Source: Candidatus Yonathbacteria bacterium RIFCSPLOWO2_01_FULL_47_33b (GTDB lineage Bacteria; Patescibacteriota; Minisyncoccia; Phycocordibacterales; UBA1550). Taken from it: a stretch of DNA of 64,000 bases. The notes under the pieces are model-generated. The model searched no databases and had not been told where the DNA came from. It was given only the letters and a program-made list of their open reading frames with translations. A program made the translations under genes and the position numbers. The DNA lies in the NCBI GenBank assembly GCA_001823575.1, contig MHUW01000007.1, positions 24,223 to 88,222 on the forward strand, written 5' to 3'. Shown here piece after piece: positions 1-64,000 of the stretch. Numbering within the stretch: the stretch's first letter is position 1; every line of letters begins with the position of its first letter.

Positions 1-1060
1 TTTCGCCGGTGATTTTTACGACATCCTTATCAACTTTCTTGAGCTCTCTGTAGGCTGCAGTGTAGTGGTTGACCGTGGTACCGAGTGCGTTGCCGAGCTT
101 TTTCATATATTCCTCGTAAGCGGTCAGGTGTTTGCGAAGCTCCTCGACGCGACCAATGATGAGCTGTGCCGACTCTTCAATTTTAAACGCACGGAAACCG
201 TAGAGCACCGACTGAAGGTATGCTGAAAATGTGGTTGGAGATACAATGATAACGCGTTTTTCATTTGATGCGTAGTCGATGAGGCTCCTGGTATTGACCT
301 TGACCGCACCCACTTCGTTGATGAGGAGGTCGTAGTAAATACCCTCAGCGGGAATGAACATAAAAGCGAACGGCAGTGTCCCCTCCTCGGGCCGTACATA
401 TTTTGCAGTCTCGTCGATACGTTTTTTAAGATCGTTTCTGAAGTCCTTTTCGAGCTCTTCTTTGCGCGTCTCGTCGGTCTCATTAATGATGCGGTTGTAG
501 TTGTCGAGCGAGAACTTTGCGTCAACCGGTATCATGCCGTCTTTGGTCAAAATGACCGCATCAACGGTTTCCCCGTTTTTGAACTGATGTTGAAGTTTGT
601 AGGCGGTTGGGGGAAGGATATTTGAAAGGATGAGCTCGAGGGCTGCTTCGCCCAAGTTGCCACGTTGCTTTTGGTGCTTGAGGACCTTTTCAAGATTCTG
701 AAGCTGGTCAGCAATGGTGAGCACCTGCTTTGAAGTTTCGTTGGCTGTGGTCATTTCCTTGGCGACATTGGTAAGGTTACGCTCCACCTGTTCGTTGATC
801 TCACGGATGAGCCTTTGTGAATCGCTAAACTGCTCACGTACCGCCTGCTGCATCTCCTTGTTGGACGAGCCGACCTTGGCGTCGACCGTGCGCATAAAGT
901 CGCTCAATTGTGACTGAAAATTACCAATTTGGTTTTGGATGAGGAGGAGCGAATCGTTTTGAGGCTCAGGGGTCGCCGCAGGTGCTTTCTTTAGCAATAG
1001 GAAAAATACAACCGCGACAAGGATAACAATGAGCCCGACGAGGATAAGAGTTGATGACAT
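1..1060 (-). CDS. rmuC: DNA recombination protein RmuC, 3'-truncated by window start
   Basis: Manual minus-strand translation from ATG at 1060..1058 gives MSSTLILVGLIVILVAVVFF...QRGNLGEAALE..., an N-terminal TM segment plus RmuC-like coiled-coil body. It is absent from the ORF track because it runs off the window edge. Confidence 0.75.
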   Translation of the reverse strand, partial: MSSTLILVGLIVILVAVVFFLLLKKAPAATPEPQNDSLLLIQNQIGNFQSQLSDFMRTVDAKVGSSNKEMQQAVREQFSDSQRLIREINEQVERNLTNVAKEMTTANETSKQVLTIADQLQNLEKVLKHQKQRGNLGEAALELILSNILPPTAYKLQHQFKNGETVDAVILTKDGMIPVDAKFSLDNYNRIINETDETRKEELEKDFRNDLKKRIDETAKYVRPEEGTLPFAFMFIPAEGIYYDLLINEVGAVKVNTRSLIDYASNEKRVIIVSPTTFSAYLQSVLYGFRAFKIEESAQLIIGRVEELRKHLTAYEEYMKKLGNALGTTVNHYTAAYRELKKVDKDVVKITGE

Positions 1061-1061
1061 A

Positions 1062-1259
1062 TTACATTCCGTAGGCGGTACCAAGGCTTGATAGCATTGC
1101 AGGGATGGCAAAAAGGAGACCTATGAGGGGCACGACAAAGAGAACAATGCTCGAAATGAGCGTCCACATAAAATACTTGCGGGTCTTTTCCGACGAAACA
1201 TACACTTTCTGTAAAAGCTCTTCTTGTGCTGCGAGACGATTTAAAATTTCTTGTTCCAT
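1062..1259 (-). CDS. small membrane protein (65 aa), translationally coupled upstream of rmuC
   Basis: ORF with one TM helix. Its TAA stop lies 1 nt before the rmuC ATG. Confidence 0.45.
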   Translation of the reverse strand: MEQEILNRLAAQEELLQKVYVSSEKTRKYFMWTLISSIVLFVVPLIGLLFAIPAMLSSLGTAYGM

Positions 1260-1292
1260 TCCCCCATTCTACTACAGTGATTGGTAAAAGAA

Positions 1293-1330
1293 AAACAGAC
1301 TGCCATTACTGACAGTCTGTTTGATTTTTA
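1293..1330 (-). terminator. rho-independent terminator after the GGDEF gene
   Basis: Hairpin acagactg/cagtctgt followed by a U-run on the minus strand. Confidence 0.6.
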
Positions 1331-1335
1331 GAGGT

Positions 1336-1917
1336 TTAGCCCCTCGACGTGCGACCCTTTTCTTTATCCTCGTACATAGCTTTATCGGCCAATGAAAGGA
1401 TTTTTTTGAACGGGCGAATCTCGTAGTCGTCGGGAGTGAGCGCTGTTGCTACCCCAACTGAAGTGCGGAGACTCAAAGTTATACCGTCTGCGTTAAAAGG
1501 ATTTGCTGCCAGTGTGTCCTTAATCTTTCTCTTAACACACTCCGCTTGCTCAAGGTTACTCTCTGGTAGGATAACAATAAACTCATCACCGCTAGGGCGA
1601 GAGATAACATCGTAGTCTTCCCTCAAAAGATCCTTGAGTGTTACTGCAAAGTACTTGATAACTTCATCACCGATATGGTGGCCGTAGGTATCGTTGATGT
1701 CCTTGAAACGATCCAGGTCAAGATTCAGTACAGCGAAGTTGTTTTTCTGGCACGTATCGCGGGACAGGATTGAGAAATGGTGCGCCAATGCTTCTTCCAT
1801 TCCTCTCCGGTTCAATAACCCCGTAAGGTGGTCGTGAGTTACCAGGAGCTCAAGTTCCTTGATTCGTTTTTCTTGAGCCTTAATCTTCGTGCGTGCTTTT
1901 TTAAGAGTCAGTGGCAT
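1336..1917 (-). CDS. GGDEF-domain protein (diguanylate cyclase-like, SGDEF variant) with N-terminal coiled coil
   Basis: HLTGLLNRRG...SRPSGDEF...GVA motifs typical of the GGDEF domain. Strong SD (GGAGG) upstream. Confidence 0.8.
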   Translation of the reverse strand: MPLTLKKARTKIKAQEKRIKELELLVTHDHLTGLLNRRGMEEALAHHFSILSRDTCQKNNFAVLNLDLDRFKDINDTYGHHIGDEVIKYFAVTLKDLLREDYDVISRPSGDEFIVILPESNLEQAECVKRKIKDTLAANPFNADGITLSLRTSVGVATALTPDDYEIRPFKKILSLADKAMYEDKEKGRTSRG

Positions 1918-2065
1918 TATTGCCTCCTTCGAATCGCATGGGTTAGTTAAAGAACACCAATTTCATTACTGGAAGCAAGTATAGCATATTATGTGTAAAA
2001 AGTCAATGTAGACGATGCGCCTTAAAACTCCTATACTGTAAGGGTATTTTTAAACATTTTTCACT

Positions 2066-2521
2066 ATGTCTCTACACGAACAAATCAAAGGCGAAATAAA
2101 AGCGGCAATGCTCGCCAAGGATGCGGTACGCCTTTCTGTGGTGCGCAATATGGTTTCATCTTTTATGAACGAACTCGTTGCAACGGGTAAAACTCCACAG
2201 GATATTCTCGATGATGCAGGGGTTCTCAAAGTCATTAAACGCCTCTCCAACCAACGCAAAGACTCTATCGAGCAGTTTGTAAAAGGTGGCCGCCCTGAGC
2301 TTGCTGAAAGCGAACAAGCGGAGCTCGCTATTCTCGACACCTACCTCCCTACCCTGATGTCACGCGAGGAGATCAAGGTTGTTGCTCTTGCAAAAAAGGC
2401 TGCGCTTGGTGTCACCGACAAAGCAAAAGCAGGCCAGCTCACGGGGATCATCATGAAGGACCTCGCCGGTAAGGCAGGTGGCGGCGACGTGAAGGCGGTG
2501 GTAGATGAACTGTTTGTCTAA
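2066..2521 (+). CDS. yqeY: GatB/YqeY domain protein
   Basis: 151 aa with typical YqeY family composition. TATACT -10 upstream. Confidence 0.8.
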   Translation: MSLHEQIKGEIKAAMLAKDAVRLSVVRNMVSSFMNELVATGKTPQDILDDAGVLKVIKRLSNQRKDSIEQFVKGGRPELAESEQAELAILDTYLPTLMSREEIKVVALAKKAALGVTDKAKAGQLTGIIMKDLAGKAGGGDVKAVVDELFV

Positions 2522-2550
2522 TTGACGAGGTTCTTGTATTTGCGTATAGT
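2522..2550 (+). promoter_or_regulatory. sigma70-like promoter TTGACG-17-TATAGT
   Basis: Hexamers with a 17-bp spacer, followed by AGAGGAG SD and the ATG at 2594. Confidence 0.55.
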
Positions 2551-2593
2551 ACCGTTTAGCATCGTTCTATACTAAACCACAGAGGAGATTGCC

Positions 2594-2962
2594 ATGAATA
2601 AGCTCGTGTTGTTGTGTTTGTTATTTTCAGCAAGTACTGTTTTTGCCGAAGAGTTTTATACTGCGGGCGAGTCCTATCAAGGTCAGCCAATCGCATGTCT
2701 TACTGAGAAGGATGCATCCGACCTTGCGGAGGCCTATGTTCACGAAGGCCTCGAGGAGCTCAACAACGTTCTCGTTCAGAAGAGCGCAAAAAACCTTTGC
2801 GTTGCGGGGGTGCCAGTCACGTTCACGGTCATCAGAAGTGTCTCTACTCATAAGGACAAAGAAACTGTCTATGTGATCGAGATAATGTCGAATGGTATCT
2901 ACTATATTGTCGACCCTCATCCTGTTGCCACCAGGAATCACCGAAAAGTGATTCCGGTATGA
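2594..2962 (+). CDS. secreted hypothetical protein
   Basis: Signal-peptide-like N-terminus MNKLVLLCLLFSASTVFA. Good SD. Confidence 0.6.
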   Translation: MNKLVLLCLLFSASTVFAEEFYTAGESYQGQPIACLTEKDASDLAEAYVHEGLEELNNVLVQKSAKNLCVAGVPVTFTVIRSVSTHKDKETVYVIEIMSNGIYYIVDPHPVATRNHRKVIPV

Positions 2963-2967
2963 GGCAA

Positions 2968-3001
2968 AAGACCCGAGCAAGAAATTGCCCGGGTCTTTTT
3001 T
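2968..3001. terminator. bidirectional rho-independent terminator
   Basis: agacccg...cgggtct hairpin flanked by an A-run and a T-run between convergent genes. Confidence 0.65.
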
Positions 3002-4262
3002 ATGCCTGTTTCTTTGTTGGACGCTTCATTGTTTTGCTTCGTACGGTGCGGTGGTAGGCTATGGAAAAACGGTGTGCCTCGCTGTTGGCGAGGAGAATGG
3101 CGCGCTCTGACACACCAAGGACCGACCTTGAGCCCAAATTCTTAAGGTCGGACCTTTTCCCATACAGAATCTCGCGTGGGCGATGAAACTCATCTTTGAC
3201 AACACCAACAATGGGGATGCCGAGGCCCCATTCAGCAAGGGACTTGCGCGCGGTGTTTACTTGCGCCTTACCTCCATCGACCACGATGAGTTTCGGCATA
3301 GGCCACTCAGTATGCGCAAAACGACGCTCAAGCATTTCACGAAGCGAAGCATTATCGTCGTTGGTGGAGGTTTTTATCTTAAATTTCCGATAGTCACTCT
3401 TTTTTGCTTCCCCGTTTTCGAGCACGACCATTACGCCGACGGTGCTGGTGCCCGAAATGTGTGCTGAATCGTATGCCTCGATACGAAACAATTCCGTACC
3501 TTGTTTGGCTAGTTTCTCGTGGAAGTTTTCTTTAAGGAGTGCAATGTCTTGTATGTGGGTCAGTGCAAAAAGAGTTTTCTTGAGACGTGCAGCTTCTTCA
3601 AATTTTAGTTCTTTTGCAGCTTTGTTCATATCACGCTCAATACTGACGAGGAGTGTTTGTTTCTTACCTTCAAAAAAGAGTTTGATACGCTGAATGGTTT
3701 TGCCATATTCAGCACGTGACATGGTGCCCGCACAGACACCCGGACAGATCCCTAGTTGTGCGTTGAAACATGGCTTCCCTGCCCCAGGCTTGCATTTATC
3801 ACGGAACGGAAAGATTTTGCGCACGAGCGAAAGGGCCTCCCGGAGCACGCTTCCTTGCGGAAATGGTCCGAAGGAATATTTTACTTCATTAGTCCCTGAC
3901 TCTAATTCACGCCCTCTCATTGTTATGACACGCGGAAACTCCTCTTTCGTAATGACAACATAATTAAAGCTTTTGTTATCTTTTTCTTTGGTATTGTAGG
4001 GCGGCTGATGTTTCTTGATGAGGTGTGCTTCAAGAATGAGTGCCTCGAGCACGGAATCAGTCTCTACGAAATCGACTGAGGTTGCTACCTCAACCATCGC
4101 GACCAAAAGCGGCCCGCGGGTGGCGATGAGGTCGCGGCGAAAATAACTCGCGACACGGCTCTTGAGAGAGGTTGCCTTACCAATATACAAAACCGCGCGG
4201 CGAGATCCGCGAAAGATGTAAACGCCAGGGCTGTCAGGGAGTTTTGTATTGAGCTTTTGCAT
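3000..4262 (-). CDS. uvrC: excinuclease ABC subunit C, short form lacking the C-terminal (HhH)2 domain
   Basis: GIY-YIG motif VYIFRG...LYIGKA and an RNaseH-like endonuclease region are present. The ORF track extends to 4619 from an alternative start, but the conserved N-terminus begins at MQKLNTKLPDSPGVYIF (ATG 4262..4260). Confidence 0.85.
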   Translation of the reverse strand: MQKLNTKLPDSPGVYIFRGSRRAVLYIGKATSLKSRVASYFRRDLIATRGPLLVAMVEVATSVDFVETDSVLEALILEAHLIKKHQPPYNTKEKDNKSFNYVVITKEEFPRVITMRGRELESGTNEVKYSFGPFPQGSVLREALSLVRKIFPFRDKCKPGAGKPCFNAQLGICPGVCAGTMSRAEYGKTIQRIKLFFEGKKQTLLVSIERDMNKAAKELKFEEAARLKKTLFALTHIQDIALLKENFHEKLAKQGTELFRIEAYDSAHISGTSTVGVMVVLENGEAKKSDYRKFKIKTSTNDDNASLREMLERRFAHTEWPMPKLIVVDGGKAQVNTARKSLAEWGLGIPIVGVVKDEFHRPREILYGKRSDLKNLGSRSVLGVSERAILLANSEAHRFSIAYHRTVRSKTMKRPTKKQA

Positions 4263-4337
4263 GACAGTTTTTGGGATATTGACCCTTAATACAGGTAAGT
4301 ATATAGTTATAGGAGAGCACTTTACAAGGAGAGAATC

Positions 4338-4706
4338 ATGAATGCGTACCATAAATCGTCCATTCCGGTGGGGATTCTTTTCCCTGAGATCTTTGAAGAT
4401 ATCCTGTGCTCGCTTTTGACGCACATCCCCTTTTTGCAAATGCCGTGCATGCACGAGTTTCTTGTTGCGCGCGCAGAGTTCCTCACGCTGTGGATTGTGG
4501 GAGTACCCAACGAGCGAGGCTGGGAATTTTTGCAAAAGATAAAGGAAGGTCGAGATGTGAACATGTCGGTATCCTTCCCAGACCCCTATACTATTGCAGA
4601 GGATCACATGCGGCGTCAAATGAACTACGTGTTCATCGACAAGCTCATAGAAGACTATGCGACGTCAATCGTTCCGCGTAAAACAAAACTGTTGACCCGC
4701 AAGTAA
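4338..4706 (+). CDS. hypothetical protein
   Basis: Strong SD (AAGGAGAG) 7 nt upstream. Followed by a terminator. Confidence 0.6.
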   Translation: MNAYHKSSIPVGILFPEIFEDILCSLLTHIPFLQMPCMHEFLVARAEFLTLWIVGVPNERGWEFLQKIKEGRDVNMSVSFPDPYTIAEDHMRRQMNYVFIDKLIEDYATSIVPRKTKLLTRK

Positions 4707-4715
4707 TTTTTACCA

Positions 4716-4751
4716 AATAGCTGCCCACCCCGCAGCTATTTCTTTTTTTTG
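4716..4751 (+). terminator. rho-independent terminator
   Basis: aatagctgc-ccacccc-gcagctatt hairpin plus T8. Confidence 0.7.
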
Positions 4752-4835
4752 CCATTGTATTGATTTTTCCTTGTGGGAGTGTAGAGTAAAGTGAGAAGCC
4801 TTATTCCCCCATCAATCTCGTGAAGGAGGTGTGAT

Positions 4836-5153
4836 ATGAGCCCCGCACATCCCATGTTCCTTACCTTTTGCGACATGTTTCCTCGTATCTCCCAGGAGTT
4901 GCAGGAAGAACTTATTGAACAAATTCCCCAGCGTGTTTTTGCCAGAGAGGAAATTGGATTTTTCACCCTTTTGCTGGTCAGGGGGGTTTCAATCAATGGT
5001 TGCACATGTCGAGTATATTTCAATGAAGCATTTTCTCCCTTTGATCTACTAACCATTGCTGACTTCGTTAATCATTACAAGGATGCCTTAATGTGGTTCC
5101 ACCAGCGCGTGCGCATTTTGAAGATAAACCAACAACTCAAAAAACCTCGGTAA
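4836..5153 (+). CDS. hypothetical protein
   Basis: SD GGAGGTG upstream. Terminator downstream. Confidence 0.55.
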   Translation: MSPAHPMFLTFCDMFPRISQELQEELIEQIPQRVFAREEIGFFTLLLVRGVSINGCTCRVYFNEAFSPFDLLTIADFVNHYKDALMWFHQRVRILKINQQLKKPR

Positions 5154-5160
5154 CTTCCCA

Positions 5161-5190
5161 ACTACCCTCGGGGAGGGTAGTTTTATTTTC
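5161..5190 (+). terminator. rho-independent terminator
   Basis: ctaccctc-gggg-agggtag hairpin plus ttttatttt. The uvrA stop codon lies inside the T-tract. Confidence 0.65.
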
Positions 5191-7750
5191 GCTTGAGTAC
5201 TTTTTTCAGATACTTGCCGGTATGCGATGCAGGGTTTGAAGCAATTTGCTCGGGCGTACCGCGGGCGACGATCTGTCCGCCGCCTTCCCCGCCCTCGGGT
5301 CCGATGTCGAGCACATAATCGGCGCTCTTGATAACGTCCATATTGTGCTCAATCAAGAACACGCTATTTCCTTTGTCGACGAGTTTTTGAAGAATCTCAA
5401 TGAGTTTGCGCACATCCTCATAGTGGAGGCCAACGGTCGGCTCATCGAGGAGATAGATAGTACGCTCTGCGTAAGGGCGGTAGAGCTCGGAAGAAATCTT
5501 TACGCGCTGAGCTTCACCGCCAGAAAGTGTCGTCGCTGATTGCCCGAGTTTCAGGTACCCAAGACCCACTTCGTTTAAGGTTTTCAGGCGATCATAGATT
5601 GCAGGAATATCTTCAAAGAACGTAAGCGCCTCTTCAACCGTCATTTCGAGAATGTCGTAGATATTTTTCTTTTTGTACTTAACCTCAAGGGTGTCCTTTT
5701 CGAAACGTTTACCGCGACAGACGTCACAGGTCACATACACGGTTGGGAGAAAGTGCATCTCAACGGCAATCGTCCCGTTACCCTGACACGTCTCACAGCG
5801 CCCACCTTTTACGTTGAACGAAAATCGCCCTGGACCCCAACCGCGCAAGCGGGCCTCTTCGGTTTCAGAAAAAAGATCACGAATAAAGGTAAAGGAGCCA
5901 GTGTAGGTGGCAGGGTTTGAGCGCGGTGTGCGGCCTATCGGTGACTGGTCGATGAGGACCGTGCGTGAAAGATACTCCGTGCCGGTAAAACTCTCGCAGT
6001 TGTAAATGTCGTTGGTGCGGTACTTGTACTCAAGACGCGCTTGGAGATTTTTGTGAATGATCTCGTAAAGGAACGTTGACTTACCAGACCCTGATACACC
6101 CGTAATAACCACCATCTTGCCAAGAGGAATCTCTGCATTCAAATGTTTGATATTGAATGCAGCACCTTCACGAATGCGCAAATGCCCACGGTCCTCCTCT
6201 CGACGCTTGTGGGGTATCTCAACCTCAGTATCTCCACGCAAATAGTCGAGGGTAAGGGATTTGTATTTTTTAGGATTCGTAATGAGATCATCAAGGTATC
6301 CCGACACTACGACTTCTCCGCCGTGTACCCCAGCACCAGGGCCGATGTCCACCATGTAGTCTGAGGCAAAGATGGTGTCCTCATCATGCTCCACCACAAT
6401 AATCGTATTACCAATATCGCGGAGGTCCTTCAATGTTTTAATGAGGCGGTCATTGTCGCGCTGATGCAAGCCGATGGTTGGTTCATCGAGTACGTAGAGT
6501 GCACCCACCAGGCGTGAGCCAAGCTGGGACGCGAGGCGGATACGTTGTGCCTCCCCGCCAGAGAGCGTATTGGCACGGCGGTCGAGGGTCAAGTATTCAA
6601 TACCAACATCAAGCATAAAGCGAAGACGGTTTTCGATTTCCTTTACTACAGGTACGGAGATATCTTTATCGCGCGGAGAGATTTTCAAGTTCGCAAAAAA
6701 GTCGCTGGCGTCTTTGATAGACATGCGCGATACTTCAACAATGTTTTTGCCGGAAACGAGCACCTGTAATGCCTCCTTGCGCAAGCGCGCACCCTCACAG
6801 TCGGGGCAAACCTCTTTGCCAAAGAAATGTTTGCTACCAAGGCCGTTGCAGGCCTCACAAGCACCGTAGGGCGAGTTGAATGAAAACAGACGTGGTTCAA
6901 TCTCAGGATACGAAAATCCATCATTAGGGCAGGCAAAGCGGTTGGACATAATAGAGTCTTTGGTCTCCACTCCCTCTTTCGTAAATACAATACGCACAAG
7001 ACTCTGCGACTCATCAAGTGCTTTTTCTACGGCCTCGCCAAGTCGTTCACGACCTTTTGTGTTCTTTCCCTTAAAATCTTCAAGTGAAATTTCATCAACA
7101 AGAACATCAATCTCATGCTTCTTTGTTTTGGTGAGGACAATTTGCTCACGGAGATTCTTCATGACACCATCAACACGCACCATCAAGTAGCCTTTACTGA
7201 GTAAGTCGTAGAGCAACTGATAGTATTCGCCTTTACGGCCGCGAACCATCGGTGCAAAAATACGCACCGAAGTTGCAGACTTTCCCGAGGCTCCCTTGAT
7301 TTCATCCATAATGAAGTTGATGATCTCTTCATTGCCAAGACGCTTGATTTCCGTTCCACAAACGAGACAGTGTGGCTTGCCGATACGCGCATAGAGGACA
7401 CGGAGGTAATCATAGATTTCGGTGATGGTCGCCACGGTCGAGCGCGGGTTTGAGGAGTGTGATTTCTGGTCAATAGAGATTGCCGGCGAAAGACCCGTAA
7501 TCTCATCGACATCAGGCTTTTGCATTTGGTTCAAGAACTGGCGAGCATACGCCGAGAGTGACTCCACATAGCGGCGCTGACCCTCGGCGAAAATCGTATC
7601 AAAGGCAAGCGAAGACTTTCCCGAGCCAGAGAGGCCCGTGAATACGGTCATCGTGCCACGCGGAATCTCCACACTCACATTTTTGAGGTTGTGGGTGCGT
7701 GCTCCTTTGACGACAATCTTGTCGAGTTCTTTTTCTTTTTTGTTTGCCAT
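5183..7750 (-). CDS. uvrA: excinuclease ABC subunit A
   Basis: Two ABC ATPase modules ([22 protein letters not shown]), zinc-finger Cys pairs and LSGGEAQR signatures. 855 aa. Confidence 0.95.
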
Positions 7751-7885
7751 AGTGATGTGGTGTTGAACGTCATATCATACCATTACTTTTCGATTTAAGC
7801 AATGGTTGTATGGTGAGGGGGCGCATGCTAGCATTATCTCTAGAAGTAGCAGTTCTCCGAAATATCATACAACGAGGAGGTCGCC

Positions 7886-8569
7886 ATGAAGCTATTGCTC
7901 GTAGTCCTTGCTTTGGTCTTCTTACCGTTCGATGTGTTTGCTGACGATGGCAAAAATTGTTCCATCAACCTCGGTGCTGGCCAGATTTCAATCGATGCAA
8001 ATCGCTTTACTATGTCTGCCGCCGAGCAGAGACTTATGCAGGACCCTCATATCGTTGCTTCGCGAACTGTCCACAACAAAACAGATGTGCAGCAAATTTC
8101 CCTTGGCTGCATGGTCACCGAGCACTGGGGTGTTGATGTGGTCGCAACGCGAGGCATCGAGTTTGCCATCGAGAACACGATTGATCTCCCTGACCTCGCC
8201 GCATTTGAAGAGACCAACAACCTTCCTGTTACTCCTACTTCGGCAACCGTCACAAGGAGCGTAAAAGCCAACACCACTCTCGGCGCCGTCGTGAATTACG
8301 TGTTGCCCATCAACGATTCGTTTAGTCTTCGGTTCGGTGTCGGTATTCACCGCATTACCCTTAACGAAACTTCTCAGATTGAAGTGAGCGACGTGACGGG
8401 GCGACATCTCATTATTCCTGGTCCATCAGAAAAGAAAAGTGGGAATATTCCCACCATCACCATCGGTGCGGGAATGAAGGTGGCGCGCGACTTCAGTCTT
8501 GCAGGACAGTTTTATGTCCCCGCCAAAGGTGTCCGCGCGGTGTTCGTTACCCTCAAGTATGATTTTTAG
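7886..8569 (+). CDS. secreted hypothetical protein
   Basis: Signal peptide MKLLLVVLALVFLPFDVFA. SD GAGGAGG. Confidence 0.65.
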   Translation: MKLLLVVLALVFLPFDVFADDGKNCSINLGAGQISIDANRFTMSAAEQRLMQDPHIVASRTVHNKTDVQQISLGCMVTEHWGVDVVATRGIEFAIENTIDLPDLAAFEETNNLPVTPTSATVTRSVKANTTLGAVVNYVLPINDSFSLRFGVGIHRITLNETSQIEVSDVTGRHLIIPGPSEKKSGNIPTITIGAGMKVARDFSLAGQFYVPAKGVRAVFVTLKYDF

Positions 8570-8595
8570 TTTGTAACCCTCCTCCAAGGGTTTAG

Positions 8596-8630
8596 ATCCG
8601 CTTTACCGCGGGTCTTTTTTTGTATAAAAA
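8596..8630 (+). terminator. rho-independent terminator
   Basis: agatccgc...gcgggtct hairpin plus T7. Confidence 0.6.
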
Positions 8631-8635
8631 ATACC

Positions 8636-8672
8636 ACCTTCACAGAGTGTGAAAGTGGTACGTGGTACAGCG
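8636..8672 (-). terminator. rho-independent terminator (minus strand)
   Basis: accactttcaca-ctc-tgtgaaggtggt followed by U6 on the minus strand. Confidence 0.6.
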
Positions 8673-8679
8673 TTCAGAA

Positions 8680-8865
8680 CTATTCGGATGCTTTACCGAT
8701 TGCGCGGTCGATATTTGCTGTCGTATTTTTCTGGGCCTCCTCAAGGTAGTGTTTACCCGCCTGTAAAAGCTGGTAGCCACCGAGTAGCGCTAGGCCAAGA
8801 ATCAAGAACAACAAGACAATCTTAACCTTTTTGCCATCGTTACGTTGTGCCATTCGAGCCTCCAA
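8680..8865 (-). CDS. small membrane protein (61 aa)
   Basis: Single TM helix. Flanked by a terminator. Confidence 0.4.
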   Translation of the reverse strand: MEARMAQRNDGKKVKIVLLFLILGLALLGGYQLLQAGKHYLEEAQKNTTANIDRAIGKASE

Positions 8866-8928
8866 TAGGACGATGAAAGAACAAATATATTATAGCATAC
8901 ATTACATAAAAATGCAAGTTTTTGCTGC

Positions 8929-19839: not shown

Positions 19840-20388
19840 TTATATCCTAAAATATTCTTTGAGTTCACTCACACCCTCAATTTCTTTTGCCTTAATATAA
19901 ATAATGTTATCTCGCACGCCAAAAAATTCTCCAACAAAATCAATCTCATTCTTGCAAAGATAGGGCGACACAAAAACAGATTTCTGGATTGGATAAAGAC
20001 CCAGTTCTTTTATCTTTCGACTCACAGCACTACGAGATCGTCTTTTTGATTCTGGTATATCGAACATCACAATCCGCCACCATCCATCCCACTTCTTTGG
20101 CACATTAAGTTTCAATTCATCAAGGTTATATTCAAGAACTTTTTTCTTTCCTGCCTTAGTAATCTCGATAACCTCATTGCCATTCTTTGTGTATATATTT
20201 ACCAACTTATTTTTCTGGAGGCTTGTTAACGTGCGATTCACTCTGTATTTTTCCTTTACATTTTTGGGGTCAAAAAGCGGTATGATTTTAGTAAGTCCTG
20301 GCATTGCGAGGCATGCAACCAAAAGCCCCGTATTTGCAAGACCTATTAGTATTTCCTTCGCCAACTCACCGTGTTCATAATTTTTCAT
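19840..20388 (-). CDS. PaaX-like putative transcriptional regulator (182 aa)
   Basis: WDGWWRIVMFDIPE...R...LGLYPIQKSVFVSP resembles the PaaX-family core (W.G.W..V...PE..R..L..G....GVWVSP). Identical perfect palindromes flank it. Confidence 0.5.
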   Translation of the reverse strand: MKNYEHGELAKEILIGLANTGLLVACLAMPGLTKIIPLFDPKNVKEKYRVNRTLTSLQKNKLVNIYTKNGNEVIEITKAGKKKVLEYNLDELKLNVPKKWDGWWRIVMFDIPESKRRSRSAVSRKIKELGLYPIQKSVFVSPYLCKNEIDFVGEFFGVRDNIIYIKAKEIEGVSELKEYFRI

Positions 20389-20397
20389 ATATTAAAT

Positions 20398-20439
20398 ATT
20401 ATCACAGAGTTGTATCTATAGATACAACTCTGTGATAAT
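20398..20439. promoter_or_regulatory. perfect palindrome (putative operator), copy 2, sharing a 36-bp core with copy 1
   Basis: ATTATCACAGAGTTGTATCTATAGATACAACTCTGTGATAAT, located 10 bp upstream of the regulator's ATG. Confidence 0.7.
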
Positions 20440-20469
20440 TATCGATACTTAAATATTGATGTATAACCT

Positions 20470-21720
20470 CTACGCGGAAAGATGCCGCACGGGGATTTCT
20501 TTCGGACTCGTATTTTCAGGTGCACGATAGTTATGAATGCGTAATTTCATGTCTTGCAATGCATTCATGTACGCGATAAATGCTTCGTATGGCGTGTTGT
20601 AAGGGTTGAAGTATTTATGCACATCGCCGTCGTTGAACCACTTGGTACACATATAATAAAAGTGGTCCGAGGTCTGCAAACGGCGCCAGTCGTCGATAAG
20701 GCGCACGTCATCGGTTGCAAGAACGTCGTCTTCCATACTGTAGACGCTTTGTATTGCATCGTGCTGCATGGCATTCGAGAGCCATGCGGAGAGATCGCGC
20801 TCGACATCCGCCCATGACATGTAGTTATGCACATCAAGCTCCGCAATCGGCTCATAGCGTTCTATTGCTTCCGACGGAGTAATGAAATCATTGTCAGGGT
20901 GCTTATAAATTTCCTCAGGTAAATGACGAAGGAAATTAAAGATACCCGTGTCCTCCCATTGGTGCTCACCAAATGTCTCATAGTCCATAAAGAGATTGAT
21001 GACCTGGCCGTTGCCGTTAACCTGTGATGCCCATTGCGCAAACTTGGGCGCCGTCAAAGGAAAATCTGCCCAATCTTTTGATGAAAAGCGAAATGCGATG
21101 TCGTCTGAGAGGCGATAATTTTTGAGAAGGAGTTTGATGTTCTCGGTTCCCTGAGGACGATAAAGGAAATTAGGACTTCTCCAGCCGAGCACATGGTCAG
21201 CCCCCTCGGCGATAATCCCCTTGTACCCCATCTTTTCTACTTCATGTGCGAGCGCGTTGTTATAAATGAGCTCGGTGTTGCGGAAAACCGTCGGCGTGAC
21301 GCCAAAAAGTTCTTGTACTTTTGCACGATGCATCGCGACCTGACGTCGAAACTCTTCGGGTGAATACAAAAACGAAAGCGAGTGGTAATACGTCTCTTCA
21401 AGCACTTCCGCACGACCCGTTGCCACCAGTTTCTGAAATGATTCGAGCGTCTCAGGGCTAAACATCTCAAGTTGCTCAAGAAAAACTCCTGAAAAAGAAA
21501 AGCTGATTTTGAATTCAGGATATTTGTTGAGGAGCTCAAGGAGAACTGCATTAGCGGGGAGATAGCACTTCCCTGCTACTTTGTGCAAAATCTTTTTATT
21601 ATTGATCGAGCGGTCAGAGTCGTCGTTAAAGTATTCGCTATCACGACCAACATCAAACACGCGGTAATCTTTTACGCGAAATGGTTGGTGTACTTGAAAA
21701 TAAAAACAGATTGATGCCAT
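20470..21720 (-). CDS. glycoside hydrolase family 57 (alpha-amylase/4-alpha-glucanotransferase/branching-enzyme type)
   Basis: FYFQVHQP and ETFGEH motifs. The track start 21753 is TTG, so the ATG at 21720 is preferred. Confidence 0.85.
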   Translation of the reverse strand: MASICFYFQVHQPFRVKDYRVFDVGRDSEYFNDDSDRSINNKKILHKVAGKCYLPANAVLLELLNKYPEFKISFSFSGVFLEQLEMFSPETLESFQKLVATGRAEVLEETYYHSLSFLYSPEEFRRQVAMHRAKVQELFGVTPTVFRNTELIYNNALAHEVEKMGYKGIIAEGADHVLGWRSPNFLYRPQGTENIKLLLKNYRLSDDIAFRFSSKDWADFPLTAPKFAQWASQVNGNGQVINLFMDYETFGEHQWEDTGIFNFLRHLPEEIYKHPDNDFITPSEAIERYEPIAELDVHNYMSWADVERDLSAWLSNAMQHDAIQSVYSMEDDVLATDDVRLIDDWRRLQTSDHFYYMCTKWFNDGDVHKYFNPYNTPYEAFIAYMNALQDMKLRIHNYRAPENTSPKEIPVRHLSA

Positions 21721-21776
21721 ATGGGTAGTTAATAGCTGGTAGTCATTAGCCAATAGGAAATACAGAACACATTATA

Positions 21777-23009
21777 TCAGATTACGCGCACTTCAGGTGG
21801 CACTCCGCAATCACAAATGAGTTTTGCGTAATAATCAATACACTTTTTGCTGGATGCGTCCCAGGTAACCTTTTTTACTTCCTCACGACTGTTGCTCCAA
21901 AGTGTTTGCCAGAGAGAGCGATGTGACACCACCCCGAGAATCTTGTTCGCCATATCATCGGTATCCCAAAAGTCCGTTTTAAGTGCGTGCGTCAGAACTT
22001 CGGCGACGCCTGATTGCTTTGAGATAAGCACGGGCGCACCGGCAATGATTGACTCGAGTGGGGTAATACCAAAAGGCTCAGAAACCGACGGCATCACAAA
22101 GAGGTCTGCAGCACGATACACAGCACTGAGGTCGTCGCCACGAAGAAAGCCGACGAACATTACGTTGCTCGATATGCCGAGGTGCGCCGCCTCAAGCATC
22201 ATTTGTCGCTCCATATCTCCGCTCCCCGCGACAAGAAACAGTACGTTAGGATTGTGCTCAAGAACGCGTTTTGCCGCGCGAATAAAATACTCAGGCCCTT
22301 TTTGGATAGTGATGCGACCTGCAAAGAGTACAATTTTTTGCCCATTCTTTTTTAGTTCAGAAAGTCTATCTGGAATATCCGCATAGTCACATTCATCAAT
22401 GCCGTTATGTACTACTTCGATTTTTCCCGGAGAGATACCGTAGTGTTTGATAATTTTTTCTTTCGTAAAATTAGAAACGGCTATGATGCCGTCGGCATAT
22501 TCCATTGCCATTTTTTCGATGTCATAGACATCTTGGTTGACCCCCTGCCCTCCCGTGCGGTCAAACTCTGTCGCGTGCACGTGAAGAACAAGGGGTTTGC
22601 CAGAAACTTTTTTAGCTTCGACTCCCGCAAGAAACGAAAGCCAGTCGTGCGCATGAATAACATCAAAGTGTTCTTTTTTTGCAATCTCGCGTGCACGGAG
22701 AGCATAGCGGCGAACCTCTTGAAGAAGCGTATTGCCATAGATATCAGAGATCATTTTGTCACGCTCACGCACATAACCATCAGAAGTAACGTATGGTTTA
22801 AGGTTTGACTCGATCTCGTGGAACTTCACCTTGCGCGTATCAGCAAAAAGAATGTTCATAAACGACGCAGAGACACCAACCTTTTTAGGAAGCACGAAAA
22901 GGACATCGATTTGTCGGTTGGCGAGCGCGCGCGTCAACCCAAAACACGCCGTGCCAAGGCCGCCGCTGTTGTGAGGGGGAAATTCCCAGCCGAACATAAG
23001 TACGCGCAT
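21777..23009 (-). CDS. GT4/GT5 glycosyltransferase (glycogen/alpha-glucan synthase-like)
   Basis: N-terminal GGLGT and C-terminal E-x7-E (EPFGITPLE). Confidence 0.85.
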   Translation of the reverse strand: MRVLMFGWEFPPHNSGGLGTACFGLTRALANRQIDVLFVLPKKVGVSASFMNILFADTRKVKFHEIESNLKPYVTSDGYVRERDKMISDIYGNTLLQEVRRYALRAREIAKKEHFDVIHAHDWLSFLAGVEAKKVSGKPLVLHVHATEFDRTGGQGVNQDVYDIEKMAMEYADGIIAVSNFTKEKIIKHYGISPGKIEVVHNGIDECDYADIPDRLSELKKNGQKIVLFAGRITIQKGPEYFIRAAKRVLEHNPNVLFLVAGSGDMERQMMLEAAHLGISSNVMFVGFLRGDDLSAVYRAADLFVMPSVSEPFGITPLESIIAGAPVLISKQSGVAEVLTHALKTDFWDTDDMANKILGVVSHRSLWQTLWSNSREEVKKVTWDASSKKCIDYYAKLICDCGVPPEVRVI

Positions 23010-23069
23010 AATTAATGTAAAGTATTCATGCGCATTATATCATGACACTGCAAGAAACATGAAAAGAAT

Positions 23070-23342
23070 ATGGGGATAACTCACGGAATCAAGACGCCCG
23101 CATGGTATACTAGTGACAGGTCGAGGAATAACCTAAATAATTTTAATATTATGCTGAATAATCACGTATACAATCTCCTTCTTCAGGCGACACAGGAACA
23201 CAAGAGCCTCTGGCGTATCAAGGATTCATACAAAAAAGATGCTGACGGCTGTGCTGAATGCACTGCTTTCTGGGAGAAGGTGGAAAAAGACAAGGAAGGC
23301 CATGTCGGCGAACTCGAAGAGATGATCAAAAAGCATCTCTAA
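23070..23342 (+). CDS. hypothetical protein
   Basis: ORF only, with no SD. Followed by a strong terminator. Confidence 0.35.
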   Translation: MGITHGIKTPAWYTSDRSRNNLNNFNIMLNNHVYNLLLQATQEHKSLWRIKDSYKKDADGCAECTAFWEKVEKDKEGHVGELEEMIKKHL

Positions 23343-23356
23343 GAGACTTTAGATAA

Positions 23357-23403
23357 CGTGCTCAACAAAAAACCGCAGCAAAGGCGGTTTTTTGTTGAGC
23401 ACT
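23357..23403. terminator. 19-bp-stem perfect hairpin terminator
   Basis: gtgctcaacaaaaaaccgc-agcaaag-gcggttttttgttgagcac. Confidence 0.7.
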
Positions 23404-23430
23404 TGCATTTGTATATCAAATATGGTATAA
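23403..23430 (+). promoter_or_regulatory. sigma70-like promoter TTGCAT-17-TGgTATAAT (extended -10), near-leaderless
   Basis: Hexamers read directly. The ATG lies 13 nt after the -10. Confidence 0.55.
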
Positions 23431-23442
23431 TTGTATCTATCT

Positions 23443-24162
23443 ATGACTCCTGAGCCAATCGAATTTCCTGCACGCATCAACAAATACCTCGCCTACAAGG
23501 GCTTTTCCACGCGTCGCGGGGCCGACGAGCTCATTGAAAAGGGTCTTATCAAAATAAACGGTAAGGTTGCCAAGCTTGGCGACCAAGTAAACGAAGACGA
23601 TCTCGTTGAGGTCGCAGAAAAAGTCCTCACGCAGAACGCTCTTCGCCATCGCTATATCGCCTACCACAAACCACGAGGGGTATCGACTGACGCACAAGAA
23701 GGCTCCCGCGCTATTATGTCAGAGCTCCCCGCACTCCGTGGTCTCTTCCCTCTTGGTCGTCTCGACAAGGATTCTCATGGACTCATCCTCCTTACGAACG
23801 ATGGTCGTCTCACCGAGCGCCTCCTTCATCCTTCACGTATGCACGAAAAGGAATACCTTGTGCGCACAGACAAGCCAGTGTCTGATACCTTTGTTCGTCA
23901 CATGGAGCGCGGTATTTTAATTGAGGATTACAAAACAAAGCCTGCAAAAGCACGCCGTGCAGGAGAAACTATTTTTTATATCACTCTCGTTGAGGGCAAG
24001 AAGCATCAGATTCGCCGCATGTGTGCCGCTGAGGGATACCGAGTACTCGAGCTCACTCGTGTGCGCATCATGAATGTCAAACTTGGTGACCTTAAGGACG
24101 GAGCCTATCGTGACCTCACTAAAGAAGAACTCTCCATTCTCCTGAAAGACATCGGTCTCTAG
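23443..24162 (+). CDS. rsuA: RsuA/RluB-family pseudouridine synthase (S4 domain + PseudoU_synth_2)
   Basis: S4-like N-terminus, HRLDKDSHGLILLTNDG catalytic motif. Confidence 0.85.
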   Translation: MTPEPIEFPARINKYLAYKGFSTRRGADELIEKGLIKINGKVAKLGDQVNEDDLVEVAEKVLTQNALRHRYIAYHKPRGVSTDAQEGSRAIMSELPALRGLFPLGRLDKDSHGLILLTNDGRLTERLLHPSRMHEKEYLVRTDKPVSDTFVRHMERGILIEDYKTKPAKARRAGETIFYITLVEGKKHQIRRMCAAEGYRVLELTRVRIMNVKLGDLKDGAYRDLTKEELSILLKDIGL

Positions 24163-24506
24163 TAAAAATAATTAGAAAAGACTATCCCGCCGACGATAGT
24201 AGTCCCCAAGGCTACCATGAATACAAATCCGCTCATGAGGTCTTTGATTTTGCCAATTACCGGGTCAGTGTTCGGCTCTACTTTATTGCAAAGGTCCTCA
24301 ATAGCGGTATTAACCATTTCGGACGCAAGAACCGCCGTGACGCACCCAGCGATAATAACCCAATCAAGTTTCCCAAAACCAAGATACGTGCCACTTACCA
24401 CCACAACAAAGGCAACCACAACTTCAATACGAAAGTTGATTTCTTCTCGCCATGCGGTACGAAGTCCGCTCATTGCCCATCCAAAACTTTTCATCGTTCT
24501 GTTCAT
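24159..24506 (-). CDS. dgkA: diacylglycerol/undecaprenol kinase
   Basis: 115 aa, three TM helices, DgkA family motifs (EEINFRIE, ASEMVNTAIE). Confidence 0.85.
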   Translation of the reverse strand: MNRTMKSFGWAMSGLRTAWREEINFRIEVVVAFVVVVSGTYLGFGKLDWVIIAGCVTAVLASEMVNTAIEDLCNKVEPNTDPVIGKIKDLMSGFVFMVALGTTIVGGIVFSNYFY

Positions 24507-24514
24507 TATTTTTA

Positions 24515-27193
24515 TTATACCATTTTAATATTCCTGCGGTAAAAGAATTTGCGTATTTCTTCGACGAAAATAATGGACGAAGCGATGGCAATAATGACAA
24601 ACCACTCCTCGCGCCCTAACGGCACCGTGTGCATAAGCTTTTGTGCAACAGGGTTATACAACACGAGCATCTGGAGCGAAATTACCACCAAGGTTGCGCC
24701 AACCAGAAATTTATTTGAAAAAGGATTCATTTGGAATATCGAGCGGTCTTCAGAACGACAGTTCCATGCATTGAACCACTGAAAGACCGCGAGGAGCGTG
24801 AGCGAAACCGTCCATGCTTTTACGAGGTCAGTTTCAAAATAGCCTTTGAATAAGTACAGTGTACCCACCGCCATAGGTACTGCCATCAAAAACATACGCC
24901 ATGCCATAAGTTTATCCACAAGATATTTTTTTGGTCGCTCAAATTTGCGACGGAGGAGGCCTTGCTCTTTTGGCTCCATAGCAAGCGCGGTATCCAGGAA
25001 TCCATCAGTCACAAAATTGAGCCAGATAATCTGTGCGGGCAAAAGAGGTAGCGGGTATGCAAGGAGGAGTGCGCCGACAATAGTGAGTACTTCACCAACA
25101 CTTGTTGAGAACAAATACAAAATCACTTTTTTGATGGTCTTGTAAATATTCCTCCCTTCCTCAATAGCAGCAACAATGCTCCCAAAATTATCATCAAGAA
25201 GCACAATGTCCGATGCTTCCTTGGCGACCTCGGTCCCTATTTTCCCCATCGACACGCCAAGGTTTGCAGCCGAAAGCGATGGTGCGTCATTAACCCCGTC
25301 GCCTGTCATCGCAATAATCTCACCGCGCGCTTTATAGGCATTAACGATACGTAGTTTATGTTCTGGGCTAACCCGCGCAAAGACTGATACCTGTGCGAGC
25401 TTTTCAGAAAGTTCGGTATCTGAAAATCCATCAATCTCTTCACCCGTTAGCACCCCGTCACCTTCGCAAAAAATACCCGCTTCTTTTGCTATTGCTTGCG
25501 CTGTTATTACATGATCGCCGGTAATCATTACGACGCGCACGCCCGCTTCTTTTGCGGTAGTCATTGCCTCACGTACCTCAGAGCGGAGGGGGTCCTTCAT
25601 GGCAAAAAAGCCAACAAACGTGAGGTCGGGTAATGCATCCGTATGAAGTGTTTCTTGTGTATGAGTAGATACCGCTACGGCCAGAACGCGGAGACCTTCC
25701 CCTGAAAGTGTTGAGAAGAGTTCGTGGAGTTTTTGTTTCTCTTCTCTCGACAAAACCTGTCCGTTTCCATCGCTATATATTTTTTGTGTATAACCAAGGA
25801 TAACCTCGGGTGCGCCGACAACCGTGGAAAATATTTCATTGCCGACACGATGCGAGGTTGCATGATACTTGAGGTGATAGTCAAAAGGTATTTCTGCAAC
25901 CATGGGTTGCTCCTGCTCCAAAACATCTTTATGAAACCCGAGCTTGCGTGCGAGTACCAGCATTGCAGCCTCGGTCGGATCACCGGCAACACGCCAGGTA
26001 CAATCTACTTCAGAAAACAGCACTCGTGCATTTGCACAAAAAGCAGCAACCTTACCCATAAGGAGGAGCTCGGGATGATTTGCAGGGTCAACAACTACGC
26101 CCTCGCGACGTACATTCCCTTCCGAACCATACCCAATACCCTCAATTTCAAACACTGTGCCGTCAACGTACACCTTTTGAATCGTCATTTCATTTTGCGT
26201 GACGGTACCGGTCTTGTCTACTGCTATTACGCTCACCTGTCCGAGCGCCTCCACCGCATGCATTTTTTTCACGAGGGCGTTCCGCTTACTCATACGCCAT
26301 ACTCCTGTTGCGAGCACGAGTGTCATCACGATAGGCAACCCCTCGGGGATAATAGAAACCGAGAGAGATACGACGGTGGCAAACATTTCTTTCAAAGGTT
26401 TGCCCTGCAAAAATCCTAGCAAAAAGAGTAGAGCACTTATGCCCAGAACCACCACAATGATACCACGCGACAGATTCCGAATATTGTCCTTGAGCGGAAT
26501 CTCAGTATCAATAGCGGCAACCTCTCGAGCAATCTGTCCAACAACCGTACTCATCCCCACCGCCACAACAACCGCGCGACCATTGCCGCCAACAATATGC
26601 GTTCCTTTGAACACCATATTTTTCTGATCAAGTGTAGAAAGATTTGTTTGTGCAATAGTATCTGCAATTTTATGTACAGGCTCTGACTCGCCCGTCAACG
26701 CTGCTTCATCGAGATTGAGCGTGTTCGAAATGATGATACGCGCATCAGCGGGAACCTTTTCTCCCTCAAATAACATAATGATGTCCCCCGAAACAATCTC
26801 AGAATCTGGAATAATAAGCTCACGTCCATCACGCACAACGGTAGCCTTGGTCTCTACAAACCGTCGCAACGCGCGAAGCGTATTTTGCGCACGACCCTCT
26901 TGTATCGTTCCAACAATCGCATTAAAAAAGAGCACCGCAAGAATGATTAAGCCATCGACTACTTCACCTATCACAAACACCGTAGCGCTTGCCGCAAGGA
27001 GGATATAAATAAGCGGGCTCTGAAATTGGCGCAAAAAAACAACCACCAAGCTATCAGTTTTGGGTTCTGGTAATTTATTAAGCGTGCCTTCTTGCAGGCG
27101 CCGAAGAACATCTTCTTCACTCAAGCCCTCATCAGAGGTGCGCAAAAGCGCAAGTACTTCAGGGATTGTTTTTGTATACCAATTGTCTTTCAT
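24515..27193 (-). CDS. P2-type cation-transporting P-type ATPase (Ca2+/Mg2+-like)
   Basis: DKTGTVT, PEGLP, MTGDHV and GDGVNDAPSL motifs. Confidence 0.9.
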   Translation of the reverse strand: MKDNWYTKTIPEVLALLRTSDEGLSEEDVLRRLQEGTLNKLPEPKTDSLVVVFLRQFQSPLIYILLAASATVFVIGEVVDGLIILAVLFFNAIVGTIQEGRAQNTLRALRRFVETKATVVRDGRELIIPDSEIVSGDIIMLFEGEKVPADARIIISNTLNLDEAALTGESEPVHKIADTIAQTNLSTLDQKNMVFKGTHIVGGNGRAVVVAVGMSTVVGQIAREVAAIDTEIPLKDNIRNLSRGIIVVVLGISALLFLLGFLQGKPLKEMFATVVSLSVSIIPEGLPIVMTLVLATGVWRMSKRNALVKKMHAVEALGQVSVIAVDKTGTVTQNEMTIQKVYVDGTVFEIEGIGYGSEGNVRREGVVVDPANHPELLLMGKVAAFCANARVLFSEVDCTWRVAGDPTEAAMLVLARKLGFHKDVLEQEQPMVAEIPFDYHLKYHATSHRVGNEIFSTVVGAPEVILGYTQKIYSDGNGQVLSREEKQKLHELFSTLSGEGLRVLAVAVSTHTQETLHTDALPDLTFVGFFAMKDPLRSEVREAMTTAKEAGVRVVMITGDHVITAQAIAKEAGIFCEGDGVLTGEEIDGFSDTELSEKLAQVSVFARVSPEHKLRIVNAYKARGEIIAMTGDGVNDAPSLSAANLGVSMGKIGTEVAKEASDIVLLDDNFGSIVAAIEEGRNIYKTIKKVILYLFSTSVGEVLTIVGALLLAYPLPLLPAQIIWLNFVTDGFLDTALAMEPKEQGLLRRKFERPKKYLVDKLMAWRMFLMAVPMAVGTLYLFKGYFETDLVKAWTVSLTLLAVFQWFNAWNCRSEDRSIFQMNPFSNKFLVGATLVVISLQMLVLYNPVAQKLMHTVPLGREEWFVIIAIASSIIFVEEIRKFFYRRNIKMV

Positions 27194-27195
27194 GT

Positions 27196-27819
27196 TTATG
27201 TTCGTTTAAAATACCAATACACGATGGCACTCAAAATCGCTGCAAAGAAACACCAAGTAGAAGCGAATGCTGCGGTGTAAAAATAGTACGCCGCTGCAAA
27301 GGATAGTAATACTAGGGTACCAAATATATTGAGTATTTTATTACTCGAAAAAAAGAAGCTTACTGAAGTTGCAAGCAAGTAGAGACCCATCGTGAAGGCC
27401 CCATACTGTGCCGGTAAAGGATACACAATGCTTTTATTTACCACATGAGCAGTCATAGGATGACTGAGTATAAAATAGAGGAGATATAAACTCACCCCCA
27501 CCCCAAGCCCCAGGAATACCGAGAGTATTTGCTTGCGATGGGGGTCTTTTTCTATCGAGCGTATTGAAAATGGCACAAATGTTGGCCACAGAACATAGGC
27601 AAAAAACACAAATGCATACGTCGCGACCTGACCAAAAAATGGCGTGCCGTAACCAAACGAAAGCCACACCACACCTTCGACAGCTTGCTGAATACCAAAC
27701 AAAAGAGGAATCGCCGCAAAAGGAACCTCGTTTTTTGTCCTGGCTTTTTTAATTGTTACCGCTCCCGTTGCGGACAACACGGCCCCGGCTGCAAAACTTG
27801 CGGTTGCTGAAAAACACAT
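27196..27819 (-). CDS. polytopic membrane protein, unknown function
   Basis: 6-7 predicted TM helices. Tightly linked to the ATPase. Confidence 0.5.
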   Translation of the reverse strand: MCFSATASFAAGAVLSATGAVTIKKARTKNEVPFAAIPLLFGIQQAVEGVVWLSFGYGTPFFGQVATYAFVFFAYVLWPTFVPFSIRSIEKDPHRKQILSVFLGLGVGVSLYLLYFILSHPMTAHVVNKSIVYPLPAQYGAFTMGLYLLATSVSFFFSSNKILNIFGTLVLLSFAAAYYFYTAAFASTWCFFAAILSAIVYWYFKRT

Positions 27820-27852
27820 ATTGAATATTGTAGCACAATCAATCGCGCTATT

Positions 27853-30030
27853 TTACAAACTAATAATCTGCCTCCTAAGGAGGAGCGCATTAAACGCTAC
27901 AATCACCGTAGATACACTCATGAGCACGGCTGCCACCGCAGGTTCGAGCACGATACCTCGCGAAGCAAGCACTCCCGCAGCAAGCGGTATCGCAAGAATG
28001 TTGTACCCCGTTGCCCAAAAAAGATTTTGCATCATTTTTGAATAGGTAAGTTGTGAAAGTTTAATGATTTTGGGAATATCGCGCGGGTCGTTTTTTACGA
28101 GGATGATACCCGCAGACTCAATGGCAACATTAGTTCCCGCACCAATGGCGATACCAAGGTCTGCTTGGGTGAGCGCGGGCGCGTCGTTTATCCCATCCCC
28201 AACCATGGCGACCTTGTTCCCTTTCCCTTGAAGCAGCTTTACCTTCTCAGCTTTTTCGTGAGGAAGCACGCGAGCAAAATATTCATCAATACCAAGCTCG
28301 CGAGCGACCCACGCCGCGACATCGGGCGCATCTCCCGTAATCATTGCGGTGCGTATACCAAGCGAACGCAACACACGAATGGCCTCGCGGGATTCTTCAC
28401 GAATAGTATCGGCAAGAGCAATAGAGCCCATCAAAACGCCATCTGATGCGACAAATATCACCGTCTTACCCTCGTTTTCAAGCGCCCGTGTTTTCCCGAG
28501 TATTTCGTGAGAGACTACTACCTTTGCATCAGCCATAAGCGATTCATTTCCTACTACAGTCATATGACCCGCAATCATGCCACGAGCACCCTTGCCGGGA
28601 ACGCGTTCGAAATCTTTAATATCAGAAAGTTTTTGCCCACGTTTGTGTGATTCAGCGACGATTGCTTTTCCGAGCGGATGTTCGGAACCATAATTCAGCG
28701 ATGCTGCCCTTGAGAGAACCTCGTTCTCGGTAGACGACGGAAGTGCCATAACCGCGTGAACGCCAAACATTCCCAGCGTCAAGGTCCCGGTTTTATCAAA
28801 GAGCACGGTATCAACAGAGCGTGCCACTTCAAGAGCAATGCGCTGCCGTATGAGAAATCCATTTCGTGCTGCCATGGTGGTTGATATCGATGCGACGAGC
28901 GGCACCGCGAGGCCAAGCGCGTGCGGGCAGGTGATCACGAGCACGGCAACAAGTCGTTCGGTTGCGGTTACTATCCCTGCGCCCACCAAAAGCCATACGG
29001 CAAAGGTTGTTGCCCCTACGACAAGGGCAATCATCGTCAAATACAGTGCCGCGCGGTCTGAAATAGCCTGTAGGCGCGACTTTGACGCCTGTGCTTCGGC
29101 AACCAGACGCATTACCCCCGCAAGAAATGTCGCCTCGCCAATCTTGTCTACCCGCACCGTGAGGCTGCCGTCACCATTTATTGAACCGGCAATTACGGTG
29201 TCCCCTATTTTTTTGTTCACGGGCTTAGATTCTCCGGTAATGATCGATTCATTTATCTCAGATTGTCCCTCAACGACGGTTCCGTCAGCGGGGATATTAC
29301 TCCCCGGACGTACCAACACCATATCTCCTGAAACAAGTTCAGAGAGGGTAATCGTTTGCGTTTTTCCATCGCGCAACACCTCGGCCGTGTCAGGTAAAAG
29401 TTTAGCGAGCTCCTTGAGCGCCCCTTGTGCACTCTGCACTGATTTCATTTCAATCCAGTGCCCGAGGAGCATAATGGTGATAAGCGATGCAAGCTCAAAC
29501 AAGAGATCGTGCCCAACGCCCTGCACGATGGAAAAAACGCTGTAGGAATATGCGGCCGTGATCGCAAGAGCGATGAGCGTCATCATCCCAGGAAGCCTTG
29601 CCCGTATCTCGCGGTATGCGCTCGTGAGAAATATCAACCCCGGATAAAAAAAGACAACGCTCGCCAACATGAGCGTGACATACTGATATCCCCAAAACAT
29701 CGTGACATGGATATCAAACACCTCCATCGCCATATCTGAATAAATAAAAATAGGGATGGTAAGCACCAGGGACACCCAGAACTTCACGAGAAATGATGAG
29801 GTTTTGTGTCCAGCATGTTTATCATCTGCCCCGTGTCCCTGCGCGGGCCCTGTTTTCTTTTTCTTGGGAATCAGACTCATTCCGCACTCGGGACACATGC
29901 CTGGCATCGTACGTACGATGTTGGGGTGCATAGGGCACGTATAGGCAGCATCCTCAGAGCCTACTATTTGCGGCACCAACACATCTCCTGATGGTTCTTT
30001 TTTATTATTGGTGCAACATTCGTGACTCAT
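27853..30030 (-). CDS. copB: P1B-type heavy-metal ATPase with CPH motif (CopB-like, Cu2+ type)
   Basis: N-terminal CPMHP...CPECG metal-binding domain, TM6 CPH, DKTGTLT and [10 protein letters not shown] motifs. Confidence 0.9.
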
Positions 30031-30039
30031 GATTGTAGA

Positions 30040-30435
30040 TTATGCGGCTGTGTGGCCAAACTCCTCGTCCGCATCGTCGGCATCCGCGTTGGCCTTGGTG
30101 ACATGAATGCGTCCATCAATATGATTTGCGGGAGCATAAACGGTGTACACCTTGAGGGGCTCGCTGCCCGTGTTTATAAAATTATGCTCAGTGCTCGGAG
30201 TAACCACCACCACGTCACCCGCAGAGATATCTGCCTCCACGCCATTCAAAATTGCCTTACCGGTCCCACTCAAAAAGAATAGCGTCTGTTCAACATGCCC
30301 GTGTTTTTCCTGGCCGATTTCGCCCCCAACAGGAATATTCATAACGACAAGCTGGCTTCGGTCGCCGGTAAACACTACTTTACGAAAATTCGTATTCTCT
30401 TCTGTCTCCTTAATAATATTTTTAATGTATGGCAT
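30040..30435 (-). CDS. cupin-domain protein
   Basis: Cupin_2 His cluster HGHVEQTLFFLSG...H. Confidence 0.7.
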   Translation of the reverse strand: MPYIKNIIKETEENTNFRKVVFTGDRSQLVVMNIPVGGEIGQEKHGHVEQTLFFLSGTGKAILNGVEADISAGDVVVVTPSTEHNFINTGSEPLKVYTVYAPANHIDGRIHVTKANADADDADEEFGHTAA

Positions 30436-30469
30436 ATCTTTATAGTATACGAGAACAAACTATTTTTAC

Positions 30470-30865
30470 CTATCGGTTCATAAACGTTATCGTGAGTTGT
30501 AATACCGTCGCAAAAGAAACCCAAGCAAGGTACGGAATATTCGCCAGCGCTGCCCATTTTATATAAGGATAAATAGCGACAAGCGCCCACACGAGCGTTC
30601 CTAGCACGAGCACGATATCAAGGCTCGCGAGGGGGAGATTTTTTAGACCAAACTGTAGTGGCGTAAATGCGAAATTAAAAACAAGGTTCAAAGCAAACGG
30701 AAGAGCAACGATGAATGGGATCTTTTTTATGGCAAATAAATAAAAAACATATCCGTATGAAATAGCAATAACGACATACAGCACCGTCCACACCGGCCCA
30801 AATATCCACGCGGGAGGCGACCATGTTGGCTTCAGAAGCTCCTGATATGATTCGTATGTTTTCAT
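30470..30865 (-). CDS. tspO: TspO/MBR family protein
   Basis: KPTWSPPAWIFGPVWTVLY motif and Trp-rich helices. Confidence 0.7.
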   Translation of the reverse strand: MKTYESYQELLKPTWSPPAWIFGPVWTVLYVVIAISYGYVFYLFAIKKIPFIVALPFALNLVFNFAFTPLQFGLKNLPLASLDIVLVLGTLVWALVAIYPYIKWAALANIPYLAWVSFATVLQLTITFMNR

Positions 30866-30882
30866 ACATTAAGTATACCAAT

Positions 30883-31143
30883 TTATGATGCACAAGTCCC
30901 CAATTTGATGAGCGAAAGTTTCTCTTCCTTACTCAATCTTTTTATCTCACCCTCACGAGCGCGAGACTCGGCAAATGTCTCAACCGTCTCAGAGTATCTC
31001 AAAACTACTGGACGGCGGATTTTGGTATAGTGTGCGCCGCTTTTGAGATGGTTATGTTTATGAAGCCTCTTTTCAAGATCGTTGGTCGACCCAGTATAGA
31101 GCGACCCGTCTGAGCATTCAAGTATGTATACAAAATAAGGCAT
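30883..31143 (-). CDS. GIY-YIG nuclease-family small protein (UPF0213-like)
   Basis: FVYILECSDGSLYTGSTNDLEKRLHKHN. The track start 31161 adds 6 aa. Confidence 0.8.
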   Translation of the reverse strand: MPYFVYILECSDGSLYTGSTNDLEKRLHKHNHLKSGAHYTKIRRPVVLRYSETVETFAESRAREGEIKRLSKEEKLSLIKLGTCAS

Positions 31144-31280
31144 TAATAGGTATTCTACCATGAATATCTGTCGGCTTTACAAGAAATATTTGAAGGTGTA
31201 CAGTAAGCACTTGATGCAAAAAACTCCGCATGGGCGGATATTTTTTGTTAATAAATTTCATAATAAACTTACCCACCGCC

Positions 31281-33059
31281 ACTATGCAGTTTCAATCTCC
31301 CGTCATCCACCTCAACAGAGTTTTTCCTTTTTTAGAGTGGAAGAAAAACGTAACGAAGGAAACCCTTCGTAAGGATACGATTGCAGGACTCATCGGGGCA
31401 TTTGCCGTACTCCCGCAAGCCGTTGCATTTGCCACCATCGCCGGCCTGCCACCACAATACGGTATTTATGCCGCGATTGTCCCTGCAATCATTGCGGCGC
31501 TGTTTGGGTCATCGAAACACCTCGTATCGGGGCCAACAACAGCAATATCCCTTGTCGTGTTTGCATCTCTCGTTCCCCACGCAACACCGGGAACGAATGA
31601 GTTTATCAGCCTCGCCATCACCCTCTCGTTTCTCGTAGGAGCAATACAGCTCCTCATGGGGTGGATGCGTCTTGGTTCACTCCTCAATTTCATTTCGCAT
31701 ACCGTTATTGTTGGTTTCACCGCGGGCGCAGCAATTCTCATTGCATCAAGTCAACTCAAAAACTTCCTCGGGATTGCCGTTCCGCAAGGAAGTTCTTTTT
31801 ATGAGACAATCGCGACCGTCCTTGCTCATATAAAGGAAACCAACCCGTACATTTTGCTCGTCGCAATGGCAACCTTACTCACGGGGATTCTTTTCCGTCG
31901 CTACTTCAAAAAAATACCGTATATGCTTCCCGCGATCCTGGTCGGCAGTCTCTTGGGTCTCGCACTCAACCACTTCTTAACCCCCGCCATTACGGGACTC
32001 AAAACAATTGGCGCAATACCCGCATCACTTCCTCCGCTTTCTTTCCCCAACCTTGACCTCAAGACAATCTCCCTCCTTGCGTCGTCAGCATTTGCGGTCA
32101 CCCTCCTTGCACTCACCGAGGCCGCAGCGATTGCCCACGCTATCGCCCTGCGTTCCGGCGATCGCATCAACACCAATCGTGAATTTGTCGGACAAGGCCT
32201 TTCAAACGTATTCGGTAGTTTCTTTTCTGCATACCCTGCAAGCGGTTCATTCAACCGCAGTGGCCTCAACTATGAAGCAGGAGCGCAAACTCCCCTTGCA
32301 TCAGTATTTGCGGCACTGGCACTTATTGTTATTGTGCTTTTCGTCTCACCACTTGCTGCCTACCTCCCGCTCGCGGTAATGGCGGCCATTCTTTTCCTCG
32401 TTGCCTGGGGCCTTATTGATTTTCATCACATTCGTGGCATTTGGCGCGCAAGTTACCGTGAGTTTGCTCTCCTCCTCGTCACCTTCCTTTCCACCCTCTT
32501 CATCGAGCTTGAATTCGCTATCTTCATCGGTACCTTTTTCTCAATCGCACTTTACTTGCATCGCTCGTCAATGCCAGCAGTGCTTACCTATCTCCCCGAC
32601 CCTCTTCACAACCAGCCGCGCTTCTCGACTAATATTCAGGGGCCCCGCTGTCCGCAACTTTCGGTAGTGCGTATCGAGGGTGCATTGTTCTTTGGCTCCG
32701 TAAATGACGTGGAGACAAAATTGCACCACATTAAAGAAAAGCATCCGAGTGAGAAAAATCTCCTTCTTGTTCTTGATAGTATGCCCGTTATTGACCTTGC
32801 TGGTTTGGATATGTTGGTACGTGAAAAAGAATCGCGCAAGAAACAAGGCGGCGATCTTTTCCTTACCAACCTCAGCACAAAAACTCTTGAAGCACTTGAG
32901 AGTTCAGGACACATAGAAAAAATTGGGCGTGCAAACATCTTCAGGTCAAAGAATGAAGCTCTCAAAACTATTGTCCCCCTCCTCAGTCAGGACATCTGTA
33001 GCACCTGCCCTGCGCGCATCTTTAGAGAGTGCCCAAAGAGAATCTCAGACAATGCATAA
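31281..33059 (+). CDS. SulP-family anion permease with C-terminal STAS domain
   Basis: SulP TM signature region plus a STAS-like C-terminus and a Cys-rich tail. The track starts at 31230, but the ATG at 31281 is preferred. Confidence 0.85.
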   Translation, partial: TMQFQSPVIHLNRVFPFLEWKKNVTKETLRKDTIAGLIGAFAVLPQAVAFATIAGLPPQYGIYAAIVPAIIAALFGSSKHLVSGPTTAISLVVFASLVPHATPGTNEFISLAITLSFLVGAIQLLMGWMRLGSLLNFISHTVIVGFTAGAAILIASSQLKNFLGIAVPQGSSFYETIATVLAHIKETNPYILLVAMATLLTGILFRRYFKKIPYMLPAILVGSLLGLALNHFLTPAITGLKTIGAIPASLPPLSFPNLDLKTISLLASSAFAVTLLALTEAAAIAHAIALRSGDRINTNREFVGQGLSNVFGSFFSAYPASGSFNRSGLNYEAGAQTPLASVFAALALIVIVLFVSPLAAYLPLAVMAAILFLVAWGLIDFHHIRGIWRASYREFALLLVTFLSTLFIELEFAIFIGTFFSIALYLHRSSMPAVLTYLPDPLHNQPRFSTNIQGPRCPQLSVVRIEGALFFGSVNDVETKLHHIKEKHPSEKNLLLVLDSMPVIDLAGLDMLVREKESRKKQGGDLFLTNLSTKTLEALESSGHIEKIGRANIFRSKNEALKTIVPLLSQDICSTCPARIFRECPKRISDNA

Positions 33060-33123
33060 AAGCGTTTGACGCCTCCGCCACCCTATGGTAGCCTGCAAAC
33101 AGATAGTTAACCAATAGGAGGCA

Positions 33124-33624
33124 ATGATGAGCAATCGCTGGAGTTTGATTAAAAGGTTTGGCCCTATAACGCATAAAGATTTTATGTTGATAGGTGGCAA
33201 TTTTTGTCATCTGGTAGAGTATTATCATCAGAGAACCTCAGAGACCATCGTGACGCTCTACAAAGAGCTTCCCTACTCTGTAACTGCTCCCGAGGATGGG
33301 ATTAGTGAGTGGGTAGATGAGGAAAACAGCAAGAAAGAGCTTGCAGTAATCGCAGGGATTCAAAACGTACCGCGAGATCTTTTTGATCTTGCAGAAAATG
33401 TGCAAGTAATCGTCGTCCCTAACTTGATGGACAGCAGTAGTAATGTCTGCGGATATATGGAATGCAAAGGACTCCTCTCTCGTCATATGGTGTTCAGTGT
33501 TTCGCCGGACCTTACGGGCAAATACTTACGTAGTCTCTGCCTCAGCAAAGAAAACCGCCCCTCAAAGCTCTGGTTCGGTCAAGGCGACGGTTTCGAGAAA
33601 CTCCATCATTACTCCCTCTCATAG
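33124..33624 (+). CDS. hypothetical protein
   Basis: Strong SD AGGAGG. Confidence 0.55.
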   Translation: MMSNRWSLIKRFGPITHKDFMLIGGNFCHLVEYYHQRTSETIVTLYKELPYSVTAPEDGISEWVDEENSKKELAVIAGIQNVPRDLFDLAENVQVIVVPNLMDSSSNVCGYMECKGLLSRHMVFSVSPDLTGKYLRSLCLSKENRPSKLWFGQGDGFEKLHHYSLS

Positions 33625-33639
33625 CAAGTGCTTCAAATC

Positions 33640-33675
33640 AAAAGGCTTCCTCACGGAAGCCTTTTTTCTTTTTAC
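33640..33675 (+). terminator. rho-independent terminator
   Basis: aaaaggcttcc-tcac-ggaagcctttttt. Confidence 0.7.
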
Positions 33676-35144
33676 CCCCTCCTCAGCACCTCAAAGATCT
33701 CTACCATCGCCATCGTGTCGAGGGCGCAGTATTTGAGAAGGTTTGCTTTTGTTTTTTCAATATCTTCATCACTCATACCACCCCTGATCATCTTTTCCCA
33801 TTCGCTGAGCGCCATGGTGCCATTTTGAATATCGAGCGTCTTGTATGAGAGTTCGGGCAAAAGCACGGGCAATACTTTTTTAATAGATGCACTTCCCTGA
33901 AAATCTGGATGTTGATAGTCATCCTTAAAAATTTTCATCAAGTCAAAAACTCTACTGTTGATATCTTCGAGAAAACCGCGATGCTCGGGGTGCAGCTCAG
34001 CGAGCTCCATATTGCGCCCCTTCTCAAATGACTCATACCACACAATGACGCTGCCCACGGGCCCTACACAGCCTCGCAGGGCATCTAGGAGGCCATTTGT
34101 TGCGCCAGGCAGTCCACCCGCAAGGTATTCAAAGTGCTCAAGCGTGCCATCCGCATCAAGCTTGTGCACCGACACCTGAAAGACAATTTGCTGGTTTGTT
34201 TTGTACCCGTCGAGAAGTGGTATGGGCGTGCCGTAGGTTTCGTAGTCGAGAAAGTACAGTGGAAAGGTGAGCTGCGAAAGTGTTTCATCTATTCCTTCTG
34301 TATTGATAATCGGCCGACCCGTTTTTTGTAACGTAACCTTGTCACGCTGTATGTCGGTCAAGTCAAAGTCTTCGGGAATATCTGCAATCTCTAAAACACC
34401 CATATCTAAAAGTTGACGGAGTTTATTCCCCTGCACAATGTGATGCACCGAGTACTCCGGCACCTGCGGATTGAATTTATGGAAACAATCACACCGCTGA
34501 CCGTGGCTCTTATACAAACAGTCACACCCCACGAGCGAAATTTCATCCTTTGCAAGCATTACGAGTGCCCGTTCAATCTCTGCTCGCACCACCTCCTTTT
34601 CCTCATGTATCTGCTCGGTGACGTTCTCAATAATAAAAAGCTGGTTGATATCTACCTCGCCTGCACGGCGATATTCTTTGTTGATATAAATGATGTAACT
34701 ATCGCCCACGTTCACCCCTGCATCCTCGGCGACAATCGTCTGAAACCCGACATCCTTTATATGATTATGCTTGAGGTCGGTCTTGATCTCCGAGCTCGCC
34801 TTTACTTCATAAATATCCCACTTCCCTGTCTCGGCGTTAAAATTCAAAATATCTATTTTTGCAAAGAGCCCTTGCTTGGTCTCAAACGTCGCTTGAAAAA
34901 TCGAGTTGCTCCCCTGCAAAAGCTCCTGCGTACGCGCAAGCAGTGTCTCTTTGTTCCCCGTCACAAACACGCCGTCAGGAAAAAGCTTTTGCACATACTC
35001 CTCCACCTCGTACCCGTCCTTGATGAGCTTTTGCAGAAACAGCGAAAACTCGCCAGGGGTATATTCCTCCGGTCGCTTTTTCTTGAGCCACAAACACTTG
35101 TCGCACAAAAGAAATTCCTTAAAATCGGTTTTGGTGAGGGTCAT
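33672..35144 (-). CDS. DUF2779-like protein (Cas4-like PD-(D/E)XK nuclease N-terminus with Cys cluster + RNaseH-like/DEDD exonuclease-like C-terminus)
   Basis: CDKCLW...C, YEVK, GCDCLYKSHGQRCDC and FLDYETYGTPIPL motifs. The ATG abuts the upstream gene's stop. Confidence 0.65.
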   Translation of the reverse strand: MTLTKTDFKEFLLCDKCLWLKKKRPEEYTPGEFSLFLQKLIKDGYEVEEYVQKLFPDGVFVTGNKETLLARTQELLQGSNSIFQATFETKQGLFAKIDILNFNAETGKWDIYEVKASSEIKTDLKHNHIKDVGFQTIVAEDAGVNVGDSYIIYINKEYRRAGEVDINQLFIIENVTEQIHEEKEVVRAEIERALVMLAKDEISLVGCDCLYKSHGQRCDCFHKFNPQVPEYSVHHIVQGNKLRQLLDMGVLEIADIPEDFDLTDIQRDKVTLQKTGRPIINTEGIDETLSQLTFPLYFLDYETYGTPIPLLDGYKTNQQIVFQVSVHKLDADGTLEHFEYLAGGLPGATNGLLDALRGCVGPVGSVIVWYESFEKGRNMELAELHPEHRGFLEDINSRVFDLMKIFKDDYQHPDFQGSASIKKVLPVLLPELSYKTLDIQNGTMALSEWEKMIRGGMSDEDIEKTKANLLKYCALDTMAMVEIFEVLRRG

Positions 35145-36149
35145 TTAAGCTGTTTTCTTTTTCTTGCCACTCACAAGCATCGTAAGAATGAGCCCTACCA
35201 TTTTATCCTTGTGTGCAGGGTCGCTCTCGGCAACGAGGAGTGTGATTGCCGTAAGTGCTGGTGGTGTAATGCGCGACGTATCAAGTGCTTTCGCTTTCGC
35301 AAGGAACCATACAAACGCATATGCGCCACTTCTTTTGTTGCCGTCGATGAACGGATGATTTTTGATAACAAAATAGAGGAGGTGTGCTGCCTTTTCCTCA
35401 ACCGTTGGGTACATATCACTACCACCAAACGACTGCATCACATTCCCCACAATACCCGCCACGCTTCCTCGTTCGCGTTCGGTCGCAAAAAGATCTGTCG
35501 CCTCTCCTTTTACAACGAGGGACTCTTTGAGTGTCGCGAGGGCACTCCCAAAAGTCTCGGCTGTAATTTTAACCGATTTCTTGGTAGCACCATTGGTGAC
35601 CAGAGTGTCTTTATCGTAAGCATCAAGCGAAAGCCAAGTATCAGCAAAGAGCGAGATGAGTTCAAGGATTCCCTCAGTGTCCACGGTCGCACCCTTGGGG
35701 AGTAGTGCCTTCACGTCGGCCACCGTCTTCAAAAACGCATCATAATTTTGTGAAATACGAGACTTGTTTATCGTGTAGCCGTCAACGATATGAGCACGGA
35801 GGGTTTTGGTTGCCCATTGGCGGAATTTTGTACCAACTACCGAATTTATTCGATACCCCACGGCAATCAAAATATCGAGATTATAAATATCAACCTCACG
35901 GCGAACCTCTCTGCCTGACTCATTTTGAACTAGTTCCATTTTGGAACTAGTTGCTCCCCGAGCCAGCTCCTTTCCCTTATAGATATTTTGGATATGCTTT
36001 GAAATTGCTTGCGGATTTACCTCAAACATTTCGGCCATCTGCATACGTGTCGCCCACACCGTTTCCTTACCAAAATCACCCCGAAGCTCAATAGCTCCAG
36101 ATTTTGCTTGATAGATTACCACTTCTTTTTTAATTTCTTTCGCTTTCAT
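35145..36149 (-). CDS. RhuM-domain / Doc(Fic)-family fusion protein
   Basis: N-terminal RhuM-like region (YQAKSGAIELRGDF...ILIAVGYRINS) and C-terminal Doc motif HPFIDGNKR. Confidence 0.75.
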   Translation of the reverse strand: MKAKEIKKEVVIYQAKSGAIELRGDFGKETVWATRMQMAEMFEVNPQAISKHIQNIYKGKELARGATSSKMELVQNESGREVRREVDIYNLDILIAVGYRINSVVGTKFRQWATKTLRAHIVDGYTINKSRISQNYDAFLKTVADVKALLPKGATVDTEGILELISLFADTWLSLDAYDKDTLVTNGATKKSVKITAETFGSALATLKESLVVKGEATDLFATERERGSVAGIVGNVMQSFGGSDMYPTVEEKAAHLLYFVIKNHPFIDGNKRSGAYAFVWFLAKAKALDTSRITPPALTAITLLVAESDPAHKDKMVGLILTMLVSGKKKKTA

Positions 36150-36235
36150 TGTAGTGTATTATACCATACCATTTCAGCACACTGTATAAAAAAGCCCATG
36201 CGGAGGCATGGGCTGAATTTCTTTATGTTTTTAAA

Positions 36236-36598
36236 TTATATTTTTGCTGTTGGGCGCTTAGGGAGTCCTTCAATCTTTTTCGCAACCCGTTTTACTTCGG
36301 CCGTGCGACTGAGTTTTTTGTGATTACCAAAGGGCCACATGCGCATGGCACTTTCGCCTTCTACGTGGGTGAATATCCGAAATTTGTGCTCGAACTTTGC
36401 CGCGTTGCATTCCATACGCACAATGAATCGATAAGAGACTTCCACGACATCATGGGGAACATCCTCATTGTCCAACTTGCCACGATAAATCTTGTCATCA
36501 GTGGCGCCACATGATTGCACCAAATCCATCATCGCGGACTCATTGGTCTTTGCATCCTTTGGCTCTACGAACCATGTTGTTACGCGTTCCTTTTTCAT
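36236..36598 (-). CDS. hypothetical protein
   Basis: SD GGGGAG. No recognisable domain. Confidence 0.5.
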   Translation of the reverse strand: MKKERVTTWFVEPKDAKTNESAMMDLVQSCGATDDKIYRGKLDNEDVPHDVVEVSYRFIVRMECNAAKFEHKFRIFTHVEGESAMRMWPFGNHKKLSRTAEVKRVAKKIEGLPKRPTAKI

Positions 36599-36682
36599 CG
36601 CGCTTCTCCCCTGTTAAATATGTTATTGAAAACAACCAACCTGCCCACAACCCTACCACAAAAGCGCAGGAAATCAAGATGC

Positions 36683-36717
36683 CTATCATTTGGAAGCTTC
36701 GCTTCCAAATGATAGGA
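36683..36717. repeat. 15-bp-arm perfect inverted repeat (cctatcatttggaag / cttccaaatgatagg)
   Basis: Read directly. Lies in the 5' leader of the 36598 gene, next to a terminator. Confidence 0.6.
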
Positions 36718-36758
36718 AAAGCCCCCGCCATTAGAAAATGGCGGGGGCTTTTGTCTCG
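36716..36758. terminator. bidirectional terminator with a perfect 15-bp stem
   Basis: aaaagcccccgccat-tagaaa-atggcgggggctttt. Confidence 0.75.
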
Positions 36759-36763
36759 AGAAA

Positions 36764-37189
36764 TTAACTAAGTGATGCTACTTCACGCATGATTTGATCA
36801 AGCTTGGTGTTGATAGCTTCTAGTTGTTTCAGAACTGCATCATTGCTGGTGCCGCTTTCAGCGCGAGGAGCGTACGGAGCGCGGGGGCTGAAATCCTTTT
36901 TAGGAAATCTGTCTCCACCTCTATCCTTATTGAAACTTCCTCCTGCTACATTGAAACAATCCTTGCAGTACACAGGCTTTGCTCCCGTAGGGCGAAACGG
37001 TACTTCGCACGCCTTGTGGCACTCTGAACACGTTGCCTTATAGAGCGTAAACGGCGCATCGCTTGATTTACGATCTCCCCAATTCTTCTTGCCATAACTC
37101 GGCGCACCCGAGCGATTAGCACCAAATGAAGGTTTTCCTCCTCTTGCTCCATAACTCCCACTACCCCCTCGTTTGTTGTATTCTGTCAT
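36764..37189 (-). CDS. Gly/Arg-rich zinc-ribbon protein (CxxC...CxxC)
   Basis: CSECHKACEVPFRPTGAKPVYCKDCF with a low-complexity G/R/S-rich N-terminus. Confidence 0.6.
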   Translation of the reverse strand: MTEYNKRGGSGSYGARGGKPSFGANRSGAPSYGKKNWGDRKSSDAPFTLYKATCSECHKACEVPFRPTGAKPVYCKDCFNVAGGSFNKDRGGDRFPKKDFSPRAPYAPRAESGTSNDAVLKQLEAINTKLDQIMREVASLS

Positions 37190-37282
37190 AAGTACGTGGA
37201 CTATGCACTATATATGAAGAAATAGCAAGGGCGATACTGAAAAGGTCAATTATTCTTAATTAATCTCACCTGTGGATAACTT

Positions 37283-37310
37283 TTGACTTTTTTTACAAAA
37301 AAGTTATAAT
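37283..37310 (+). promoter_or_regulatory. sigma70-like promoter TTGACT-16-TATAAT
   Basis: Hexamers read directly on the plus strand. Confidence 0.5.
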
Positions 37311-37317
37311 ATATAGG

Positions 37318-37395
37318 TCTTTCGGTTTTACCATTAAACCGTAAGGGTATTACATCCTAGGGTAGCCCTCCGCAAGGAGGGCTACTTTGTTTTCT
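37318..37395 (+). ncRNA. candidate small RNA (approx. 78 nt) between a consensus promoter and an intrinsic terminator
   Basis: Promoter at 37283-37310, terminator gtagccctcc-gcaa-ggagggctac + tttgttttc. No ORF. Confidence 0.3.
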
Positions 37396-37972
37396 CTTCT
37401 CGGTGTTTCAAATCACGTCCCCAGATATCTTCTTCGATTTTGAGAACATCAACGTACCCGTCCCCTCCTGTGCGTAATTCTTCAGAGACGTTGTTCTTTG
37501 AGGAATAAGCATACACCTTTTTACCATCTCGCTTCAAATAGGTCACCAAGGCGAGAAAATCAGAATCCCCAGAGAAAAAGATAGCCGTATCATATTTATT
37601 CTTGTAATGAATAACATCAATAGTCATCTCTACGTCCATGTTTCCTTTTTCCTCCACAATATCCCCGTCATCTGAATGAACAGTGATACGTTTGAGTTCT
37701 TTTTTGCGAACAGTAAAACCTAAACCTTTCTTAAGGTAAGTAAAAAATTTATGCTTACCGTCCAATGAATAATCGCGAGTTCCTTCTGCTGGATATGCTG
37801 TGTAATAAAATACATCAATAGTATCCGCTCCATGCTTTTCCTTCAAAAATTTCTTCAATTTTTCAAAATCAAACACCCGTCCCTTCACCTTTTGCGCAGC
37901 CCAAAGGTTCGACGCGTCAATGAAGACGTACACGGCATGCGGTTTCTTTTCATCAGCTGTCATAACAATCAT
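37382..37972 (-). CDS. NYN-domain (LabA-like, PIN-fold) protein
   Basis: VFIDASNLW...IFFSGDSDF signature. Confidence 0.8.
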   Translation of the reverse strand: MIVMTADEKKPHAVYVFIDASNLWAAQKVKGRVFDFEKLKKFLKEKHGADTIDVFYYTAYPAEGTRDYSLDGKHKFFTYLKKGLGFTVRKKELKRITVHSDDGDIVEEKGNMDVEMTIDVIHYKNKYDTAIFFSGDSDFLALVTYLKRDGKKVYAYSSKNNVSEELRTGGDGYVDVLKIEEDIWGRDLKHREEKTK

Positions 37973-38075
37973 TCTACCACATTCTCTGCGAACGCCTCCC
38001 TTAAATATGCTTTTTCGAGAAATTTGAGGTCGGCGAGTTTGGTGGTTTGGAGGGTGCGGAAGATGATAAAAATCC

Positions 38076-38576
38076 TTACTTCAACACAACCCCGAGGTCG
38101 TAGATATCAAGTTTTCCATCGTTGTTTAGGTCACCGCTGTCGAGTGTCCCTTGTTTTTTGTGCAGGTCGTAGATGAGTTTTAGGTATTTCCCAAGCACGA
38201 TGCGCGGAATCTCATACTGTCGTTCCTTGCCATACCATTCAAATGGGTCTCGGCCGCTCTTTTTGGCGTTACAACCGCGACATGCAAGCACTTGGTTATC
38301 AAACGTATCTATCGCGATTTTTACCTTAGGAATAATATGCTCCCATTCAAGCCCCTCCTCAGCGCTAGCACAATATGCACAAGCTTTTTCTTCGTTAAAG
38401 AATTTCTTGTTCTCTCGCAAAATGTTCGATGGTTGCATCTGTCCATCTTTCAATTTTTTATACGAATGCATAACAAACCCGTAATTCTTTCGGTCACCAA
38501 CCGTGCTCCCCGCAATGAGCTTTGCGTATTCCCAATAAATAAGGTCCCGAATTGTTTTTACTGAAGCGTGAGGCAT
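38076..38576 (-). CDS. HNH endonuclease with a dockerin-like C-terminal motif
   Basis: CAYC...EWEHIIP...LACRGCNAKK HNH motif. C-terminal DLNNDGKLDIYDL. Confidence 0.8.
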   Translation of the reverse strand: MPHASVKTIRDLIYWEYAKLIAGSTVGDRKNYGFVMHSYKKLKDGQMQPSNILRENKKFFNEEKACAYCASAEEGLEWEHIIPKVKIAIDTFDNQVLACRGCNAKKSGRDPFEWYGKERQYEIPRIVLGKYLKLIYDLHKKQGTLDSGDLNNDGKLDIYDLGVVLK

Positions 38577-38590
38577 GATATTTTAAATTC

Positions 38591-38962
38591 TCAGTCTGCT
38601 TTTTTGTTTCTCGGGATCTCACTTCGGGGTTCTCTTCGAGATTTATCAAAAATATTTTCCAGCCATCTTACTAGGAAATTATGATGGTCACCACCAACCT
38701 CATCATAACGCCTGCCTGTAAGGTTTCTTGTAACTGCCTTTAAAAATTCGGCTAGATGCTCGATTTGTAACTTAATATTAACATCCTTTGTAGAAGTAGC
38801 CAGGGAGCGCGTCGCTCTATATTCTGAATTAAATATATTCGCAAGCTCCTGTTTATGTTTTCTCTCCTTAATAAAGACTGAGAATTCGTAGGTAATAAAA
38901 ATAACATTAACAACAAATGAGACTATCTGGAGCCACTCTGGGCTTGGAATTATATTTGGCAT
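38591..38962 (-). CDS. hypothetical membrane-anchored protein
   Basis: N-terminal TM. Same operon as the HNH gene. Confidence 0.5.
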   Translation of the reverse strand: MPNIIPSPEWLQIVSFVVNVIFITYEFSVFIKERKHKQELANIFNSEYRATRSLATSTKDVNIKLQIEHLAEFLKAVTRNLTGRRYDEVGGDHHNFLVRWLENIFDKSRREPRSEIPRNKKAD

Positions 38963-38966
38963 AATT

Positions 38967-39140
38967 TTAGTGTTTGGTTGGGTCTACTAATTTATAAGAA
39001 GATCCTAGTTTTAAGATTGGCGGTAATGTTTTCCCTTTTACACACGTGACTTCAATTCCTGTTTCGCCTCCTCTTGGTCCTATTACTTCATACTGCCCTG
39101 ATCTTGGCACCGCTTGCCCTGGTTTAAATGTATTCTTCAT
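38967..39140 (-). CDS. small YjzC-like protein (57 aa), absent from the ORF track
   Basis: Manual translation MKNTFKPGQAVPRSGQYEVIGPRGGETGIEVTCVKGKTLPPI... matches the YjzC-like pattern KPG.KAP.SG.Y...G..GG...LPP. 4-5 nt intergenic gaps on both sides. Confidence 0.45.
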   Translation of the reverse strand: MKNTFKPGQAVPRSGQYEVIGPRGGETGIEVTCVKGKTLPPILKLGSSYKLVDPTKH

Positions 39141-39145
39141 AATTA

Positions 39146-39709
39146 TTATTCAGCTTCATTAAGTTCTTCCTTTTCCTTGCAATATTTTTCAGAAAAGTCC
39201 TTTAGCGCCACCTTGATGTCTTTAAGTTCACCATCCATTACTGCATCGTTTGTTTCTGGTGTTTTGGGAATAAGTAATTTTACTCCACCACCAAATTTAA
39301 ATTCAAAATTATGAGCAGAGTTATCGATTTCAGCAGAAAAACCTGTTTTATCCTTAGAAACAGCTACATTGGTTGATATTTTTTTAGAGCGAGAAATCAC
39401 TTTGGGTGACCAGTTTGCCATTTTTGTTGGATCAACCCCATATTTTTCATAATCAGAAAGAACTTTAGTTACACGTGACTTATAAGTTGCCAGTGAGCTT
39501 GCGCTGAAGTTTTTGTTTTTTGAAAATACGTTCTGGTAAATTTGCTCGATGTTTTTGCTAAATACGTCTATCGAATTGCGCTCCTCTTCATTTAATACTG
39601 CCTCAAACAGCTTCAGTGCTGTTTTAAGTGCCATACCTGTATTGTCAGGGTATTTTCTGCTCTTGACCGCTCTGTCTATAAACTCATATAGATCTTGAAT
39701 TTTTTTCAT
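39146..39709 (-). CDS. hypothetical protein
   Basis: First gene of a 4-gene minus-strand operon downstream of the RM gene. Confidence 0.5.
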   Translation of the reverse strand: MKKIQDLYEFIDRAVKSRKYPDNTGMALKTALKLFEAVLNEEERNSIDVFSKNIEQIYQNVFSKNKNFSASSLATYKSRVTKVLSDYEKYGVDPTKMANWSPKVISRSKKISTNVAVSKDKTGFSAEIDNSAHNFEFKFGGGVKLLIPKTPETNDAVMDGELKDIKVALKDFSEKYCKEKEELNEAE

Positions 39710-39851
39710 GATATTTTTGGGGTTAATTAGTAACTCCTAAATGCTATCACAACTCAACAATATAAGTCAAGTGATAATATAAACAGATTTGTGTATAATC
39801 TGTTTATATGTGGTTTTTAAAGGGTTTTATGTTATTAAAGTTTTATTTGGA

Positions 39852-42800
39852 CTACTTATCAACATTTTTAATTGCAATCATAATCCTATCCGTTTCAACC
39901 AGTGCTACAATCATTTTTTGATAGTGTTCGATGTCTGTGTTGGAGAGTTTGCGGGATTGGCGGTCCTTGAGCCATTTTTGAGCAGGCTGATAGCCACCGA
40001 TGTAGAAATTCCAGGCGACTTCAGGAACATTGCCAAAATACTGCGTGTCATTGATGTACACATTGCCATCTTTGTATTTTGGATATTTCGCCTCGACGGT
40101 GTCGCTTCCCGCCTGAGGAAATGTCGTGATGAAGTTTTTGAGCTTTGGTGATTCCAAAAGATGTAGTGCGCGGAGTTCACCACCGAGCGCAACAAGCTTT
40201 TTGAACGACTCAGTATCTTGAGGATAAGGAACACGCGGAAAATTAATCTTCAAAAACTCTTTATATTTTTCGCGGTAACTTGGTGAGTGCAAAGCGGCAT
40301 AGATGTAATCAAAAATATCTTCGGGGGTTGTCTTGCCGACAATCTTTTCTATTTCATCAACAATTTCTTTTTTGAGGTTCGGTGTTTTTAAGCCGTCTTC
40401 GGTGTAGAGATAGAGGGGGAAAGTATAAGCACCTTCCTTCGTCTGCAAAGAAACGGTACATCTATCAACGAGTGTTTTTGTTAAAAAAATGTGTTTAAAA
40501 TCAGAGCTGCTTTGCTGCTTGGAAACCAGCAGGGCTAAATTATCTTTACCAACCAAATGTTTGTAAACTTTATATCCAGAACGACTAATCAGCTCTGGGT
40601 CATAATAGATCCACACAAAACCAAACGGTCTATACTGCTCTAACTGTATGTAATTTTCATCAAACAACTTCCCTTTAATTCGTTCCGTTAATTTATATCC
40701 ACTTGAGTCGACCACTCGATAAGTAGATTTAAAACTACCACTGTAATTATTTGATAGAAGTTCTTGAATTTTCTTTGTGAGTTTACTTTTATCAAAATCT
40801 GTGAAGAGCGGGTCTCGATCAGTCTGAACACCAGAATTCGAAATCTGAAATAACTCATCAACCTTAAAACCTTTCTCATATTCTTCATTCGCACCAAAAT
40901 CTTTCGGCACAAAAAAATAGTACGGCTCAGAATATTCAAGTTTCTGCCATTTAATATTTTCTACCGACCCAGCATCAAGTGCCTCGAACTTTACTTTTTG
41001 TTTTCCGTAGAGTTCGGTGTGGTACATATCTGCCAACCGCTTTTTCTTTCCGCTTTTCTTTACGAACAGAGAGATAGATACACCCTGTTGAATAGCGAAA
41101 ACGTTTTCGTCCTTCCCTCCGTCAGGTGCTACTTCTTTCTTTTTTGCATTGCCGTGCAGGTCGATAATATAAATCGAGTCAAATGTTTCGAGCAAGTGTT
41201 TGCGCATTTGACGGTGCGTGATTCCGTCGATGAATGAGTTGTTCGTAATCATACCAACAATCCCCTCACCATTTTTCTCAATTAAGTCCTCAGTAAAACG
41301 AATGAATTTTATATAATCATCGTCAAGGTTGATTTTACGCTCGTTCAAATCTTTTTTGTATTCCTTGATCAATTCTGAAATATGTTCACCCTTGTTTTGC
41401 GAGCTGACATTATAGGGCGGGTTGCCCATCACGACCATGATCGGCAATTCGTTTTTTACGCGGTTTGCTTGGTTGGACTCTTCAGTGATTGCTTTACCGA
41501 GACCGATGCTTGAAAATAAGGTGTTTTCTTCTGACTCGCCTTTTTCGAGCGAGTTGGTTAGGTACACACCGAGGCGCGTACTCTCGTTAATATTTGCGCC
41601 AGACTCTTTGATCGTCGAAGAAAGTTTGAGGTGTGCGATAGTGTACGACGCCATCATAAGTTCAAAGCCATGAAGGCGCGGGAGTAGGTCTTCGTTCACA
41701 TAATTGTTCCACCTCCCCTCTTGCCCTGCAAATGATTTTTGGATGTGCTGTATCGCTTCATTCAAAAATGTCCCCGTGCCTGTTGCGGGGTCGAGTACTT
41801 GGACTTTGTGCACCGACACTTTGTGTTTCTTGCCTTGCACCTCTTTCATTATTTCGATTTTTGAATTTTCGGCGAGGCCTTGCGCAAGACCAAACTCTTT
41901 TTTCAAAATGTCATCTACGGCGCGAACAATGAACCGCACCACAGGGAGTGGGGTGTAGAACACGCCCATCTTTTTGCGCTCGGCAGGGTCATACTCCTGC
42001 AAGAAGTCTTCGTAAAAATGAATGATGGGGTCGCGACTGTCGTCCTTGCCCACTTTGTAGTAGTTATGCACGATTGCCTCTACGTCGGCATTAGTAAACT
42101 CTTCACAAAGTTCGTTTACAATAAACTCAATACGTGGGTCAAACGACGAGCCGGCGATGTGGTCAAAAAAATGGCGAAGAAACGGATTGGACGCTGGGAC
42201 TAAATCACGCGCTTCCCTGCGCGAAAAATCCTCTGGTGTATCGTCATAGTACCTTGCAACAAAAAGCCCGTACACGAGCGTCTGTGCATACATATCGGCA
42301 AACTTTTCCTTGTCGAGGTCGGCAAGTAAGAGCTTTTTGATAACCTCGTAGACAGAGAGTAGGTTTTCATTTTTTGCGTTGTCTTCTTGCGCAAGAAAAA
42401 CCTTTACATTGTCGCGGATACGGCGCGCCTTGCCAGCCATCACCTTTGCCAAGACTGAGCCAGACTTTATCGGCTCTTTTGATTCGGTGATGAAGCCGCT
42501 AATTGTGTCCTCGAGAAGCTTGAACGTTTCCTCGTTTGAAACTATTTCTTTTTTGTCGAGCTTTGCGATAACAACCGCCTCGCCGTATCGTGTAGCATTT
42601 TGATAAAAACGAAACTCAAGACAGTTGGTAAGAATAATATTTGAGTATCCGTAATACCTACCCATTTGTTCGCTTTTTTCTATCTCGTCAAGTGAAATAT
42701 TAAGGTCCTTTGCTTCTGCATATGCAACAACGGTCTTCCCTTTAGTAAAGACGAAATCCGGTGCGCCATACTCGCTTCGTTTTGGTTCGTTGTGAACTTT

Positions 42801-42920
42801 TAATTCGGTGATTTTTTCAAACAACTCTTGAAGCGCGGGGCGGTACGAGTGCTCGGTAGCATGTCCGCTTGCGTGCGTTTCAGCGACTTTTTGTATGAAA
42901 TTTTTTACAGTTTGACTCAT
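39852..42920 (-). CDS. Type IIG restriction-modification enzyme, MmeI-like (nuclease + gamma-class N6-adenine MTase + TRD)
   Basis: N-terminal PDFVF...AYAEAKD nuclease motif. MTase motif I VLDPATGTGTFL and motif IV NPPY. Length about 1000 aa. The track start 42959 is not ATG, so the ATG at 42920 is preferred. Confidence 0.85.
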   Translation of the reverse strand: MSQTVKNFIQKVAETHASGHATEHSYRPALQELFEKITELKVHNEPKRSEYGAPDFVFTKGKTVVAYAEAKDLNISLDEIEKSEQMGRYYGYSNIILTNCLEFRFYQNATRYGEAVVIAKLDKKEIVSNEETFKLLEDTISGFITESKEPIKSGSVLAKVMAGKARRIRDNVKVFLAQEDNAKNENLLSVYEVIKKLLLADLDKEKFADMYAQTLVYGLFVARYYDDTPEDFSRREARDLVPASNPFLRHFFDHIAGSSFDPRIEFIVNELCEEFTNADVEAIVHNYYKVGKDDSRDPIIHFYEDFLQEYDPAERKKMGVFYTPLPVVRFIVRAVDDILKKEFGLAQGLAENSKIEIMKEVQGKKHKVSVHKVQVLDPATGTGTFLNEAIQHIQKSFAGQEGRWNNYVNEDLLPRLHGFELMMASYTIAHLKLSSTIKESGANINESTRLGVYLTNSLEKGESEENTLFSSIGLGKAITEESNQANRVKNELPIMVVMGNPPYNVSSQNKGEHISELIKEYKKDLNERKINLDDDYIKFIRFTEDLIEKNGEGIVGMITNNSFIDGITHRQMRKHLLETFDSIYIIDLHGNAKKKEVAPDGGKDENVFAIQQGVSISLFVKKSGKKKRLADMYHTELYGKQKVKFEALDAGSVENIKWQKLEYSEPYYFFVPKDFGANEEYEKGFKVDELFQISNSGVQTDRDPLFTDFDKSKLTKKIQELLSNNYSGSFKSTYRVVDSSGYKLTERIKGKLFDENYIQLEQYRPFGFVWIYYDPELISRSGYKVYKHLVGKDNLALLVSKQQSSSDFKHIFLTKTLVDRCTVSLQTKEGAYTFPLYLYTEDGLKTPNLKKEIVDEIEKIVGKTTPEDIFDYIYAALHSPSYREKYKEFLKINFPRVPYPQDTESFKKLVALGGELRALHLLESPKLKNFITTFPQAGSDTVEAKYPKYKDGNVYINDTQYFGNVPEVAWNFYIGGYQPAQKWLKDRQSRKLSNTDIEHYQKMIVALVETDRIMIAIKNVDK

Positions 42921-42957
42921 AAAAAGTAGGAGTGTTAACAGTTCCCAGTATACCTCC

Positions 42958-42990
42958 AATCAATCTTTAATACAAAAGCCCCAATCGGGG
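42958..42990 (-). terminator. terminator after the MazG-like gene
   Basis: gccccgattggggc followed by ttttgtatt on the minus strand. Confidence 0.55.
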
Positions 42991-42997
42991 CGCTTGT

Positions 42998-43348
42998 TTA
43001 CAGCTTCGTATACTTCGTATGCTTCCCTTTGGCTTTTTCGACGGGGTATTTGGCTTTGTTTTTCTCTATCTTTTTCTCGTGGGCGTCGGCGATGTCGATG
43101 CCGAGGTCGTGACTCATCAAAAGGACCCACGAGAGCACATCCGCGAGCTCCTCGCCTATCTCCTCTTTACCCTCTTTTACATACACCTCTATTTCCTCTT
43201 TGTTTTTCCACTGGAAATGCTCCAGCACCTCGGCTGCCTCGAGCGAGAGCGATATTGCGCAGTCCTTGGGGTTGTGGAACTGCTGCCAGTCGCGTTCATC
43301 CCGAAACTTGGTAATCTCCTCCGTTAATTTTTGAATTGAATTAGGCAT
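42998..43348 (-). CDS. MazG-like nucleotide pyrophosphohydrolase (small all-alpha NTP-PPase)
   Basis: EEI..F...R.W..FH.PK...SL..E..E.LE and EE..D MazG-type motifs. 2-nt gap from the upstream gene. Confidence 0.8.
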   Translation of the reverse strand: MPNSIQKLTEEITKFRDERDWQQFHNPKDCAISLSLEAAEVLEHFQWKNKEEIEVYVKEGKEEIGEELADVLSWVLLMSHDLGIDIADAHEKKIEKNKAKYPVEKAKGKHTKYTKL

Positions 43349-43350
43349 TT

Positions 43351-44409
43351 TTATTGTAGGGATTTTTTTGCTTCATTTTTTGCACGCTCAACCATAAATT
43401 TAACGGCTTCGTTCATATTGGTGTCCTGGATTACAATATCCGGCCGTTTTTCCTGAAATACGCGGTAGACCTCATCAGCAAATGCTTGCCCAATCATCGG
43501 AACACGATCATAATCCATCACGATTATTCTGAATTTCTCAAGCCCCGACAATACACGCCGAGCCTGAGAACGAGAAATATGCACACCACCCATAGTGTAC
43601 AAGCGGACTCGAATCTCTGTTTTATCAAACCCATAATCGCTATCTTCAGCAAGGTTAGTATACTTCTTAAAAATATCGTTCAAATGGTGTTTGTCTTTTA
43701 TATTGATCTTGAAACTCACCTTCGTCCCTTTTTTGATTCCCTTTATTTTTTTAACGAAGATGTCTTTAATTTTGTTATCCGCAATATATTGATACCCGTA
43801 GCTATCAAGTACAAAAAGGTCCCCGACTTTTGATGTGAAGAAAATACCCTCACCTGAATGAAGTTTGGGCGCTGTGGTCATTTTTCCTTTTAAAAGGTCC
43901 TGAATTGCTTCAATCTCAGAGTTAAGGTTGCGTTTACGCATAATGTTACGGTATACACCAACGCCGTAGTCATCAATAACAAAAGAAAGCTCGTTGTCTT
44001 TCAGTAGTACCGTAACCTGAATTATTTCTGACTTGGAATGTTCGATAGCATTATTCAACATTTCTGAAAATGCGAACGTAAAAATACTTTTTATATTTTC
44101 TGGAAGTTTTTTAAACGGTAAAAATGAGCGCTCAACATCATCAAGGACTTTGTGCTCCTCGAGAGATTTGTTTTCTAATTTTTTGGTGTACCTATTTTCA
44201 ATAGTGTCTGGATGGGAATCAGCGTATTCTGGCAAAACATACGCGGCATTGCGAGTCGATCCTATTTTTATAAGTTTTCCTTCGGCGACAAGTTCAGACA
44301 GCATTTTTGAAACATACTGCCTCGTAACACTAAAAGCCGCCACAAAATAGGCACTTTTAAGAAGCCCTTTCTGTTTTGCTATCTTGAGTATCTTTTCCTT
44401 GTTCAGCAT
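43351..44409 (-). CDS. wHTH - GHKL ATPase-like - DUF4325 (STAS-like) protein
   Basis: N-terminal HTH, central FSEMLNNAIEHS (HATPase_c-like) and C-terminal RIIVMDYDRV...GQAFADEV (DUF4325-like). The track starts at TTG 44421. Confidence 0.6.
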   Translation of the reverse strand: MLNKEKILKIAKQKGLLKSAYFVAAFSVTRQYVSKMLSELVAEGKLIKIGSTRNAAYVLPEYADSHPDTIENRYTKKLENKSLEEHKVLDDVERSFLPFKKLPENIKSIFTFAFSEMLNNAIEHSKSEIIQVTVLLKDNELSFVIDDYGVGVYRNIMRKRNLNSEIEAIQDLLKGKMTTAPKLHSGEGIFFTSKVGDLFVLDSYGYQYIADNKIKDIFVKKIKGIKKGTKVSFKINIKDKHHLNDIFKKYTNLAEDSDYGFDKTEIRVRLYTMGGVHISRSQARRVLSGLEKFRIIVMDYDRVPMIGQAFADEVYRVFQEKRPDIVIQDTNMNEAVKFMVERAKNEAKKSLQ

Positions 44410-44462
44410 ATTGTAAACCAATTGTAAACCAATGCTTTTTAATTGTCAACTAATTGTCAACC
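44410..44462 (-). promoter_or_regulatory. promoter built from tandem 11-bp repeats (2x TTGACAATTAG, 2x TTTACAATTGG) giving TTGACA-17-TACAAT, leaderless
   Basis: Repeats read directly. The -10 lies immediately upstream of the ATG. Confidence 0.55.
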
Positions 44463-44513
44463 AGCAAAATAAGGCTTATTTTCAGTGTTATTTTGCTAAT
44501 TTGTGGATGTTAT

Positions 44514-45769
44514 TTAAAGAAACAACAAATCCCTATCCAAATCATCGGACTCGGTGCCTTTTGTTTTGTGTTTGAGGGCGGTGTGAGTTGAAGCGAGGTA
44601 CACCACGCGCTTGCCGAGTTTGTCTTCTAGTGTATCAATGCGTTTGTGGATGGCATCAAACTTGTCGGCCTTGATCGTCCCACCGAACAAATCCGCCTGT
44701 GAAGCATGTCCGGGAACAAGGTCGTGGAGGGTTACTCCTGTGGTGCGGTACAGAACGCCTCCTGTATGTATTTTTTCAAGCTCCGCATGCGCGAGCGCCA
44801 TGAGAATCTCGGGGGAATTTGAAGGTACGGAAAGTGGTATCGAACACGTTACGATTTTGAAATTTTGTGTCTTCAGAAAAATAGAGATTTTCTTGGGCAC
44901 CAATTCATAGTGTCGCGCTTTTTTGCAGGCGTCCTCTATGTTTTTTGAAAGCTGCGACCAGAGAAATGTTTTGTCATTGGTCGCGGGGTGAAATGTTAGC
45001 GTCTTTTGTATGGACGAGTAAACTGTTTTAACCTCTGGGTCTACCTCCATAACCGACTCGCCGCCCAACTCGCGCCAGATAGCTTCGTAGGGTTTTGAGA
45101 GATTTTGTCTGACCCAAGAAATATCTTTCATACTAAAATCTTTGGCAGTATACACGGCCCTCTTGGTGAGAAACTCTGCTGTTTTGGGTCCAATGCCCCA
45201 AACTTTCTTGATTGGTGTCTTTGTGAGGAAATCCGGCGCCGTACTTGTCTCGATGACGGTCAGACCATTTGGCTTGACCCAGTTGGATGCAACCTTGGCA
45301 AGCACTTTTGTTGGCGCGAGACCAATCGACACCGAGAGCCCGAGCTCTTCGTTTACTTCTTTTTTAATACGCTCCGCCATTTGCAGATAGGTCATCTTGA
45401 GTGGTGGCTCGAGTCCCGTGAGATCGGCAAAGCATTCATCAATACTATATTCCTCGACATCATCGGCATACCTGCGCACAATATCAAACATCTTGCTCGA
45501 ATAAAGTGCATATGACTTGTAGTCTCCTGGCAGAATGATGACGCTCGGGAAGTCTCTTTTGACTTTGAATATCGGCATACCGCGAATGATGCCGAGCGCT
45601 TTTGCTTCGTACGACAGCGCCGATACAATCCCCGCTCCTCGCCCGTCACCACCGGCAGACCCTTTAGCGTCGGGTCCTTTGCGACCTCCACCCCCACAAA
45701 AAACGCATCTCCATCAATATGGAAAATCACCTTTTGTTTTATGAGATTATTTTGAGCGAGTGTCTTCAC
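44514..45769 (-). pseudogene. dinB: DNA polymerase IV (Y-family) interrupted by a -1 frameshift in a C4/G4 homopolymer
   Basis: The N-terminal frame (IFHIDGDAFFVGVEV...GEERG) and the downstream frame (IVSALSYEAKALGIIRGMPIFKVK...) are both DinB-like. The junction is at cccc 45630-45633. One extra C/G would fuse the frames. Confidence 0.75.
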
Positions 45770-45793
45770 TCACTGTATTATACCAAATTCTCT

Positions 45794-45814
45794 GACTGGG
45801 GAACTTGGTCCAAG
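45794..45814. repeat. degenerate direct repeat of the tRNA-Gln 3' end (14/14 bp ACTGGGGAACTTGG, then a T-loop-deleted remainder)
   Basis: Identical 14-mer at 45794-45807 and 45998-46011. Confidence 0.6.
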
Positions 45815-45957
45815 AGTCTGCGGCCAAGCCGTGAATTTTGTAATTCAGAATCTGCTGATTCAGGATCGCCTCTCGCTCTGCTGAGCTCGAAACCTACGTC
45901 CTCTCTTCGAGGACTGCGGCCCGCGGTTCAATCCCAAGTTCTTCAACCGTTGTAAAT

Positions 45958-45992
45958 AAAAAGCACCCTCATGACAAGGGTGCTTTTTATTT
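45958..45992 (-). terminator. terminator downstream of tRNA-Gln
   Basis: aaaaagcaccc-ttgtcatga-gggtgcttttt. Confidence 0.7.
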
Positions 45993-45998
45993 ACAAAA

Positions 45999-46069
45999 CT
46001 GGGGAACTTGGGATCGAACCAAGATTGACGGCTTCAAAGGCCGCTGTCCTACCATTAGACGATTCCCCA
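45999..46069 (-). tRNA. tRNA-Gln (anticodon TTG)
   Basis: Manual cloverleaf: acceptor UGGGGAA/UUCCCCA with U1-A72, D-arm GUCU-AAUGGUA-GGAC, anticodon arm GCGGC-CUUUGAA-GCCGU, T-arm CUUGG-UUCGAUC-CCAAG, discriminator G. CCA is not encoded. Confidence 0.85.
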
Positions 46070-46122
46070 ATATTTAAAACAGCACTTGTGCAGAATACAC
46101 CAAAAGAGATACTTCGGCAACG

Positions 46123-47154
46123 CTATTCCCCAATGACACGCAGGAGTGCAAGTTCAAGAGGAAGCGTCGGGATAGCCGCTGTGCGGAGGTCGGCGTAGGC
46201 GCCAAGGAGCGCTACGAGCTCCTTGGACGCGAGGGTTTTGCCAGCTTCTTTGGAGAGCTTCTCGAGGAACACAAAATCCTCCTCTGATGAATTCTCACGC
46301 ACCTCGGCCTTCATCGCTGTTGCAAAGCGTAGGATGAGAACAAAGCGCACTTTGCGTACGACGAGGTCGAGGAAAATCTTCATATCCCCTATTGTTTCAC
46401 TCGCTTGCGCAAGGACTTGCGCCCCCTTGGCAAAATCACGCTCGGTGATGGCGAGAATAAAATCATTGACCATGCGCGTGCTTGGCGCACCGAGGGTTAC
46501 CGCAACTTCTTCGGGTGTTATTTTTTTATCCGTTGACGCAGCGATGACTTTTTGAAGCGTACCGAGCGTGTCACGGAATGATCCGTCACCGAGGAGCGCA
46601 ATGAGGTCCGACGATGACGGCTCGAGTTTGTAGCCCTCTTTTTTTGAAACGGTCTCGACGAGCTTTTGTAATGTCGCGTGCGAAGGGCGCTTGAAACGGA
46701 ACGACTGACAGCGCGAGACAATAGTCTCGGGGAGCTTTTCCTCCTCAGTCGTCGCGAGGATAAAGATGACATGCTTTGGGGGCTCCTCAAGGGTCTTCAA
46801 GAGTGCGTTGAATGCCTCCTTGGTCAGCATGTGCACCTCGTCCACAATGTACACTTTAAATTTCGAATCGAACGGCAAGGTGTGTACCGCATCGCGGAGG
46901 GCGCGAATATCATCAACACCACGGTTGGACGCTGCATCAATCTCGTAGGTGTCATTATCCGACGAACCAATCTCGCGGGCAAAGATGCGAGCAATGGAAG
47001 TCTTGCCCGTACCGCGCGAACCAGAAAAAAGGTACGCATGCGCGATAGAATCATTTTGGAGTGCGCCCTTGAGTGTTGCCACCACCGCATCCTGGCCAAT
47101 GACCTCGTCAAACGACTGTGGGCGATATTTGCGGTAGAGAGTTACTTCTGACAT
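46123..47154 (-). CDS. dnaX: DNA polymerase III subunit gamma/tau, short form
   Basis: GSRGTGKTS Walker A, DEVHML and clamp-loader motifs. The track starts at 47205 upstream. Confidence 0.85.
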   Translation of the reverse strand: MSEVTLYRKYRPQSFDEVIGQDAVVATLKGALQNDSIAHAYLFSGSRGTGKTSIARIFAREIGSSDNDTYEIDAASNRGVDDIRALRDAVHTLPFDSKFKVYIVDEVHMLTKEAFNALLKTLEEPPKHVIFILATTEEEKLPETIVSRCQSFRFKRPSHATLQKLVETVSKKEGYKLEPSSSDLIALLGDGSFRDTLGTLQKVIAASTDKKITPEEVAVTLGAPSTRMVNDFILAITERDFAKGAQVLAQASETIGDMKIFLDLVVRKVRFVLILRFATAMKAEVRENSSEEDFVFLEKLSKEAGKTLASKELVALLGAYADLRTAAIPTLPLELALLRVIGE

Positions 47155-47189
47155 TTCCCTAGTATAGCAAAAAAGTATGCGGTTCAAAA

Positions 47190-47225
47190 ATAAAACCCCC
47201 TGCAATGTTTTGCGGGGGTTTTAAG
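47190..47225. terminator. terminator hairpin
   Basis: aaaaccccctgc...gcgggggtttt. Confidence 0.55.
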
Positions 47226-47226
47226 G

Positions 47227-47448
47227 CTAGGCACGTACCGAAATACTCGGTTTCCGGTAGTAGCCAAGCGCACGGTTCAGGATCTCGATCTCGCGCGAAA
47301 GCTGATCGATCTCGGTGTTGAGGAAAACCAAACTTTGATGCGGTAATCCACCTTTTTTCAAAAGAGATTCAAGGTAAGCAACCACCACCCTTTTAGCATT
47401 CAAGCTTTCTATTACCTGGTATTGCGCAAGTGCTTTGCAAATGTTCAT
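47227..47448 (-). CDS. small hypothetical protein (73 aa)
   Basis: ORF preceded by a strong promoter. Confidence 0.4.
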   Translation of the reverse strand: MNICKALAQYQVIESLNAKRVVVAYLESLLKKGGLPHQSLVFLNTEIDQLSREIEILNRALGYYRKPSISVRA

Positions 47449-47472
47449 TCTCTACTCCAGAGTAATTATCTA

Positions 47473-47507
47473 CGCACATTATAGCACCTTTTGGTACTAA
47501 TTGTCAA
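47473..47507 (-). promoter_or_regulatory. sigma70 promoter TTGACA-17-TATAAT
   Basis: Consensus hexamers on the minus strand, upstream of the 47448 start. Confidence 0.6.
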
Positions 47508-48522
47508 TGTTGTGAGTTTTCAAAAATTCACGAGCAATACCCTCAATCTCATCGGCATTCTTGGCGTCCATAAGCTGCACGCGGAGTTCCTTTGCTCCGT
47601 CAAAGCCGTTTACGTACGCCTTGTAGTGTTTTTTCATAATGGCGAAGTTTTTGATGTCGCCGAGAAGTTTTTCGTAGAGATGCGTGTGCTCAATCATAAT
47701 CTCAAACTTTTCTGCGAGGGTGGGCGGTGTTGTACGAGCACGGTCAAAGAGCCACGGTGTACCAAACACGCCACGACCAATCATCACCCCGTCAGCACCC
47801 GAAGCATCAGCCTTTGCTTGTGCGTCAGCAAGATCCTGCACATCACCGTTACCGATGATGAGCGTCCCTGTCCCCTCTGCGAGCTCCTTTGCGCGCTTCA
47901 CCAGCTCCCATCGCGCAGGTACGAGAGAGAGCTCCTTCCTGGTACGTGCGTGCACTGTAATGACCGCGGGCTTTGTTTCAAGGATGGCACCGAGCCATCC
48001 TTCGAGATCTTCTTTGTTGTAGCCTACACGCGTTTTGACCGAGACTGGCAAACCCCCTGCGCCCTCCATCACCGCACGAATGACCTCCTGTGCAAGCTTT
48101 GGGTCTTTAATATGTGCAGCGCCGGCTCCTTGCTTCTCGATGCTTTTGTCAGGGCAACCCATATTGATATCGATACCGTCAAAGCCCAGCTCCTTGACGA
48201 GCGCGGCCGTCTGGCGCATGTGCTCAGGATGTGAACCAAAAATCTGCGCCACAATAGGATGCTCGCGCTCCGTGAAAGCGAGGTCACGCAAAAGCACTTC
48301 GCGCCCCTGCGAGCAAAGCCCATCCGCAGAAACAAACTCAGTCCAAAATACATCAGGACCACCCCCCGGCTCCCCGTGACGGCTGTACTTTGCAATCATC
48401 TGGCGAAATGCCGCGTCAGTCACATCGGCCATCGGCGCCAAGACGAAAAAGGGCTTCTTGAGATCCGCCCAAAAACCCATCACAGGTCCGTCGTTGTTTG
48501 TTTGTTCCTTTGCCTTCTTCAT
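47497..48522 (-). CDS. dus: tRNA-dihydrouridine synthase
   Basis: FVLAPMADVTD and DINMGCP motifs. The track start 48540 is GTG, so the ATG at 48522 is preferred. Confidence 0.85.
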   Translation of the reverse strand: MKKAKEQTNNDGPVMGFWADLKKPFFVLAPMADVTDAAFRQMIAKYSRHGEPGGGPDVFWTEFVSADGLCSQGREVLLRDLAFTEREHPIVAQIFGSHPEHMRQTAALVKELGFDGIDINMGCPDKSIEKQGAGAAHIKDPKLAQEVIRAVMEGAGGLPVSVKTRVGYNKEDLEGWLGAILETKPAVITVHARTRKELSLVPARWELVKRAKELAEGTGTLIIGNGDVQDLADAQAKADASGADGVMIGRGVFGTPWLFDRARTTPPTLAEKFEIMIEHTHLYEKLLGDIKNFAIMKKHYKAYVNGFDGAKELRVQLMDAKNADEIEGIAREFLKTHNIDN

Positions 48523-48560
48523 TGAATTGCACTCTAGCACAAAATATTATGCATTAAAAA

Positions 48561-48606
48561 CAACTAACATGTATTCTTAGCTATAGCTAAGAATACATGT
48601 TAGTTG
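48561..48606. repeat. 46-bp perfect palindrome
   Basis: caactaacatgtattcttagcta|tagctaagaatacatgttagttg, further flanked by gcatta/taatgc. Confidence 0.7.
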
Positions 48607-48620
48607 TAATGCTAGGCAAT

Positions 48621-49481
48621 CTAATTTTCAAACCCAAAAAATATTTTGTTACCGAAGCGCATATCTATGTAGAGGAGTTTCTTTTTCGGGGTGACATCAG
48701 GAGGAAATTGTACGGGAAGCGCGGCAAGGAGATTTTTCATAATCGTTTCTGCGCTGGCAGTATCTTTGAAGCGAAGTTCGACACCAGCAAGCATCGGGTA
48801 TTTATCACTCTTTTTCATCGTTACCACCATTTCACCTTCTGGCTTCATTATGATGCGCAGCGGGTCACCGAGTTCGCGCATGAGAGAGGAAACCAACGTG
48901 TGAGTAAGAATGAATTGTGCTGGTGGAATGTGGGCGCGAAGTATTCCTTCCTCGCTCGCCCCCAAAAGGGCACCATATATTTCGAGATATACACCCTCAG
49001 AAAAAGTCGGGGCACGATCAAATACAAAACCGGTATTATCGACAAAAAAACAACCTATGAGCTCGCGTATGTCGGGCGAGTACACCTCACCACACCACAG
49101 TGCATACGGTTTACGCTCGGAGACCTTTACCGAGATAGTGTGTGCGTCTATCCGTTCTACATAAGCACTCGCAAGGCGGGGAAACACATTCAACAATCCC
49201 TCTTCAATCTCGCGGCTCGGAAAAATCTGACTGTTCTCACGTGCATACGCTATATAATAATTACCTTTGAGTTTTTCACGCACGAGAGCCTCGACGGTGT
49301 CGCTGTCGACGGTTTGTGTGCCTACGACCTCTACGCGTGTTATCTTCCACTTATCATTTTGCGAAATACCGCCAATAGCAATAAAAAATAAAAACGCGAG
49401 GATGAGCACTGCTATCCCGCGCATAAACCAGAGCCTGCCGTGCTCACGAAGCCCTGTAATAATAGAGGCGATTTTTGCCAT
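48621..49481 (-). CDS. ftsQ: FtsQ/DivIB-like POTRA-domain membrane protein
   Basis: N-terminal TM plus a POTRA-like ITRVEVVGTQ region. Confidence 0.55.
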   Translation of the reverse strand: MAKIASIITGLREHGRLWFMRGIAVLILAFLFFIAIGGISQNDKWKITRVEVVGTQTVDSDTVEALVREKLKGNYYIAYARENSQIFPSREIEEGLLNVFPRLASAYVERIDAHTISVKVSERKPYALWCGEVYSPDIRELIGCFFVDNTGFVFDRAPTFSEGVYLEIYGALLGASEEGILRAHIPPAQFILTHTLVSSLMRELGDPLRIIMKPEGEMVVTMKKSDKYPMLAGVELRFKDTASAETIMKNLLAALPVQFPPDVTPKKKLLYIDMRFGNKIFFGFEN

Positions 49482-49502
49482 ATTAAAAAATGAGAAGCAG
49501 TG

Positions 49503-50765
49503 CTACCCGATGATGTCCTTGCCCATGTAGGGACGCAGGACCTCGGGAACGGTGATTGTCCCATCAGCGTTCTGGTAGTTTTCTAGCAGAGGTACAAGAA
49601 TACGCGGTGTAGCTATTGCGGTATTGTTGAGTGAATGCGCAAAATGCATCTTGCCCTCCTTGTCACGATAGCGAATATTCAAACGGCGTGTCTGAAAGTC
49701 GTGGAAGTACGATGCTGAGTGTGTCTCGCGATACTTACCCTCGGAAGGCACCCATGCCTCGATGTCGTATTTTTTCACCTGACCGAGACCGAGGTCGCCA
49801 CCGCAGTTGAGGACGACATGGTAAGGAATCTTGAGCTTTTGCATCAAACGCTCCGACATCTGAAGGAGGAACTCGTGATACTTCACACTCTCCTCGTGGC
49901 TCGCCTCGCAGAGAATGACCTGCTCCCATTTGTAAAACTCGTGCACGCGAATGAGGCCTTTGACGTCTTTACTGTGACTGCCCGCTTCGCGACGAAATGC
50001 TGATGAGAATGAAATATATTTTTTAGGAAGTTCTTCAAGAGGAAGCACCTCGTCCATATGGTAACCCATCGTCGCCACCTCGGCAGTGCCTGCAAGAAAA
50101 TCGCCGTCCTGTGTTTTATAGAGATCAGGTTCGCCTTGAGGAAGGAAGCCGGTACCGAGAAGCGACTCGCGACGCACGAGTGATGGCACGATCATCGGCG
50201 TGAAGCCCTCTGCACAAAGCTCGTTCAATACAAACTGTGAAAGAGCAAAGATGAGGCGCGCCCCATCGTTCTTTAACACGTAACCACGAAAACCAGCAAT
50301 CTTGGTGCCACGCTCAAAGTCCGCCATATCGTGCATCTCGAGGAGCTCCATCTGACCCTTGGGCGTAAAAGAAAACTGTGGTATGTCGCCCCATGTTTTT
50401 ATTTCTGCATTATCCGCATCATCTGAACCTTCGGGCACCGACATATCAGGAATGTTGGGAACACTGAGCATCATAAGCTGCCACTTTTTCATTACCTCCC
50501 CAAGCTCCTCCTCTTTTTTCTGGAGCTCCTCTTTGACGAGCTTTGAAGCGGTAATCATCCGCTCGCGCTCTGTCTGGTCGCTCGCACGCGCAACCGCCGA
50601 AGCAGTCTCGTTTTGCTTACCCCGCATTGCCTCTACTTCTAAAAGGAGGGCTCGACGAGTGTCGTCAACTGCGAGGAGCTCGTCAACATTGAAATCAATG
50701 TGTTTTTTCGTGGCGCCGGCGGCAACGAGGTCTTTATTTTCGCGGATGAATTTGATGTCTAACAT
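49503..50765 (-). CDS. serS: serine--tRNA ligase
   Basis: N-terminal coiled-coil and class II aaRS motifs. The track start 50816 is upstream of the conserved MLDIKFIREN. Confidence 0.95.
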   Translation of the reverse strand: MLDIKFIRENKDLVAAGATKKHIDFNVDELLAVDDTRRALLLEVEAMRGKQNETASAVARASDQTERERMITASKLVKEELQKKEEELGEVMKKWQLMMLSVPNIPDMSVPEGSDDADNAEIKTWGDIPQFSFTPKGQMELLEMHDMADFERGTKIAGFRGYVLKNDGARLIFALSQFVLNELCAEGFTPMIVPSLVRRESLLGTGFLPQGEPDLYKTQDGDFLAGTAEVATMGYHMDEVLPLEELPKKYISFSSAFRREAGSHSKDVKGLIRVHEFYKWEQVILCEASHEESVKYHEFLLQMSERLMQKLKIPYHVVLNCGGDLGLGQVKKYDIEAWVPSEGKYRETHSASYFHDFQTRRLNIRYRDKEGKMHFAHSLNNTAIATPRILVPLLENYQNADGTITVPEVLRPYMGKDIIG

Positions 50766-50805
50766 ATAGCTATGAGTATACCAGACGTGATAGAATGAGT
50801 AAAAT

Positions 50806-51696
50806 ATGAACAGCACACCAAAAGGAATTCAGGAGCTCGCACCCGAGGACTTCCCTCTCGCGCTCCTTGAAATCCCCCAGCCACCTGAAACACTCTACGT
50901 GCGCGGTACGCTCCCCGATCCTACACAATTTTACTATCTCGCGGTCGTCGGTTCACGAAAATTTACGAATTATGGTCGTGAAGCAGTCGAGCGTATCATC
51001 GGTGGGCTCGCTGGCTATCCTATATGCATCGTCTCCGGCCTCGCCATGGGTATCGACGCTATCGCCCATCGTGTGGCACTCGACGCCGGCCTCCCTACGG
51101 TCGCTATTCCTGGCTCAGGGCTCGACAGTAGTGTCATCTATCCGCGATCCAATCTCGCCCTCGCGCGCGAGATTATCGAGAACGGTGGTGCACTCCTTTC
51201 TGAGTTTGCCCCCGACCTCCGCGCTGCACCGTGGACATTTCCTCAGCGCAACCGCATTATGGCAGGCATCTCACAAAGTACGCTCGTTATCGAAGCCGAA
51301 GAAAAATCCGGCACCCTCATCACCGCGCGTCTCGCGGTCGACTACAACAGAAATGTCTTCGCTGTTCCCGGCTCTATTTTTTCGGCGTCATCAAAGGGCA
51401 CCAACAAACTCATCCGCCAAGGCGCGACCCCCATCACGAGTGCACAGGACCTCCTTGAAGAGCTCGGCCTTGTAGAGCAAGCATTCGGCCCCGACACAAA
51501 ACAAGAACCTCTCGACCTCACCCTCTACAGCCCCGATGAGCAAGCGATTCTCATACTATTAGATGAACCTATGTCTCGCGAAGATATTCTCTCGGCCGTA
51601 TCTCTTCCATCTGCCTCAACCCTCTCAACCCTCACTATTCTCGAGATTAAAGGCGTGGTTTGCGAGAAAATGGGTAAAATTATGCGTATTCTATAG
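50806..51696 (+). CDS. dprA: DNA processing protein DprA (Smf)
   Basis: AVVGSRKFTNYG...GLAMGIDAIAHR Rossmann-like DprA core and C-terminal wH. Confidence 0.9.
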   Translation: MNSTPKGIQELAPEDFPLALLEIPQPPETLYVRGTLPDPTQFYYLAVVGSRKFTNYGREAVERIIGGLAGYPICIVSGLAMGIDAIAHRVALDAGLPTVAIPGSGLDSSVIYPRSNLALAREIIENGGALLSEFAPDLRAAPWTFPQRNRIMAGISQSTLVIEAEEKSGTLITARLAVDYNRNVFAVPGSIFSASSKGTNKLIRQGATPITSAQDLLEELGLVEQAFGPDTKQEPLDLTLYSPDEQAILILLDEPMSREDILSAVSLPSASTLSTLTILEIKGVVCEKMGKIMRIL

Positions 51697-51790
51697 GGTG
51701 TTTGGCGTTTTTAAGGTTTTATGCTATAATTCACCTCGACGCACAAAGAGTGCGTTTTGTACATTTAGACAATAAAATAAGGGATAATTT

Positions 51791-52108
51791 ATGATTGCAA
51801 GATTGCTTCAAAAACAGCCTGGTACTGCAGATGTTATTAAACAAGGGCTCAATGATGGGTATCAACCGTCAACACGCACAATGCTTAATATCGGACCCAA
51901 CCTTTGCTCGCACATGAGAGAAAACGGCATAAAAACTGTCCGCGACCTCGCTTTGCTTCGCAAGGAGAAACTCTACGAGATTTTGTCAAAGCGCGATAAT
52001 CCACCAGAAGATCTGGCGGTTATTGAAAAAGCTCTCACTGAAGTCGGACTCAAGATGGGGATGACCCGCGACGAGTTCAATCGCTACAAAAAAGCATCAC
52101 AACCATAA
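51791..52108 (+). CDS. RpoA C-terminal-domain-like (HhH) small protein
   Basis: IGPNLCSHMRENGIKTVRDL...GLKMGM resembles the alphaCTD fold signature. Confidence 0.5.
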   Translation: MIARLLQKQPGTADVIKQGLNDGYQPSTRTMLNIGPNLCSHMRENGIKTVRDLALLRKEKLYEILSKRDNPPEDLAVIEKALTEVGLKMGMTRDEFNRYKKASQP

Positions 52109-52204
52109 TATAGGCCTATATTAGCTCCTCGGCTCGAAAATGGAAAAGATTACTGTTCCATTTCTCTCGCTCTACGTCGCTAATAACCAACAAGAACCCA
52201 AGTT

Positions 52205-52240
52205 TAACGCCTACTTTATTGTAGGCGTTTTCTGTTGCAG
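52205..52240 (+). terminator. rho-independent terminator
   Basis: aacgcctac-tttatt-gtaggcgtt plus a T-run. Confidence 0.65.
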
Positions 52241-52316
52241 GAGTGTCCCGATAAATTACTTTTCCACACCCCCTTAGTTTGCAAAATATACTACTATATA
52301 GTACTACTGTACCTTA

Positions 52317-54527
52317 ATGGCTGTTAAACAATACAAATTACTCATTGTCGAGTCGCCCTCAAAAGCAAAGACTATCGGCAAATACCTTGGCGATGGATAC
52401 ATCGTTAAGGCGAGCGTCGGGCACGTCCGCGACCTCCCTAAAAGCAACAAAAAGGCAATCGACATCCCTGCGGGATTCGTCCCTTTTTATGAAATTTCAA
52501 AAGGTAAGGCTGAGGTAATATCCGAGATTGACAGTCTCGCAAAAAAGGCAAGCGAGGTCCTACTCGCCACCGACCCCGACCGTGAAGGAGAGGCTATTGC
52601 GTGGCATATCAAGGAGGCTTGCGGCTTAAAGAAACCAAAGCGTATTGTCTTTCATGAGATTACCAAGGGCGCTATCGAAGAGGCGCTCAAGCATCCGCGT
52701 GTGATAGATGAGAACTTGCGTATCGCGCAGGAGGCGCGTCGTGTCCTTGATCGTCTCGTGGGCTATGACCTCTCAGGCCTCATTTGGAAAAAAGTTCGCT
52801 ATGGCCTTTCTGCTGGTCGCGTGCAGTCCCCCGCGCTCCGCATCATTATGGAGCGCGAACGCGAGATTCGCGCATTTATTCCTGAGGCATACTGGACGCT
52901 CACTGCAAAAGTAAAAACGCAAGGCAACGCCGAGCTCGAACTTTCTTGTGTAGAAGAACCACGCGATGAATTAGTCGTAAAAAATATTCTCAAAGTTGGC
53001 CGTGCCAATCAGTGGGTTGTGCGCGAAGTAAAAGAAAGCGAGGTGAGCCGTACCCCAAAGGCGCCCTTCATTACCTCTACTCTGCAACAGGCAGGCTCTT
53101 CGCGTTTTGGCTTTGCGCCATCACGTACGATGGGTATCGCGCAAAAACTCTACGAAAAAGGTTTTATCACCTATATGCGTACCGACAGCACGGTGCTTTC
53201 TCTTGATGCACAAAAGGCTGCCATCGCCGAGATTGCCAAGCGTTACGGGGCAGCATCGGCTGAAGCGCGCGTCTTTAAAACAAAAAGTAAAAATGCTCAA
53301 GAGGCGCATGAGGCTATCCGCCCTACCGATATGAGCAAGGACAATCTAGGCATCAACCCTGAGGAGCAAAAACTTTACAAACTTATTTGGGCACGCACCA
53401 TTGCATCACAAATGATCGATGCTAAACTTGCAAGGACAACGATTCTTGCAAACGTGCGAGAAAACTTGATACCAAACTTTTCCGTCACGGGTTCACGCGT
53501 TATTCTTCCCGGCTGGCTTGCGGCTGATCCTGACTCGCGTGGTGAGGATGTACAGCTCCCCAAGGTTTCTGAAGGCGAGCCACTTATTCTCCTTAGTCTT
53601 ACCGATGAAGCGAAGTTCACGGAGCCACCATCACGCTACTCTGAGGCAGGCCTTGTGAAAGAGCTCGAGAAACGTGACATTGGTCGCCCTTCTACATACG
53701 CGTCTATTATCAAGACCATCATCGACCGTGGGTATGTTATTAAAGAAGGCAAAGCGCTCAAACCAACCGATACGGGTGACGTGGTGAGCTCGTTCCTCGA
53801 GGAAAATTTTGCAAACTACATCTCGGATACTTTTACCGCAGAGATGGAAAATAAACTTGATGACATCGCCAACGGCGAACGTGATTATGTTAAAACCCTC
53901 AAAGAATTTTACGGACCGTTTACAAAAGAGGTAAAAGCAAAAGACAAGCTCGACAAGATCACCACCCTTGGTGACGCAGACCCTCAGCACAAGTGCCCCA
54001 AGTGTAACAGTTCGATGATCATCAAGCTTGGTCGCACCGGTAAATTCCTTTCGTGTAAAAAATATCCTGATTGCGATGGCGCACGCACTATTGAAGGACT
54101 CGAGCTCGCTGGTCCGCGCGATACGGGGGAGCTCTGCCCAAAGTGTGGCAAAGCAAACCTCGTTGAGCGTGAAGGGCGTTTTGGGCGCTTCATTGCCTGT
54201 GGCAGCTACCCTAAATGTAAGCACATTAAAAAGGACGACACCGCAGCCCTCCTCAATCATACGGGCGTCCCCTGCCCTATGTGTAAAAAAGGTTTTATGA
54301 CCGAACGCAAAGGCCGCTTTGGTATTTTTTATAGCTGTACCGACTACCCTGACTGCAAGAACGCTATCAAGGCAAAGCCTACCGGGAATTTCTGTACGTA
54401 CCCCAAAGCAGATGGCACAACCCCCTGCGGAGCCCTCATGATGGAAGGTACAAAAACGATTCCAGAACGCTGCTCAGATAAACTTTGTCCAAACCATAAT
54501 CCACATAAACTCAATAAGCCAGAATAA
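52317..54527 (+). CDS. topA: DNA topoisomerase I with C-terminal zinc ribbons
   Basis: Toprim VESPSKAKTI, active-site region and multiple CxxC...CxxC repeats. Confidence 0.95.
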   Translation: MAVKQYKLLIVESPSKAKTIGKYLGDGYIVKASVGHVRDLPKSNKKAIDIPAGFVPFYEISKGKAEVISEIDSLAKKASEVLLATDPDREGEAIAWHIKEACGLKKPKRIVFHEITKGAIEEALKHPRVIDENLRIAQEARRVLDRLVGYDLSGLIWKKVRYGLSAGRVQSPALRIIMEREREIRAFIPEAYWTLTAKVKTQGNAELELSCVEEPRDELVVKNILKVGRANQWVVREVKESEVSRTPKAPFITSTLQQAGSSRFGFAPSRTMGIAQKLYEKGFITYMRTDSTVLSLDAQKAAIAEIAKRYGAASAEARVFKTKSKNAQEAHEAIRPTDMSKDNLGINPEEQKLYKLIWARTIASQMIDAKLARTTILANVRENLIPNFSVTGSRVILPGWLAADPDSRGEDVQLPKVSEGEPLILLSLTDEAKFTEPPSRYSEAGLVKELEKRDIGRPSTYASIIKTIIDRGYVIKEGKALKPTDTGDVVSSFLEENFANYISDTFTAEMENKLDDIANGERDYVKTLKEFYGPFTKEVKAKDKLDKITTLGDADPQHKCPKCNSSMIIKLGRTGKFLSCKKYPDCDGARTIEGLELAGPRDTGELCPKCGKANLVEREGRFGRFIACGSYPKCKHIKKDDTAALLNHTGVPCPMCKKGFMTERKGRFGIFYSCTDYPDCKNAIKAKPTGNFCTYPKADGTTPCGALMMEGTKTIPERCSDKLCPNHNPHKLNKPE

Positions 54528-54640
54528 TTGCACCCTTGCGTCTATTCTAGGTTTATGGCAGAGTGCAGATAGCAAGCAACACGGTTGCGACTGGTCCAGC
54601 AGAACTGGAATCGTAGTACCTTCAAAAAGGAACAGCTATC

Positions 54641-55300
54641 ATGAATGATAGAACACCCTTACCTCCAAAACAGGTCCCTGGCTGGTTTATTGCACTACAG
54701 GTTGCGGTTCTTCAACAGCTACCTCGCCCCGAAGACGGCATGGATAAAGTCACGGCGCTCAGATGGACAGACAATCAGGGGGACCTCAAACAAAATCTTG
54801 CTTCGCTGGTTACCCCTCCAAGGATTCAACTCAGTAACAAGGGCATCGGCATCCTTCATACTTTTGATATTTTTGTACCCAATGATATCGACGAGCTGCG
54901 CACAAAATACTCGTCCGACAAAAACATTGCCGTGCAAAAACTCACCCCCGGACAAAAGCTCAAGGTTGACCTCATTATGAACGGTCACCATCTACCAATT
55001 CGGGACTGCATTAACGTTCTCAGAAGTAGCGGCGCATTATTTCTTGGAGAGGTTGGCTCTATGCTTATTATCAACGCCCAGGCAGAGTTGAACAAGAAAC
55101 AGATGCGTATTCCTTTGAGCGACCAATGGATGGCATCCTTTGACGAGAAAAATGCTGCTCTCGAGCCAGCCTCAAAAGGCCCTTTGGTTCCGGGTATTAT
55201 TGGGCCGCTTTACTCCAACTATGGACGTATGGTCAAAACGACCGAGGAACTCGACCAGGATGGATTAACTTTCTTTTTCTCTTTCCATGATGCTAGCTAA
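54641..55300 (+). CDS. hypothetical protein
   Basis: SD AAGGAA. No domain recognised. Confidence 0.5.
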   Translation: MNDRTPLPPKQVPGWFIALQVAVLQQLPRPEDGMDKVTALRWTDNQGDLKQNLASLVTPPRIQLSNKGIGILHTFDIFVPNDIDELRTKYSSDKNIAVQKLTPGQKLKVDLIMNGHHLPIRDCINVLRSSGALFLGEVGSMLIINAQAELNKKQMRIPLSDQWMASFDEKNAALEPASKGPLVPGIIGPLYSNYGRMVKTTEELDQDGLTFFFSFHDAS

Positions 55301-55311
55301 TGTGTTCCTTT

Positions 55312-55345
55312 CAAATCCCCGCAAAGTATTGCGGGGATTTTATTT
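55312..55345 (+). terminator. rho-independent terminator
   Basis: atccccgcaa-agta-ttgcggggat plus tttatttt. Confidence 0.7.
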
Positions 55346-55431
55346 TGATTCAGAACATGCAGGTTGACAAAAGGCTCAAAAATTGTAGTGTTCACTTAGA
55401 AGTTATTTATATTTAGCCAAAGGAGGTCATC

Positions 55432-55800
55432 GTGCGCCATACATTACCTTCAATACCACTTGAAAAGTTCACCGAGGAAGTATTCGTTAGCATCTTAAAA
55501 ATCTACGGCGATGTTGCGGAAATAAGAAATCCCTGCGAGACGAGCGCTGACCCGCGGGGCACTATTGAATTCATCTGGGTGGACTTATCGAATCACCTTT
55601 GGTGCGAATTCCGCTTCGGATCTTCTTTGACTCATCACTCGAAACTTTTTCTCCGTCCTGTCATGGGAAAAGACTGCCTGCATGTGGGGTTTGATTTTGA
55701 CCCCAACACGTCTGACGATTCACAAGCACGCGCCGTAACGATGCGAGAAAATTTTCACCATGAAGTTCAAAAATATCTCGACACCCTAAAAATTGACTGA
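55432..55800 (+). CDS. hypothetical protein (GTG start)
   Basis: Strong SD AAGGAGGT 5 nt before the GTG. Confidence 0.55.
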   Translation: MRHTLPSIPLEKFTEEVFVSILKIYGDVAEIRNPCETSADPRGTIEFIWVDLSNHLWCEFRFGSSLTHHSKLFLRPVMGKDCLHVGFDFDPNTSDDSQARAVTMRENFHHEVQKYLDTLKID

Positions 55801-55809
55801 GGAGGTTTT

Positions 55810-56118
55810 ATGTTTGATTATCTGTTTGTTATAAAGTTTAACCTCGCGGCGTTTCTTATACTGTTTGGGATGTTCCTTCTGGTGTTTGCCATTGCGATGA
55901 CGTTCATCCTGTGGCGCGCCGACCCCGAACAACTCGCAGAAGCTCGTCGTTTGATAGACCTTGCCAAAAGAGCAAACAAGGGGGATACGCATGCATGCGA
56001 TCAATGTAACAGGGAACCCGATATTAAAAAAAGGATGGTATTCAAAAACGGTGATTATGGAGCTTGCTATACAGTCCGTCGAGACGTAATCTACCGAATA
56101 TTCGGCTATAGCACATGA
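55810..56118 (+). CDS. hypothetical membrane-anchored protein
   Basis: SD GAGGAGG overlapping the upstream stop. N-terminal TM helix. Confidence 0.55.
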   Translation: MFDYLFVIKFNLAAFLILFGMFLLVFAIAMTFILWRADPEQLAEARRLIDLAKRANKGDTHACDQCNREPDIKKRMVFKNGDYGACYTVRRDVIYRIFGYST

Positions 56119-56124
56119 TTTTTT

Positions 56125-56165
56125 CATACCGCATACAAACGTTGTTTGTATGCGGTATTTGCTTT
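56125..56165 (+). terminator. terminator with a 15-bp perfect stem
   Basis: ataccgcatacaaac-gtt-gtttgtatgcggtat plus ttgctttt. Confidence 0.7.
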
Positions 56166-56193
56166 TCAGTCATTCTTCGCCTACTATGGATAG

Positions 56194-57681
56194 ATGAGTC
56201 ATCCTCCCTACCCCAGCGCAAAAGAAATCATCGCCCTGATGAAATCGCCAACAAAAGAAGACAAGGCGCTCATTGAAAAAGCGTACGCGTTCGCTGAAAA
56301 GGCACACGCGGAGCAAAAACGCTACTCAGGTGAGCCGTATTTTAACCATGTGGCACACGTAGGCTACACCCTTGCGGGCATTCACGTTGATGCGACCACC
56401 ATCGCCGCAGGACTCCTCCATGACACCATAGAAGACGCCGATGTGCCGCCAAAAACTATCGAGCAAGAGTTTAGTAAAGAAGTGCGCATACTTGTTGAAG
56501 GGGTCACCAAATTAGGTAAATTGAAGTACCGCGGTGTTGAGCGTCACGTCGAGAGCCTTCGCAAATTTTTTATTGCCGTATCGCAGGATATCCGCGTGCT
56601 TCTCATTAAACTCGCTGACCGTCTCCATAATATTCAAACCCTTGAGCACGTGCCAGAGGCAAAGAGAAAGCGTATTGCCCTTGAGACCCTCGAGATTCAC
56701 TCGCGCCTCGCCGATCGCTTTGGTATGGGTAAATGGAAAAGTATTTTTGAAGATGCAGCCTTCCCCTACGCCTATCCCGAGGACTACGAAAAAGTTCTCG
56801 CTATCATAAAAAAGAAACGGGTTGTTGATGAAAAATATGCCGAAAAAATTCATCACTCTCTCCAGAGAGAGCTCGTGGATAACGGCATCAAAACGGCAAA
56901 GGTCGACTACCGCGTTAAAACACTATACAGCCTCTGGCACAAACTCGCCCGCAAGGACATGGATGCTGATAAAGTCTACGATATTCTCGCCGTACGCGTC
57001 ATCGTAAAATCCATTGACGACTGCTACAAAGCGCTCGGTATCATTCACAAACACTGGCGTCCCGTTCCTGGCCGTGTAAAGGACTATATCGCGGTACCCA
57101 AACCTAATGGCTACCGTTCGCTCCACACCACCATTTTCCGCGGTGACGGCGGTATCATAGAGATACAGATACGCACCCCTGAAATGCACGAGGAAGCACA
57201 GTACGGGATTGCTTCACATTTGGCGTACAAAGAAAAAGGCTCCAATAGTGGTGACCTTGAAAAAAATACCGCATGGCTCAAAGAGGTTGCCAAATGGCAA
57301 GGCGATGTTGCCAAGTCCGATGAATTCCTCGAGGACCTCAAAATGGACTTCTTTCGTGAGCGTGTATTTGCCTTTACCCCCAAGGGTGACATCATCGACC
57401 TTCCCGAAGAGTCTACACCGATTGACTTTGCGTATGCCATTCACTCCGACATCGGCAACCATATTGCCGGTACCAAAATAAATGGCAAGCTCGTATCACT
57501 CGACACCAAACTCAAAAACGGCGACATTGTTGATATTGAGACCAAAGAAAGTGCAACCCCAAAGCGCAAGTGGCTTGACTATGCAAAGACTACGATGGCA
57601 AAGCGTCACATAAAATCCTACCTCGACAAAAACAGCCCCGTCGAACTCCTCGCACAAAAGTTTTTTGGGAAAAAGAAATAG
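56194..57681 (+). CDS. rel: bifunctional (p)ppGpp synthetase/hydrolase, short RSH (HD + synthetase + TGS, no ACT/RRM C-terminus)
   Basis: HD motif LLHDTIED, synthetase GYRSLHTTI...IEIQIRT and TGS domain. Confidence 0.9.
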   Translation: MSHPPYPSAKEIIALMKSPTKEDKALIEKAYAFAEKAHAEQKRYSGEPYFNHVAHVGYTLAGIHVDATTIAAGLLHDTIEDADVPPKTIEQEFSKEVRILVEGVTKLGKLKYRGVERHVESLRKFFIAVSQDIRVLLIKLADRLHNIQTLEHVPEAKRKRIALETLEIHSRLADRFGMGKWKSIFEDAAFPYAYPEDYEKVLAIIKKKRVVDEKYAEKIHHSLQRELVDNGIKTAKVDYRVKTLYSLWHKLARKDMDADKVYDILAVRVIVKSIDDCYKALGIIHKHWRPVPGRVKDYIAVPKPNGYRSLHTTIFRGDGGIIEIQIRTPEMHEEAQYGIASHLAYKEKGSNSGDLEKNTAWLKEVAKWQGDVAKSDEFLEDLKMDFFRERVFAFTPKGDIIDLPEESTPIDFAYAIHSDIGNHIAGTKINGKLVSLDTKLKNGDIVDIETKESATPKRKWLDYAKTTMAKRHIKSYLDKNSPVELLAQKFFGKKK

Positions 57682-57688
57682 TCCGCTC

Positions 57689-57783
57689 GGCAAGCTCCTT
57701 TTTAGGGTACGGATTTTTTGAAGCTTAAAAAATCCTGAAGTGTTCGCGTCGCCACGCTCTCAACCCCCTAAAAAGGACTTGCC
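57689..57783. repeat. nested inverted-repeat structure (outer 18-bp stem enclosing a 9-bp-stem hairpin)
   Basis: ggcaagctcctttttaggg ... ggattttttg-aagctt-aaaaaatcc ... ccctaaaaaggacttgcc. Confidence 0.55.
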
Positions 57784-57956
57784 TCGCTCCAAGGTTAAAT
57801 GCGTGGGTTAATTTTATTGATTACATTTCCACGGGTGTATCTTGCACTCACGTATTGCTGCACGTTTACCAGATAGATCAAAAACACTCGACAAAATAGT
57901 AAAGCCGAGTATTATCAAAAAAAATACTAGGAAGATATTTTTAAATTTTGACATTT

Positions 57957-58985
57957 TTACAGTGAGAAATTCTTTACGTTGTAGAGGTCTTCTTCGGGTT
58001 CCTCCATCATCTTTTCTTCGTCGGCTTCTGCAAGCTCTCCAATCTCTGCGGGCTGTGCCGCTTCTTCGGCTGTCTCGCCGAGAGGTATCCCGCTTTCGAC
58101 TTTTGACTTTTGACCTTCGACTGAATTCTCAAGCTCTGCGTGCAAACGCTTGAGGAAGTTGCGGACATCATCGTTTGAAAAGAAGTCAATAACAATCTTA
58201 CCGCCCACTTCGCGCTTTTCAATCTGTACGCGCGTACCGAGACGCTCGGTGAGCTCCTGTTCAAACTCCATCATTTCAGGATCAAACCCACGCTCTGGCT
58301 TGCGGACCTTGTCCACGGCGATACGGCGTGCGATACGCTCTGCCTCGCGTACATTGAGCTTCTTGAAAATAATCTCCTTAAACAGCGTCATCTGCTCTTC
58401 CTTGCGGTCGTTCAACATAAGGAGGGGGCGTGAGTGACCTTCGTTGATACGGCGCTCTGAGAGTGCAGTAAGCATTTCTTCAGGAAGACCTAGGAGACGC
58501 AACGTGTTTGAAACATACTCACGACTCTTGCCCACCTTTTGTGCAATCTGCACATGCTTGAAACCAAAATCATCAACGAGGCGTTGGAACGCCTTGGCGC
58601 GATCAACCGGATTCAAGTCCTCGCGCTGAAGGTTTTCGATAATAGCGAGCTCGAGCTTGATGCGGTCTTCTTCTTCCCTGCCTTCCTCGCCGATACGAAT
58701 GAGCACCGGTACCTGAGTGAGTCCTGCAAGCTTTGATGCACGCAAGCGACGCTCTCCGGCAATCAATTCATACTCAACCGCAAGCCCCCCTTCAGGCTTT
58801 TCGATTTCACGACGCGTAACGACAAGCGGCTGCAAAATACCATACTGCTTGATAGAGTCCGCGAGGTCGCGGAGTTTGTGTTCGTCAAACTCTTTACGCG
58901 GTTGAAATGGGTTCGGTTTGATCTTTTCAACTTCAATCCAAAAGATTGCGTTCTGGTACATTTGGTTGGGTGGTTGCTGTGACAT
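57957..58985 (-). CDS. parB: ParB/Spo0J-family protein with no adjacent parA
   Basis: ParB box GERRLRA and HTH region. Acidic C-tail. The track start 59006 is upstream, so the ATG at 58985 is preferred. Confidence 0.85.
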   Translation of the reverse strand: MSQQPPNQMYQNAIFWIEVEKIKPNPFQPRKEFDEHKLRDLADSIKQYGILQPLVVTRREIEKPEGGLAVEYELIAGERRLRASKLAGLTQVPVLIRIGEEGREEEDRIKLELAIIENLQREDLNPVDRAKAFQRLVDDFGFKHVQIAQKVGKSREYVSNTLRLLGLPEEMLTALSERRINEGHSRPLLMLNDRKEEQMTLFKEIIFKKLNVREAERIARRIAVDKVRKPERGFDPEMMEFEQELTERLGTRVQIEKREVGGKIVIDFFSNDDVRNFLKRLHAELENSVEGQKSKVESGIPLGETAEEAAQPAEIGELAEADEEKMMEEPEEDLYNVKNFSL

Positions 58986-58988
58986 TAT

Positions 58989-59006
58989 GTGATTTTGCAA
59001 AATCAC
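58989..59006. promoter_or_regulatory. 18-bp perfect palindrome GTGATTTTGCAAAATCAC abutting the parB start
   Basis: Read directly. Does not match the canonical parS. Confidence 0.45.
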
Positions 59007-59175
59007 GTCGCGCAGTGTCCATTAAAGCGCGACGCAAAAATTAATTTCGTGTGCACTCATCTTACCATAAGAAATCTCTCGCGCAAAAAATTTCTTTTCA
59101 TGTGTTGACTGTCCACTGAAATCGTGATACTTTAACGGCAGGTTAGTTGTTCTTAAAAATTCTGAGGAGGTTCCC

Positions 59176-60063
59176 ATGGACCACCCTAATCCCAAAACGG
59201 TCCAACGAATGCTGGACCGCAGTGTTGCTATGATTAAAAATCATGCGCGCTTCGTGATTGTCATCGACAAACACGGCTTACCCATCTCGTATTCAAAAAA
59301 GGAGTCCTATGGTTTGAACATCATTGCCATAATTGGTGAGAGCGTTATCAACGATACACTCTTTCCAGAGGCTGTTCTCATGGAAATCGGCATCTGGCGC
59401 ACAAAACCTTATCGTTCAGCAAACGCCCCTATGGGTTATGCAGAAAAAAGGCTAAATCTCAGGTACCGCACAAAGGGGGGCGACCTCACTGCGGAACAAT
59501 TTGGCAACCTTGCTCCGTTCCTTAATGACATCATTACAGCAGAAGCAACGCGGGTTATAGAACGTTGGAAATCAACCGAACCATGGGTCGTCCCTGTTGG
59601 CGACACCTGGAAAACATACGAACGAGGAGTTTGTTTCTCATGTTCGTACGCAGACCAGGCATTATTTGCGGCAGTTCTTCGTGCAGACAGGCGACATCGG
59701 GATAACCTTGCAGACCGGTCAAAGTTCATCAACGACGTGCTTCGACCGCTGAAATATGTAGTCTATCCTGATAATGCACTTAAACGCATGACCTCGGTAA
59801 GAAAAGTAATTGACTCACTAAAAGACAATCCTGTTCCACCGTATCATTTTTCATTTCTTGAGAAACGAATACAAAAGCAGGTTCTCTTTCGCGATATCGC
59901 CGAGCTTTTCAAGCTTGTTGATTTTGAGAAAGTCCATTACTTTGACCAGCTGTTTAAAGAGTACCCTAACAAGGTGCGCTTTACTGACGGATCTATTCGT
60001 GTAAAAACAGAGCGTGAACAAAAAGGCTATCTGGTCTTTGAGTTCATTCCCCCAAAAATGTAA
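59176..60063 (+). CDS. hypothetical protein (295 aa)
   Basis: SD GAGGAGG. Preceded by a TTGACT promoter-like box. No domain recognised. Confidence 0.55.
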   Translation: MDHPNPKTVQRMLDRSVAMIKNHARFVIVIDKHGLPISYSKKESYGLNIIAIIGESVINDTLFPEAVLMEIGIWRTKPYRSANAPMGYAEKRLNLRYRTKGGDLTAEQFGNLAPFLNDIITAEATRVIERWKSTEPWVVPVGDTWKTYERGVCFSCSYADQALFAAVLRADRRHRDNLADRSKFINDVLRPLKYVVYPDNALKRMTSVRKVIDSLKDNPVPPYHFSFLEKRIQKQVLFRDIAELFKLVDFEKVHYFDQLFKEYPNKVRFTDGSIRVKTEREQKGYLVFEFIPPKM

Positions 60064-60072
60064 GGAGGTTGT

Positions 60073-61002
60073 ATGGCTCTCAAACTCACCTGGGACGAAG
60101 GAAAGGCCCGAAGCCTTGTACTTGGGTTTCATGCTGCATACCAGACACACACGCACCTTTTTAAAAATGTGCATGCAATGAATGGCGATGCACCGCAGCA
60201 CAAGTATCTTCCTTCGGGTGTTGCAAAAGGATCTCCCGAGCATGTCTTGTTTCTCTTTTTTGCAACAATGCTCACGTATCGTTCTCTTAGCGAAATGGGA
60301 TTCAAACAGGCAGTAGATCTCTACGAGAAAAAGCTACATCTTTTTTCTGGAGCTGCAGCTAATCTTTCGGAAAAGGAACTTTATGCAGTGTTCAAGGAAG
60401 TTGGTTTTGTTCATCCATCGCAGGTAGCAAAAAACTGGCCTCGCGTTGCGGGTGAACTCTTTCAGATGTATGAGGGAAATCCACTTACCATATTCACAAA
60501 AGGAGTGACCATAGATGGCGTGATGAAACTCAAAAAAGGTCCGAAAGGCACCATGCTCTTCCCTGGATATGGACCGAAGCTTTTCAGCCTTCTCTCTATC
60601 TTTTACGAGGAGCTGGGAGTTATGCCTCATATCCGTGGTGCATTCCCGGTGGACTTGCATGTTCAACGCATTTTTATTTCTTCTAATGTCGTTACGGGTG
60701 CAGGAACGATGGATGCAGCAGAGATTGCCGAATTCATTCGTGTCCGCCTGAGTGAGCTCTGTTACGAGCTTGATATCAAGCCGCTCGACCTGTCTCACGC
60801 ACTCTGGTTTCTTGGAAATAAATTATGCACAAAATGCGACAAGGTCAAGGGTATCAAATCTGGCTGTCCTGTTGAAGAAATGTGTAGCGGCGGTATCCCA
60901 TCGCTTAGCTACAACAAAACCGGCAGATGGGAGCTCGATGTTCCGCGAAAAGAAAAAGGGCATCCGTTTCATGGATCGCACCAAGTCATATTGTTCTCTT
61001 AA
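60073..61002 (+). CDS. divergent HhH-GPD superfamily DNA glycosylase-like protein with C-terminal Cys4 cluster and a 170-aa N-terminal extension
   Basis: FPGYGPK (HhH hairpin), FPVDLHVQRI, LDLSHALWFLG and CTKC...C.....C resemble the EndoIII-type layout. Confidence 0.5.
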   Translation: MALKLTWDEGKARSLVLGFHAAYQTHTHLFKNVHAMNGDAPQHKYLPSGVAKGSPEHVLFLFFATMLTYRSLSEMGFKQAVDLYEKKLHLFSGAAANLSEKELYAVFKEVGFVHPSQVAKNWPRVAGELFQMYEGNPLTIFTKGVTIDGVMKLKKGPKGTMLFPGYGPKLFSLLSIFYEELGVMPHIRGAFPVDLHVQRIFISSNVVTGAGTMDAAEIAEFIRVRLSELCYELDIKPLDLSHALWFLGNKLCTKCDKVKGIKSGCPVEEMCSGGIPSLSYNKTGRWELDVPRKEKGHPFHGSHQVILFS

Positions 61003-61067
61003 GCACAGCAGGGCCTAAAAACCCTGCTGTTTTTATATAAAACCCTTACCATATGGGCTTTTCTAGC

Positions 61068-61098
61068 CCTTGACTTTTTCACAAAAAGGTGCTATCAT
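61068..61098 (+). promoter_or_regulatory. sigma70 promoter TTGACT-16-TATCAT
   Basis: Read directly. Followed by SD AGGAGGG and the ATG at 61130. Confidence 0.55.
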
Positions 61099-61129
61099 AT
61101 ATATAGTCAATTCTTTATAGGAGGGTGTC

Positions 61130-61426
61130 ATGCCCGACATCTATCGCACGGTAGCAGATGCCGTATCCACAGTACTTCGTGAAAACAACTGCACATTTGA
61201 TGCAGCATTCTCGGCGGTAATGCAGAACTACAAACACCTTGACTGGACAACTACTCGCCGTGAAGTTGGAAGCATGCTTGGCAAACGAAAAAAACGCAAG
61301 CCAAGCAAGGTGAAAATACCCAAGCAGTTAGATCTTTTGTTCGGCCGCCCACGAGATGAAGTTCTCGCCGACGCAGCAGAACAAGAAGCAAACCTAACCC
61401 GCGGAATCCCCGCACACGACCTTTAA
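61130..61426 (+). CDS. hypothetical protein (98 aa)
   Basis: Strong promoter plus SD. Confidence 0.55.
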   Translation: MPDIYRTVADAVSTVLRENNCTFDAAFSAVMQNYKHLDWTTTRREVGSMLGKRKKRKPSKVKIPKQLDLLFGRPRDEVLADAAEQEANLTRGIPAHDL

Positions 61427-61481
61427 GCGGCACCCCTGGTGTCGCTTTTTTCTTTCCGTTCCCCGTGCTATTCTTGTCATT

Positions 61482-61730
61482 ATGTCAGGGCAAATTGCAA
61501 CCACATTTCTCGGTAATGACCTCGTTTGGTGGACGGGTATTTTGGGAGGGGTATTTTTTCTCCTCCTCCTCGTTACCGCGCTCGTCAAACAATACAACTG
61601 GAATATTTTTATGAAGTGGCAGATCCCCCTCACCCCGCTCCATCACTGGTTCGGCTGGCTCACGATGGGGTTTCTCTTTGTGCATTTCCTCCTCGCCATC
61701 TTCCAATTTAATTTCCATGTCTTTTTTTAG
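61482..61730 (+). CDS. small membrane protein with conserved His residues (possible ferric-reductase-like heme-binding stub)
   Basis: Two TM helices with HHWFGW...H. The stop overlaps the start of the next gene. Confidence 0.45.
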   Translation: MSGQIATTFLGNDLVWWTGILGGVFFLLLLVTALVKQYNWNIFMKWQIPLTPLHHWFGWLTMGFLFVHFLLAIFQFNFHVFF

Positions 61731-62439
61731 TATCATCAAGAACTGGTTCACCGAAGCACCTCATTTCGAGGGCACTATTACCGCAACCGAGCTCATAGGC
61801 TCACGCATTCAAAAAGTCACCATCAGCCTCCCTTCCCCCGTTGCTACACAATTCCCCGTCGGGTGCTATGTGCAAGCGATGACTTCAGGTGTCGTTCCCC
61901 GAGCATACTCTGTTGCGACGGCGGACACTACTTCATTCACCCTTTTGGTGAGCTTTGGTGGACGGGGTGCAGGGGCACGTTTTTTTGCCGATACTCCTGT
62001 TGGTACAGTAGTAAAATGTTATGGCCCTTTTGATGATTTCCCGTATCGTGCAGGTACTGGCCGTTCAAAAATATTTTTTGCCACCTCGACCGGCGTCGCA
62101 CCGTTTCGTCGTATGGTTGAAGAAGCACTGAATGAGGGTCTCGAAGCAACGCTCATTCTTGGTACCCCAAAAGAATCTGATATTGCGTTCAGAAGTGATT
62201 TTGAGGAAATTGCGCGTACTAATCCTTACTTTCATTTCATCCCCGTCCTCTCGGCGAGCGACCCCTTATGGCAAGGAGCCCGAGGTTATGTAACTGACCA
62301 AGTTAGCGGCAAAACAGAGCTTCTCCGTAAGTCTGACATCTATATCTGCGGAGTACCCATGATGACCTTGAGTGTCCTTAACATCCTTAAAAAAGAAGGA
62401 GTACCGGAAGCGCAGATATTTGTGCAAAAATTTGGCTAG
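61717..62439 (+). CDS. FNR-like FAD/NAD(P)-binding oxidoreductase domain protein
   Basis: RAYSVA (RxYS FAD motif), ATSTGVAPF (NAD motif) and YICGVPMM. The track start 61678 is upstream, so the ATG at 61717 is preferred. Confidence 0.7.
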   Translation: MSFFSIIKNWFTEAPHFEGTITATELIGSRIQKVTISLPSPVATQFPVGCYVQAMTSGVVPRAYSVATADTTSFTLLVSFGGRGAGARFFADTPVGTVVKCYGPFDDFPYRAGTGRSKIFFATSTGVAPFRRMVEEALNEGLEATLILGTPKESDIAFRSDFEEIARTNPYFHFIPVLSASDPLWQGARGYVTDQVSGKTELLRKSDIYICGVPMMTLSVLNILKKEGVPEAQIFVQKFG

Positions 62440-62443
62440 CAGG

Positions 62444-62529
62444 GTATACCCCCACACCTATTTTTTGCACTATCAAATCGCTAACGTTCGACAAAAAGTG
62501 CTATGCAAAAAATAGGTGTGGGGGTATAC
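62444..62529. repeat. MITE-like element, copy B (TIR GTATACCCCCACACCTATTTTTT, 40-bp spacer)
   Basis: Same TIRs as 17586-17678 with different internal sequence. Confidence 0.7.
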
Positions 62530-62538
62530 TTATCACAT

Positions 62539-63006
62539 ATGGAACACTCAAAAGAAACAATCTACGAAGGGATTCTGCGCGTGAGGCAGTACGGGGTCTT
62601 TTTAGCCCTCGCATTTGCAGTACTTCATATTCTAGCATTTCTTTCCATACAATGGATCGAGCGCAACGAGATTCGCCAAGAACTCGTCCAATGGTCGCAG
62701 ACACTTCCCAAAGTAGACCCGGCTGAACCTGCAAAGGAGCTTCATCTCCCCGAGGACATCCTTGCTCTTCATGTAGACAAACTTGAACGCACCGGTTTTT
62801 ATGAAATGAAGACTGACAAAGAATATCTCGCATACGCAAACCCAAACAACAACTACATCCTCGCAAAATCAGAAGAGTCCGCCAAACACGAGGTATTACA
62901 CTTTGCAACCATATTGGGCATGCTTTTCGTCGGTGACCTCCTTCTTCTCCTTGGGTGGTGGAGATTCACCCGCTCGAAGGTTCAGGAATTATTTGAAGTA
63001 GCATAA
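62539..63006 (+). CDS. hypothetical membrane protein (2 TM)
   Basis: The track start 62503 lies inside the repeat element, so the ATG at 62539 is preferred. Confidence 0.45.
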   Translation: MEHSKETIYEGILRVRQYGVFLALAFAVLHILAFLSIQWIERNEIRQELVQWSQTLPKVDPAEPAKELHLPEDILALHVDKLERTGFYEMKTDKEYLAYANPNNNYILAKSEESAKHEVLHFATILGMLFVGDLLLLLGWWRFTRSKVQELFEVA

Positions 63007-63010
63007 TCAC

Positions 63011-63586
63011 ATGACCCCTTTCAAAAAAAATCTTCAACGTTTCTTTATTCTCTTTTTCTCGACACTGTCTGTGGGTATTATTATCGTCGGCGTAAACCGC
63101 GCAAAAAAAGTACCGACACTTGGTGAAGCCCCAACACCACTCACCCCAACACCTGACCAAGGCACAGCAGGAACTCCTGGGACCATGGTTGCTGGTACAA
63201 CGGTTTCTATAACTGGCAAAACATATCAGACGCCGTACGGCAACGTCACCGCTGCTATCCAAGTAAAAGACGGTAAAGTTGTTGGTGTGACCATGCCTCA
63301 GGTTCCCAATTCCCCACCATCAATCTACGCAGAGTCTTACCTCGTCGACCAAGCTATTAAAGCAGGTGGAGCAAATATCCAGGGTGTTTCTGGCGCCACC
63401 TACACAAGCCTTGCTTTCAAGTCATCGCTCGAAAGTGCAATAGCACAAGCAAAAACACAGGGACAGACCATTACCACAGGCACCGCATCTACTGGGTCGA
63501 GCGCTGTCGCTCCAGGACCCAAGCCTTCAGTTCCTCTACAGTATCGTGGTGACGATGACGATGAGGGCGAAGAGTGGGACGACTAA
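63011..63586 (+). CDS. membrane-anchored FMN_bind-domain protein with acidic C-tail
   Basis: N-terminal TM. Flavinylation-type motif GVSGATYTS. Confidence 0.75.
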   Translation: MTPFKKNLQRFFILFFSTLSVGIIIVGVNRAKKVPTLGEAPTPLTPTPDQGTAGTPGTMVAGTTVSITGKTYQTPYGNVTAAIQVKDGKVVGVTMPQVPNSPPSIYAESYLVDQAIKAGGANIQGVSGATYTSLAFKSSLESAIAQAKTQGQTITTGTASTGSSAVAPGPKPSVPLQYRGDDDDEGEEWDD

Positions 63587-63604
63587 TTTCGTCGCCCTGT
63601 CTCT

Positions 63605-64000
63605 ATGGAAAATAAAATCTTACATCGCCTCTTTCACACAATGGGTATCGCTGTGCATTGCACATTCATCGGCATCAGTGACAAAGATGCCGACATACGC
63701 ACCGCCGAAGCAGAGAAAATTTTTAGTTCCTACGACGAGCGCTTTAGTCGCTTCAAAGAAACGAGTGAGCTTCATCGCTTAAATACAAGCAATGGTATAC
63801 CACAAAAAGTAAGCATCGAGATGTTTCAGGTAATCAAGGAATGCGTCATGCTTTCCAAAGAAACGAGTGGCGCCTTTGATCCGTCGGTCGGTAGCATCCT
63901 CGCCTCGTACGGATACGGGCTCCCTGCAAATTTTATCCTGCCCGATACCATCCCTACCTACGAGAGTATTGTATTTAACAATCAAGACCTCGAGATTACC
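63605..64000 (+). CDS. apbE: ApbE-family FAD:protein FMN transferase, 3'-truncated by window end
   Basis: Manual translation MENKILHRLFHTMGIAVHCTFIG...AFDPSVG matches the ApbE N-terminus. Continues past the window end. Confidence 0.7.
   Translation, partial: MENKILHRLFHTMGIAVHCTFIGISDKDADIRTAEAEKIFSSYDERFSRFKETSELHRLNTSNGIPQKVSIEMFQVIKECVMLSKETSGAFDPSVGSILASYGYGLPANFILPDTIPTYESIVFNNQDLEIT

What the first reader, a model, noticed from the sequence alone, without database searches (positions are those of the whole stretch)
33672..46069. A roughly 12.5 kb tRNA-Gln-adjacent accessory island packed with nucleases, an RM enzyme and toxin-like genes
Twelve consecutive minus-strand genes between a housekeeping transporter region and tRNA-Gln/dnaX are dominated by defence-type functions. 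These are a DUF2779 nuclease, a RhuM-Doc/Fic fusion, a NYN domain protein, an HNH endonuclease, a MmeI-like Type IIG RM enzyme, a MazG-like NTP pyrophosphatase, a wHTH-GHKL-DUF4325 protein and a disrupted dinB, with several hypotheticals interspersed. A 14-bp perfect copy of the tRNA 3' end (45794-45807) sits about 200 bp from the tRNA gene, as expected of an att-site remnant. No integrase was found, so the island may be old or domesticated. This is the best place in the window to look for an undescribed anti-phage module.
Basis: partly seen in the sequence, partly recalled or inferred. Interest (0 to 1): 0.7.

Follow-up and report, generated by a model that had tools for sequence, protein, structure and literature searches.

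The report
Mosaic defence-gene hotspot beside tRNA-Gln
Next to a tRNA gene in an ultra-small (CPR, Yonathbacteria) bacterium lies a real variable region where several separately acquired anti-invader gene cassettes have piled up; most are known kinds, two gene families in it are uncharacterised and worth testing, and it is not one integrated island.

Summary
The genes and the 14-bp repeat are real (the repeat is at 45795-45808, one base off). The five closest relatives (DnaX 81-86% identical) all keep dnaX then tRNA-Gln. None carries any island gene there, and each has different genes after the tRNA. Shared gene order resumes only at window ~24.5 kb, so the non-syntenic block is 21.5 kb, not 12.5 kb. 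Only ~36.7-44.4 kb has foreign composition.

The block is a mosaic, not a single element. No catalytic integrase was found. The tRNA 3'-end repeat encloses only ~190 bp, and no other copy exists in the window.

Recognised defence content:
- an intact DrdV-like Type IIL restriction-modification enzyme (not MmeI family);
- a RhuM-Doc fusion, the PADLOC candidate PDC-S23.

New points:
- MazG-like, Type IIL, a 187-aa protein with an integrase core-binding fold, and a YjzC-like 57-aa protein form a cassette (38952-43348). The same cassette is conserved in another CPR genome.
- The wHTH-GHKL-DUF4325 gene is a solo gene with a SpoIIAB-like kinase fold fused to a STAS-like domain. It has no fixed partner, is sometimes embedded in restriction-modification operons, and sits at accessory positions in prophages.

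Overall this is an ordinary kind of locus containing two testable candidate families.

The parts
24515..33624 (.). Left part of the non-syntenic block. It holds two P-type ATPases, DUF6629, cupin, TspO, a 92-aa GIY-YIG gene, SulP (+ strand) and a 166-aa hypothetical. Composition is native-like.
   Evidence: Pfam. Gene order shared with L085 and L086 resumes only at DAGK, 24168-24512. Composition.
33672..35144 (-). DUF2779 protein (490 aa) with an N-terminal Cas4/RecB-like nuclease part. It abuts the RhuM-Fic gene with no gap.
   Evidence: Pfam 111 bits. PADLOC Cas4 E 4e-7. A 39%-identical homologue lies directly after tRNA-Gln in L037. GC3 is 0.56.
35145..36149 (-). RhuM + Fic/Doc fusion, the PADLOC candidate single-gene system PDC-S23.
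   Evidence: PDLC04965 scores 364 bits over the full length. Pfam finds RhuM and Fic. About 40%-identical proteins occur on 68 plasmid records. RhuM-DOC fusions in restriction-modification loci are described in PMC3710099.
36236..36598 (-). Hypothetical 120-aa protein, followed by a terminator-like hairpin at 36193-36214.
   Evidence: No hit in Pfam, PADLOC, NCBIfam or PHROGs. Hairpin.
36764..37189 (-). CxxC-x17-CxxC treble-clef zinc-finger protein (141 aa). It is probably not defence-related. Two perfect 16-bp terminator hairpins follow at 36682-36752.
   Evidence: zf_Tbcl_2 scores 54.5 bits and TIGR04272 matches. Homologues lie 5-6.6 kb downstream of dnaX in L010 and L057. Hairpins.
37382..37972 (-). 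NYN (LabA-like) domain protein, 196 aa.
   Evidence: Pfam NYN 84.9 bits. PADLOC NYN E 1e-10. GC3 is 0.40.
38076..38576 (-). Small HNH endonuclease (166 aa) with CxxC...CxxC and His-Asn motifs present. It is the last gene of a tight four-gene run.
   Evidence: Pfam HNH. Sequence. Gaps of 5, 4 and 14 bp separate it from the upstream genes (gene table).
38591..38962 (-). Hypothetical 123-aa protein with a hydrophobic N-terminal segment.
   Evidence: No family hit. GC3 is 0.33.
38967..39140 (-). YjzC-like 57-aa protein, the fourth gene of the conserved cassette.
   Evidence: Pfam YjzC E 6e-4, below the family cut-off. It is 70% identical to the gene in the same position in L173.
39146..39709 (-). 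187-aa protein. Its N-terminal 100 aa have the tyrosine-recombinase core-binding (SAM-like) fold, with no catalytic domain. It is a conserved follower of Type IIG genes in CPR genomes.
39852..42959 (-). Single-chain Type IIG/IIL restriction-modification enzyme. The probable start is Met14 at 42920, giving 1022 aa. All catalytic motifs are intact.
   Evidence: PADLOC REase_MTase_IIG 937 bits. Pfam N6_Mtase, Eco57I and Type_ISP_C. PDB relatives DrdV 7lo5, LlaBIII and LlaGI. Motifs PD...EAK, DPATGTGTF and NPPY are present.
42998..43348 (-). MazG-like NTP pyrophosphohydrolase (116 aa), the first gene of the conserved cassette.
   Evidence: Pfam MazG-like 68 bits. It is 68% identical to the gene in the same position before the IIG gene in L173. 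GC3 is 0.67.
43351..44421 (-). wHTH + SpoIIAB-like GHKL ATPase/kinase + STAS-like DUF4325. The probable start is 44409, giving 352 aa. It has its own promoter-like site at 44421-44449.
   Evidence: Pfam. Foldseek SpoIIAB, target TM-score 0.75, E 5e-6. N-box, G1 and G2 motifs are invariant. No fixed neighbour. Promoter-like site.
44514..45769 (-). dinB (DNA polymerase IV) interrupted by one frameshift near 45630. Its composition is native-like.
   Evidence: Pfam IMS, IMS_HHH and IMS_C on two ORFs. Three-frame translation. dinB lies downstream of dnaX in L054 and L064. GC3 is 0.53.
45795..45814 (-). Direct copy of the tRNA-Gln 3' end. It comprises the exact 14-mer (45795-45808) plus the other T-stem arm, with the T-loop collapsed to one base.
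45797..45946 (+). 150-nt structured segment closed by a 12-bp stem, UGGGGAACUUGG / CCAAGUUCUUCA. Its 3' arm (45925-45947) is an inverted, degenerate copy of the tRNA T-arm and acceptor 3' strand.
   Evidence: the repeat finder pair I7. Minimum free energy -59.5 kcal/mol, z -4.7 on the + strand, against z -2.6 on the - strand. No Rfam family. Not matched by model R1.
45950..45996 (.). Perfect 20-bp bidirectional terminator hairpin directly after tRNA-Gln.
   Evidence: the repeat finder pair I2; fold.
45998..46070 (-). tRNA-Gln (anticodon UUG).
   Evidence: ARAGORN. Rfam tRNA 62.7 bits.
46123..47205 (-). dnaX, the conserved anchor. The run dnaX-dus-ftsQ-like-serS-dprA is syntenic in relatives.
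   Evidence: Pfam. Synteny.

Best explanation
The stretch downstream of dnaX and tRNA-Gln is a long-lived flexible region, that is, an insertion and replacement hotspot, of this Yonathbacteria/Paceibacteria lineage.

In this genome it holds a mosaic of units acquired independently:
1. A four-gene Type IIL restriction-modification cassette: MazG-like, the restriction-modification enzyme, a core-binding-domain protein and a YjzC-like protein (38952-43348). It restricts unmethylated incoming DNA. The core-binding-domain protein is most likely a DNA-binding controller or adaptor.
2. hyp123 and HNH, plus NYN, appended to that cassette.
3. A solo wHTH-GHKL-STAS gene with its own promoter.
4. A RhuM-Doc toxin-type gene (PDC-S23) abutting a DUF2779 nuclease.

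These sit among older residents of the region: dinB (now frameshifted), the zinc-finger gene, and the cupin/TspO/GIY-YIG/transporter genes further left.

The 14-bp repeat belongs to a separate ~190-bp unit that trails the tRNA (terminator plus structured segment). It does not mark the border of the island.

Shown here: non-synteny, the compositional mosaic, conservation of the cassette elsewhere, intact enzyme motifs, and absence of an integrase or a distal att copy. Inferred: anti-phage activity of any gene, and the regulatory role of the core-binding protein.
For: **Synteny.**
- All five closest relatives (L083, L085-L088) keep dnaX then tRNA-Gln, followed by different genes. None of the 13 island genes is there.
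- L085 and L086 rejoin the window's gene order at 24512 running down to 21777.
- About 40 of 80 more distant relatives keep the dnaX-tRNA-Gln pair, again with varied downstream content.

**Composition.**
- Only 36.7-44.4 kb deviates.
- GC3 ranges from 0.28 to 0.67 between adjacent genes.

**Cassette.**
- MazG, IIG, hyp187 and hyp57 occur in the same order in L173/L174 at 62-70% amino-acid identity. Nucleotide similarity spans window 43294 to 38952, except in the specificity (target-recognition) region.
- A hyp187 homologue also follows a true MmeI-family enzyme in L171.
- The restriction-modification motifs are intact.

**Solo gene.**
- Across 80 metagenome loci no neighbour family occurs in more than 3 loci. 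MazG and IIG are neighbours in 0 of 80.
- An 88%-identical homologue sits between hsdR and hsdM of a Type I system.
- 43 relatives lie in viral contigs at accessory-gene positions.

**Repeat.**
- There is no other tRNA-3' copy in the window.
Against: - The closest relatives are still only 81-86% identical in DnaX. The one 93% relative has a contig that ends in dnaX. The order and timing of insertions therefore cannot be resolved.
- MazG (GC3 0.67) and hyp187 (GC3 0.30) differ sharply in composition although they belong to the same conserved cassette. GC3 alone is thus a weak guide to separate origin.
- One of four distinct hyp187 contexts has no restriction-modification gene; in L175 it is followed by DUF3800.
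- Only 2 of 13 genes hit defence models.
- No function was tested.
- I did not scan every small ORF for recombinase fragments.
Confidence: 0.7

Rival explanations
1. This is one old integrative island. It entered at the tRNA-Gln 3' end, later lost its integrase and its distal att site, and was then reshuffled.
For: - The block is adjacent to a tRNA.
- An exact 14-nt copy of the tRNA 3' end begins just after the T-loop, where T-loop-class integrases cross over. That link rests on my knowledge of tRNA sublocation classes.
- In L007, tRNA-Gln 3' repeats bound 5.1-kb and 1.1-kb segments. This shows that the site does accrete DNA.
Against: - The repeat pair is 203 bp apart and excludes all 13 genes.
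- No further copy exists within 6 mismatches of 19 bases, and that search gave no more hits than shuffled sequence.
- No catalytic integrase was found.
- The L007 segments also lack an integrase.
- The compositional mosaic argues against a single origin.
- The restriction-modification cassette is found on its own in a different context.
Confidence: 0.12
2. The genes are mobile and selfish or regulatory rather than protective. The restriction-modification cassette and RhuM-Doc would act as addiction modules. The wHTH-GHKL-STAS protein would be a transcription regulator run by an internal partner switch. The nucleases would be homing or repair enzymes.
For: - The GHKL domain is closest to the anti-sigma kinase SpoIIAB and is fused to a wHTH and a STAS-like domain.
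- Many of its neighbours are housekeeping genes.
- PADLOC has no model for it.
- The zinc-finger gene and dinB are not defence genes.
Against: - It is embedded in a Type I restriction-modification operon in L169.
- It sits at accessory-gene positions in prophages.
- Among its neighbours, restriction-modification, SoFic, PbeA, MADS and PDC-S23 hits recur.
- Its identity is 64-72% to homologues labelled with several different CPR candidate phyla (Yonath-, Ryan-, Colwell-, Uhr-, Beckwithbacteria), while DnaX is only 47-63% identical to most of the best GTDB species representatives, all Patescibacteria. That pattern fits horizontal spread.
Confidence: 0.2
3. The block is an assembly or binning artefact, a chimeric contig joining unrelated DNA.
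For: The genome is a metagenome-assembled genome. The GC content drops sharply at 37-42 kb.
Against: - Two ENA assemblies carry the same sequence across the junctions at 99.995-100% identity over 15-21 kb.
- The proteins are on record on up to 12 contigs, the longest 139 kb.
- Both flanks are syntenic with relatives.
Confidence: 0.03

Closest known systems
Defence islands and tRNA-adjacent genomic-island hotspots
   Same: Restriction-modification, toxin-type and nuclease genes cluster in a strain-variable region next to a tRNA gene. The region is absent from close relatives and partly atypical in composition.
   Different: There is no integrase and no att pair bounding the island. Defence cassettes are interleaved with long-resident non-defence genes. 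The host is a CPR bacterium with a very small genome.
DrdV, a Type IIL single-chain restriction-modification enzyme (PDB 7lo5; bioRxiv 10.1101/2021.01.06.425610), and the methyltransferase-specificity module of the Type ISP enzymes LlaBIII and LlaGI
   Same: Similar length (1022-1035 aa against 1029 aa). An N-terminal PD...EAK nuclease motif, a gamma-class N6-adenine methyltransferase (DPATGTGTF, NPPY) and a Type_ISP_C specificity domain. The alignment covers residues 314-1001.
   Different: The N-terminal 300 aa hit no Pfam model. Here the enzyme travels with three conserved small genes (MazG-like, core-binding-domain protein, YjzC-like). I know of no such accessory genes described for DrdV.
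MmeI family (Type IIL; PMC4833311)
   Same: Same overall logic: one polypeptide carrying nuclease, methyltransferase and specificity domain.
   Different: The MmeI_N, MmeI_hel, MmeI_TRD and MmeI_C models do not match, and MmeI_Mtase scores only 30 bits. A true MmeI-family enzyme followed by a hyp187 homologue is seen in L171.
PDC-S23, the RhuM-DOC fusions of restriction-modification neighbourhoods (PADLOC-DB; PMC3710099)
   Same: Full-length match at 364 bits with the same RhuM N-terminal plus Fic/Doc C-terminal architecture.
   Different: Here it is not inside a Type I operon. It abuts a DUF2779/Cas4-like nuclease gene. PDC-S23 is a candidate, not a validated system.
SpoIIAB-SpoIIAA / RsbW-RsbV partner-switching modules
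   Same: The GHKL domain superposes on SpoIIAB (target TM-score 0.75). The C-terminal domain is STAS-like (DUF4325).
   Different: Kinase-like and STAS-like parts are fused in one chain with an N-terminal wHTH. There is no sigma-factor partner. By eye on alignment A1, the position of the phospho-serine appears to be Gly-Gln, which I did not test rigorously. The gene is mobile and occurs in restriction-modification operons and prophages.
Tyrosine-recombinase core-binding domains, and recombinase-like regulators such as SPbeta MrpR
   Different: It has no catalytic domain at all. The family is a stable 170-200 aa, so it cannot recombine DNA by itself.

Membership tests
Integrase-mediated tRNA-integrated genomic island | Lies directly 3' of a tRNA gene | tested here: met
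   tRNA-Gln is at 45998-46070 on the minus strand, and the island genes start 229 bp downstream.
Integrase-mediated tRNA-integrated genomic island | Encodes a tyrosine or serine recombinase | tested here: not met
   No recombinase catalytic domain appears in the Pfam scans of the 13 genes and their flanks. hyp187 has only the core-binding fold.
Integrase-mediated tRNA-integrated genomic island | Direct repeats of the tRNA 3' end bound the island | tested here: not met
   The copies at 45795 and 45998 enclose ~190 bp and no gene. No other copy exists within 6 mismatches of 19 bases, beyond chance level.
Integrase-mediated tRNA-integrated genomic island | Absent from close relatives, with atypical composition | tested here: met
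   It is absent at this locus in L083 and L085-L088. Composition deviates only over 36.7-44.4 kb.
Defence island | Several recognised defence systems clustered together | tested here: inconclusive
   PADLOC finds one complete Type IIG restriction-modification enzyme and one candidate (PDC-S23). The NYN, HNH and Cas4-like hits are domain-level only, and six genes have no hit. Current DefenseFinder models were not available.
Type IIG/IIL restriction-modification enzyme (DrdV-like) | One polypeptide with a PD-(D/E)xK nuclease, a gamma N6-adenine methyltransferase (motifs I and IV) and a specificity domain | tested here: met
   PD(67)...EAK(81-83), DPATGTGTF (390) and NPPY (513) are present. Type_ISP_C scores 280 bits. 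PDLC03610 scores 937 bits.
Type IIG/IIL restriction-modification enzyme (DrdV-like) | Cleaves and methylates DNA at a specific site | not testable with these tools
   This needs methylome data or an enzyme assay.
MmeI family | MmeI_N, MmeI_hel, MmeI_TRD and MmeI_C domains | tested here: not met
   None of the four models matches. MmeI_Mtase scores 30 bits only.
PDC-S23 (PADLOC candidate) | Full-length match to the family model | tested here: met
   PDLC04965 gives E 2e-109, covering residues 7-326 of 334.
PDC-S23 (PADLOC candidate) | Demonstrated anti-phage activity | not testable with these tools
   No paper in the searched library mentions PDC-S23.
SpoIIAB/SpoIIAA-type partner switch | GHKL serine-kinase fold with N, G1 and G2 boxes | tested here: met
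   Foldseek hits 1til and 1th8. E120, N124, D151xGxG155 and S189GEG are invariant in 40 sequences.
SpoIIAB/SpoIIAA-type partner switch | STAS partner with a phosphorylatable Ser, and a sigma-factor target | tested here: inconclusive
   DUF4325 (STAS-like) scores 30 bits. By eye there is no conserved Ser at the expected position in A1. No sigma factor is a conserved neighbour.
Two-gene GHKL-DUF4325 + MazG system | Conserved adjacency of the two genes | tested here: not met
   MazG is next to the GHKL gene in 0 of 80 loci. MazG instead travels with the IIG gene.

The most novel reading that the evidence does not exclude
At least one of the following is an undescribed conflict module of CPR bacteria.

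(a) The 170-200-aa protein with only an integrase core-binding domain sits directly after Type IIG genes of two different families. It is followed by a variable small gene (HNH, DUF3800 or a hypothetical). It may be a new controller or adaptor of restriction, or a DNA-sensing partner of those effectors.

(b) The solo wHTH-SpoIIAB-like-STAS protein forms about 800-1800 clusters at 50% identity. It occurs in restriction-modification operons and at prophage accessory positions. It may be a single-gene abortive-infection or exclusion system run by an internal partner switch.

Separately, the tRNA-trailing structured elements may be a new RNA class that mimics the acceptor/T-arm helix of the tRNA it follows.
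Probability: 0.25. Interest if true: 0.65.

Novelty: new member of a known kind. Interest (0 to 1): 0.4.

Why it matters
CPR bacteria have tiny genomes and few recognised immune systems. What they keep in a variable hotspot therefore shows which defences are affordable for an obligate episymbiont.

The practical yield is threefold:
- A corrected map of the locus: a 21.5-kb flexible region, a 4.4-kb conserved Type IIL cassette, and no integrative island.
- Two uncharacterised but widespread families with clear testable predictions: the core-binding-domain follower of Type IIG enzymes, and the solo wHTH-GHKL-STAS protein.
- A warning that a tRNA-end repeat next to an island need not be the island's att site.

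Tried and rejected
- **Distal att site.** I scanned the window for the 19-nt tRNA 3' end allowing up to 6 mismatches. Only the known direct and inverted copies stand out, and the other hits are at shuffle level.
- **Integrase.** Some databases name hyp187 homologues 'site-specific integrase'. The family is only 170-200 aa and only the core-binding fold is present. Foldseek against PDB had found nothing.
- **GHKL + MazG as a two-gene system.** Rejected: they are neighbours in 0 of 80 loci.
- **A conserved partner for the GHKL gene.** Clustering 388 neighbours gave no family present in more than 3 loci.
- **The 92-aa ORF at 30883-31161.** I guessed YbaB, the classical dnaX neighbour. It is a GIY-YIG protein.
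- **Rfam.** No family matches the 45797-45946 segment or the relatives' elements.
- **Covariance model R1.** The model of the relatives' tRNA-trailing element does not detect the window's segment. Pairwise alignment to the L087 element is at chance level.
- **GHKL protein against public phage and plasmid records.** No match in the INPHARED phage collection or PLSDB plasmids. Relatives do occur in IMG/VR viral contigs.
- **hyp187 in IMG/VR.** None found.
- **Literature.** DUF4325 appears in only three papers, none functional. PDC-S23 appears in none.
- **Synteny at the GTDB-representative level.** Relatives there are too distant (59% identity or less in most cases) to define borders. Closer genomes had to be found through the protein collection.

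Full report
**Source and observation.** The window comes from a Candidatus Yonathbacteria (Patescibacteria/CPR) metagenome-assembled genome from the Rifle site. The proteins at 43351-44421 and 39146-39709 are 100% identical to entries from 'Candidatus Yonathbacteria bacterium RIFCSPLOWO2_01_FULL'. The same DNA is present in two ENA assemblies at 99.995-100% identity.

- There are 13 minus-strand genes, not 12. A 57-aa gene at 38967-39140 was missed.
- The gene at 36764-37189 is a CxxC zinc-finger protein.
- The restriction-modification enzyme is not MmeI family. It has N6_Mtase, Eco57I and Type_ISP_C domains, and its closest solved relative is the Type IIL enzyme DrdV. It matches a PADLOC Type IIG model at 937 bits.
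- Its nuclease (PD...EAK) and methyltransferase motifs (DPATGTGTF, NPPY) are intact.
- dinB carries one frameshift near 45630.

tRNA-Gln is at 45998-46070. The exact 14-mer lies at 45795-45808 and 45998-46011.

**Is the region accessory?** GTDB species representatives are distant (DnaX 59-63% identical at best). About 40 of 80 already show the dnaX-tRNA-Gln pair followed by varied content. Closer genomes were found through DnaX homologues. L083, L085, L086, L087 and L088 are 81-86% identical in DnaX.
- All five keep dnaX then tRNA-Gln. Three have a RelB-YafQ pair inserted between the two genes.
- Each has different genes after the tRNA, and none has any of the 13 island genes there.
- In L085 and L086 the gene order rejoins the window at DAGK-RluB-hyp63-glycosyltransferase, which is window 24512 down to 21777.
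- The window therefore has 21.5 kb where L085 has 2.3 kb and L086 has 4.7 kb. The TruB and cold-shock genes present in those relatives are missing here.
- The 93% relative's contig ends inside dnaX.

The transporter region is also part of the flexible stretch.

**Composition.** Against the rest of the window, only about 36.7-44.4 kb deviates. The GC z-score falls to -5.9 and the tetranucleotide z-score rises to +8.6 at 39-41 kb.

| Gene | GC3 |
|---|---|
| hyp57 | 0.28 |
| hyp187 | 0.30 |
| hyp123 | 0.33 |
| Specificity domain of the restriction-modification enzyme | 0.34 |
| GHKL gene | 0.39 |
| NYN | 0.40 |
| RhuM-Fic | 0.45 |
| dinB | 0.53 |
| DUF2779 | 0.56 |
| MazG | 0.67 |

Several genes recur downstream of dnaX in more distant relatives:
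- dinB in L054 and L064;
- the zinc-finger gene in L010 and L057;
- DUF2779 directly after tRNA-Gln in L037;
- cupin in L086;
- TspO in L041 and L060;
- the GIY-YIG gene in seven loci.

These look like long-term residents of a shared flexible region, with newer cassettes inserted among them.

**The restriction-modification cassette.** The 187-aa protein just downstream of the restriction-modification gene has 171 homologues of about 170-200 aa; those that carry a source name are from Patescibacteria or unclassified bacterial MAGs. Its distinct genomic contexts are:

| Locus | Identity to hyp187 | Gene order |
|---|---|---|
| Window | - | MazG-like, IIG with Type_ISP_C, hyp187, hyp57, hyp123, HNH |
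| L173/L174 | 68% | MazG-like, IIG with Type_ISP_C, hyp190, hyp57, DUF3800 |
| L171/L172 | 66% | true MmeI-family enzyme, hyp188, hyp158 |
| L175/L176 | 51% | hyp177, DUF3800, between mreC and tgt, with no restriction-modification gene |

- Between the window and L173, amino-acid identity is 68% for MazG, 62% for the restriction-modification enzyme, 68% for hyp187 and 70% for hyp57.
- Nucleotide similarity runs from 43294 to 38952, apart from the specificity region.
- The conserved unit is therefore 38952-43348.
- A model of hyp187 (N-terminal domain pLDDT about 90) gave no Foldseek hit.
- I infer a DNA-binding controller or adaptor. This is not shown.
- hyp57 is weakly YjzC-like.
- hyp187, hyp57, hyp123 and HNH are separated by 5, 4 and 14 bp. 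A promoter-like site precedes hyp187, and a hairpin follows NYN.

**The wHTH-GHKL-DUF4325 gene.**
- *Family size.* More than 5800 homologues scored E <= 1e-5. Identity is 64-72% to homologues labelled with several different CPR candidate phyla. A profile search of 1.84 billion cluster representatives finds 2928, 1810 and 793 clusters at E <= 1e-3, 1e-10 and 1e-30. Nearly all are full-length at about 335-355 aa.
- *Fold.* The GHKL N, G1 and G2 boxes are invariant. The model (pLDDT 77.8) is closest to the anti-sigma kinase SpoIIAB (target TM-score 0.75). The C-terminus is the STAS-like DUF4325.
- *Neighbours.* In 80 metagenome loci no neighbour family occurs in more than 3 loci, and MazG or IIG is never adjacent. 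The immediate neighbours include a minority of defence and mobile-element genes among housekeeping ones. These include Type I S subunits, methyltransferases, SoFic, PbeA, MADS, PDC-S23, an IS200 transposase and a serine recombinase.
- *Closest homologues.* The 88%-identical homologue lies between hsdR and hsdM of a Type I system, followed by PemK. The 85% homologue lies among metabolic genes.
- *Viral contigs.* Relatives at 29-47% identity occur in 43 IMG/VR contigs with GC of 0.30-0.67. They sit between a late regulator and the small terminase, after tail genes, or near an integrase. All of these are accessory-gene positions.
- *Literature.* Published work on DUF4325 is essentially nil.
- *Reading.* I read it as a self-contained mobile gene. 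The likeliest mechanism is an ATP-driven internal partner switch coupled to DNA binding. Whether the output is regulation or exclusion is open.

**RhuM-Fic and DUF2779.**
- The fusion matches PDC-S23 over its full length.
- RhuM-DOC fusions in restriction-modification neighbourhoods were proposed as toxins in PMC3710099.
- Proteins about 40% identical occur on 68 plasmid records.
- The gene abuts the DUF2779/Cas4-like gene with no gap. I could not test whether that pairing is conserved.

**The 14-bp repeat.**
- The direct copy extends to 20 nt (45795-45814). It carries both T-stem arms with the loop collapsed.
- An inverted, degenerate copy of the T-arm and acceptor 3' strand lies at 45925-45947.
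- Together they close a 150-nt segment by a 12-bp stem with two G.U pairs on the + strand. Minimum free energy is -59.5 kcal/mol at z -4.7, against z -2.6 on the - strand.
- A perfect 20-bp bidirectional terminator separates the segment from the tRNA.
- The repeat pair therefore bounds a ~190-bp unit with no genes, and no further copy exists in the window.
- Rfam has no match.

**A related pattern in relatives (side finding).** Several Paceibacteria loci have the same layout after tRNA-Gln. A terminator comes first, then a segment whose 5' arm is complementary to an exact 14-19-nt copy of that genome's own tRNA 3' end. The copy lies 160-190 nt downstream.
- Five such segments align to a three-way junction, with compensatory changes in 23 of 43 pairs.
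- A covariance model finds about ten more. Some lie after tRNA-Leu, tRNA-Ala and tRNA-Lys, always on the tRNA's strand.
- On 17 sequences, 88% of cells pair, against 67% in shuffles and about 40% in slid controls. 36 of 43 pairs covary, and one G.U pair is conserved. That alignment was fitted to the model, so the counts lean towards the structure.
- In L087 the element matches a partial second tRNA-Gln copy rather than the resident tRNA. This suggests that tRNA half, terminator and element move as one unit.
- In L007, tRNA-end repeats bound 5.1-kb and 1.1-kb segments that lack an integrase.
- The window's own segment is not detected by this model.

**Verdict.** The accessory nature of the region is supported. 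The single-island and att-remnant reading is not supported.

The locus is an ordinary kind of thing: a flexible, defence-enriched hotspot. It contains one complete known system and one catalogued candidate. It also contains two uncharacterised families with reproducible genomic associations that deserve experiments.

Noticed in passing
L005:14511-14685, L074:1164-1300, L046:12516-12666, L026:11848-12003, L023:8133-8285, L015:384-533(-), L032:6590-6719(-), L087:12242-12392, L007:16236-16364, L005:1597-1735(-): A family of ~130-175-nt structured elements lies 45-215 nt downstream of tRNA genes (Gln mostly; also Leu, Ala, Lys) on the tRNA's strand. The fold is a three-way junction. The closing helix uses an exact copy of that tRNA's T-loop, T-stem and acceptor 3' strand. 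Covariation is strong (36 of 43 pairs) and there is no Rfam match.
   Followed up: partly
window 45797-45946 (+): A 150-nt segment between dinB and tRNA-Gln folds into a closed multibranch structure (z -4.7). It has tRNA-Gln-derived arms but an interior unrelated to the family seen in relatives. The G.U pairs favour the strand antisense to the tRNA.
   Followed up: partly
L087:12125-12400: A close relative carries, after its intact tRNA-Gln, a 44-nt partial second tRNA-Gln of a different allele. A terminator follows, then a structured element whose end matches that partial copy. It looks like a transferable unit.
   Followed up: partly
L007:11174, 16345, 17443: Three copies of a 14-nt tRNA-Gln 3' end bound a 5.1-kb segment (periplasmic binding protein and others) and a 1.1-kb single-gene segment (APH-type kinase). 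Neither segment has an integrase.
   Followed up: partly
L083:1418-2031, L085:11146-11689, L087:11214-11776: A RelB-YafQ/ParE toxin-antitoxin pair is inserted between dnaX and tRNA-Gln in three of the five closest relatives. It is absent from the window.
   Followed up: no
L169:6096-11545: An 88%-identical homologue of the wHTH-GHKL-DUF4325 protein sits between hsdR and hsdM of a Type I restriction-modification operon, followed by a PemK toxin gene.
   Followed up: partly
L173:6110-6784, L175:6538-7200: DUF3800 genes follow hyp187-family genes in two unrelated contexts. One has an adjacent restriction-modification enzyme and one does not. This hints at a pairing of the core-binding-domain protein with DUF3800.
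   Followed up: no
window 44514-45769: dinB is interrupted by a single frameshift near 45630, identical in two assemblies. Whether it is real or a shared read error is unknown.
   Followed up: partly
window 24515-24168 region versus L085/L086: TruB and a cold-shock-domain gene lie between tRNA-Gln and DAGK in L085 and L086 (TruB also downstream of tRNA-Gln in L087, whose contig ends before DAGK). Both genes are absent from the whole 64-kb window.
   Followed up: no
window 19001-21000: A second low-GC patch (GC 0.416, tetranucleotide z +3.4) covers the ORFs at 19840-20388 and 20470-21753. I did not examine it.
   Followed up: no
window 48560-48607: A 48-nt perfect palindrome lies between the dus gene and the ftsQ-like gene. 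It is probably a bidirectional terminator.
   Followed up: no

Follow-up and report, generated by a model that had tools for sequence, protein, structure and literature searches.

Two abutting genes, here called A and B, lie on the minus strand of a 64,000-nucleotide stretch of DNA (the window) from Candidatus Yonathbacteria bacterium RIFCSPLOWO2_01_FULL_47_33b (Table 1). Gene A encodes a 334 aa protein that joins the N-terminal part of RhuM to a Doc-type Fic domain. Gene B encodes a 490 aa dual nuclease of the DUF2779 family. The stop codon of A directly precedes the start codon of B, as a first-pass annotation of this DNA had stated. The 86-bp spacer upstream of A comprises a terminator and a promoter-like box, nothing else, and no ORF. 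The terminator belongs to a 120-aa gene without a recognised family. At the other end, the hairpin located beyond B likely terminates the A-B transcription unit.

A is the innermost gene of an island that reaches almost to dinB. In addition to the 120-aa gene, this island holds genes for zf_Tbcl_2, NYN and HNH proteins, two unknown genes, a MazG-like gene, a HATPase+DUF4325 gene and a type IIG restriction-modification (R-M) enzyme (39852-42959). In a related genome (L003), dinB (IMS) directly abuts the DUF2779 gene, while 9.4 kb separate the two in the window. This adjacency, the dip in GC content and the presence of R-M, HNH and NYN genes argue for a variable island. Neither a CRISPR array in the 64-kb window, nor a cas gene among the neighbours scanned, nor an Rfam element near the A-B locus was found.

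Table 1. Genes, domains and signals at the A-B locus (positions in the window)
Feature	Position	Strand	Remarks
Gene A, RhuM-N/Doc-type Fic fusion, stand-alone	35145..36149	-	PGAP name 'virulence protein RhuM/Fic/DOC family protein'; PADLOC candidate PDC-S23
A residues 1-136, RhuM N-terminal module	35742..36149	-	Pfam Virulence_RhuM, partial model
A residues about 198-326, Doc-type Fic domain	35172..35558	-	Pfam, PHROG and PDB 9vzc matches
A residues 265-273, catalytic motif HPFIDGNKR	35331..35357	-	Lys at motif position 8 (Doc/kinase type)
Gene B, DUF2779-family dual nuclease, 490 aa	33672..35144	-	Pfam DUF2779
B residues about 1-225, Cas4/RecB-like PD-(D/E)XK nuclease	34470..35144	-	Invariant catalytic residues and cysteines
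B residues about 295-490, DEDDy 3'-5' exonuclease (RNase H-like)	33675..34262	-	Spans Pfam DUF2779
TAA/ATG junction, A stop abutting B start	35142..35147	-	TAA 35147..35145, ATG 35144..35142
Extended -10-like box TGGTATAAT	36158..36166	-	8 nt before ATG of A
Intrinsic terminator of upstream 120-aa gene	36193..36214	-	GC-rich hairpin, then TTTTTTATA
Hairpin with T-runs	33640..33665		Between convergent 3' ends of B and a 166-aa plus-strand ORF
Variable lower-GC (38-43%) island, gene A innermost	36236..44421	-	Gene content differs among relatives
dinB (IMS, Y-family polymerase), far island border	44547..45763	-	

The ATG of A is preceded by the box TGGTATAAT and lacks a Shine-Dalgarno sequence. 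Given also the distance of 8 nt between box and start codon, the mRNA of A (and B) would be leaderless or nearly so. As judged from the sequence, the box would act as an extended -10 promoter. The first-pass annotation had proposed such a promoter, and the proposal is plausible, since the identical layout, TGnTAnnAT-N8-ATG, precedes all six A homologues examined. In the window, 6 of 59 genes have this layout compared to 0.5% of random positions. B possesses a TGnTAnnAT-N8-ATG of its own in L092 and L093, in which A does not directly precede it; in genomes with A directly upstream, no such layout was found ahead of B. Co-transcription of A and B combined with termination-reinitiation at TAAATG is likely.

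Domain make-up and relatives of the two proteins

The description of A as a RhuM N-terminus followed by a Doc-type Fic motif was confirmed by profile searches and alignment. A matches Pfam Virulence_RhuM (PF13310) with an E-value of 3.8e-21 (76 bits, cut-off 33.7) and Pfam Fic (PF02661) with 4.5e-11 (43.9 bits, cut-off 24; residues 240-283). The RhuM match is limited to positions 2-77 of the 252-position model: The C-terminal two-thirds of canonical RhuM are absent and replaced by a linker and the Doc domain. The same N-terminal module is common to the PADLOC PDC-S05 proteins. Over nearly its entire length, A aligns with PADLOC PDC-S23 (PDLC04965; E 2.2e-109, residues 7-326 versus model positions 4-324 of 327). 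Further matches are the PHROG 'Doc-like toxin' (E 1.5e-14) and, across the motif, PDB 9vzc, a 'Death-on-curing family protein' (E 7.7e-5). The motif HPFIDGNKR agrees with the Doc consensus HxFx(D/N)(A/G)NKR, in which Lys at position 8 turns the Fic fold into a kinase (PMC4177925). H265, D269, G270, N271, K272 and R273 are invariant in 36 relatives, so the motif, whose absence on alignment would have spoken against a Doc fusion, is present and conserved. Judged by their scores, the family matches of both A and B lie far beyond chance.

The first-pass annotation regarded the N-terminus of A as a putative DNA-binding domain. This assignment is left without structural support by a poor model and the lack of a structural match: For A, AF2 gave a model from 36 sequences with a pLDDT of 52.5. 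The C-terminal helices, to be compared with the six-helix Doc core fold, reach just 60-70, and a Foldseek search of this low-confidence model against the PDB returned nothing at E <= 0.001, with DocH66Y (3dd7_A) at E 1.8. A relaxed Pfam scan of residues 1-137 and 128-243 yielded RhuM alone, plus sub-threshold DUF1811 and Phage_rep_O. At residues 31-115, the model, with a pLDDT of about 75, suggests that the RhuM module contains an HTH and a β-hairpin. With a model of this quality, DNA binding and autoinhibition by the N-terminus are conjectural. The Fic α-inh motif [ST]xxxE[GN] occurs once in A (TVDTEG, residue 155). Its E and G vary among relatives, and this occurrence was attributed to chance. 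E. coli DinD was considered as a characterised RhuM relative and discarded: It is Bro-N by Pfam, and its similarity to A is not significant.

RhuM-DOC fusions were already noted by Anantharaman et al. in 2013 (PMC3710099). More than 7,800 homologues (clusters) share the two-domain architecture of A and are named RhuM/Fic/DOC at NCBI. A does not differ in architecture from the PDC-S23/RhuM-Fic-DOC family: It has the same two domains with an invariant Doc-type motif and lacks a partner gene, and members of the family are, like A, found in defence-type islands. The A copy stands out by its occurrence in Patescibacteria, at an island border and abutting a DUF2779 gene. In the literature, no paper naming PDC-S23 and no published experimental validation was found. 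With P1 Doc, A shares the motif including Lys at position 8, and it matches Doc-like profiles. In contrast to P1 Doc, it lacks a Phd antitoxin, carries its Doc domain behind about 200 residues of RhuM-N and linker, and scores below the curated cut-off of NCBIfam TIGR01550 DOC_P1 (29.1 versus 38.65 bits).

For B, the proposed combination of a Cas4-like PD-(D/E)XK/Cys-cluster domain with a DEDD exonuclease is borne out by the family match, the invariant residues and the predicted fold. B covers the complete Pfam DUF2779 model (PF11074; positions 1-126 of 126, E 6e-32, 111 bits, cut-off 23.3). In the PD-(D/E)XK domain, D98, E113 and K115 as well as four cysteines (C14, C207, C209 and C218) are invariant; the cysteines form a putative 4Fe-4S cluster. 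The sequence FLDYETYG spans residues 298-305, and invariant D300, E302, D401, Y472 and D476 provide the four acidic residues plus Tyr in an exonuclease fold that characterise DEDD enzymes of RNase H-like clade F. The AF2 model of B has a pLDDT of 90.6. B is identical (100%) to a deposited Candidatus Yonathbacteria protein. It falls below the cut-offs of the Cas4 profile TIGR00372 (16.9 versus 65 bits) and of the TM0106 RecB-like nuclease TIGR03491 (24.9 versus 97.45 bits), and neither B nor the flanking genes could be assigned to a phage family in a PHROGs search.

B shares the fusion of Cas4-like PD-(D/E)XK and DEDDy domains with the PF11074 family, which comprises family F.17 of Majorek et al. 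(2014), MMSYN1_0389 of JCVI-syn3.0 and UU173-like proteins. Structural relatives, namely Cas4-Cas1 (7MID/7MI4), 4IC1 and MrfB (8UN9), are in common, too. As to the identity of B, a published analysis arrived at the same conclusion (PMC13621843). While B retains four Fe-S cysteines, MMSYN1_0389 has only two (PMC13621843), and B does not reach the cut-off of the NCBIfam UU173 family NF045869 (74.9 versus 225 bits). The likeness of B to CRISPR-associated Cas4 is confined to fold and active site. Because of the exonuclease domain fused to it, B is at best a 'solo Cas4-like' protein and not a CRISPR-associated Cas4. A and B are ordinary members of known families, the architectures of which were published in 2013, 2014 and 2026 (PMC3710099, PMC3985635, PMC13621843).

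Distribution of A and B and the question of a two-gene module

To what extent A and B occur together was determined in reciprocal surveys of 80 A-family genome loci (6-kb radius) and 80 B-family metagenome loci. A B-like gene lies within 6 kb of A in 2/80 loci, and A is found near B in 1/80 loci, 59 of which have enough upstream flank to reveal it. The closest relative of A (89% identity) is followed by RecQ and has no B within 6 kb; after the next ones come a pirin (79%) and a TraG-like gene (75%). Conversely, the closest relatives of B (96% and 91%; sample ERZ27297709) lack A and carry the 120-aa gene directly upstream, with B intact and of the same length. The 138 immediate neighbours of A-family genes belong to 109 Pfam families, none of which is represented at more than four loci. 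On plasmids, copies of A are situated among IS66 and Tn3 elements and never with DUF2779, and a minority of RhuM-Doc family members resides inside type I R-M operons. Plasmid-borne homologues occur in Vibrio, Pseudomonas and Legionella. The DUF2779 family is much more widespread than A and almost never found beside it. The coupling of the Doc fusion to a nuclease assumed in the first-pass annotation does not stand up to these counts and to the empty sites at 96% and 91% identity. Conservation of the gene pair, which had been suggested as a check, does not extend beyond one shallow Yonathbacteria clade.

Most probably, A and B are functionally independent genes that have come to lie side by side at a variable island's edge. 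On this reading, they adjoin because the island ends at a conserved gene and not because they constitute a system.

Within the clade, A directly adjoins B in four lineages (window, L010/L097, L095 and L177). In three further lineages, a RhuM-family gene is located up to 5 kb from B, and in other members A is displaced or decayed. Consequently, the local linkage is real and could hide a lineage-specific interaction. According to this alternative, the RhuM-Doc kinase and the DUF2779 nuclease cooperate as a two-gene module of Yonathbacteria: For example, the nuclease would sense foreign DNA or act on it as effector, with growth arrest left to the kinase, or one would regulate the other, with translational coupling fixing the A:B stoichiometry. 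The zero-gap TAA/ATG junction, the single promoter with terminators on both flanks and the lack of an own promoter of B in the genomes with adjacency fit such a module. So does the persistence of the adjacency in four lineages despite divergence of A to 76-88% identity. However, the gap, which is 0 in the window, amounts to 17, 12 and 11 bp in sister lineages, and tight junctions are common in the compact genome of the window, where 13 of 44 same-strand junctions are at most 20 bp long. An independent adjacency exists in the unrelated genome L051 (Uhrbacteria), but there DUF2779 is directly upstream of the RhuM-Doc gene, i.e. the order is reversed. Furthermore, Cas4-like and RecQ neighbours of A recur at a low level, and B-family genes often adjoin defence genes. 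Against these points stand the rarity of the partner in both surveys and the closest relatives of either gene, which do without the other one. A cooperating module is therefore considered unlikely.

A broader version of this idea, to which little probability is assigned, holds that RhuM-Doc genes of Patescibacteria have a functional connection with enzymes that process DNA ends (DUF2779, solo Cas4-like nucleases, RecQ). It draws only on the local linkage within a single clade and on a marginal surplus, noted post hoc, of these enzymes near RhuM-Doc genes (L001, L012, L019, L024, L038, L051, L059): A solo Cas4-like nuclease is encoded directly upstream of the RhuM-Doc gene in L012 and L038, and RecQ is found near A in L001, L019, L024 and L059. 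The enrichment of these neighbours, which were chosen post hoc, amounts to about 6 of 80 loci versus roughly 2.4 expected in 810 kb by a rough estimate and was taken as not significant. If the connection were true, DNA ends or degradation products arising from the neighbouring nuclease or helicase could serve as a signal for the RhuM module to release the Doc kinase, which would bring translation to a halt. In that case, A and B of Yonathbacteria, with no gap between them, would represent a nuclease-sensor/kinase-effector defence module in its tightest form.

Proposed silencing and role of the RhuM-Doc fusion

A classical type II toxin-antitoxin system, in which the 120-aa gene or B acts as unrecognised antitoxin and neutralises A, is very improbable. 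It would be in line with the Doc-type motif of A, with the missing family assignment of the 120-aa gene and with the pairing with Phd known from previously studied Doc toxins (PMC4177925). However, the 120-aa gene ends with its own terminator, is kept in relatives without A and is located downstream of A in L092. No small ORF beside A recurs in more than 2 of the 80 A-family loci, B is far commoner than A and hardly ever adjacent to it, and PADLOC lists PDC-S23 as a single-gene candidate. In agreement with the view that A does not belong to a classical Phd/Doc pair and has no Phd-like antitoxin nearby, the spacer is free of ORFs, the 120-aa gene is separately terminated, and an adjacent co-transcribed small antitoxin gene was not found. 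In the RhuM-Doc family, no antitoxin is conserved anywhere.

Patescibacteria are mostly episymbionts. That A might be secreted to act on another cell, where it would modify a protein of the host bacterium, is suggested by analogy to BifA (SeseC_01334) of Streptococcus equi subsp. zooepidemicus, which is reported to be such an effector, depends on its Fic histidine for activity and has the same N-RhuM/C-Fic layout (PMC6529018), and by the legacy name 'virulence protein' of the RhuM-Doc family. BifA is described as a virulence factor with human endothelial moesin as its target, in an entirely different ecological setting. Secretion of A is hardly to be expected: Neither a secretion signal nor linkage to a secretion system was seen for A, and members of the family occur in free-living environmental phyla, on plasmids, in transposons and in type I R-M operons. 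This distribution fits intracellular conflict systems (PMC3710099).

If A and B are independent genes, A would be a stand-alone, horizontally mobile RhuM-N/Doc fusion, the C-terminal domain of which is most likely a Doc-type protein kinase. Because of Lys272, ATP should be bound in an inverted orientation. The kinase may phosphorylate a translational GTPase, for which EF-Tu is the precedent, and thereby cause translation arrest. As no antitoxin is conserved in the family, A is probably held inactive by its own RhuM module and the linker until some trigger frees it from this N-terminal silencing. Such silencing would make A a candidate for a one-gene toxin or an abortive-infection-type defence protein. 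The RhuM-Doc family is very large and extends across phyla, plasmids and transposons. How a protein with a kinase-type motif is kept silent without an antitoxin is a testable question.

B, with its Cas4-like Fe-S PD-(D/E)XK domain and its DEDDy 3'-5' exonuclease domain, would process DNA ends on its own account. In the lineage of the window, A may have been inserted, or retained, immediately upstream of B, whereupon B would have lost its own leaderless promoter. B is now probably read through from the promoter of A and translated by termination-reinitiation at TAAATG, which would make the operon incidental. With an island border as the reason for the juxtaposition, the pair as such is of minor importance. 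The dual nuclease DUF2779 is conserved, has quasi-essential status in the minimal cell and here marks the edge of a defence hotspot. Beyond this, the locus cleanly illustrates two things, the leaderless extended -10 promoters of a CPR bacterium and the way in which an inserted gene can take over the expression of the core gene behind it.

The two genes and their products

Protein A (334 aa) joins a RhuM-family N-terminus to a Doc-type Fic domain, and protein B (490 aa) is a DUF2779 protein. The window derives from a Candidatus Yonathbacteria (Patescibacteria) genome, and a deposited Yonathbacteria protein matches B with 100% identity. The ORFs, touching TAA/ATG, motif and extended -10 box described in the first-pass annotation were all borne out. 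Because of a terminator upstream of A and a hairpin downstream of B, both genes look, judged locally from their sequence, like one transcription unit. A 430 aa ORF antisense over the A/B junction (window 34413-35705, plus strand) most likely arises only because the opposite strand is coding. Within gene A, window 35921-35952 holds 1.9 tandem copies of a 17-nt unit (CATTTTGGAACTAGTTC), covering residues ~66-77 (SSKMELVQNES).

Features of the locus (window coordinates)
Feature	Position	Strand	Remark
Gene A	36149..35145	minus	intact ORF, 334 aa
Gene B	35144..33672	minus	intact ORF, 490 aa
A/B junction	A stop TAA 35147..35145	minus	abuts B ATG, zero gap
Intrinsic terminator of 120-aa gene	36214..36193	minus	hairpin, then T-run; upstream of A
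TGGTATAAT box	36166..36158	minus	8 nt ahead of A ATG, no Shine-Dalgarno sequence
Hairpin with T-runs	33640..33665		parts B from convergent ORF downstream
Extended -10-like boxes	36158-36166, 24507-24530, 27820-27845, 30866-30890, 20389-20413, 13071-13095, 50780-50804
Lower-GC island	36236-44421	minus	gene content not the same in any related genome examined
Treble-clef zinc-finger gene	36764-37189	minus	island
NYN gene	37382-37972	minus	island
HNH gene	38076-38576	minus	island
Type IIG R-M enzyme	39852-42959	minus	island; Type_ISP_C
MazG-like gene	42998-43348	minus	island
HATPase + STAS-like DUF4325 gene	43351-44421	minus	island
dinB (IMS, Y-family polymerase)	44547-45763	minus	split over two reading frames
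tRNA-Gln	45998-46070		just beyond dinB

In Pfam, A matches Fic (43.9 bits) and Virulence_RhuM (76 bits, although the match spans no more than positions 2-77 of the 252-position model). Its motif HPFIDGNKR (residues 265-273) follows the Doc consensus HxFx(D/N)(A/G)NKR and not the Fic consensus HxFx(D/E)GNGR; H265, D269, G270, N271, K272 and R273 are invariant among 36 relatives. This confirms the proposed combination of a RhuM N-terminus with a Doc-type motif. The kinase activity of Doc stems from the Lys at position 8 of its motif, through which ATP is bound in the inverted orientation (PMC4177925). The solved 'Death-on-curing family protein' 9vzc aligns with A over the motif (E 7.7e-5), and the PHROG 'Doc-like toxin' profile matches as well. 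Since the DOC_P1 score lies below the NCBIfam cut-off (29.1 vs 38.65), A is a carrier of a Doc-type domain and not a P1-Doc orthologue. A single match to the Fic-type inhibitory motif, TVDTEG, is not conserved in relatives and was rejected. A matches the PADLOC single-gene phage-defence candidate family PDC-S23 end to end (E 2.2e-109), and its N-terminal 136-220 residues match the RhuM candidate family PDC-S05. Its two-domain architecture is common to >7,800 database clusters and carries the NCBI name 'virulence protein RhuM/Fic/DOC family protein'.

The N-terminus had been called putatively DNA-binding. AF2 models A poorly (pLDDT 52.5), with moderate confidence only at residues 31-115 (helix-turn-helix and beta-hairpin), and neither Foldseek nor a relaxed Pfam scan yielded a significant match; DNA binding therefore stays a guess. 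Proteins of Streptococcus satellite phages 'Javan' (phage collection H17-H25), annotated by their depositors as 'putative DNA-binding protein', show similarity to A that is confined to its N-terminal half (residues ~9-185, 32-34% identity). Mobile elements thus carry the RhuM-N and linker module in a form that lacks Doc.

In B, DUF2779 covers residues 297-420 (Pfam, E 6e-32), and residues 1-195 show weak Cas4/RecB-like matches. D98, E113 and K115, four cysteines (C14, C207, C209, C218) and the DEDDy set D300, E302, D401, Y472 and D476 are invariant, in agreement with the predicted Cas4-like PD-(D/E)XK domain with Cys cluster and DEDD-like exonuclease. This dual-nuclease architecture has already been published (Majorek et al., 2014, PMC3985635; mSphere 2026, PMC13621843). 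Both proteins are ordinary members of known families.

Neighbourhoods of the two families

A survey of species-representative genomes from many phyla covered 80 A-family loci, of which only 2 have a B-like match within 6 kb. In the first, DUF2779 is located directly upstream of A, in reverse order, and in the second a fragment lies 3.8 kb away. Among 80 B-family metagenome loci (59 with >=1.1 kb upstream flank), A is found near B in the sister lineage only. The earlier proposal that A is coupled to B as a unit is thus not supported. Genes at ±1/±2 around A, 281 in all, make up 243 clusters, and its 138 immediate neighbours match 109 Pfam families, the commonest of which, N6_Mtase, occurs in 4. 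A and B are not a conserved system. The architectures of their families are known from earlier publications and from annotation pipelines. We consider it probable that they are independent genes in an incidental operon. A lineage-specific functional A-B module is improbable: it could draw on the local linkage and on recurring DNA-processing neighbours of A, i.e. DUF2779 (L051), solo Cas4-like (L012, L038) and RecQ (L001, L019, L024, L059), a marginal and post hoc pattern.

Plasmid copies of the A family lie amid hypothetical genes and IS66 and Tn3 elements. On the Legionella pneumophila plasmid NZ_CP016875.1 (L180:2097-6002), the RhuM/Fic/DOC gene starts at 4968, immediately after a transposase gene of the Tn3 family that ends at 4967; this further junction without a gap, here to an unrelated upstream gene, indicates that transposons carry the family as cargo. 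On JAHFMX010000003.1 (L067/L068), two copies of RhuM-Doc 11 kb apart share the same flanks and look like a segmental duplication. A canonical 299 aa Fic gene recurs beside RhuM-Doc (69% identity between L001 and L051; also L048, L091). The order is Fic - DUF2779 - RhuM-Doc in an Uhrbacteria genome (L051:3699-6924) and dinB - Fic - RhuM-Doc - RecQ on a Yonathbacteria-like contig (L001:3709-9171).

B-family loci elsewhere are likewise often flanked by genes of defence type, namely SF1 helicase-nuclease giants, HerA, HsdR or GmrSD, together in ~1/4 of loci. SF1 helicases of 1,500-1,640 aa (AAA_11/AAA_12 with topoisomerase-type zinc ribbon; cluster of 8) lie directly upstream of DUF2779 on several unrelated contigs, including the B-family metagenome loci L112, L143, L167 and L168. 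HerA-like, HsdR and GmrSD+DUF4357 neighbours recur ~4 times each.

A variable island beside B

Among close relatives, two have an empty site in which the 120-aa gene is followed by B: P0122 (B identity 96%, 81 bp) and P0128 (91%, 80 bp). A adjoins B in L010/L097 (92%, 17-bp gap), L095 (91%, 12 bp) and L177 (90%, 11 bp). In L092 (92%), A precedes the 120-aa gene, and a 744-aa gene is inserted ahead of B; in L093 (89%), GDPD is directly upstream of B; in L003 (83%), dinB takes that place and A is 4.8 kb away; L094 (80%) has no A. A diverges faster than B (82% vs 92% in L010, 76% vs 91% in L095), and in the genome of its nearest relative it does not adjoin B. The A relative at 89% is preceded by a Fic gene and dinB and followed by RecQ; that at 79% is followed by pirin, with DUF2779 4.8 kb off adjoining dinB; that at 75% is followed by a TraG-like gene. 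Upstream of DUF2779, L093:470-3240 carries a full-length non-Doc RhuM (331 aa, Pfam model positions 19-248), an N-terminal RhuM-Doc fragment of 171 aa and a relic of 26 aa, which indicates that effector domains have been swapped and have decayed in one and the same hotspot.

The 36-44 kb stretch has a GC content of 38-43% compared with ~47%. It also comprises several genes lacking any family. At the same position, relatives have different conflict genes, encoding an EcoRI-type methylase, GmrSD, a NERD protein, zeta toxin, a MutH-like protein with DNA methylase or a type I/III restriction enzyme. In L003, dinB and DUF2779 are directly adjacent. Together with the variable island content, this puts A innermost in the island and makes B the gene with which the conserved side begins; most members of the clade also have GIY-YIG, TspO and cupin genes downstream of B. 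The split dinB homologue (two tblastn pieces; ORFs 44514-45578 and 45392-45769) could be a pseudogene or could result from a frameshift or an assembly error. Closely spaced genes are the norm in this genome: of 44 same-strand junctions, 13 measure <=20 bp and 6 <=5 bp.

TGnTAnnAT is found exactly 8 nt ahead of the ATG in all six A homologues examined. In genomes without A directly upstream (L092; L093 similar), B shows this layout too, and it lacks it where A directly precedes it. B in this lineage has probably come to depend on the A promoter and on termination-reinitiation at TAAATG, which would be a by-product of insertion. Extended -10-like boxes (TGnTAnnnT) ending 5-10 nt before start codons occur at 6 of 59 window genes vs 0.5% of random positions, and a Shine-Dalgarno-like core at only 11 of 59, which suggests that leaderless transcripts are widespread in this Yonathbacteria genome.

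Proposed action of A and B

The likeliest role of A is that of a protein kinase of the Doc type, which would stop translation; EF-Tu is the precedent for its target. Because the family is without antitoxin, the RhuM-N and linker part of A probably restrains the enzyme within the same molecule. Kinase target, trigger and autoinhibition are what we infer. A would serve on its own as a toxin or as a defence gene of the abortive-infection type, in line with its status as a PADLOC candidate, the island and R-M contexts and the proposal of Anantharaman et al. (2013, PMC3710099). A cryptic type II toxin-antitoxin pair is very unlikely: the 120-aa gene has its own terminator and is found without A, and no small ORF adjoining A recurs in >2 of 80 loci, which upholds the earlier remark that no Phd-like antitoxin is nearby. 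Equally unlikely is a secreted effector like BifA (PMC6529018), as the A-family distribution does not fit and no sign of secretion was seen. For A and B, what remains of interest is generic to the families: the control of an antitoxin-less Doc kinase and the role of DUF2779. B is predicted to be an independent DNA-end-processing nuclease; its DUF2779 relative in the minimal cell JCVI-syn3.0 has been classed as quasi-essential (PMC13621843).

What the first reader, a model, noticed from the sequence alone, without database searches (positions are those of the whole stretch)
38076..42920. MmeI-like Type IIG RM enzyme followed by a four-gene operon ending in an HNH endonuclease with a dockerin-like tail
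The 1022-aa protein has the MmeI architecture (N-terminal PD-ExK nuclease, gamma-class NPPY methyltransferase, C-terminal TRD) and is therefore a single-chain RM system. Immediately downstream is an operon with its own TTGACT-17-TAGCAT promoter. It encodes a 187-aa hypothetical, an unannotated 57-aa YjzC-like protein, a TM protein and a 166-aa HNH nuclease, separated by gaps of 4, 5 and 14 nt. The HNH ends with DLNNDGKLDIYDL, a Ca-binding dockerin-repeat-like motif not expected on a nuclease. The operon could be an accessory to the RM enzyme or an independent HNH-based system.
Basis: partly seen in the sequence, partly recalled or inferred. Interest (0 to 1): 0.6.

Follow-up and report, generated by a model that had tools for sequence, protein, structure and literature searches.

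The report
Restriction enzyme beside mosaic nuclease cassette
A one-protein restriction-modification enzyme in an uncultivated groundwater bacterium sits next to a short gene cassette that is a patchwork rather than one system: a DNA-binding lead gene that elsewhere is followed by other nucleases, plus an HNH nuclease gene that turns up on its own in many unrelated bacteria and archaea.

Summary
The source is a Candidatus Yonathbacteria (CPR) genome.

- **Large gene:** it is a complete single-chain Type IIG/IIL restriction-modification enzyme. By sequence it belongs with DrdV and the Type ISP enzymes, not with the MmeI family.
- **The "four-gene operon" is a mosaic, not one system.** Its lead gene (187 aa) belongs to a family of stand-alone proteins that, in the named records, comes only from CPR bacteria. 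These proteins have an integrase-type core-binding fold and their own conserved promoter. In 41 other loci the lead gene is followed by varying partners: NYN, DUF3800, RNase H-like, small proteins. It is never followed by this HNH.
- **Link to restriction enzymes:** the lead gene lies just downstream of Type IIG enzymes of two different families in 7 of those loci. This reduces to about two lineages.
- **The HNH** belongs to a roughly 166-aa family that is 60-80% identical across bacterial and archaeal phyla. In 44 genomes it sits in unrelated, often housekeeping, contexts, and its GC3 differs from its operon mates. It is most likely an independent mobile passenger.
- **The tail** is a conserved single Ca-loop motif (103 of 120 homologs), not a dockerin.

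Overall: an ordinary RM enzyme, an uncharacterised HNH subfamily, and a modestly interesting candidate cassette family.

The parts
39852..42920 (-). Single-chain Type IIG/IIL restriction-modification enzyme, 1022 aa. It has an N-terminal PD-(D/E)xK-type motif (P54-D55 ... E69-A70-K71), a helical connector, a gamma-class N6-adenine methyltransferase (DPATGTGTF then NPPY) and a Type_ISP_C target-recognition domain.
   Evidence: PADLOC REase_MTase_IIG 4.8e-282. Pfam Type_ISP_C 2.6e-83, N6_Mtase, Eco57I, weak MmeI_Mtase. PDB 7lo5 6.7e-50, LlaBIII and LlaGI. The nuclease motif is invariant in the two homologs found next to relatives of the 187-aa gene.
39779..39807 (-). An 11-bp AT-rich hairpin between the RM gene and the cassette promoter. 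Its loop and arm carry a DnaA-box-like 9-mer, TTATACACA (39790-39798).
   Evidence: Sequence read. The same 9-mer class (TTATCCACA or one mismatch) lies 26-29 nt upstream of the -35 in 7 loci of the family, the window included, against a background of 0.044 per 370 nt. The terminator scan does not call it a terminator.
39741..39770 (-). Promoter of the cassette: TTGACT, 18-nt spacer, TG-extended TAGCAT.
   Evidence: A positionally conserved TTGAC plus TGnTAnnAT is seen in homologous loci, 33 of 42.
39146..39709 (-). Lead gene, p187. It is a stand-alone core-binding (integrase N-terminal SAM-like) helical domain (residues 1-100), a disordered linker, and a small beta-beta-alpha-alpha C-terminal domain. 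There is no recombinase catalytic domain.
38967..39140 (-). p57, a small soluble protein, unannotated in the NCBI record. It is YjzC-like at sub-threshold score.
   Evidence: Pfam YjzC 20.6 bits, below the 25-bit cut-off. phrog_3202 7.6e-11. It directly follows p187 homologs in L055, L061, L062 and L103.
38591..38962 (-). p123, a single-pass membrane-type small protein.
   Evidence: Hydropathy peak at residues 13-31. Only 9 clusters are known. Elsewhere it lies beside LexA/S24 proteins. It is found once more with p187 and p57, in L103.
38076..38576 (-). Free-standing HNH endonuclease, 166 aa. The zinc-ribbon HNH core is C66-x2-C69 ... H80 ... N94 ... C99-x2-C102-N103 (38268-38381). A single EF-hand/dockerin-type loop, D149-D160, lies at 38097-38132.
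37382..37972 (-). NYN-domain (PIN-like) nuclease gene, 103 nt downstream of the HNH. NYN is the commonest partner class of p187 elsewhere, so this may be the cassette's original payload.
   Evidence: Pfam NYN 1e-23. NYN genes directly follow p187 homologs in L059, L065, L076, L078, L095 and L096, and lie slightly further away in L084 and L088. No terminator is predicted between the HNH and NYN.
42998..43348 (-). MazG-like gene immediately upstream of the RM gene. It recurs in the same position in related islands.
   Evidence: Homologs (E about 1e-50) lie upstream of the RM in L055 and upstream of the SLFN/Nhi-like helicase in L065.

Best explanation
The region is a stretch of a defence-type genomic island in a Candidatus Yonathbacteria genome. 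It holds three separable things rather than an RM enzyme plus one accessory system.

**1. The RM enzyme.** It is a complete DrdV-like Type IIL/IIG enzyme. By analogy with DrdV and MmeI, it should recognise an asymmetric site, methylate one adenine for self-protection, and cut unmodified DNA a fixed distance away once several site-bound molecules assemble.

**2. A separately promoted cassette led by p187.** p187 is a stand-alone integrase-type core-binding (DNA-binding) domain joined by a disordered linker to a small C-terminal domain. In the records that name an organism, the family comes only from CPR bacteria. It always starts its own transcription unit and is followed, usually within 3-10 nt, by an interchangeable payload, often a nuclease (NYN, DUF3800, RNase H-like). 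Here p57 and the membrane protein p123 follow it, and all three share an AT-rich codon signature, so they arrived together. The most likely role of p187 is an inference, not a demonstrated fact: a DNA-binding regulator or adaptor of a toxin-antitoxin-like or defence-type module whose effector is the downstream nuclease.

**3. The HNH gene.** It is an autonomous, horizontally spreading gene that inserted at the 3' end of this cassette, between p123 and the NYN gene. It uses the cassette's transcription, as its relatives do inside unrelated operons elsewhere. Its conserved C-terminal DxNxDGxxDxxD loop is most likely a single structural or regulatory metal-binding site, not a dockerin.
For: **RM enzyme**
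- Family and architecture.
- The DrdV preprint (bioRxiv 10.1101/2021.01.06.425610) gives the same domain order and says the DrdV MTase and TRD resemble those of Type ISP enzymes.

**Separability of the HNH**
- None of 44 genome loci with an HNH homolog carries p187, p57, p123 or this RM family.
- No neighbour is conserved across those loci.
- Neighbours include OppC/OppD, with the HNH sitting between them at gaps of 7 and 4 nt. Others are CarB/UPF0047, DnaE and TauE.
- None of 41 p187 loci has the HNH.
- GC3 is 0.48 for the HNH against 0.30, 0.28 and 0.33 for p187, p57 and p123.
- Identity is 60-80% between CPR, Thaumarchaeota, Acidobacteriota and other phyla.

**The p187 cassette**
- Fold and weak sequence evidence for the core-binding domain.
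- Uniform size in the family; none of the 150 listed members is long enough to carry a fused catalytic domain.
- Conserved promoter in 33 of 42 loci.
- Variable payloads with tight spacing.
- Defence-type upstream neighbours: Type IIG enzymes of two families, an Nhi/AbiO-like helicase, and an MTase-like 785-aa protein.
- The DUF3800 partner matches PADLOC PDC-M04A, and the NYN partners match PADLOC NYN and HEC-09.
Against: - No experiment or expression data exist. The role of p187 rests on fold and gene neighbourhood only.
- The C-terminal variants of p187 do not track the payload type. That fits poorly with a classic antitoxin whose C-terminus neutralises one specific toxin.
- Several p187 loci have no same-strand gene called directly downstream, or are followed by non-nuclease genes such as FMN reductase, an HTH protein or small membrane proteins.
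- The RM adjacency reduces to about two lineages. The MmeI-type neighbours share 75-90% identical C-termini, and two of them are only gene remnants.
- The 14-nt gap and the lack of a terminator would equally fit the HNH having been recruited as this cassette's effector.
- No insertion scars or flanking repeats were found.
- The HNH is absent from phage records and nearly absent from plasmid records, so how it moves is unknown.
Confidence: 0.55

Rival explanations
1. The cassette is a dedicated accessory of the Type IIG enzyme. It could be a regulator, a second nuclease that completes cleavage, or an addiction module that stabilises the RM gene.
For: - p187 homologs lie directly downstream, on the same strand, of Type IIG enzymes in the window, L055 and L062 (Type_ISP_C family).
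- The same holds for L057, L064, L068, L075 and L076 (true MmeI family).
- Two unrelated TRD families make a pure accident of descent less likely.
- A MazG-like gene upstream recurs as well.
Against: - 34 of 41 other p187 loci have no Type IIG gene upstream. Many lie next to MreC, a tRNA synthetase, PNPase, DnaK or pyruvate kinase.
- The cassette has its own conserved promoter.
- In L068 and L075 the RM gene has decayed to a remnant while p187 stays intact.
- The payload differs from locus to locus.
- DrdV- and MmeI-type enzymes are known to work as single polypeptides.
Confidence: 0.12
2. All four genes form one HNH-based defence system: p187 as DNA sensor, p57 and the membrane protein p123 as adaptors, and the HNH as effector.
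For: - Gaps of 5, 4 and 14 nt under one promoter.
- p187 cassettes elsewhere swap nuclease effectors, a pattern typical of defence systems.
- The HNH weakly resembles the PtuB and PDC-M01B effector HNHs.
Against: - The combination is unique to this organism's population.
- The HNH family occurs as a solitary gene within housekeeping operons.
- The HNH's codon composition differs from the other three genes.
- p123's usual neighbours are LexA/S24 proteins, not p187.
Confidence: 0.13
3. There is no functional linkage at all. The genes are unrelated small mobile or accessory genes that pile up in a permissive island, and p187 is simply a lineage-specific DNA-binding protein such as a nucleoid or replication-associated factor.
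For: - The island has low GC and mixed GC3.
- Neighbours vary widely.
- Some p187 loci share a HisRS-MreB-MreC ... TGT chromosomal setting.
- A DnaA-box-like element sits in the promoter.
Against: - Very tight spacing of p187 to its downstream gene in most loci.
- Recurrent nuclease payloads and defence-type upstream genes, far above what about 1-Mb CPR genomes would give by chance. That expectation is my own inference and was not formally computed.
Confidence: 0.2

Closest known systems
DrdV (Type IIL RM enzyme; PDB 7lo5/7lvv, 1029 aa)
   Same: - Single chain of almost the same length.
- Same domain order: N-terminal nuclease, helical connector, gamma-class MTase, TRD.
- MTase and TRD align over residues 302-988 at E 6.7e-50.
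- The domain order matches the description in the DrdV preprint.
   Different: - The N-terminal 300 residues have no detectable sequence match to any solved structure.
- The recognition sequence is unknown, and the TRD segment is the most variable part among close homologs.
- That PDB entry 7lo5 is DrdV rests on my own knowledge plus the matching length of 1029.
MmeI family (Type IIL; Pfam MmeI_N, MmeI_hel, MmeI_Mtase, MmeI_TRD, MmeI_C)
   Same: - Overall architecture, and presumably one-strand m6A protection.
- A true MmeI-family enzyme occupies the equivalent position upstream of a p187 homolog in L057.
   Different: - Only MmeI_Mtase matches the window enzyme, at 30.2 bits, just above its cut-off.
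- MmeI_N, MmeI_hel, MmeI_TRD and MmeI_C do not match.
- No MmeI structure is hit in the PDB search.
Type ISP enzymes LlaGI / LlaBIII
   Same: The MTase and the Type_ISP_C TRD are homologous (E 1e-41 to 1e-48; Pfam 2.6e-83).
   Different: The window enzyme has no RecA-like ATPase or translocase module. At 1022 aa it is much shorter than 1406-1578 aa.
Cas9 / IscB-type HNH domains, and small HNH proteins such as PDB 4h9d
   Same: - ββα-Me HNH with a CxxC...H...N...CxxC-N zinc ribbon.
- NCBIfam Cas9d, Cas9 and IscB domain hits at 1e-8 to 1e-10.
- 4h9d at E 3.9e-4.
   Different: - It is a free-standing 166-aa protein with its own N-terminal three-helix region and a C-terminal helix plus Ca-type loop.
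- The whole protein has no structural match.
Dockerin F-hand / EF-hand Ca-binding loop
   Same: A 12-residue loop with ligand positions 1, 3, 5, 9 and 12 (D149, N151, D153, D157, D160), G at position 6 and a hydrophobic residue at position 8, followed by a helix.
   Different: - There is only one loop, not the duplicated roughly 22-residue segments of a dockerin.
- No Dockerin or EF-hand Pfam model matches. The only hits are FG-GAP at E 0.035-0.079, below threshold.
- There is no hydrophobic N-terminal segment that would suggest secretion.
- 17 of 120 homologs have lost the ligand residues.
Core-binding (N-terminal SAM-like) domain of tyrosine recombinases; recombinase-derived regulators (MrpR, SroF)
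   Same: - MrpR and SroF also appear in the list.
- Weak Phage_int_SAM_1 hits.
   Different: - There is no catalytic domain in any of the 150 listed family members (83-212 aa), so it is not a recombinase.
- The C-terminal ββαα domain has no identified relative.
Type II toxin-antitoxin modules with PIN-like toxins (VapBC-type)
   Same: - Own promoter.
- First gene is a DNA-binding domain plus a flexible linker plus a small C-terminal domain.
- Second gene is a nuclease, often a NYN/PIN-like one, starting 3-10 nt later.
- The modules are scattered in variable genomic sites.
   Different: - p187 is larger than usual antitoxins.
- Its C-terminal type does not co-vary with the payload.
- No toxicity data exist.
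- Some loci have no payload.

Membership tests
Type IIG/IIL single-chain RM enzymes | N-terminal PD-(D/E)xK nuclease motif | tested here: met
   P54-D55 ... E69-A70-K71 is present and invariant in two 56-63% identical homologs. Full-length PADLOC Type IIG models cover residues 11-990. This is motif-level evidence only; the segment has no structural match.
Type IIG/IIL single-chain RM enzymes | Gamma-class N6-adenine MTase (motif I before NPPY) fused to a C-terminal TRD | tested here: met
   DPATGTGTF precedes GNPPY. Pfam N6_Mtase, Eco57I and Type_ISP_C at 2.6e-83. Aligned to 7lo5.
Type IIG/IIL single-chain RM enzymes | Site-specific methylation and cleavage activity | not testable with these tools
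   Needs methylome data or biochemistry.
MmeI family proper | MmeI_N, MmeI_hel, MmeI_TRD and MmeI_C domains | tested here: not met
   None of the four matches the window enzyme. All are found in the L057 enzyme, so the models do work on CPR sequences.
Type ISP RM enzymes | RecA-like ATPase/translocase between the nuclease and the MTase | tested here: not met
   No helicase or ATPase family is hit, and the protein is 1022 aa.
HNH (ββα-Me) endonucleases | CxxC ... H ... N ... CxxC-(N/H) catalytic and zinc motif | tested here: met
   Pfam HNH 33.7 bits against a 21.4-bit cut-off. The motif is intact in 119 of 120 homologs.
Dockerin module | Two tandem F-hand Ca-binding segments forming a roughly 60-70 aa module on a secreted protein | tested here: not met
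   There is a single loop at the extreme C-terminus, no Dockerin Pfam hit and no signal-like hydrophobic N-terminus.
EF-hand/DxDxDG-type Ca loop | 12-residue loop with acidic or amide ligands at positions 1, 3, 5, 9 and 12, and Gly at position 6 | tested here: met
   D149-L-N-N-D-G-K-L-D-I-Y-D160. The pattern is kept in 103 of 120 homologs. The loop is followed by a helix in the model. Metal binding itself was not tested.
Septu (PtuA-PtuB) | PtuB-type HNH paired with a PtuA ATPase | tested here: not met
   PtuB models hit only at about 1e-6 over the HNH core. No ATPase gene lies next to the HNH in the window.
Tyrosine recombinases | Core-binding domain plus a catalytic domain with RHR-Y residues | tested here: not met
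   The core-binding fold is present. The catalytic domain is absent in p187 and in all 150 listed family members.
Type II toxin-antitoxin systems | Autoregulated two-gene operon; antitoxin neutralises a growth-arresting toxin | tested here: inconclusive
   The operon layout and nuclease partners fit. The p187 C-terminal type does not co-vary with the partner. Toxicity and neutralisation cannot be tested here.
YjzC-like (PF14168), for p57 | Pfam score above the gathering threshold | tested here: inconclusive
   20.6 bits against a 25-bit cut-off, E 5.7e-4. phrog_3202 at 7.6e-11.

The most novel reading that the evidence does not exclude
The p187 family (a stand-alone integrase-type core-binding domain plus a small C-terminal domain) with its swappable downstream nucleases (NYN, DUF3800, RNase H-like, here possibly HNH and NYN) would be a previously undescribed two-component defence or abortive-infection system found only in CPR bacteria. 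It would be preferentially parked behind Type IIG restriction enzymes as a second line of defence. Its promoter would be wired to DnaA or replication status through the conserved DnaA-box-like element. Separately, the HNH would be a new kind of metal-gated (Ca-loop) selfish nuclease gene that spreads between bacteria and archaea.
Probability: 0.2. Interest if true: 0.6.

Novelty: new member of a known kind. Interest (0 to 1): 0.35.

Why it matters
- **RM enzyme:** it adds a DrdV-like Type IIL enzyme from a CPR bacterium. That is a potentially new specificity for the enzyme toolbox, but it is not conceptually new.
- **Operon is a mosaic:** apparent operons in these small genomes can be built from independent mobile pieces, so tight spacing alone should not be read as one system.
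- **The HNH family:** a very conserved, uncharacterised HNH subfamily with a single Ca-type loop is shared by bacteria and archaea.
- **The p187 family:** this family (CPR bacteria only in the records that name an organism) heads cassettes with interchangeable nucleases and sits in defence neighbourhoods. If it proves to be a defence or toxin-antitoxin module, it would add to what is known of immunity in CPR bacteria, where few systems have been described.

Tried and rejected
- **RM N-terminus against PDB sequences** (first 298 aa): only chance-level hits. The nuclease assignment therefore rests on the motif and on full-length Type IIG HMMs.
- **Conserved-neighbour search around 44 HNH homologs:** the only "conserved" clusters were antisense ORFs inside the HNH gene itself, plus an ABC ATPase in a few related Burkholderiales.
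- **HNH and p57 against phage records:** no match.
- **HNH against plasmids:** 3 weak hits. No vehicle for HNH spread was identified.
- **Fold searches:** p187 against viral structures gave nothing below E 0.09. The AlphaFold-database library was unavailable. For the HNH, only HNH domains were found and the whole protein had no match.
- **Repeats flanking the island or the HNH:** none convincing.
- **Rfam on the window:** only tRNA-Gln.
- **Literature search for Ca-binding or EF-hand HNH endonucleases:** nothing relevant.
- **p187 C-terminal variant against payload type:** I looked for co-variation that would indicate a specific protein-protein pairing, and found none.
- **Eight independent RM-p187 associations:** I considered this and rejected it. 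The MmeI-type neighbours are one lineage, and two of them are remnants.

Full report
**1. Observation**

- The RM ORF is 39852-42920, 1022 aa from the ATG. Gene callers in several public assemblies of the same population agree on that length.
- The other genes are a 187-aa gene (39146-39709), a 57-aa gene (38967-39140), a 123-aa gene (38591-38962) and a 166-aa HNH gene (38076-38576).
- The gaps, in gene order, are 5, 4 and 14 nt.
- The source is Candidatus Yonathbacteria bacterium RIFCSPLOWO2_01_FULL, a CPR bacterium.
- The NCBI locus tags of the 123-aa and 187-aa genes are consecutive, so the 57-aa gene is indeed unannotated there. It is a real gene: it is conserved in the same position in five other loci and matches phrog_3202 at 7.6e-11.
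- The 123-aa protein has one transmembrane-like segment.
- The promoter is TTGACT-18-TAGCAT with a TG extension, not a 17-nt spacer. On its own it is a chance-level match. However, the same TTGAC / TGnTAnnAT arrangement about 60 nt before the start codon is found in 33 of 42 loci of the gene family.

**2. The large protein**

- PADLOC's Type IIG model scores 4.8e-282.
- Pfam finds Type_ISP_C (2.6e-83), N6_Mtase and Eco57I, plus MmeI_Mtase barely above threshold. MmeI_N, MmeI_hel, MmeI_TRD and MmeI_C do not match.
- The best solved relatives are 7lo5 (1029 aa, E 6.7e-50), then LlaBIII and LlaGI. No MmeI entry appears.
- DrdV is described as a 1029-residue Type IIL enzyme with an N-terminal nuclease, a helical connector, an MTase and a TRD, and its MTase and TRD are said to resemble the Type ISP enzymes (bioRxiv 10.1101/2021.01.06.425610).
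- The window enzyme has P54-D55 ... E69-A70-K71, DPATGTGTF and GNPPY. The nuclease motif is invariant in two homologs that are 56-63% identical, and the region inside the TRD is the most variable.
- The N-terminal 298 residues find no solved relative by sequence, so the nuclease is inferred at motif level.
- Conclusion: this is a complete single-chain Type IIG/IIL RM enzyme of the DrdV-like branch. It has the MmeI architecture but is not a member of the MmeI family.

**3. The HNH gene**

- The HNH core is intact (Pfam 4.1e-8). It is closest to Cas9/IscB-type HNH domains.
- The whole 166-aa protein defines a tight family. There are 297 clusters; the best 120 listed are nearly all full-length and 59-100% identical to the query. 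Members come from CPR bacteria, Thaumarchaeota, Acidobacteriota, Gemmatimonadota, Omnitrophota, Burkholderiales and others.
- The tail motif is conserved in 103 of 120 members, and the catalytic motif in 119 of 120.
- In the AlphaFold model (pLDDT 83.5) the loop follows a long helix and precedes a short terminal helix.
- It is a single EF-hand/dockerin-type loop. No dockerin or EF-hand model matches, there is only one loop, and nothing suggests secretion. Seventeen homologs have lost the ligand residues while keeping the flanks.
- In 44 genome loci with homologs, none carries a relative of the 187-aa, 57-aa or 123-aa proteins or of the RM enzyme. No neighbour is conserved.
- The neighbours are ordinary genes. 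In three Burkholderiales the HNH sits between oppC and oppD with gaps of 7 and 4 nt. Elsewhere it lies next to carB/UPF0047, dnaE, tauE, an AAA ATPase or DUF4411.
- Its GC3 (0.48) differs from that of the three genes before it (0.30, 0.28, 0.33).
- I conclude that the HNH is an autonomous, horizontally spreading gene that rides in host operons, and that its presence here is secondary.
- Its vehicle is unknown. It is absent from phage records and nearly absent from plasmid records, and no flanking repeats were found.

**4. The 187-aa lead gene (p187)**

- No curated family matches it.
- It has 171 close clusters, and those that carry an organism name are from Paceibacteria-type CPR bacteria. 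It has 441 representatives at 50% identity. The 150 listed are 83-212 aa, most about 170-210 aa.
- The model shows a confident helical domain (residues 1-100, pLDDT about 90), a disordered linker, and a small ββαα domain.
- Nine of 33 members give weak Phage_int_SAM_1 hits, best 8.2e-5.
- p187 is therefore a stand-alone core-binding-type, presumably DNA-binding, protein without a recombinase catalytic domain.

**5. Context of p187**

I examined 41 other distinct loci.
- **Promoter:** the gene nearly always has its own promoter.
- **Downstream, usually 3-10 nt away, is a variable gene:**
  - NYN nuclease directly after p187 in 6 loci, and slightly further away in 2 more.
  - DUF3800 in 4 loci; one partner matches PADLOC PDC-M04A.
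  - An RNase H-like protein in 2 loci.
  - A 158-aa unknown in 2 loci.
  - Small membrane proteins in 5 loci.
  - The 57-aa protein in 4 loci.
  - An HTH protein in 1 locus.
  - No same-strand gene called directly downstream in about a dozen loci; three of these are cut by a contig end.
  - The HNH never appears.
- **The 57-aa gene** is an optional insert between p187 and DUF3800 (L055, L062) or the 123-aa gene (L103, window).
- **The 123-aa family** is tiny (9 clusters). Its usual neighbours are LexA/S24 proteins, including LexA-S24-methyltransferase fusions.
- **Upstream of p187:**
  - Type_ISP_C-type Type IIG enzymes in L055, L062 and the window.
  - MmeI-family enzymes in L057, L064, L068, L075 and L076.
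  - An Nhi/AbiO-like SLFN helicase-S24 fusion in L065 and near L061.
  - An MTase-like 785-aa protein in L075.
  - Housekeeping genes elsewhere: MreC, a tRNA synthetase, PNPase, DnaK, pyruvate kinase.
- **How many independent RM links:** the MmeI-type neighbours share 75-90% identical C-termini, and in L068 and L075 only a 3' remnant of the RM gene is left. The RM link therefore reduces to about two lineages, not eight independent events.
- **p187 C-terminal variants** do not co-vary with the payload.
- **In the window,** an NYN gene lies 103 nt after the HNH with no predicted terminator between them. The ancestral arrangement may have been p187(-p57-p123)-NYN, with the HNH inserted later. This is inference.

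**6. Mechanism**

*Shown by the analyses*
- The gene content and the family assignments.
- The fold of p187.
- Independence of the HNH family from the other genes.
- Conservation of the promoter and of the Ca-type loop.

*Inferred*
- The RM enzyme works like DrdV or MmeI: one-strand m6A protection and multi-site-licensed cleavage at a fixed distance.
- p187 binds DNA, perhaps at its own promoter region, and acts as regulator or adaptor of a toxin-antitoxin-like or defence-type module whose effector is the downstream nuclease.
- The HNH is a selfish or independently selected passenger that uses the cassette's transcription. Its loop binds a divalent metal for folding or regulation.

I put about 0.55 on this three-part reading as a whole. 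Within it, I put roughly 0.3 on the specific regulator-plus-effector role of p187.

*Rivals*
- A dedicated RM accessory: 0.12.
- One four-gene HNH system: 0.13.
- No functional linkage at all: 0.2.

**7. Novelty and score**

- The RM enzyme is a new member of a known kind.
- The HNH is an uncharacterised subfamily of a known superfamily.
- The p187 cassettes are an undescribed but still hypothetical module.
- Interest is moderate to low (0.35). The most novel surviving reading is a CPR-specific defence or TA family with swappable nucleases and a DnaA-box-bearing promoter, at a probability of about 0.2.

Noticed in passing
window 39790-39798 (minus strand), inside hairpin 39779-39807; also L057, L059, L068, L071, L075, L076 upstream of p187 homologs: A DnaA-box-like 9-mer (TTATCCACA; TTATACACA in the window) lies 26-29 nt upstream of the -35 element of the p187 promoter in 7 loci, the window included. 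Background is 0.044 occurrences per 370 nt. It could be a DnaA or other regulator site. I did not test whether the conservation merely reflects shared descent.
   Followed up: partly
L104 4433-6895 (minus); L107 274-2154 (minus); L105 2727-4397: Homologs of the 123-aa membrane protein lie beside LexA/S24 proteins. These include fusions of a LexA DNA-binding domain and an S24 peptidase to DNA methyltransferases: 820 aa with N6_Mtase, Eco57I and TaqI_C, and 626 aa with N6_N4_Mtase. An autocleaving repressor fused to a methyltransferase is unusual.
   Followed up: no
L032 9968-10516, L033 9971-10519, L037 about 10000-10500: In three Burkholderiales genomes the HNH homolog sits inside an oligopeptide ABC transporter operon, between the OppC-type permease and the OppD-type ATPase, with gaps of 7 and 4 nt. 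This is a good place for an empty-site comparison.
   Followed up: partly
L068 272-505; L075 6663-6842: Only the last 59-77 codons of an MmeI-family gene survive upstream of intact p187 genes. In L075 a different 785-aa MTase-like gene precedes the remnant, which suggests RM gene replacement at this spot.
   Followed up: partly
window 42998-43348 and 43351-44421 (minus); L055 1643-1990; L065 135-482: A MazG-like gene lies directly upstream of the RM gene. It recurs upstream of the RM in L055 and upstream of the Nhi/AbiO-like helicase-S24 fusion in L065. In the window it is preceded, 2 nt away, by a DUF4325 protein.
   Followed up: no
window 33672-36149 (minus): A RhuM plus Fic/DOC protein (PADLOC PDC-S23, 2e-109) abuts a DUF2779 / Cas4-like PD-ExK nuclease with a 0-nt gap. 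This is another candidate defence pair in the same island.
   Followed up: no
window 36682-36752: Two perfect 16-bp hairpins lie back to back just downstream of the CxxC-x17-CxxC zinc-finger gene (36764-37189). They are called terminator-like on the minus strand.
   Followed up: no
window 45950-45996, beside tRNA-Gln 45998-46070: A perfect 20-bp inverted repeat with a 7-nt loop lies immediately next to the only tRNA gene in the window, near the higher-GC edge of the low-GC island.
   Followed up: no
window 37973-38075 (minus): The HNH-NYN spacer ends in TGTGGTAGAAT, an extended -10-like element that overlaps the first ATG of the NYN ORF. NYN may have its own promoter and start at the second ATG (residue 4), possibly on a leaderless transcript. 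I read this from the sequence only.
   Followed up: no
L002 8894-10501 and L003 1241-2848: In a Wolfebacteria genome and a Staskawiczbacteria genome, a 260-aa NYN gene lies immediately upstream of the HNH homolog. This is the reverse order from the window and there is no p187 gene. The HNH-NYN adjacency therefore recurs in CPR genomes for unknown reasons.
   Followed up: no

What the first reader, a model, noticed from the sequence alone, without database searches (positions are those of the whole stretch)
42998..44462. Coupled wHTH-GHKL ATPase-DUF4325 (STAS-like) protein and small MazG, driven by a promoter made of tandem 11-bp repeats
A single polypeptide combines a DNA-binding wHTH, an RsbW-like GHKL ATPase/kinase fold and an RsbV-like STAS (DUF4325) domain, which makes it a self-contained partner-switching-like module. 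It is separated by only 2 nt from a 116-aa MazG-type NTP pyrophosphatase. In a defence-island context this resembles sensor plus nucleotide-depleting effector logic, but I do not recognise this pairing as a named system. The promoter is unusual. Two TTGACAATTAG repeats and two TTTACAATTGG repeats sit 11 bp apart, giving a TTGACA-17-TACAAT promoter that reaches the ATG, which implies a leaderless transcript.
Basis: partly seen in the sequence, partly recalled or inferred. Interest (0 to 1): 0.7.

Follow-up and report, generated by a model that had tools for sequence, protein, structure and literature searches.

The report
Portable self-regulated kinase-like gene; MazG a bystander
The gene for a DNA-binding, kinase-like protein with its own repeat-built promoter is real and forms a compact mobile unit found in hundreds of candidate-phyla bacteria, but the small MazG enzyme next to it is a chance neighbour and not its partner.

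The parts
43351..44464 (-). The mobile cassette: repeat-built promoter/operator plus the wHTH-GHKL-STAS ORF, with no terminator of its own
   Evidence: blastn homology to relatives in unrelated contexts (L081 between hsdR and hsdM; L082 next to fumarate reductase genes) spans window 44461..43351 and 44464..43352. That is from the first repeat to the stop codon.
44440..44461 (-). Distal pair of 11-bp direct repeats (GTTGACAATTA x2). The second copy supplies the -35 TTGACA (44449..44444).
   Evidence: TRF period 11, 2.0 copies, 100% match. Pattern search. Promoter scan. Conserved in homolog loci.
44410..44433 (-). Proximal pair of 11-bp direct repeats (TGGTTTACAAT x2.2). The first copy supplies the -10 TACAAT (44426..44421). 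The last copy abuts the ATG.
   Evidence: TRF period 11, 2.2 copies, 100% match.
44412..44416 (-). Predicted transcription start, about 7 nt after the -10, giving a 5' UTR of about 4-6 nt with no Shine-Dalgarno
   Evidence: Inference from promoter geometry. In 51 of 70 homolog loci the -10 ends 6-13 nt before the ATG. No experimental TSS is available.
44224..44409 (-). Winged helix-turn-helix (aa 1-62): recognition helix with invariant S29-R30-Q31-Y32 and wing G50-S-T52-R
43660..44157 (-). SpoIIAB/RsbW-type GHKL ATP-binding domain (aa ~85-250): N box E116..N119-N120-A121, G1 D147-x-G-x-G151, lid/G2 T178-T179...S185-G-E-G188
43354..43623 (-). STAS-like DUF4325 domain (aa ~263-352)
42998..43348 (-). 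MazG-like NTP pyrophosphohydrolase (116 aa). Probably co-transcribed here, but not a family-wide partner.
   Evidence: PF12643 E 8e-19. Acidic motif residues are invariant in 25 homologs. Co-occurrence tests are negative. Its own promoter is present in the syntenic L083 but replaced here.
42978..42991 (-). Terminator-like hairpin GCCCCGATTGGGGC followed by TTTTGTATT, 7 nt after the MazG stop
   Evidence: Terminator scan. A similar hairpin and T-run follow MazG in L083.

Best explanation
The locus is a compact, horizontally mobile, single-gene cassette about 1.11 kb long. It encodes a homeostatically self-repressed DNA-binding protein. The protein's N-terminal winged helix binds four same-strand, helically phased 11-bp repeats (TTKACAAT). 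The distal pair contains the -35 (TTGACA). The proximal pair contains the -10 (TACAAT) and the start site. Occupancy by the protein therefore competes with RNA polymerase and buffers expression wherever the cassette lands. The consensus sigma-70-type promoter and a near-leaderless mRNA make expression independent of the host context. The rest of the protein is a SpoIIAB/RsbW-type ATP-binding GHKL domain fused to a STAS-like domain. I infer that this is an intramolecular, ATP-dependent switch that modulates DNA binding or acts on an unidentified target. It lacks the canonical STAS phospho-serine, so it is not a classical partner switch. MazG is not part of it. The cassette was inserted between dinB and MazG in this lineage, replaced MazG's own promoter, and now probably drives MazG by read-through to the terminator at 42978-42991. 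Shown here: the anatomy, the folds, conservation and covariation of the repeats, the cassette boundaries, and the lack of any conserved neighbour. Inferred: wHTH-repeat binding, negative autoregulation, the TSS, and ATP-dependent switching. Unknown: the signal and the physiological output.

For: The family is large and keeps full length. There are more than 6,600 hits at 90% clustering, and the closest 120 are 64-100% identical at about 350 aa. There are 633 clusters at 50% identity with E<=1e-30 and at least 581 species genomes, mostly Patescibacteria.

There is no conserved neighbour. The 142 flanking proteins hit 162 Pfam families, and no family is hit by more than 4 of them. Ten tightly downstream genes are unrelated housekeeping functions.

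The repeats are specific to this gene. TT[GT]AC[AG] occurs 3.27 times per 150 nt upstream on the gene strand, against a background of 0.16 and 0.23 on the opposite strand. Spacings peak at 11-12, 21-22 and 32-33 bp. Of 81 tandem pairs in 740 kb, 75 lie within 200 nt upstream of the gene. Of 73 loci, 70 have TTKACR-N16-18-TAnnnT, and in 51 of those the -10 ends 6-13 nt before the ATG.

The upstream 65 nt is 61-81% identical between loci. Synonymous third positions are 42-55% identical and a control region is 52%.

The repeat tail covaries with the wing: GSTR with AAT (n=51), GSGRW with ATAGAA, G(R/K)GP with GGT, GSTA with AACT. An unrelated Fic protein in L075 shares only the wHTH and is also preceded by three CTTTACAA repeats.

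Against: There is no experimental evidence that the wHTH binds the repeats, and no TSS has been mapped. Because the repeats contain the -35 and -10 consensus hexamers, part of their conservation could be promoter constraint alone. The covariation classes outside the main one are small (1-5 loci each) and phylogenetically clustered. No second target site was found in the 64-kb window or the 13-kb loci, so an output beyond self-regulation is unsupported. The domain interface in the full-length model is of modest confidence (pTM 0.61, with pLDDT 54-65 around residues 250-290). HATPase_c_2 falls just below Pfam's cut-off. ATPase or kinase activity is not testable here.
Confidence: 0.6

Rival explanations
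1. One reading: a two-gene defence module in which the wHTH-GHKL-STAS protein senses infection and the MazG pyrophosphatase depletes nucleotides.
For: There is a 2-nt gap with probable co-transcription and a terminator after MazG. The unit sits at the edge of a variable, low-GC island carrying a type IIG R-M, HNH, NYN, RhuM-Fic and DUF2779. L110 has both genes within 1.5 kb.
Against: None of 80 homolog loci has any MazG within 6 kb by tblastn or phmmer. Only 1 of 80 MazG loci has the GHKL gene, and there it is separated by GIY-YIG-like and RadC genes. MazG's conserved partner is a DUF2075 helicase. In the syntenic L083, MazG has its own promoter and no GHKL gene. Neither protein has a significant PADLOC hit.
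Confidence: 0.04
2. The repeats are only a duplicated strong promoter, conserved because the cassette spread recently. They are not an operator for the encoded wHTH.
For: Each repeat unit contains TTGACA or TACAAT, which are the sigma-70 consensus hexamers. No binding data exist.
Against: A promoter needs one -35 and one -10, not phased pairs at an 11-bp period that persist across lineages with only 46-70% protein identity and saturated synonymous sites. The non-promoter tail of the repeat changes together with the wing sequence. A Fic protein sharing only the wHTH carries the same repeats. Typical promoters in this genome are of the extended -10 type without a -35.
Confidence: 0.1
3. The cassette is a stand-alone mobile-element or defence gene, for example an exclusion or abortive-infection kinase or a prophage regulator. 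The autoregulatory promoter only keeps a potentially harmful effector at a safe level. This is compatible with the best explanation's anatomy but differs on what the output is.
For: The cassette lands in unrelated contexts at 77-79% nt identity, including inside a type I R-M operon. It sits beside a defence island here. In IMG/VR (pro)viral contigs, 49 distant relatives (29-47% identity) lie near integrases and terminases. The same wHTH/repeat module precedes a Fic enzyme.
Against: Immediate neighbours in 80 genomes are mostly housekeeping genes, and only a minority hit defence models. No PADLOC model matches. There is no match in 50,697 deposited phage genomes or 72,556 plasmids.
Confidence: 0.25
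4. It acts like a controller (C) protein that times expression of downstream restriction genes.
For: The layout resembles C genes: autogenous sites just upstream, a leaderless mRNA, and a typical 17-18 nt gap between site and start codon, as described in PMC2632904. The most common distance here from the start of the last repeat to the ATG is 18 nt. R-M genes lie downstream in the window and in L081.
Against: A terminator-like hairpin and a separate TATACT promoter lie between MazG and the R-M gene. Most of the 80 loci have no R-M gene nearby. The repeats are direct, not inverted. The protein is 352 aa with two extra domains, and its DNA-binding domain is a winged helix rather than the small helix-turn-helix fold of C proteins as I recall it from general knowledge.
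Confidence: 0.04

Closest known systems
SpoIIAB-SpoIIAA and RsbW-RsbV partner-switching pairs, and the fused multidomain Rv1364c of M. tuberculosis
   Different: An N-terminal DNA-binding winged helix is present. No sigma factor or PP2C phosphatase partner is evident. At the N-terminus of the helix after the third strand, where SpoIIAA has Ser58, there is an invariant G307-Q308. This rests on secondary-structure register, not on a residue-level superposition. A profile comparison with SpoIIAA found no sequence similarity.
Controller (C) proteins of restriction-modification systems
   Same: An autogenous regulator gene is preceded by paired binding sites that overlap its promoter. The mRNA is leaderless. 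There is a fixed short distance to the start codon. It is associated with mobile DNA (PMC2632904, PMC2175313).
   Different: C-box elements are described as palindromic (PMC2632904), whereas these repeats are direct. C proteins are small single-domain helix-turn-helix proteins (general knowledge), whereas this is a 352-aa winged-helix protein with two extra domains. R-M association is the exception here.
OmpR/PhoB-type winged-helix regulators on 11-bp direct repeats (pho boxes)
   Same: Winged helices would bind head-to-tail to direct repeats with an 11-bp period at the -35 region. This comparison rests on established knowledge of PhoB and was not tested here.
   Different: There is no receiver domain and the signalling module is different. 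The repeats here also cover the -10 and the start site, which predicts repression rather than activation.
Fic proteins with a C-terminal winged helix (SoFic-type)
   Same: The wHTH is homologous: there is a weak PADLOC SoFic match to residues 5-64, and the L075 Fic aligns at E 4e-4. The L075 Fic gene carries the same TTTACAA repeats before its start.
   Different: The wHTH is attached to a different enzymatic domain and sits at the opposite end of the protein.
MazG-like / DCTPP1-type all-alpha NTP pyrophosphohydrolases (PF12643)
   Same: The 116-aa neighbour is a clear member, with invariant acidic motifs.
   Different: Its recurrent genomic partner is a DUF2075/Schlafen-group-3 helicase, which is absent from this window.

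Membership tests
DUF4325 (PF14213, STAS-like) | Score above Pfam's gathering cut-off | tested here: met
   30.2 bits against a cut-off of 23, residues 282-336. Precomputed PF14213 is recorded on nearly all homologs.
DUF4325 (PF14213, STAS-like) | STAS fold | tested here: met
SpoIIAB/RsbW-type GHKL (HATPase_c_2) | Bergerat-fold motifs: N box (E..N), G1 (DxGxG), lid/G2 (TT...SGxG) | tested here: met
   E116, N119/N120, D147, G149, G151, T178, T179, S185-G-E-G188 are invariant in 64 homologs.
SpoIIAB/RsbW-type GHKL (HATPase_c_2) | Pfam score above the gathering cut-off | tested here: not met
SpoIIAB/RsbW-type GHKL (HATPase_c_2) | Ser/Thr kinase or ATPase activity | not testable with these tools
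   Needs biochemistry.
Partner-switching module | STAS partner with a phosphorylatable Ser/Thr at the N-terminus of helix alpha2 | tested here: not met
   By secondary-structure register, the helix after the third strand starts at the invariant G307-Q308-A309-F310. This is not a residue-level superposition. S279 and S281, invariant at the preceding helix, remain possible non-canonical sites.
Partner-switching module | Cognate sigma factor and PP2C phosphatase | not tested
   None stands out among the commonest neighbour families. Whole genomes could not be searched.
   MazG is absent from all 80 GHKL loci. The GHKL gene occurs in 1 of 80 MazG loci and is not adjacent there.
Known anti-phage defence systems (PADLOC-DB v2.0.0) | Significant match to a system component model | tested here: not met
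   GHKL protein: best hits are DrmA at E 0.0022 and SoFic at E 0.009, both partial. MazG: none.
MazG-like (PF12643) | Pfam cut-off and acidic metal-binding motifs | tested here: met
   68.1 bits against a cut-off of 27. E37, E40, E43, E67 and D70 are invariant and E66 is nearly invariant.
R-M controller (C) proteins | Small helix-turn-helix protein, palindromic C-boxes, co-transcribed restriction gene | tested here: not met
   The repeats are direct. The protein has a winged helix and 352 aa. A terminator lies before the R-M gene. R-M neighbours are rare. Only the autoregulatory and leaderless layout is shared.

The most novel reading that the evidence does not exclude
The wHTH-GHKL-STAS cassette is a previously undescribed class of portable, self-insulated single-gene element in candidate-phyla bacteria and prophages. 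Its operator co-evolves with its own winged helix. Its SpoIIAB-like domain has a real cellular or phage target, for example an RNA-polymerase sigma subunit engaged at the -35/-10-like repeats, or a phage protein. That would make it a DNA-tethered anti-sigma-type or kinase-type effector with a defence or takeover role.
Probability: 0.15. Interest if true: 0.75.

Novelty: new variant of a known kind. Interest (0 to 1): 0.45.

Why it matters
The proposed new defence pairing does not hold. This is a useful caution, because a 2-nt gene spacing next to a defence island can result from a recent insertion. What remains is an uncharacterised family, annotated only as 'DUF4325 domain-containing protein'. 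Only three papers in the searched library mention the domain, and two of them, which were opened, do so only in table entries. The family is unusually tractable. It comes with a predicted operator, a predicted recognition code (helix S-R-Q-Y to TTKAC, wing to the 3-5 nt tail) and natural specificity variants. It appears built for context-independent expression, with a consensus promoter, a leaderless mRNA and self-repression, in organisms with very few known regulators. It could give a first experimentally accessible transcription-factor/operator pair for Patescibacteria and a compact portable expression module. It also raises the question of what a DNA-tethered SpoIIAB-like ATPase does.

Tried and rejected
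1. I searched for MazG in the 80 GHKL loci with tblastn (E 1e-3) and phmmer (E 10). Nothing was found.

2. I clustered neighbours within four genes by all-against-all BLASTP. No cluster spans more than 6 loci, and none has a fixed position.

3. PADLOC on the flanking proteins gave only scattered hits, at most 3 per model, so no defence-island rule holds family-wide.

4. A profile search of solved structures by sequence gave only marginal histidine-kinase hits (E about 0.06). The folds had to be assessed by structure prediction instead.

The phospho-site comparison therefore rests on secondary-structure register only.

6. tblastn against deposited phage genomes and plasmids gave no match.

7. 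I looked for further copies of the double repeat in the window to find a regulon. There are none. Single GTTKACAAT occurs once elsewhere, at 42114, which is within chance.

8. Literature searches for DUF4325, for DUF2075 with MazG, and for fused partner-switching proteins found nothing describing this family.

9. I considered that the TTG at 44421 is the start codon. I rejected this because it overlaps the -10 and the homolog N-termini align to the ATG.

10. I considered that leaderlessness is special to this gene. I rejected this because -10-like elements 6-12 nt before the ATG are common in this genome.

Full report
**What is there.** The window comes from a Candidatus Yonathbacteria (Patescibacteria) genome. 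The protein is 100% identical to an NCBI entry from that organism.

The following lie on the minus strand, in order of transcription:
- a split dinB;
- a 104-nt intergenic region;
- a 352-aa ORF (44409..43351);
- a 116-aa ORF (43348..42998) after a TAA-AA-ATG junction;
- a terminator-like hairpin (42991..42978);
- a type IIG (MmeI / Type ISP-like) restriction-modification gene, preceded by its own TATACT element.

The ATG at 44409 is the start codon. All homologs begin M-[LI]-x-K-E-K-I-L there.

The intergenic region holds two perfect 11-bp tandem pairs. Together they give TTGACA-17-TACAAT. The double-repeat pattern occurs nowhere else in the 64 kb, with 2 found against 0.02 expected.

**Domains.**
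- Pfam finds DUF4325 above its cut-off. It finds HATPase_c_2 just below its cut-off.
- Pfam finds MazG-like at E 8e-19 for the small gene.
- The Bergerat motifs are invariant in 64 homologs.

One caveat applies. The helix that carries the phospho-serine in SpoIIAA and RsbV begins here with an invariant Gly-Gln. This is judged by secondary-structure register only.

**Is it coupled to MazG? No.**
- A scan of one genome per species returned at least 581 carriers, of which I kept 80 loci with up to 6 kb of flank on each side. None contains a MazG homolog by tblastn or phmmer.
- The 142 immediate neighbours hit 162 different Pfam families, with at most four hits to any one. Clustering finds no recurrent neighbour.
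- Ten genes lying within 30 nt downstream are unrelated housekeeping functions. They include YchF, a P-type ATPase, a GDSL lipase, an F420 ligase-like protein and an EamA transporter.
- From the MazG side, only one of 80 metagenome loci carries the GHKL gene. There it lies 1.4 kb upstream, with GIY-YIG-like and RadC genes in between.
- MazG's immediate downstream gene is a Schlafen-group-3/DUF2075 helicase in 32 of 47 cases, usually with a -4 to +5 nt junction. These helicases resemble Nhi, AbiO and PDC-S41 models. The window has no such helicase.

**How the juxtaposition arose.** L083 is a syntenic relative with 82-87% nt identity across dnaX, tRNA-Gln, dinB and MazG.
- Homology to the window stops at the end of dinB (44509). 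It resumes 12 nt into MazG (43336).
- In between, L083 has a phosphoribosyltransferase, OMP decarboxylase, a small ORF, a terminator and MazG's own GGTATACT promoter. The window has the GHKL unit instead.
- The two closest GHKL relatives (88% and 85% protein identity) sit in unrelated places. One lies between hsdR and hsdM. The other lies beside fumarate reductase genes.
- Their nucleotide homology to the window runs from 44461/44464 to 43351/43352. That is exactly from the first repeat to the stop codon.

The unit that moves is therefore promoter plus ORF, without a terminator. Whatever lies downstream becomes a passenger of its promoter.

**The promoter is the conserved, interesting part.** Nearly every homolog is preceded by the same architecture: two TTGACAAT-type units 11-12 bp apart, a gap, and then one or two TTTACAAT-type units.

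Over 73 loci:
- The core TT[GT]AC[AG] occurs 3.27 times per 150 nt upstream on the gene strand. The opposite strand has 0.23 and the background is 0.16.
- Spacings cluster at 11-12, 21-22 and 32-33 bp.
- 75 of all 81 tandem pairs in 740 kb lie within 200 nt upstream of the gene.
- 70 loci have a TTKACR-N16-18-TAnnnT arrangement. In 51 of these the -10 ends 6-13 nt before the ATG.
- The upstream 65 nt is 61-81% identical between loci. Synonymous third positions are 42-55% identical and a control region is 52%.

The invariant core goes with the invariant S-R-Q-Y recognition helix. The 3-5 nt tail of the repeat changes together with the wing:

| Wing sequence | Repeat tail | Loci |
|---|---|---|
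| GSTR | AAT | 51 |
| GSGRW | ATAGAA | 1-5 |
| G(R/K)GP | GGT | 1-5 |
| GSTA | AACT | 1-5 |

A Fic enzyme in L075 shares only the winged helix (E 4e-4). It is also preceded by three CTTTACAA repeats just before its start codon. More distant relatives on (pro)viral contigs often keep TTKACA repeats as well.

Together these results argue that the repeats are the operator of the encoded winged helix. Binding over the -35 and the -10/+1 should repress transcription.

**Leaderlessness.** The -10 ends 11 nt before the ATG. The predicted 5' UTR is therefore about 4-6 nt with no Shine-Dalgarno, and this is the rule in the family. It is not peculiar to this gene, however. In the window, 14 of 51 genes have a -10-like element within 20 nt of the start, against 12 with a Shine-Dalgarno. 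What does differ from typical local promoters is the use of a consensus -35 rather than an extended -10.

**Mechanism.** I commit to a portable, negatively autoregulated single-gene cassette.
- Four phased direct repeats recruit a head-to-tail array of the protein. SpoIIAB-type domains dimerise, which is established knowledge.
- This array occludes the promoter and holds the protein at a set level in any genomic context.
- The layout parallels restriction-modification controller proteins. Those also have paired sites, a leaderless mRNA and a 17-18 nt site-to-start distance (PMC2632904). Here the chemistry is different, and there is no consistent restriction partner.
- I infer that the GHKL-STAS part is an intramolecular ATP-dependent switch. 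Its input and output are unknown.
- A defence or mobile-element role is possible. The cassette inserts into a type I R-M operon, sits at the edge of a defence island here, and has prophage relatives near integrases and terminases.
- That role is not supported by the bulk of contexts or by PADLOC. There is also no match in deposited phages or plasmids.

**Novelty and score.** The GHKL+MazG system is not real as a system. The family itself is uncharacterised. The literature mentions found are in passing. The family is sizeable, with 633 clusters at 50% identity and E<=1e-30, nearly all about 340-355 aa. A self-operated, co-evolving promoter/operator cassette built on a SpoIIAB-like/STAS fusion is a new variant of known kinds: autoregulated winged-helix regulators and partner-switching folds. 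Interest is moderate. The comparative evidence is strong and directly testable, but the physiological role is unknown.

Noticed in passing
L086, L094-L173 (MazG homolog loci); window 42998-43348 for the local MazG: Small MazG-like genes (PF12643) are followed, usually at a -4 to +5 nt junction, by a roughly 520-780 aa Schlafen-group-3/DUF2075 helicase in 32 of 47 cases. Eleven of the downstream proteins carry a Peptidase_S24 domain. A gene of about 230 aa often follows (NERD in L086). The helicases hit Nhi, AbiO and PDC-S41 defence models. No paper in the library mentions DUF2075 together with MazG. This looks like a conserved and possibly undescribed MazG-helicase module.
   Followed up: partly
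L075:2172-2230 (minus) and the Fic ORF L075:1143-2174; Fic genes also at L006:7311-8363 and L029:1451-2401: A Fic-domain protein with a C-terminal winged helix homologous to the GHKL protein's N-terminal one is preceded by three CTTTACAA repeats at 12-bp spacing just before its start codon. Fic genes are also adjacent to the GHKL gene in two other loci. The wHTH/repeat module seems to be shared between different effector domains.
   Followed up: partly
window 33672-42920: A low-GC (0.36-0.44 against about 0.48) variable island lies downstream of tRNA-Gln, dinB and MazG. It carries DUF2779, RhuM-Fic, a treble-clef zinc-finger protein, NYN, HNH, two unannotated ORFs and a type IIG R-M. The syntenic relative L083 has different cargo after MazG: an Eco57I-like methylase, a T5orf172/ResIII protein and GmrSD.
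   Followed up: partly
window 44547-45787: dinB matches the intact 433-aa DinB of L083 in two reading frames, -1 for residues 10-63 and -3 for residues 39-423. This is an apparent frameshift near 45626-45701, and could be a pseudogene, programmed or not, or an assembly error.
   Followed up: partly
window 19793-19812 and 20409-20428: An identical 20-bp perfect palindrome, GTTGTATCTATAGATACAAC, sits just upstream of two consecutive minus-strand genes (0 expected by chance). It looks like a shared operator.
   Followed up: no
window, many gene starts (e.g. 23443, 27819, 30435, 30865, 36149, 47154, 50765): TGnTAnnnT (extended -10-like) elements lie 6-12 nt before the ATG of many genes that have no Shine-Dalgarno. 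Others have AGGAGG. Leaderless initiation appears common in this Yonathbacteria genome.
   Followed up: partly
L081:3441-8496: In the closest relative (88% identity), the cassette is inserted between hsdR and hsdM of a type I R-M system. hsdM starts 11 nt after the cassette's stop codon, and a PemK toxin gene follows.
   Followed up: partly
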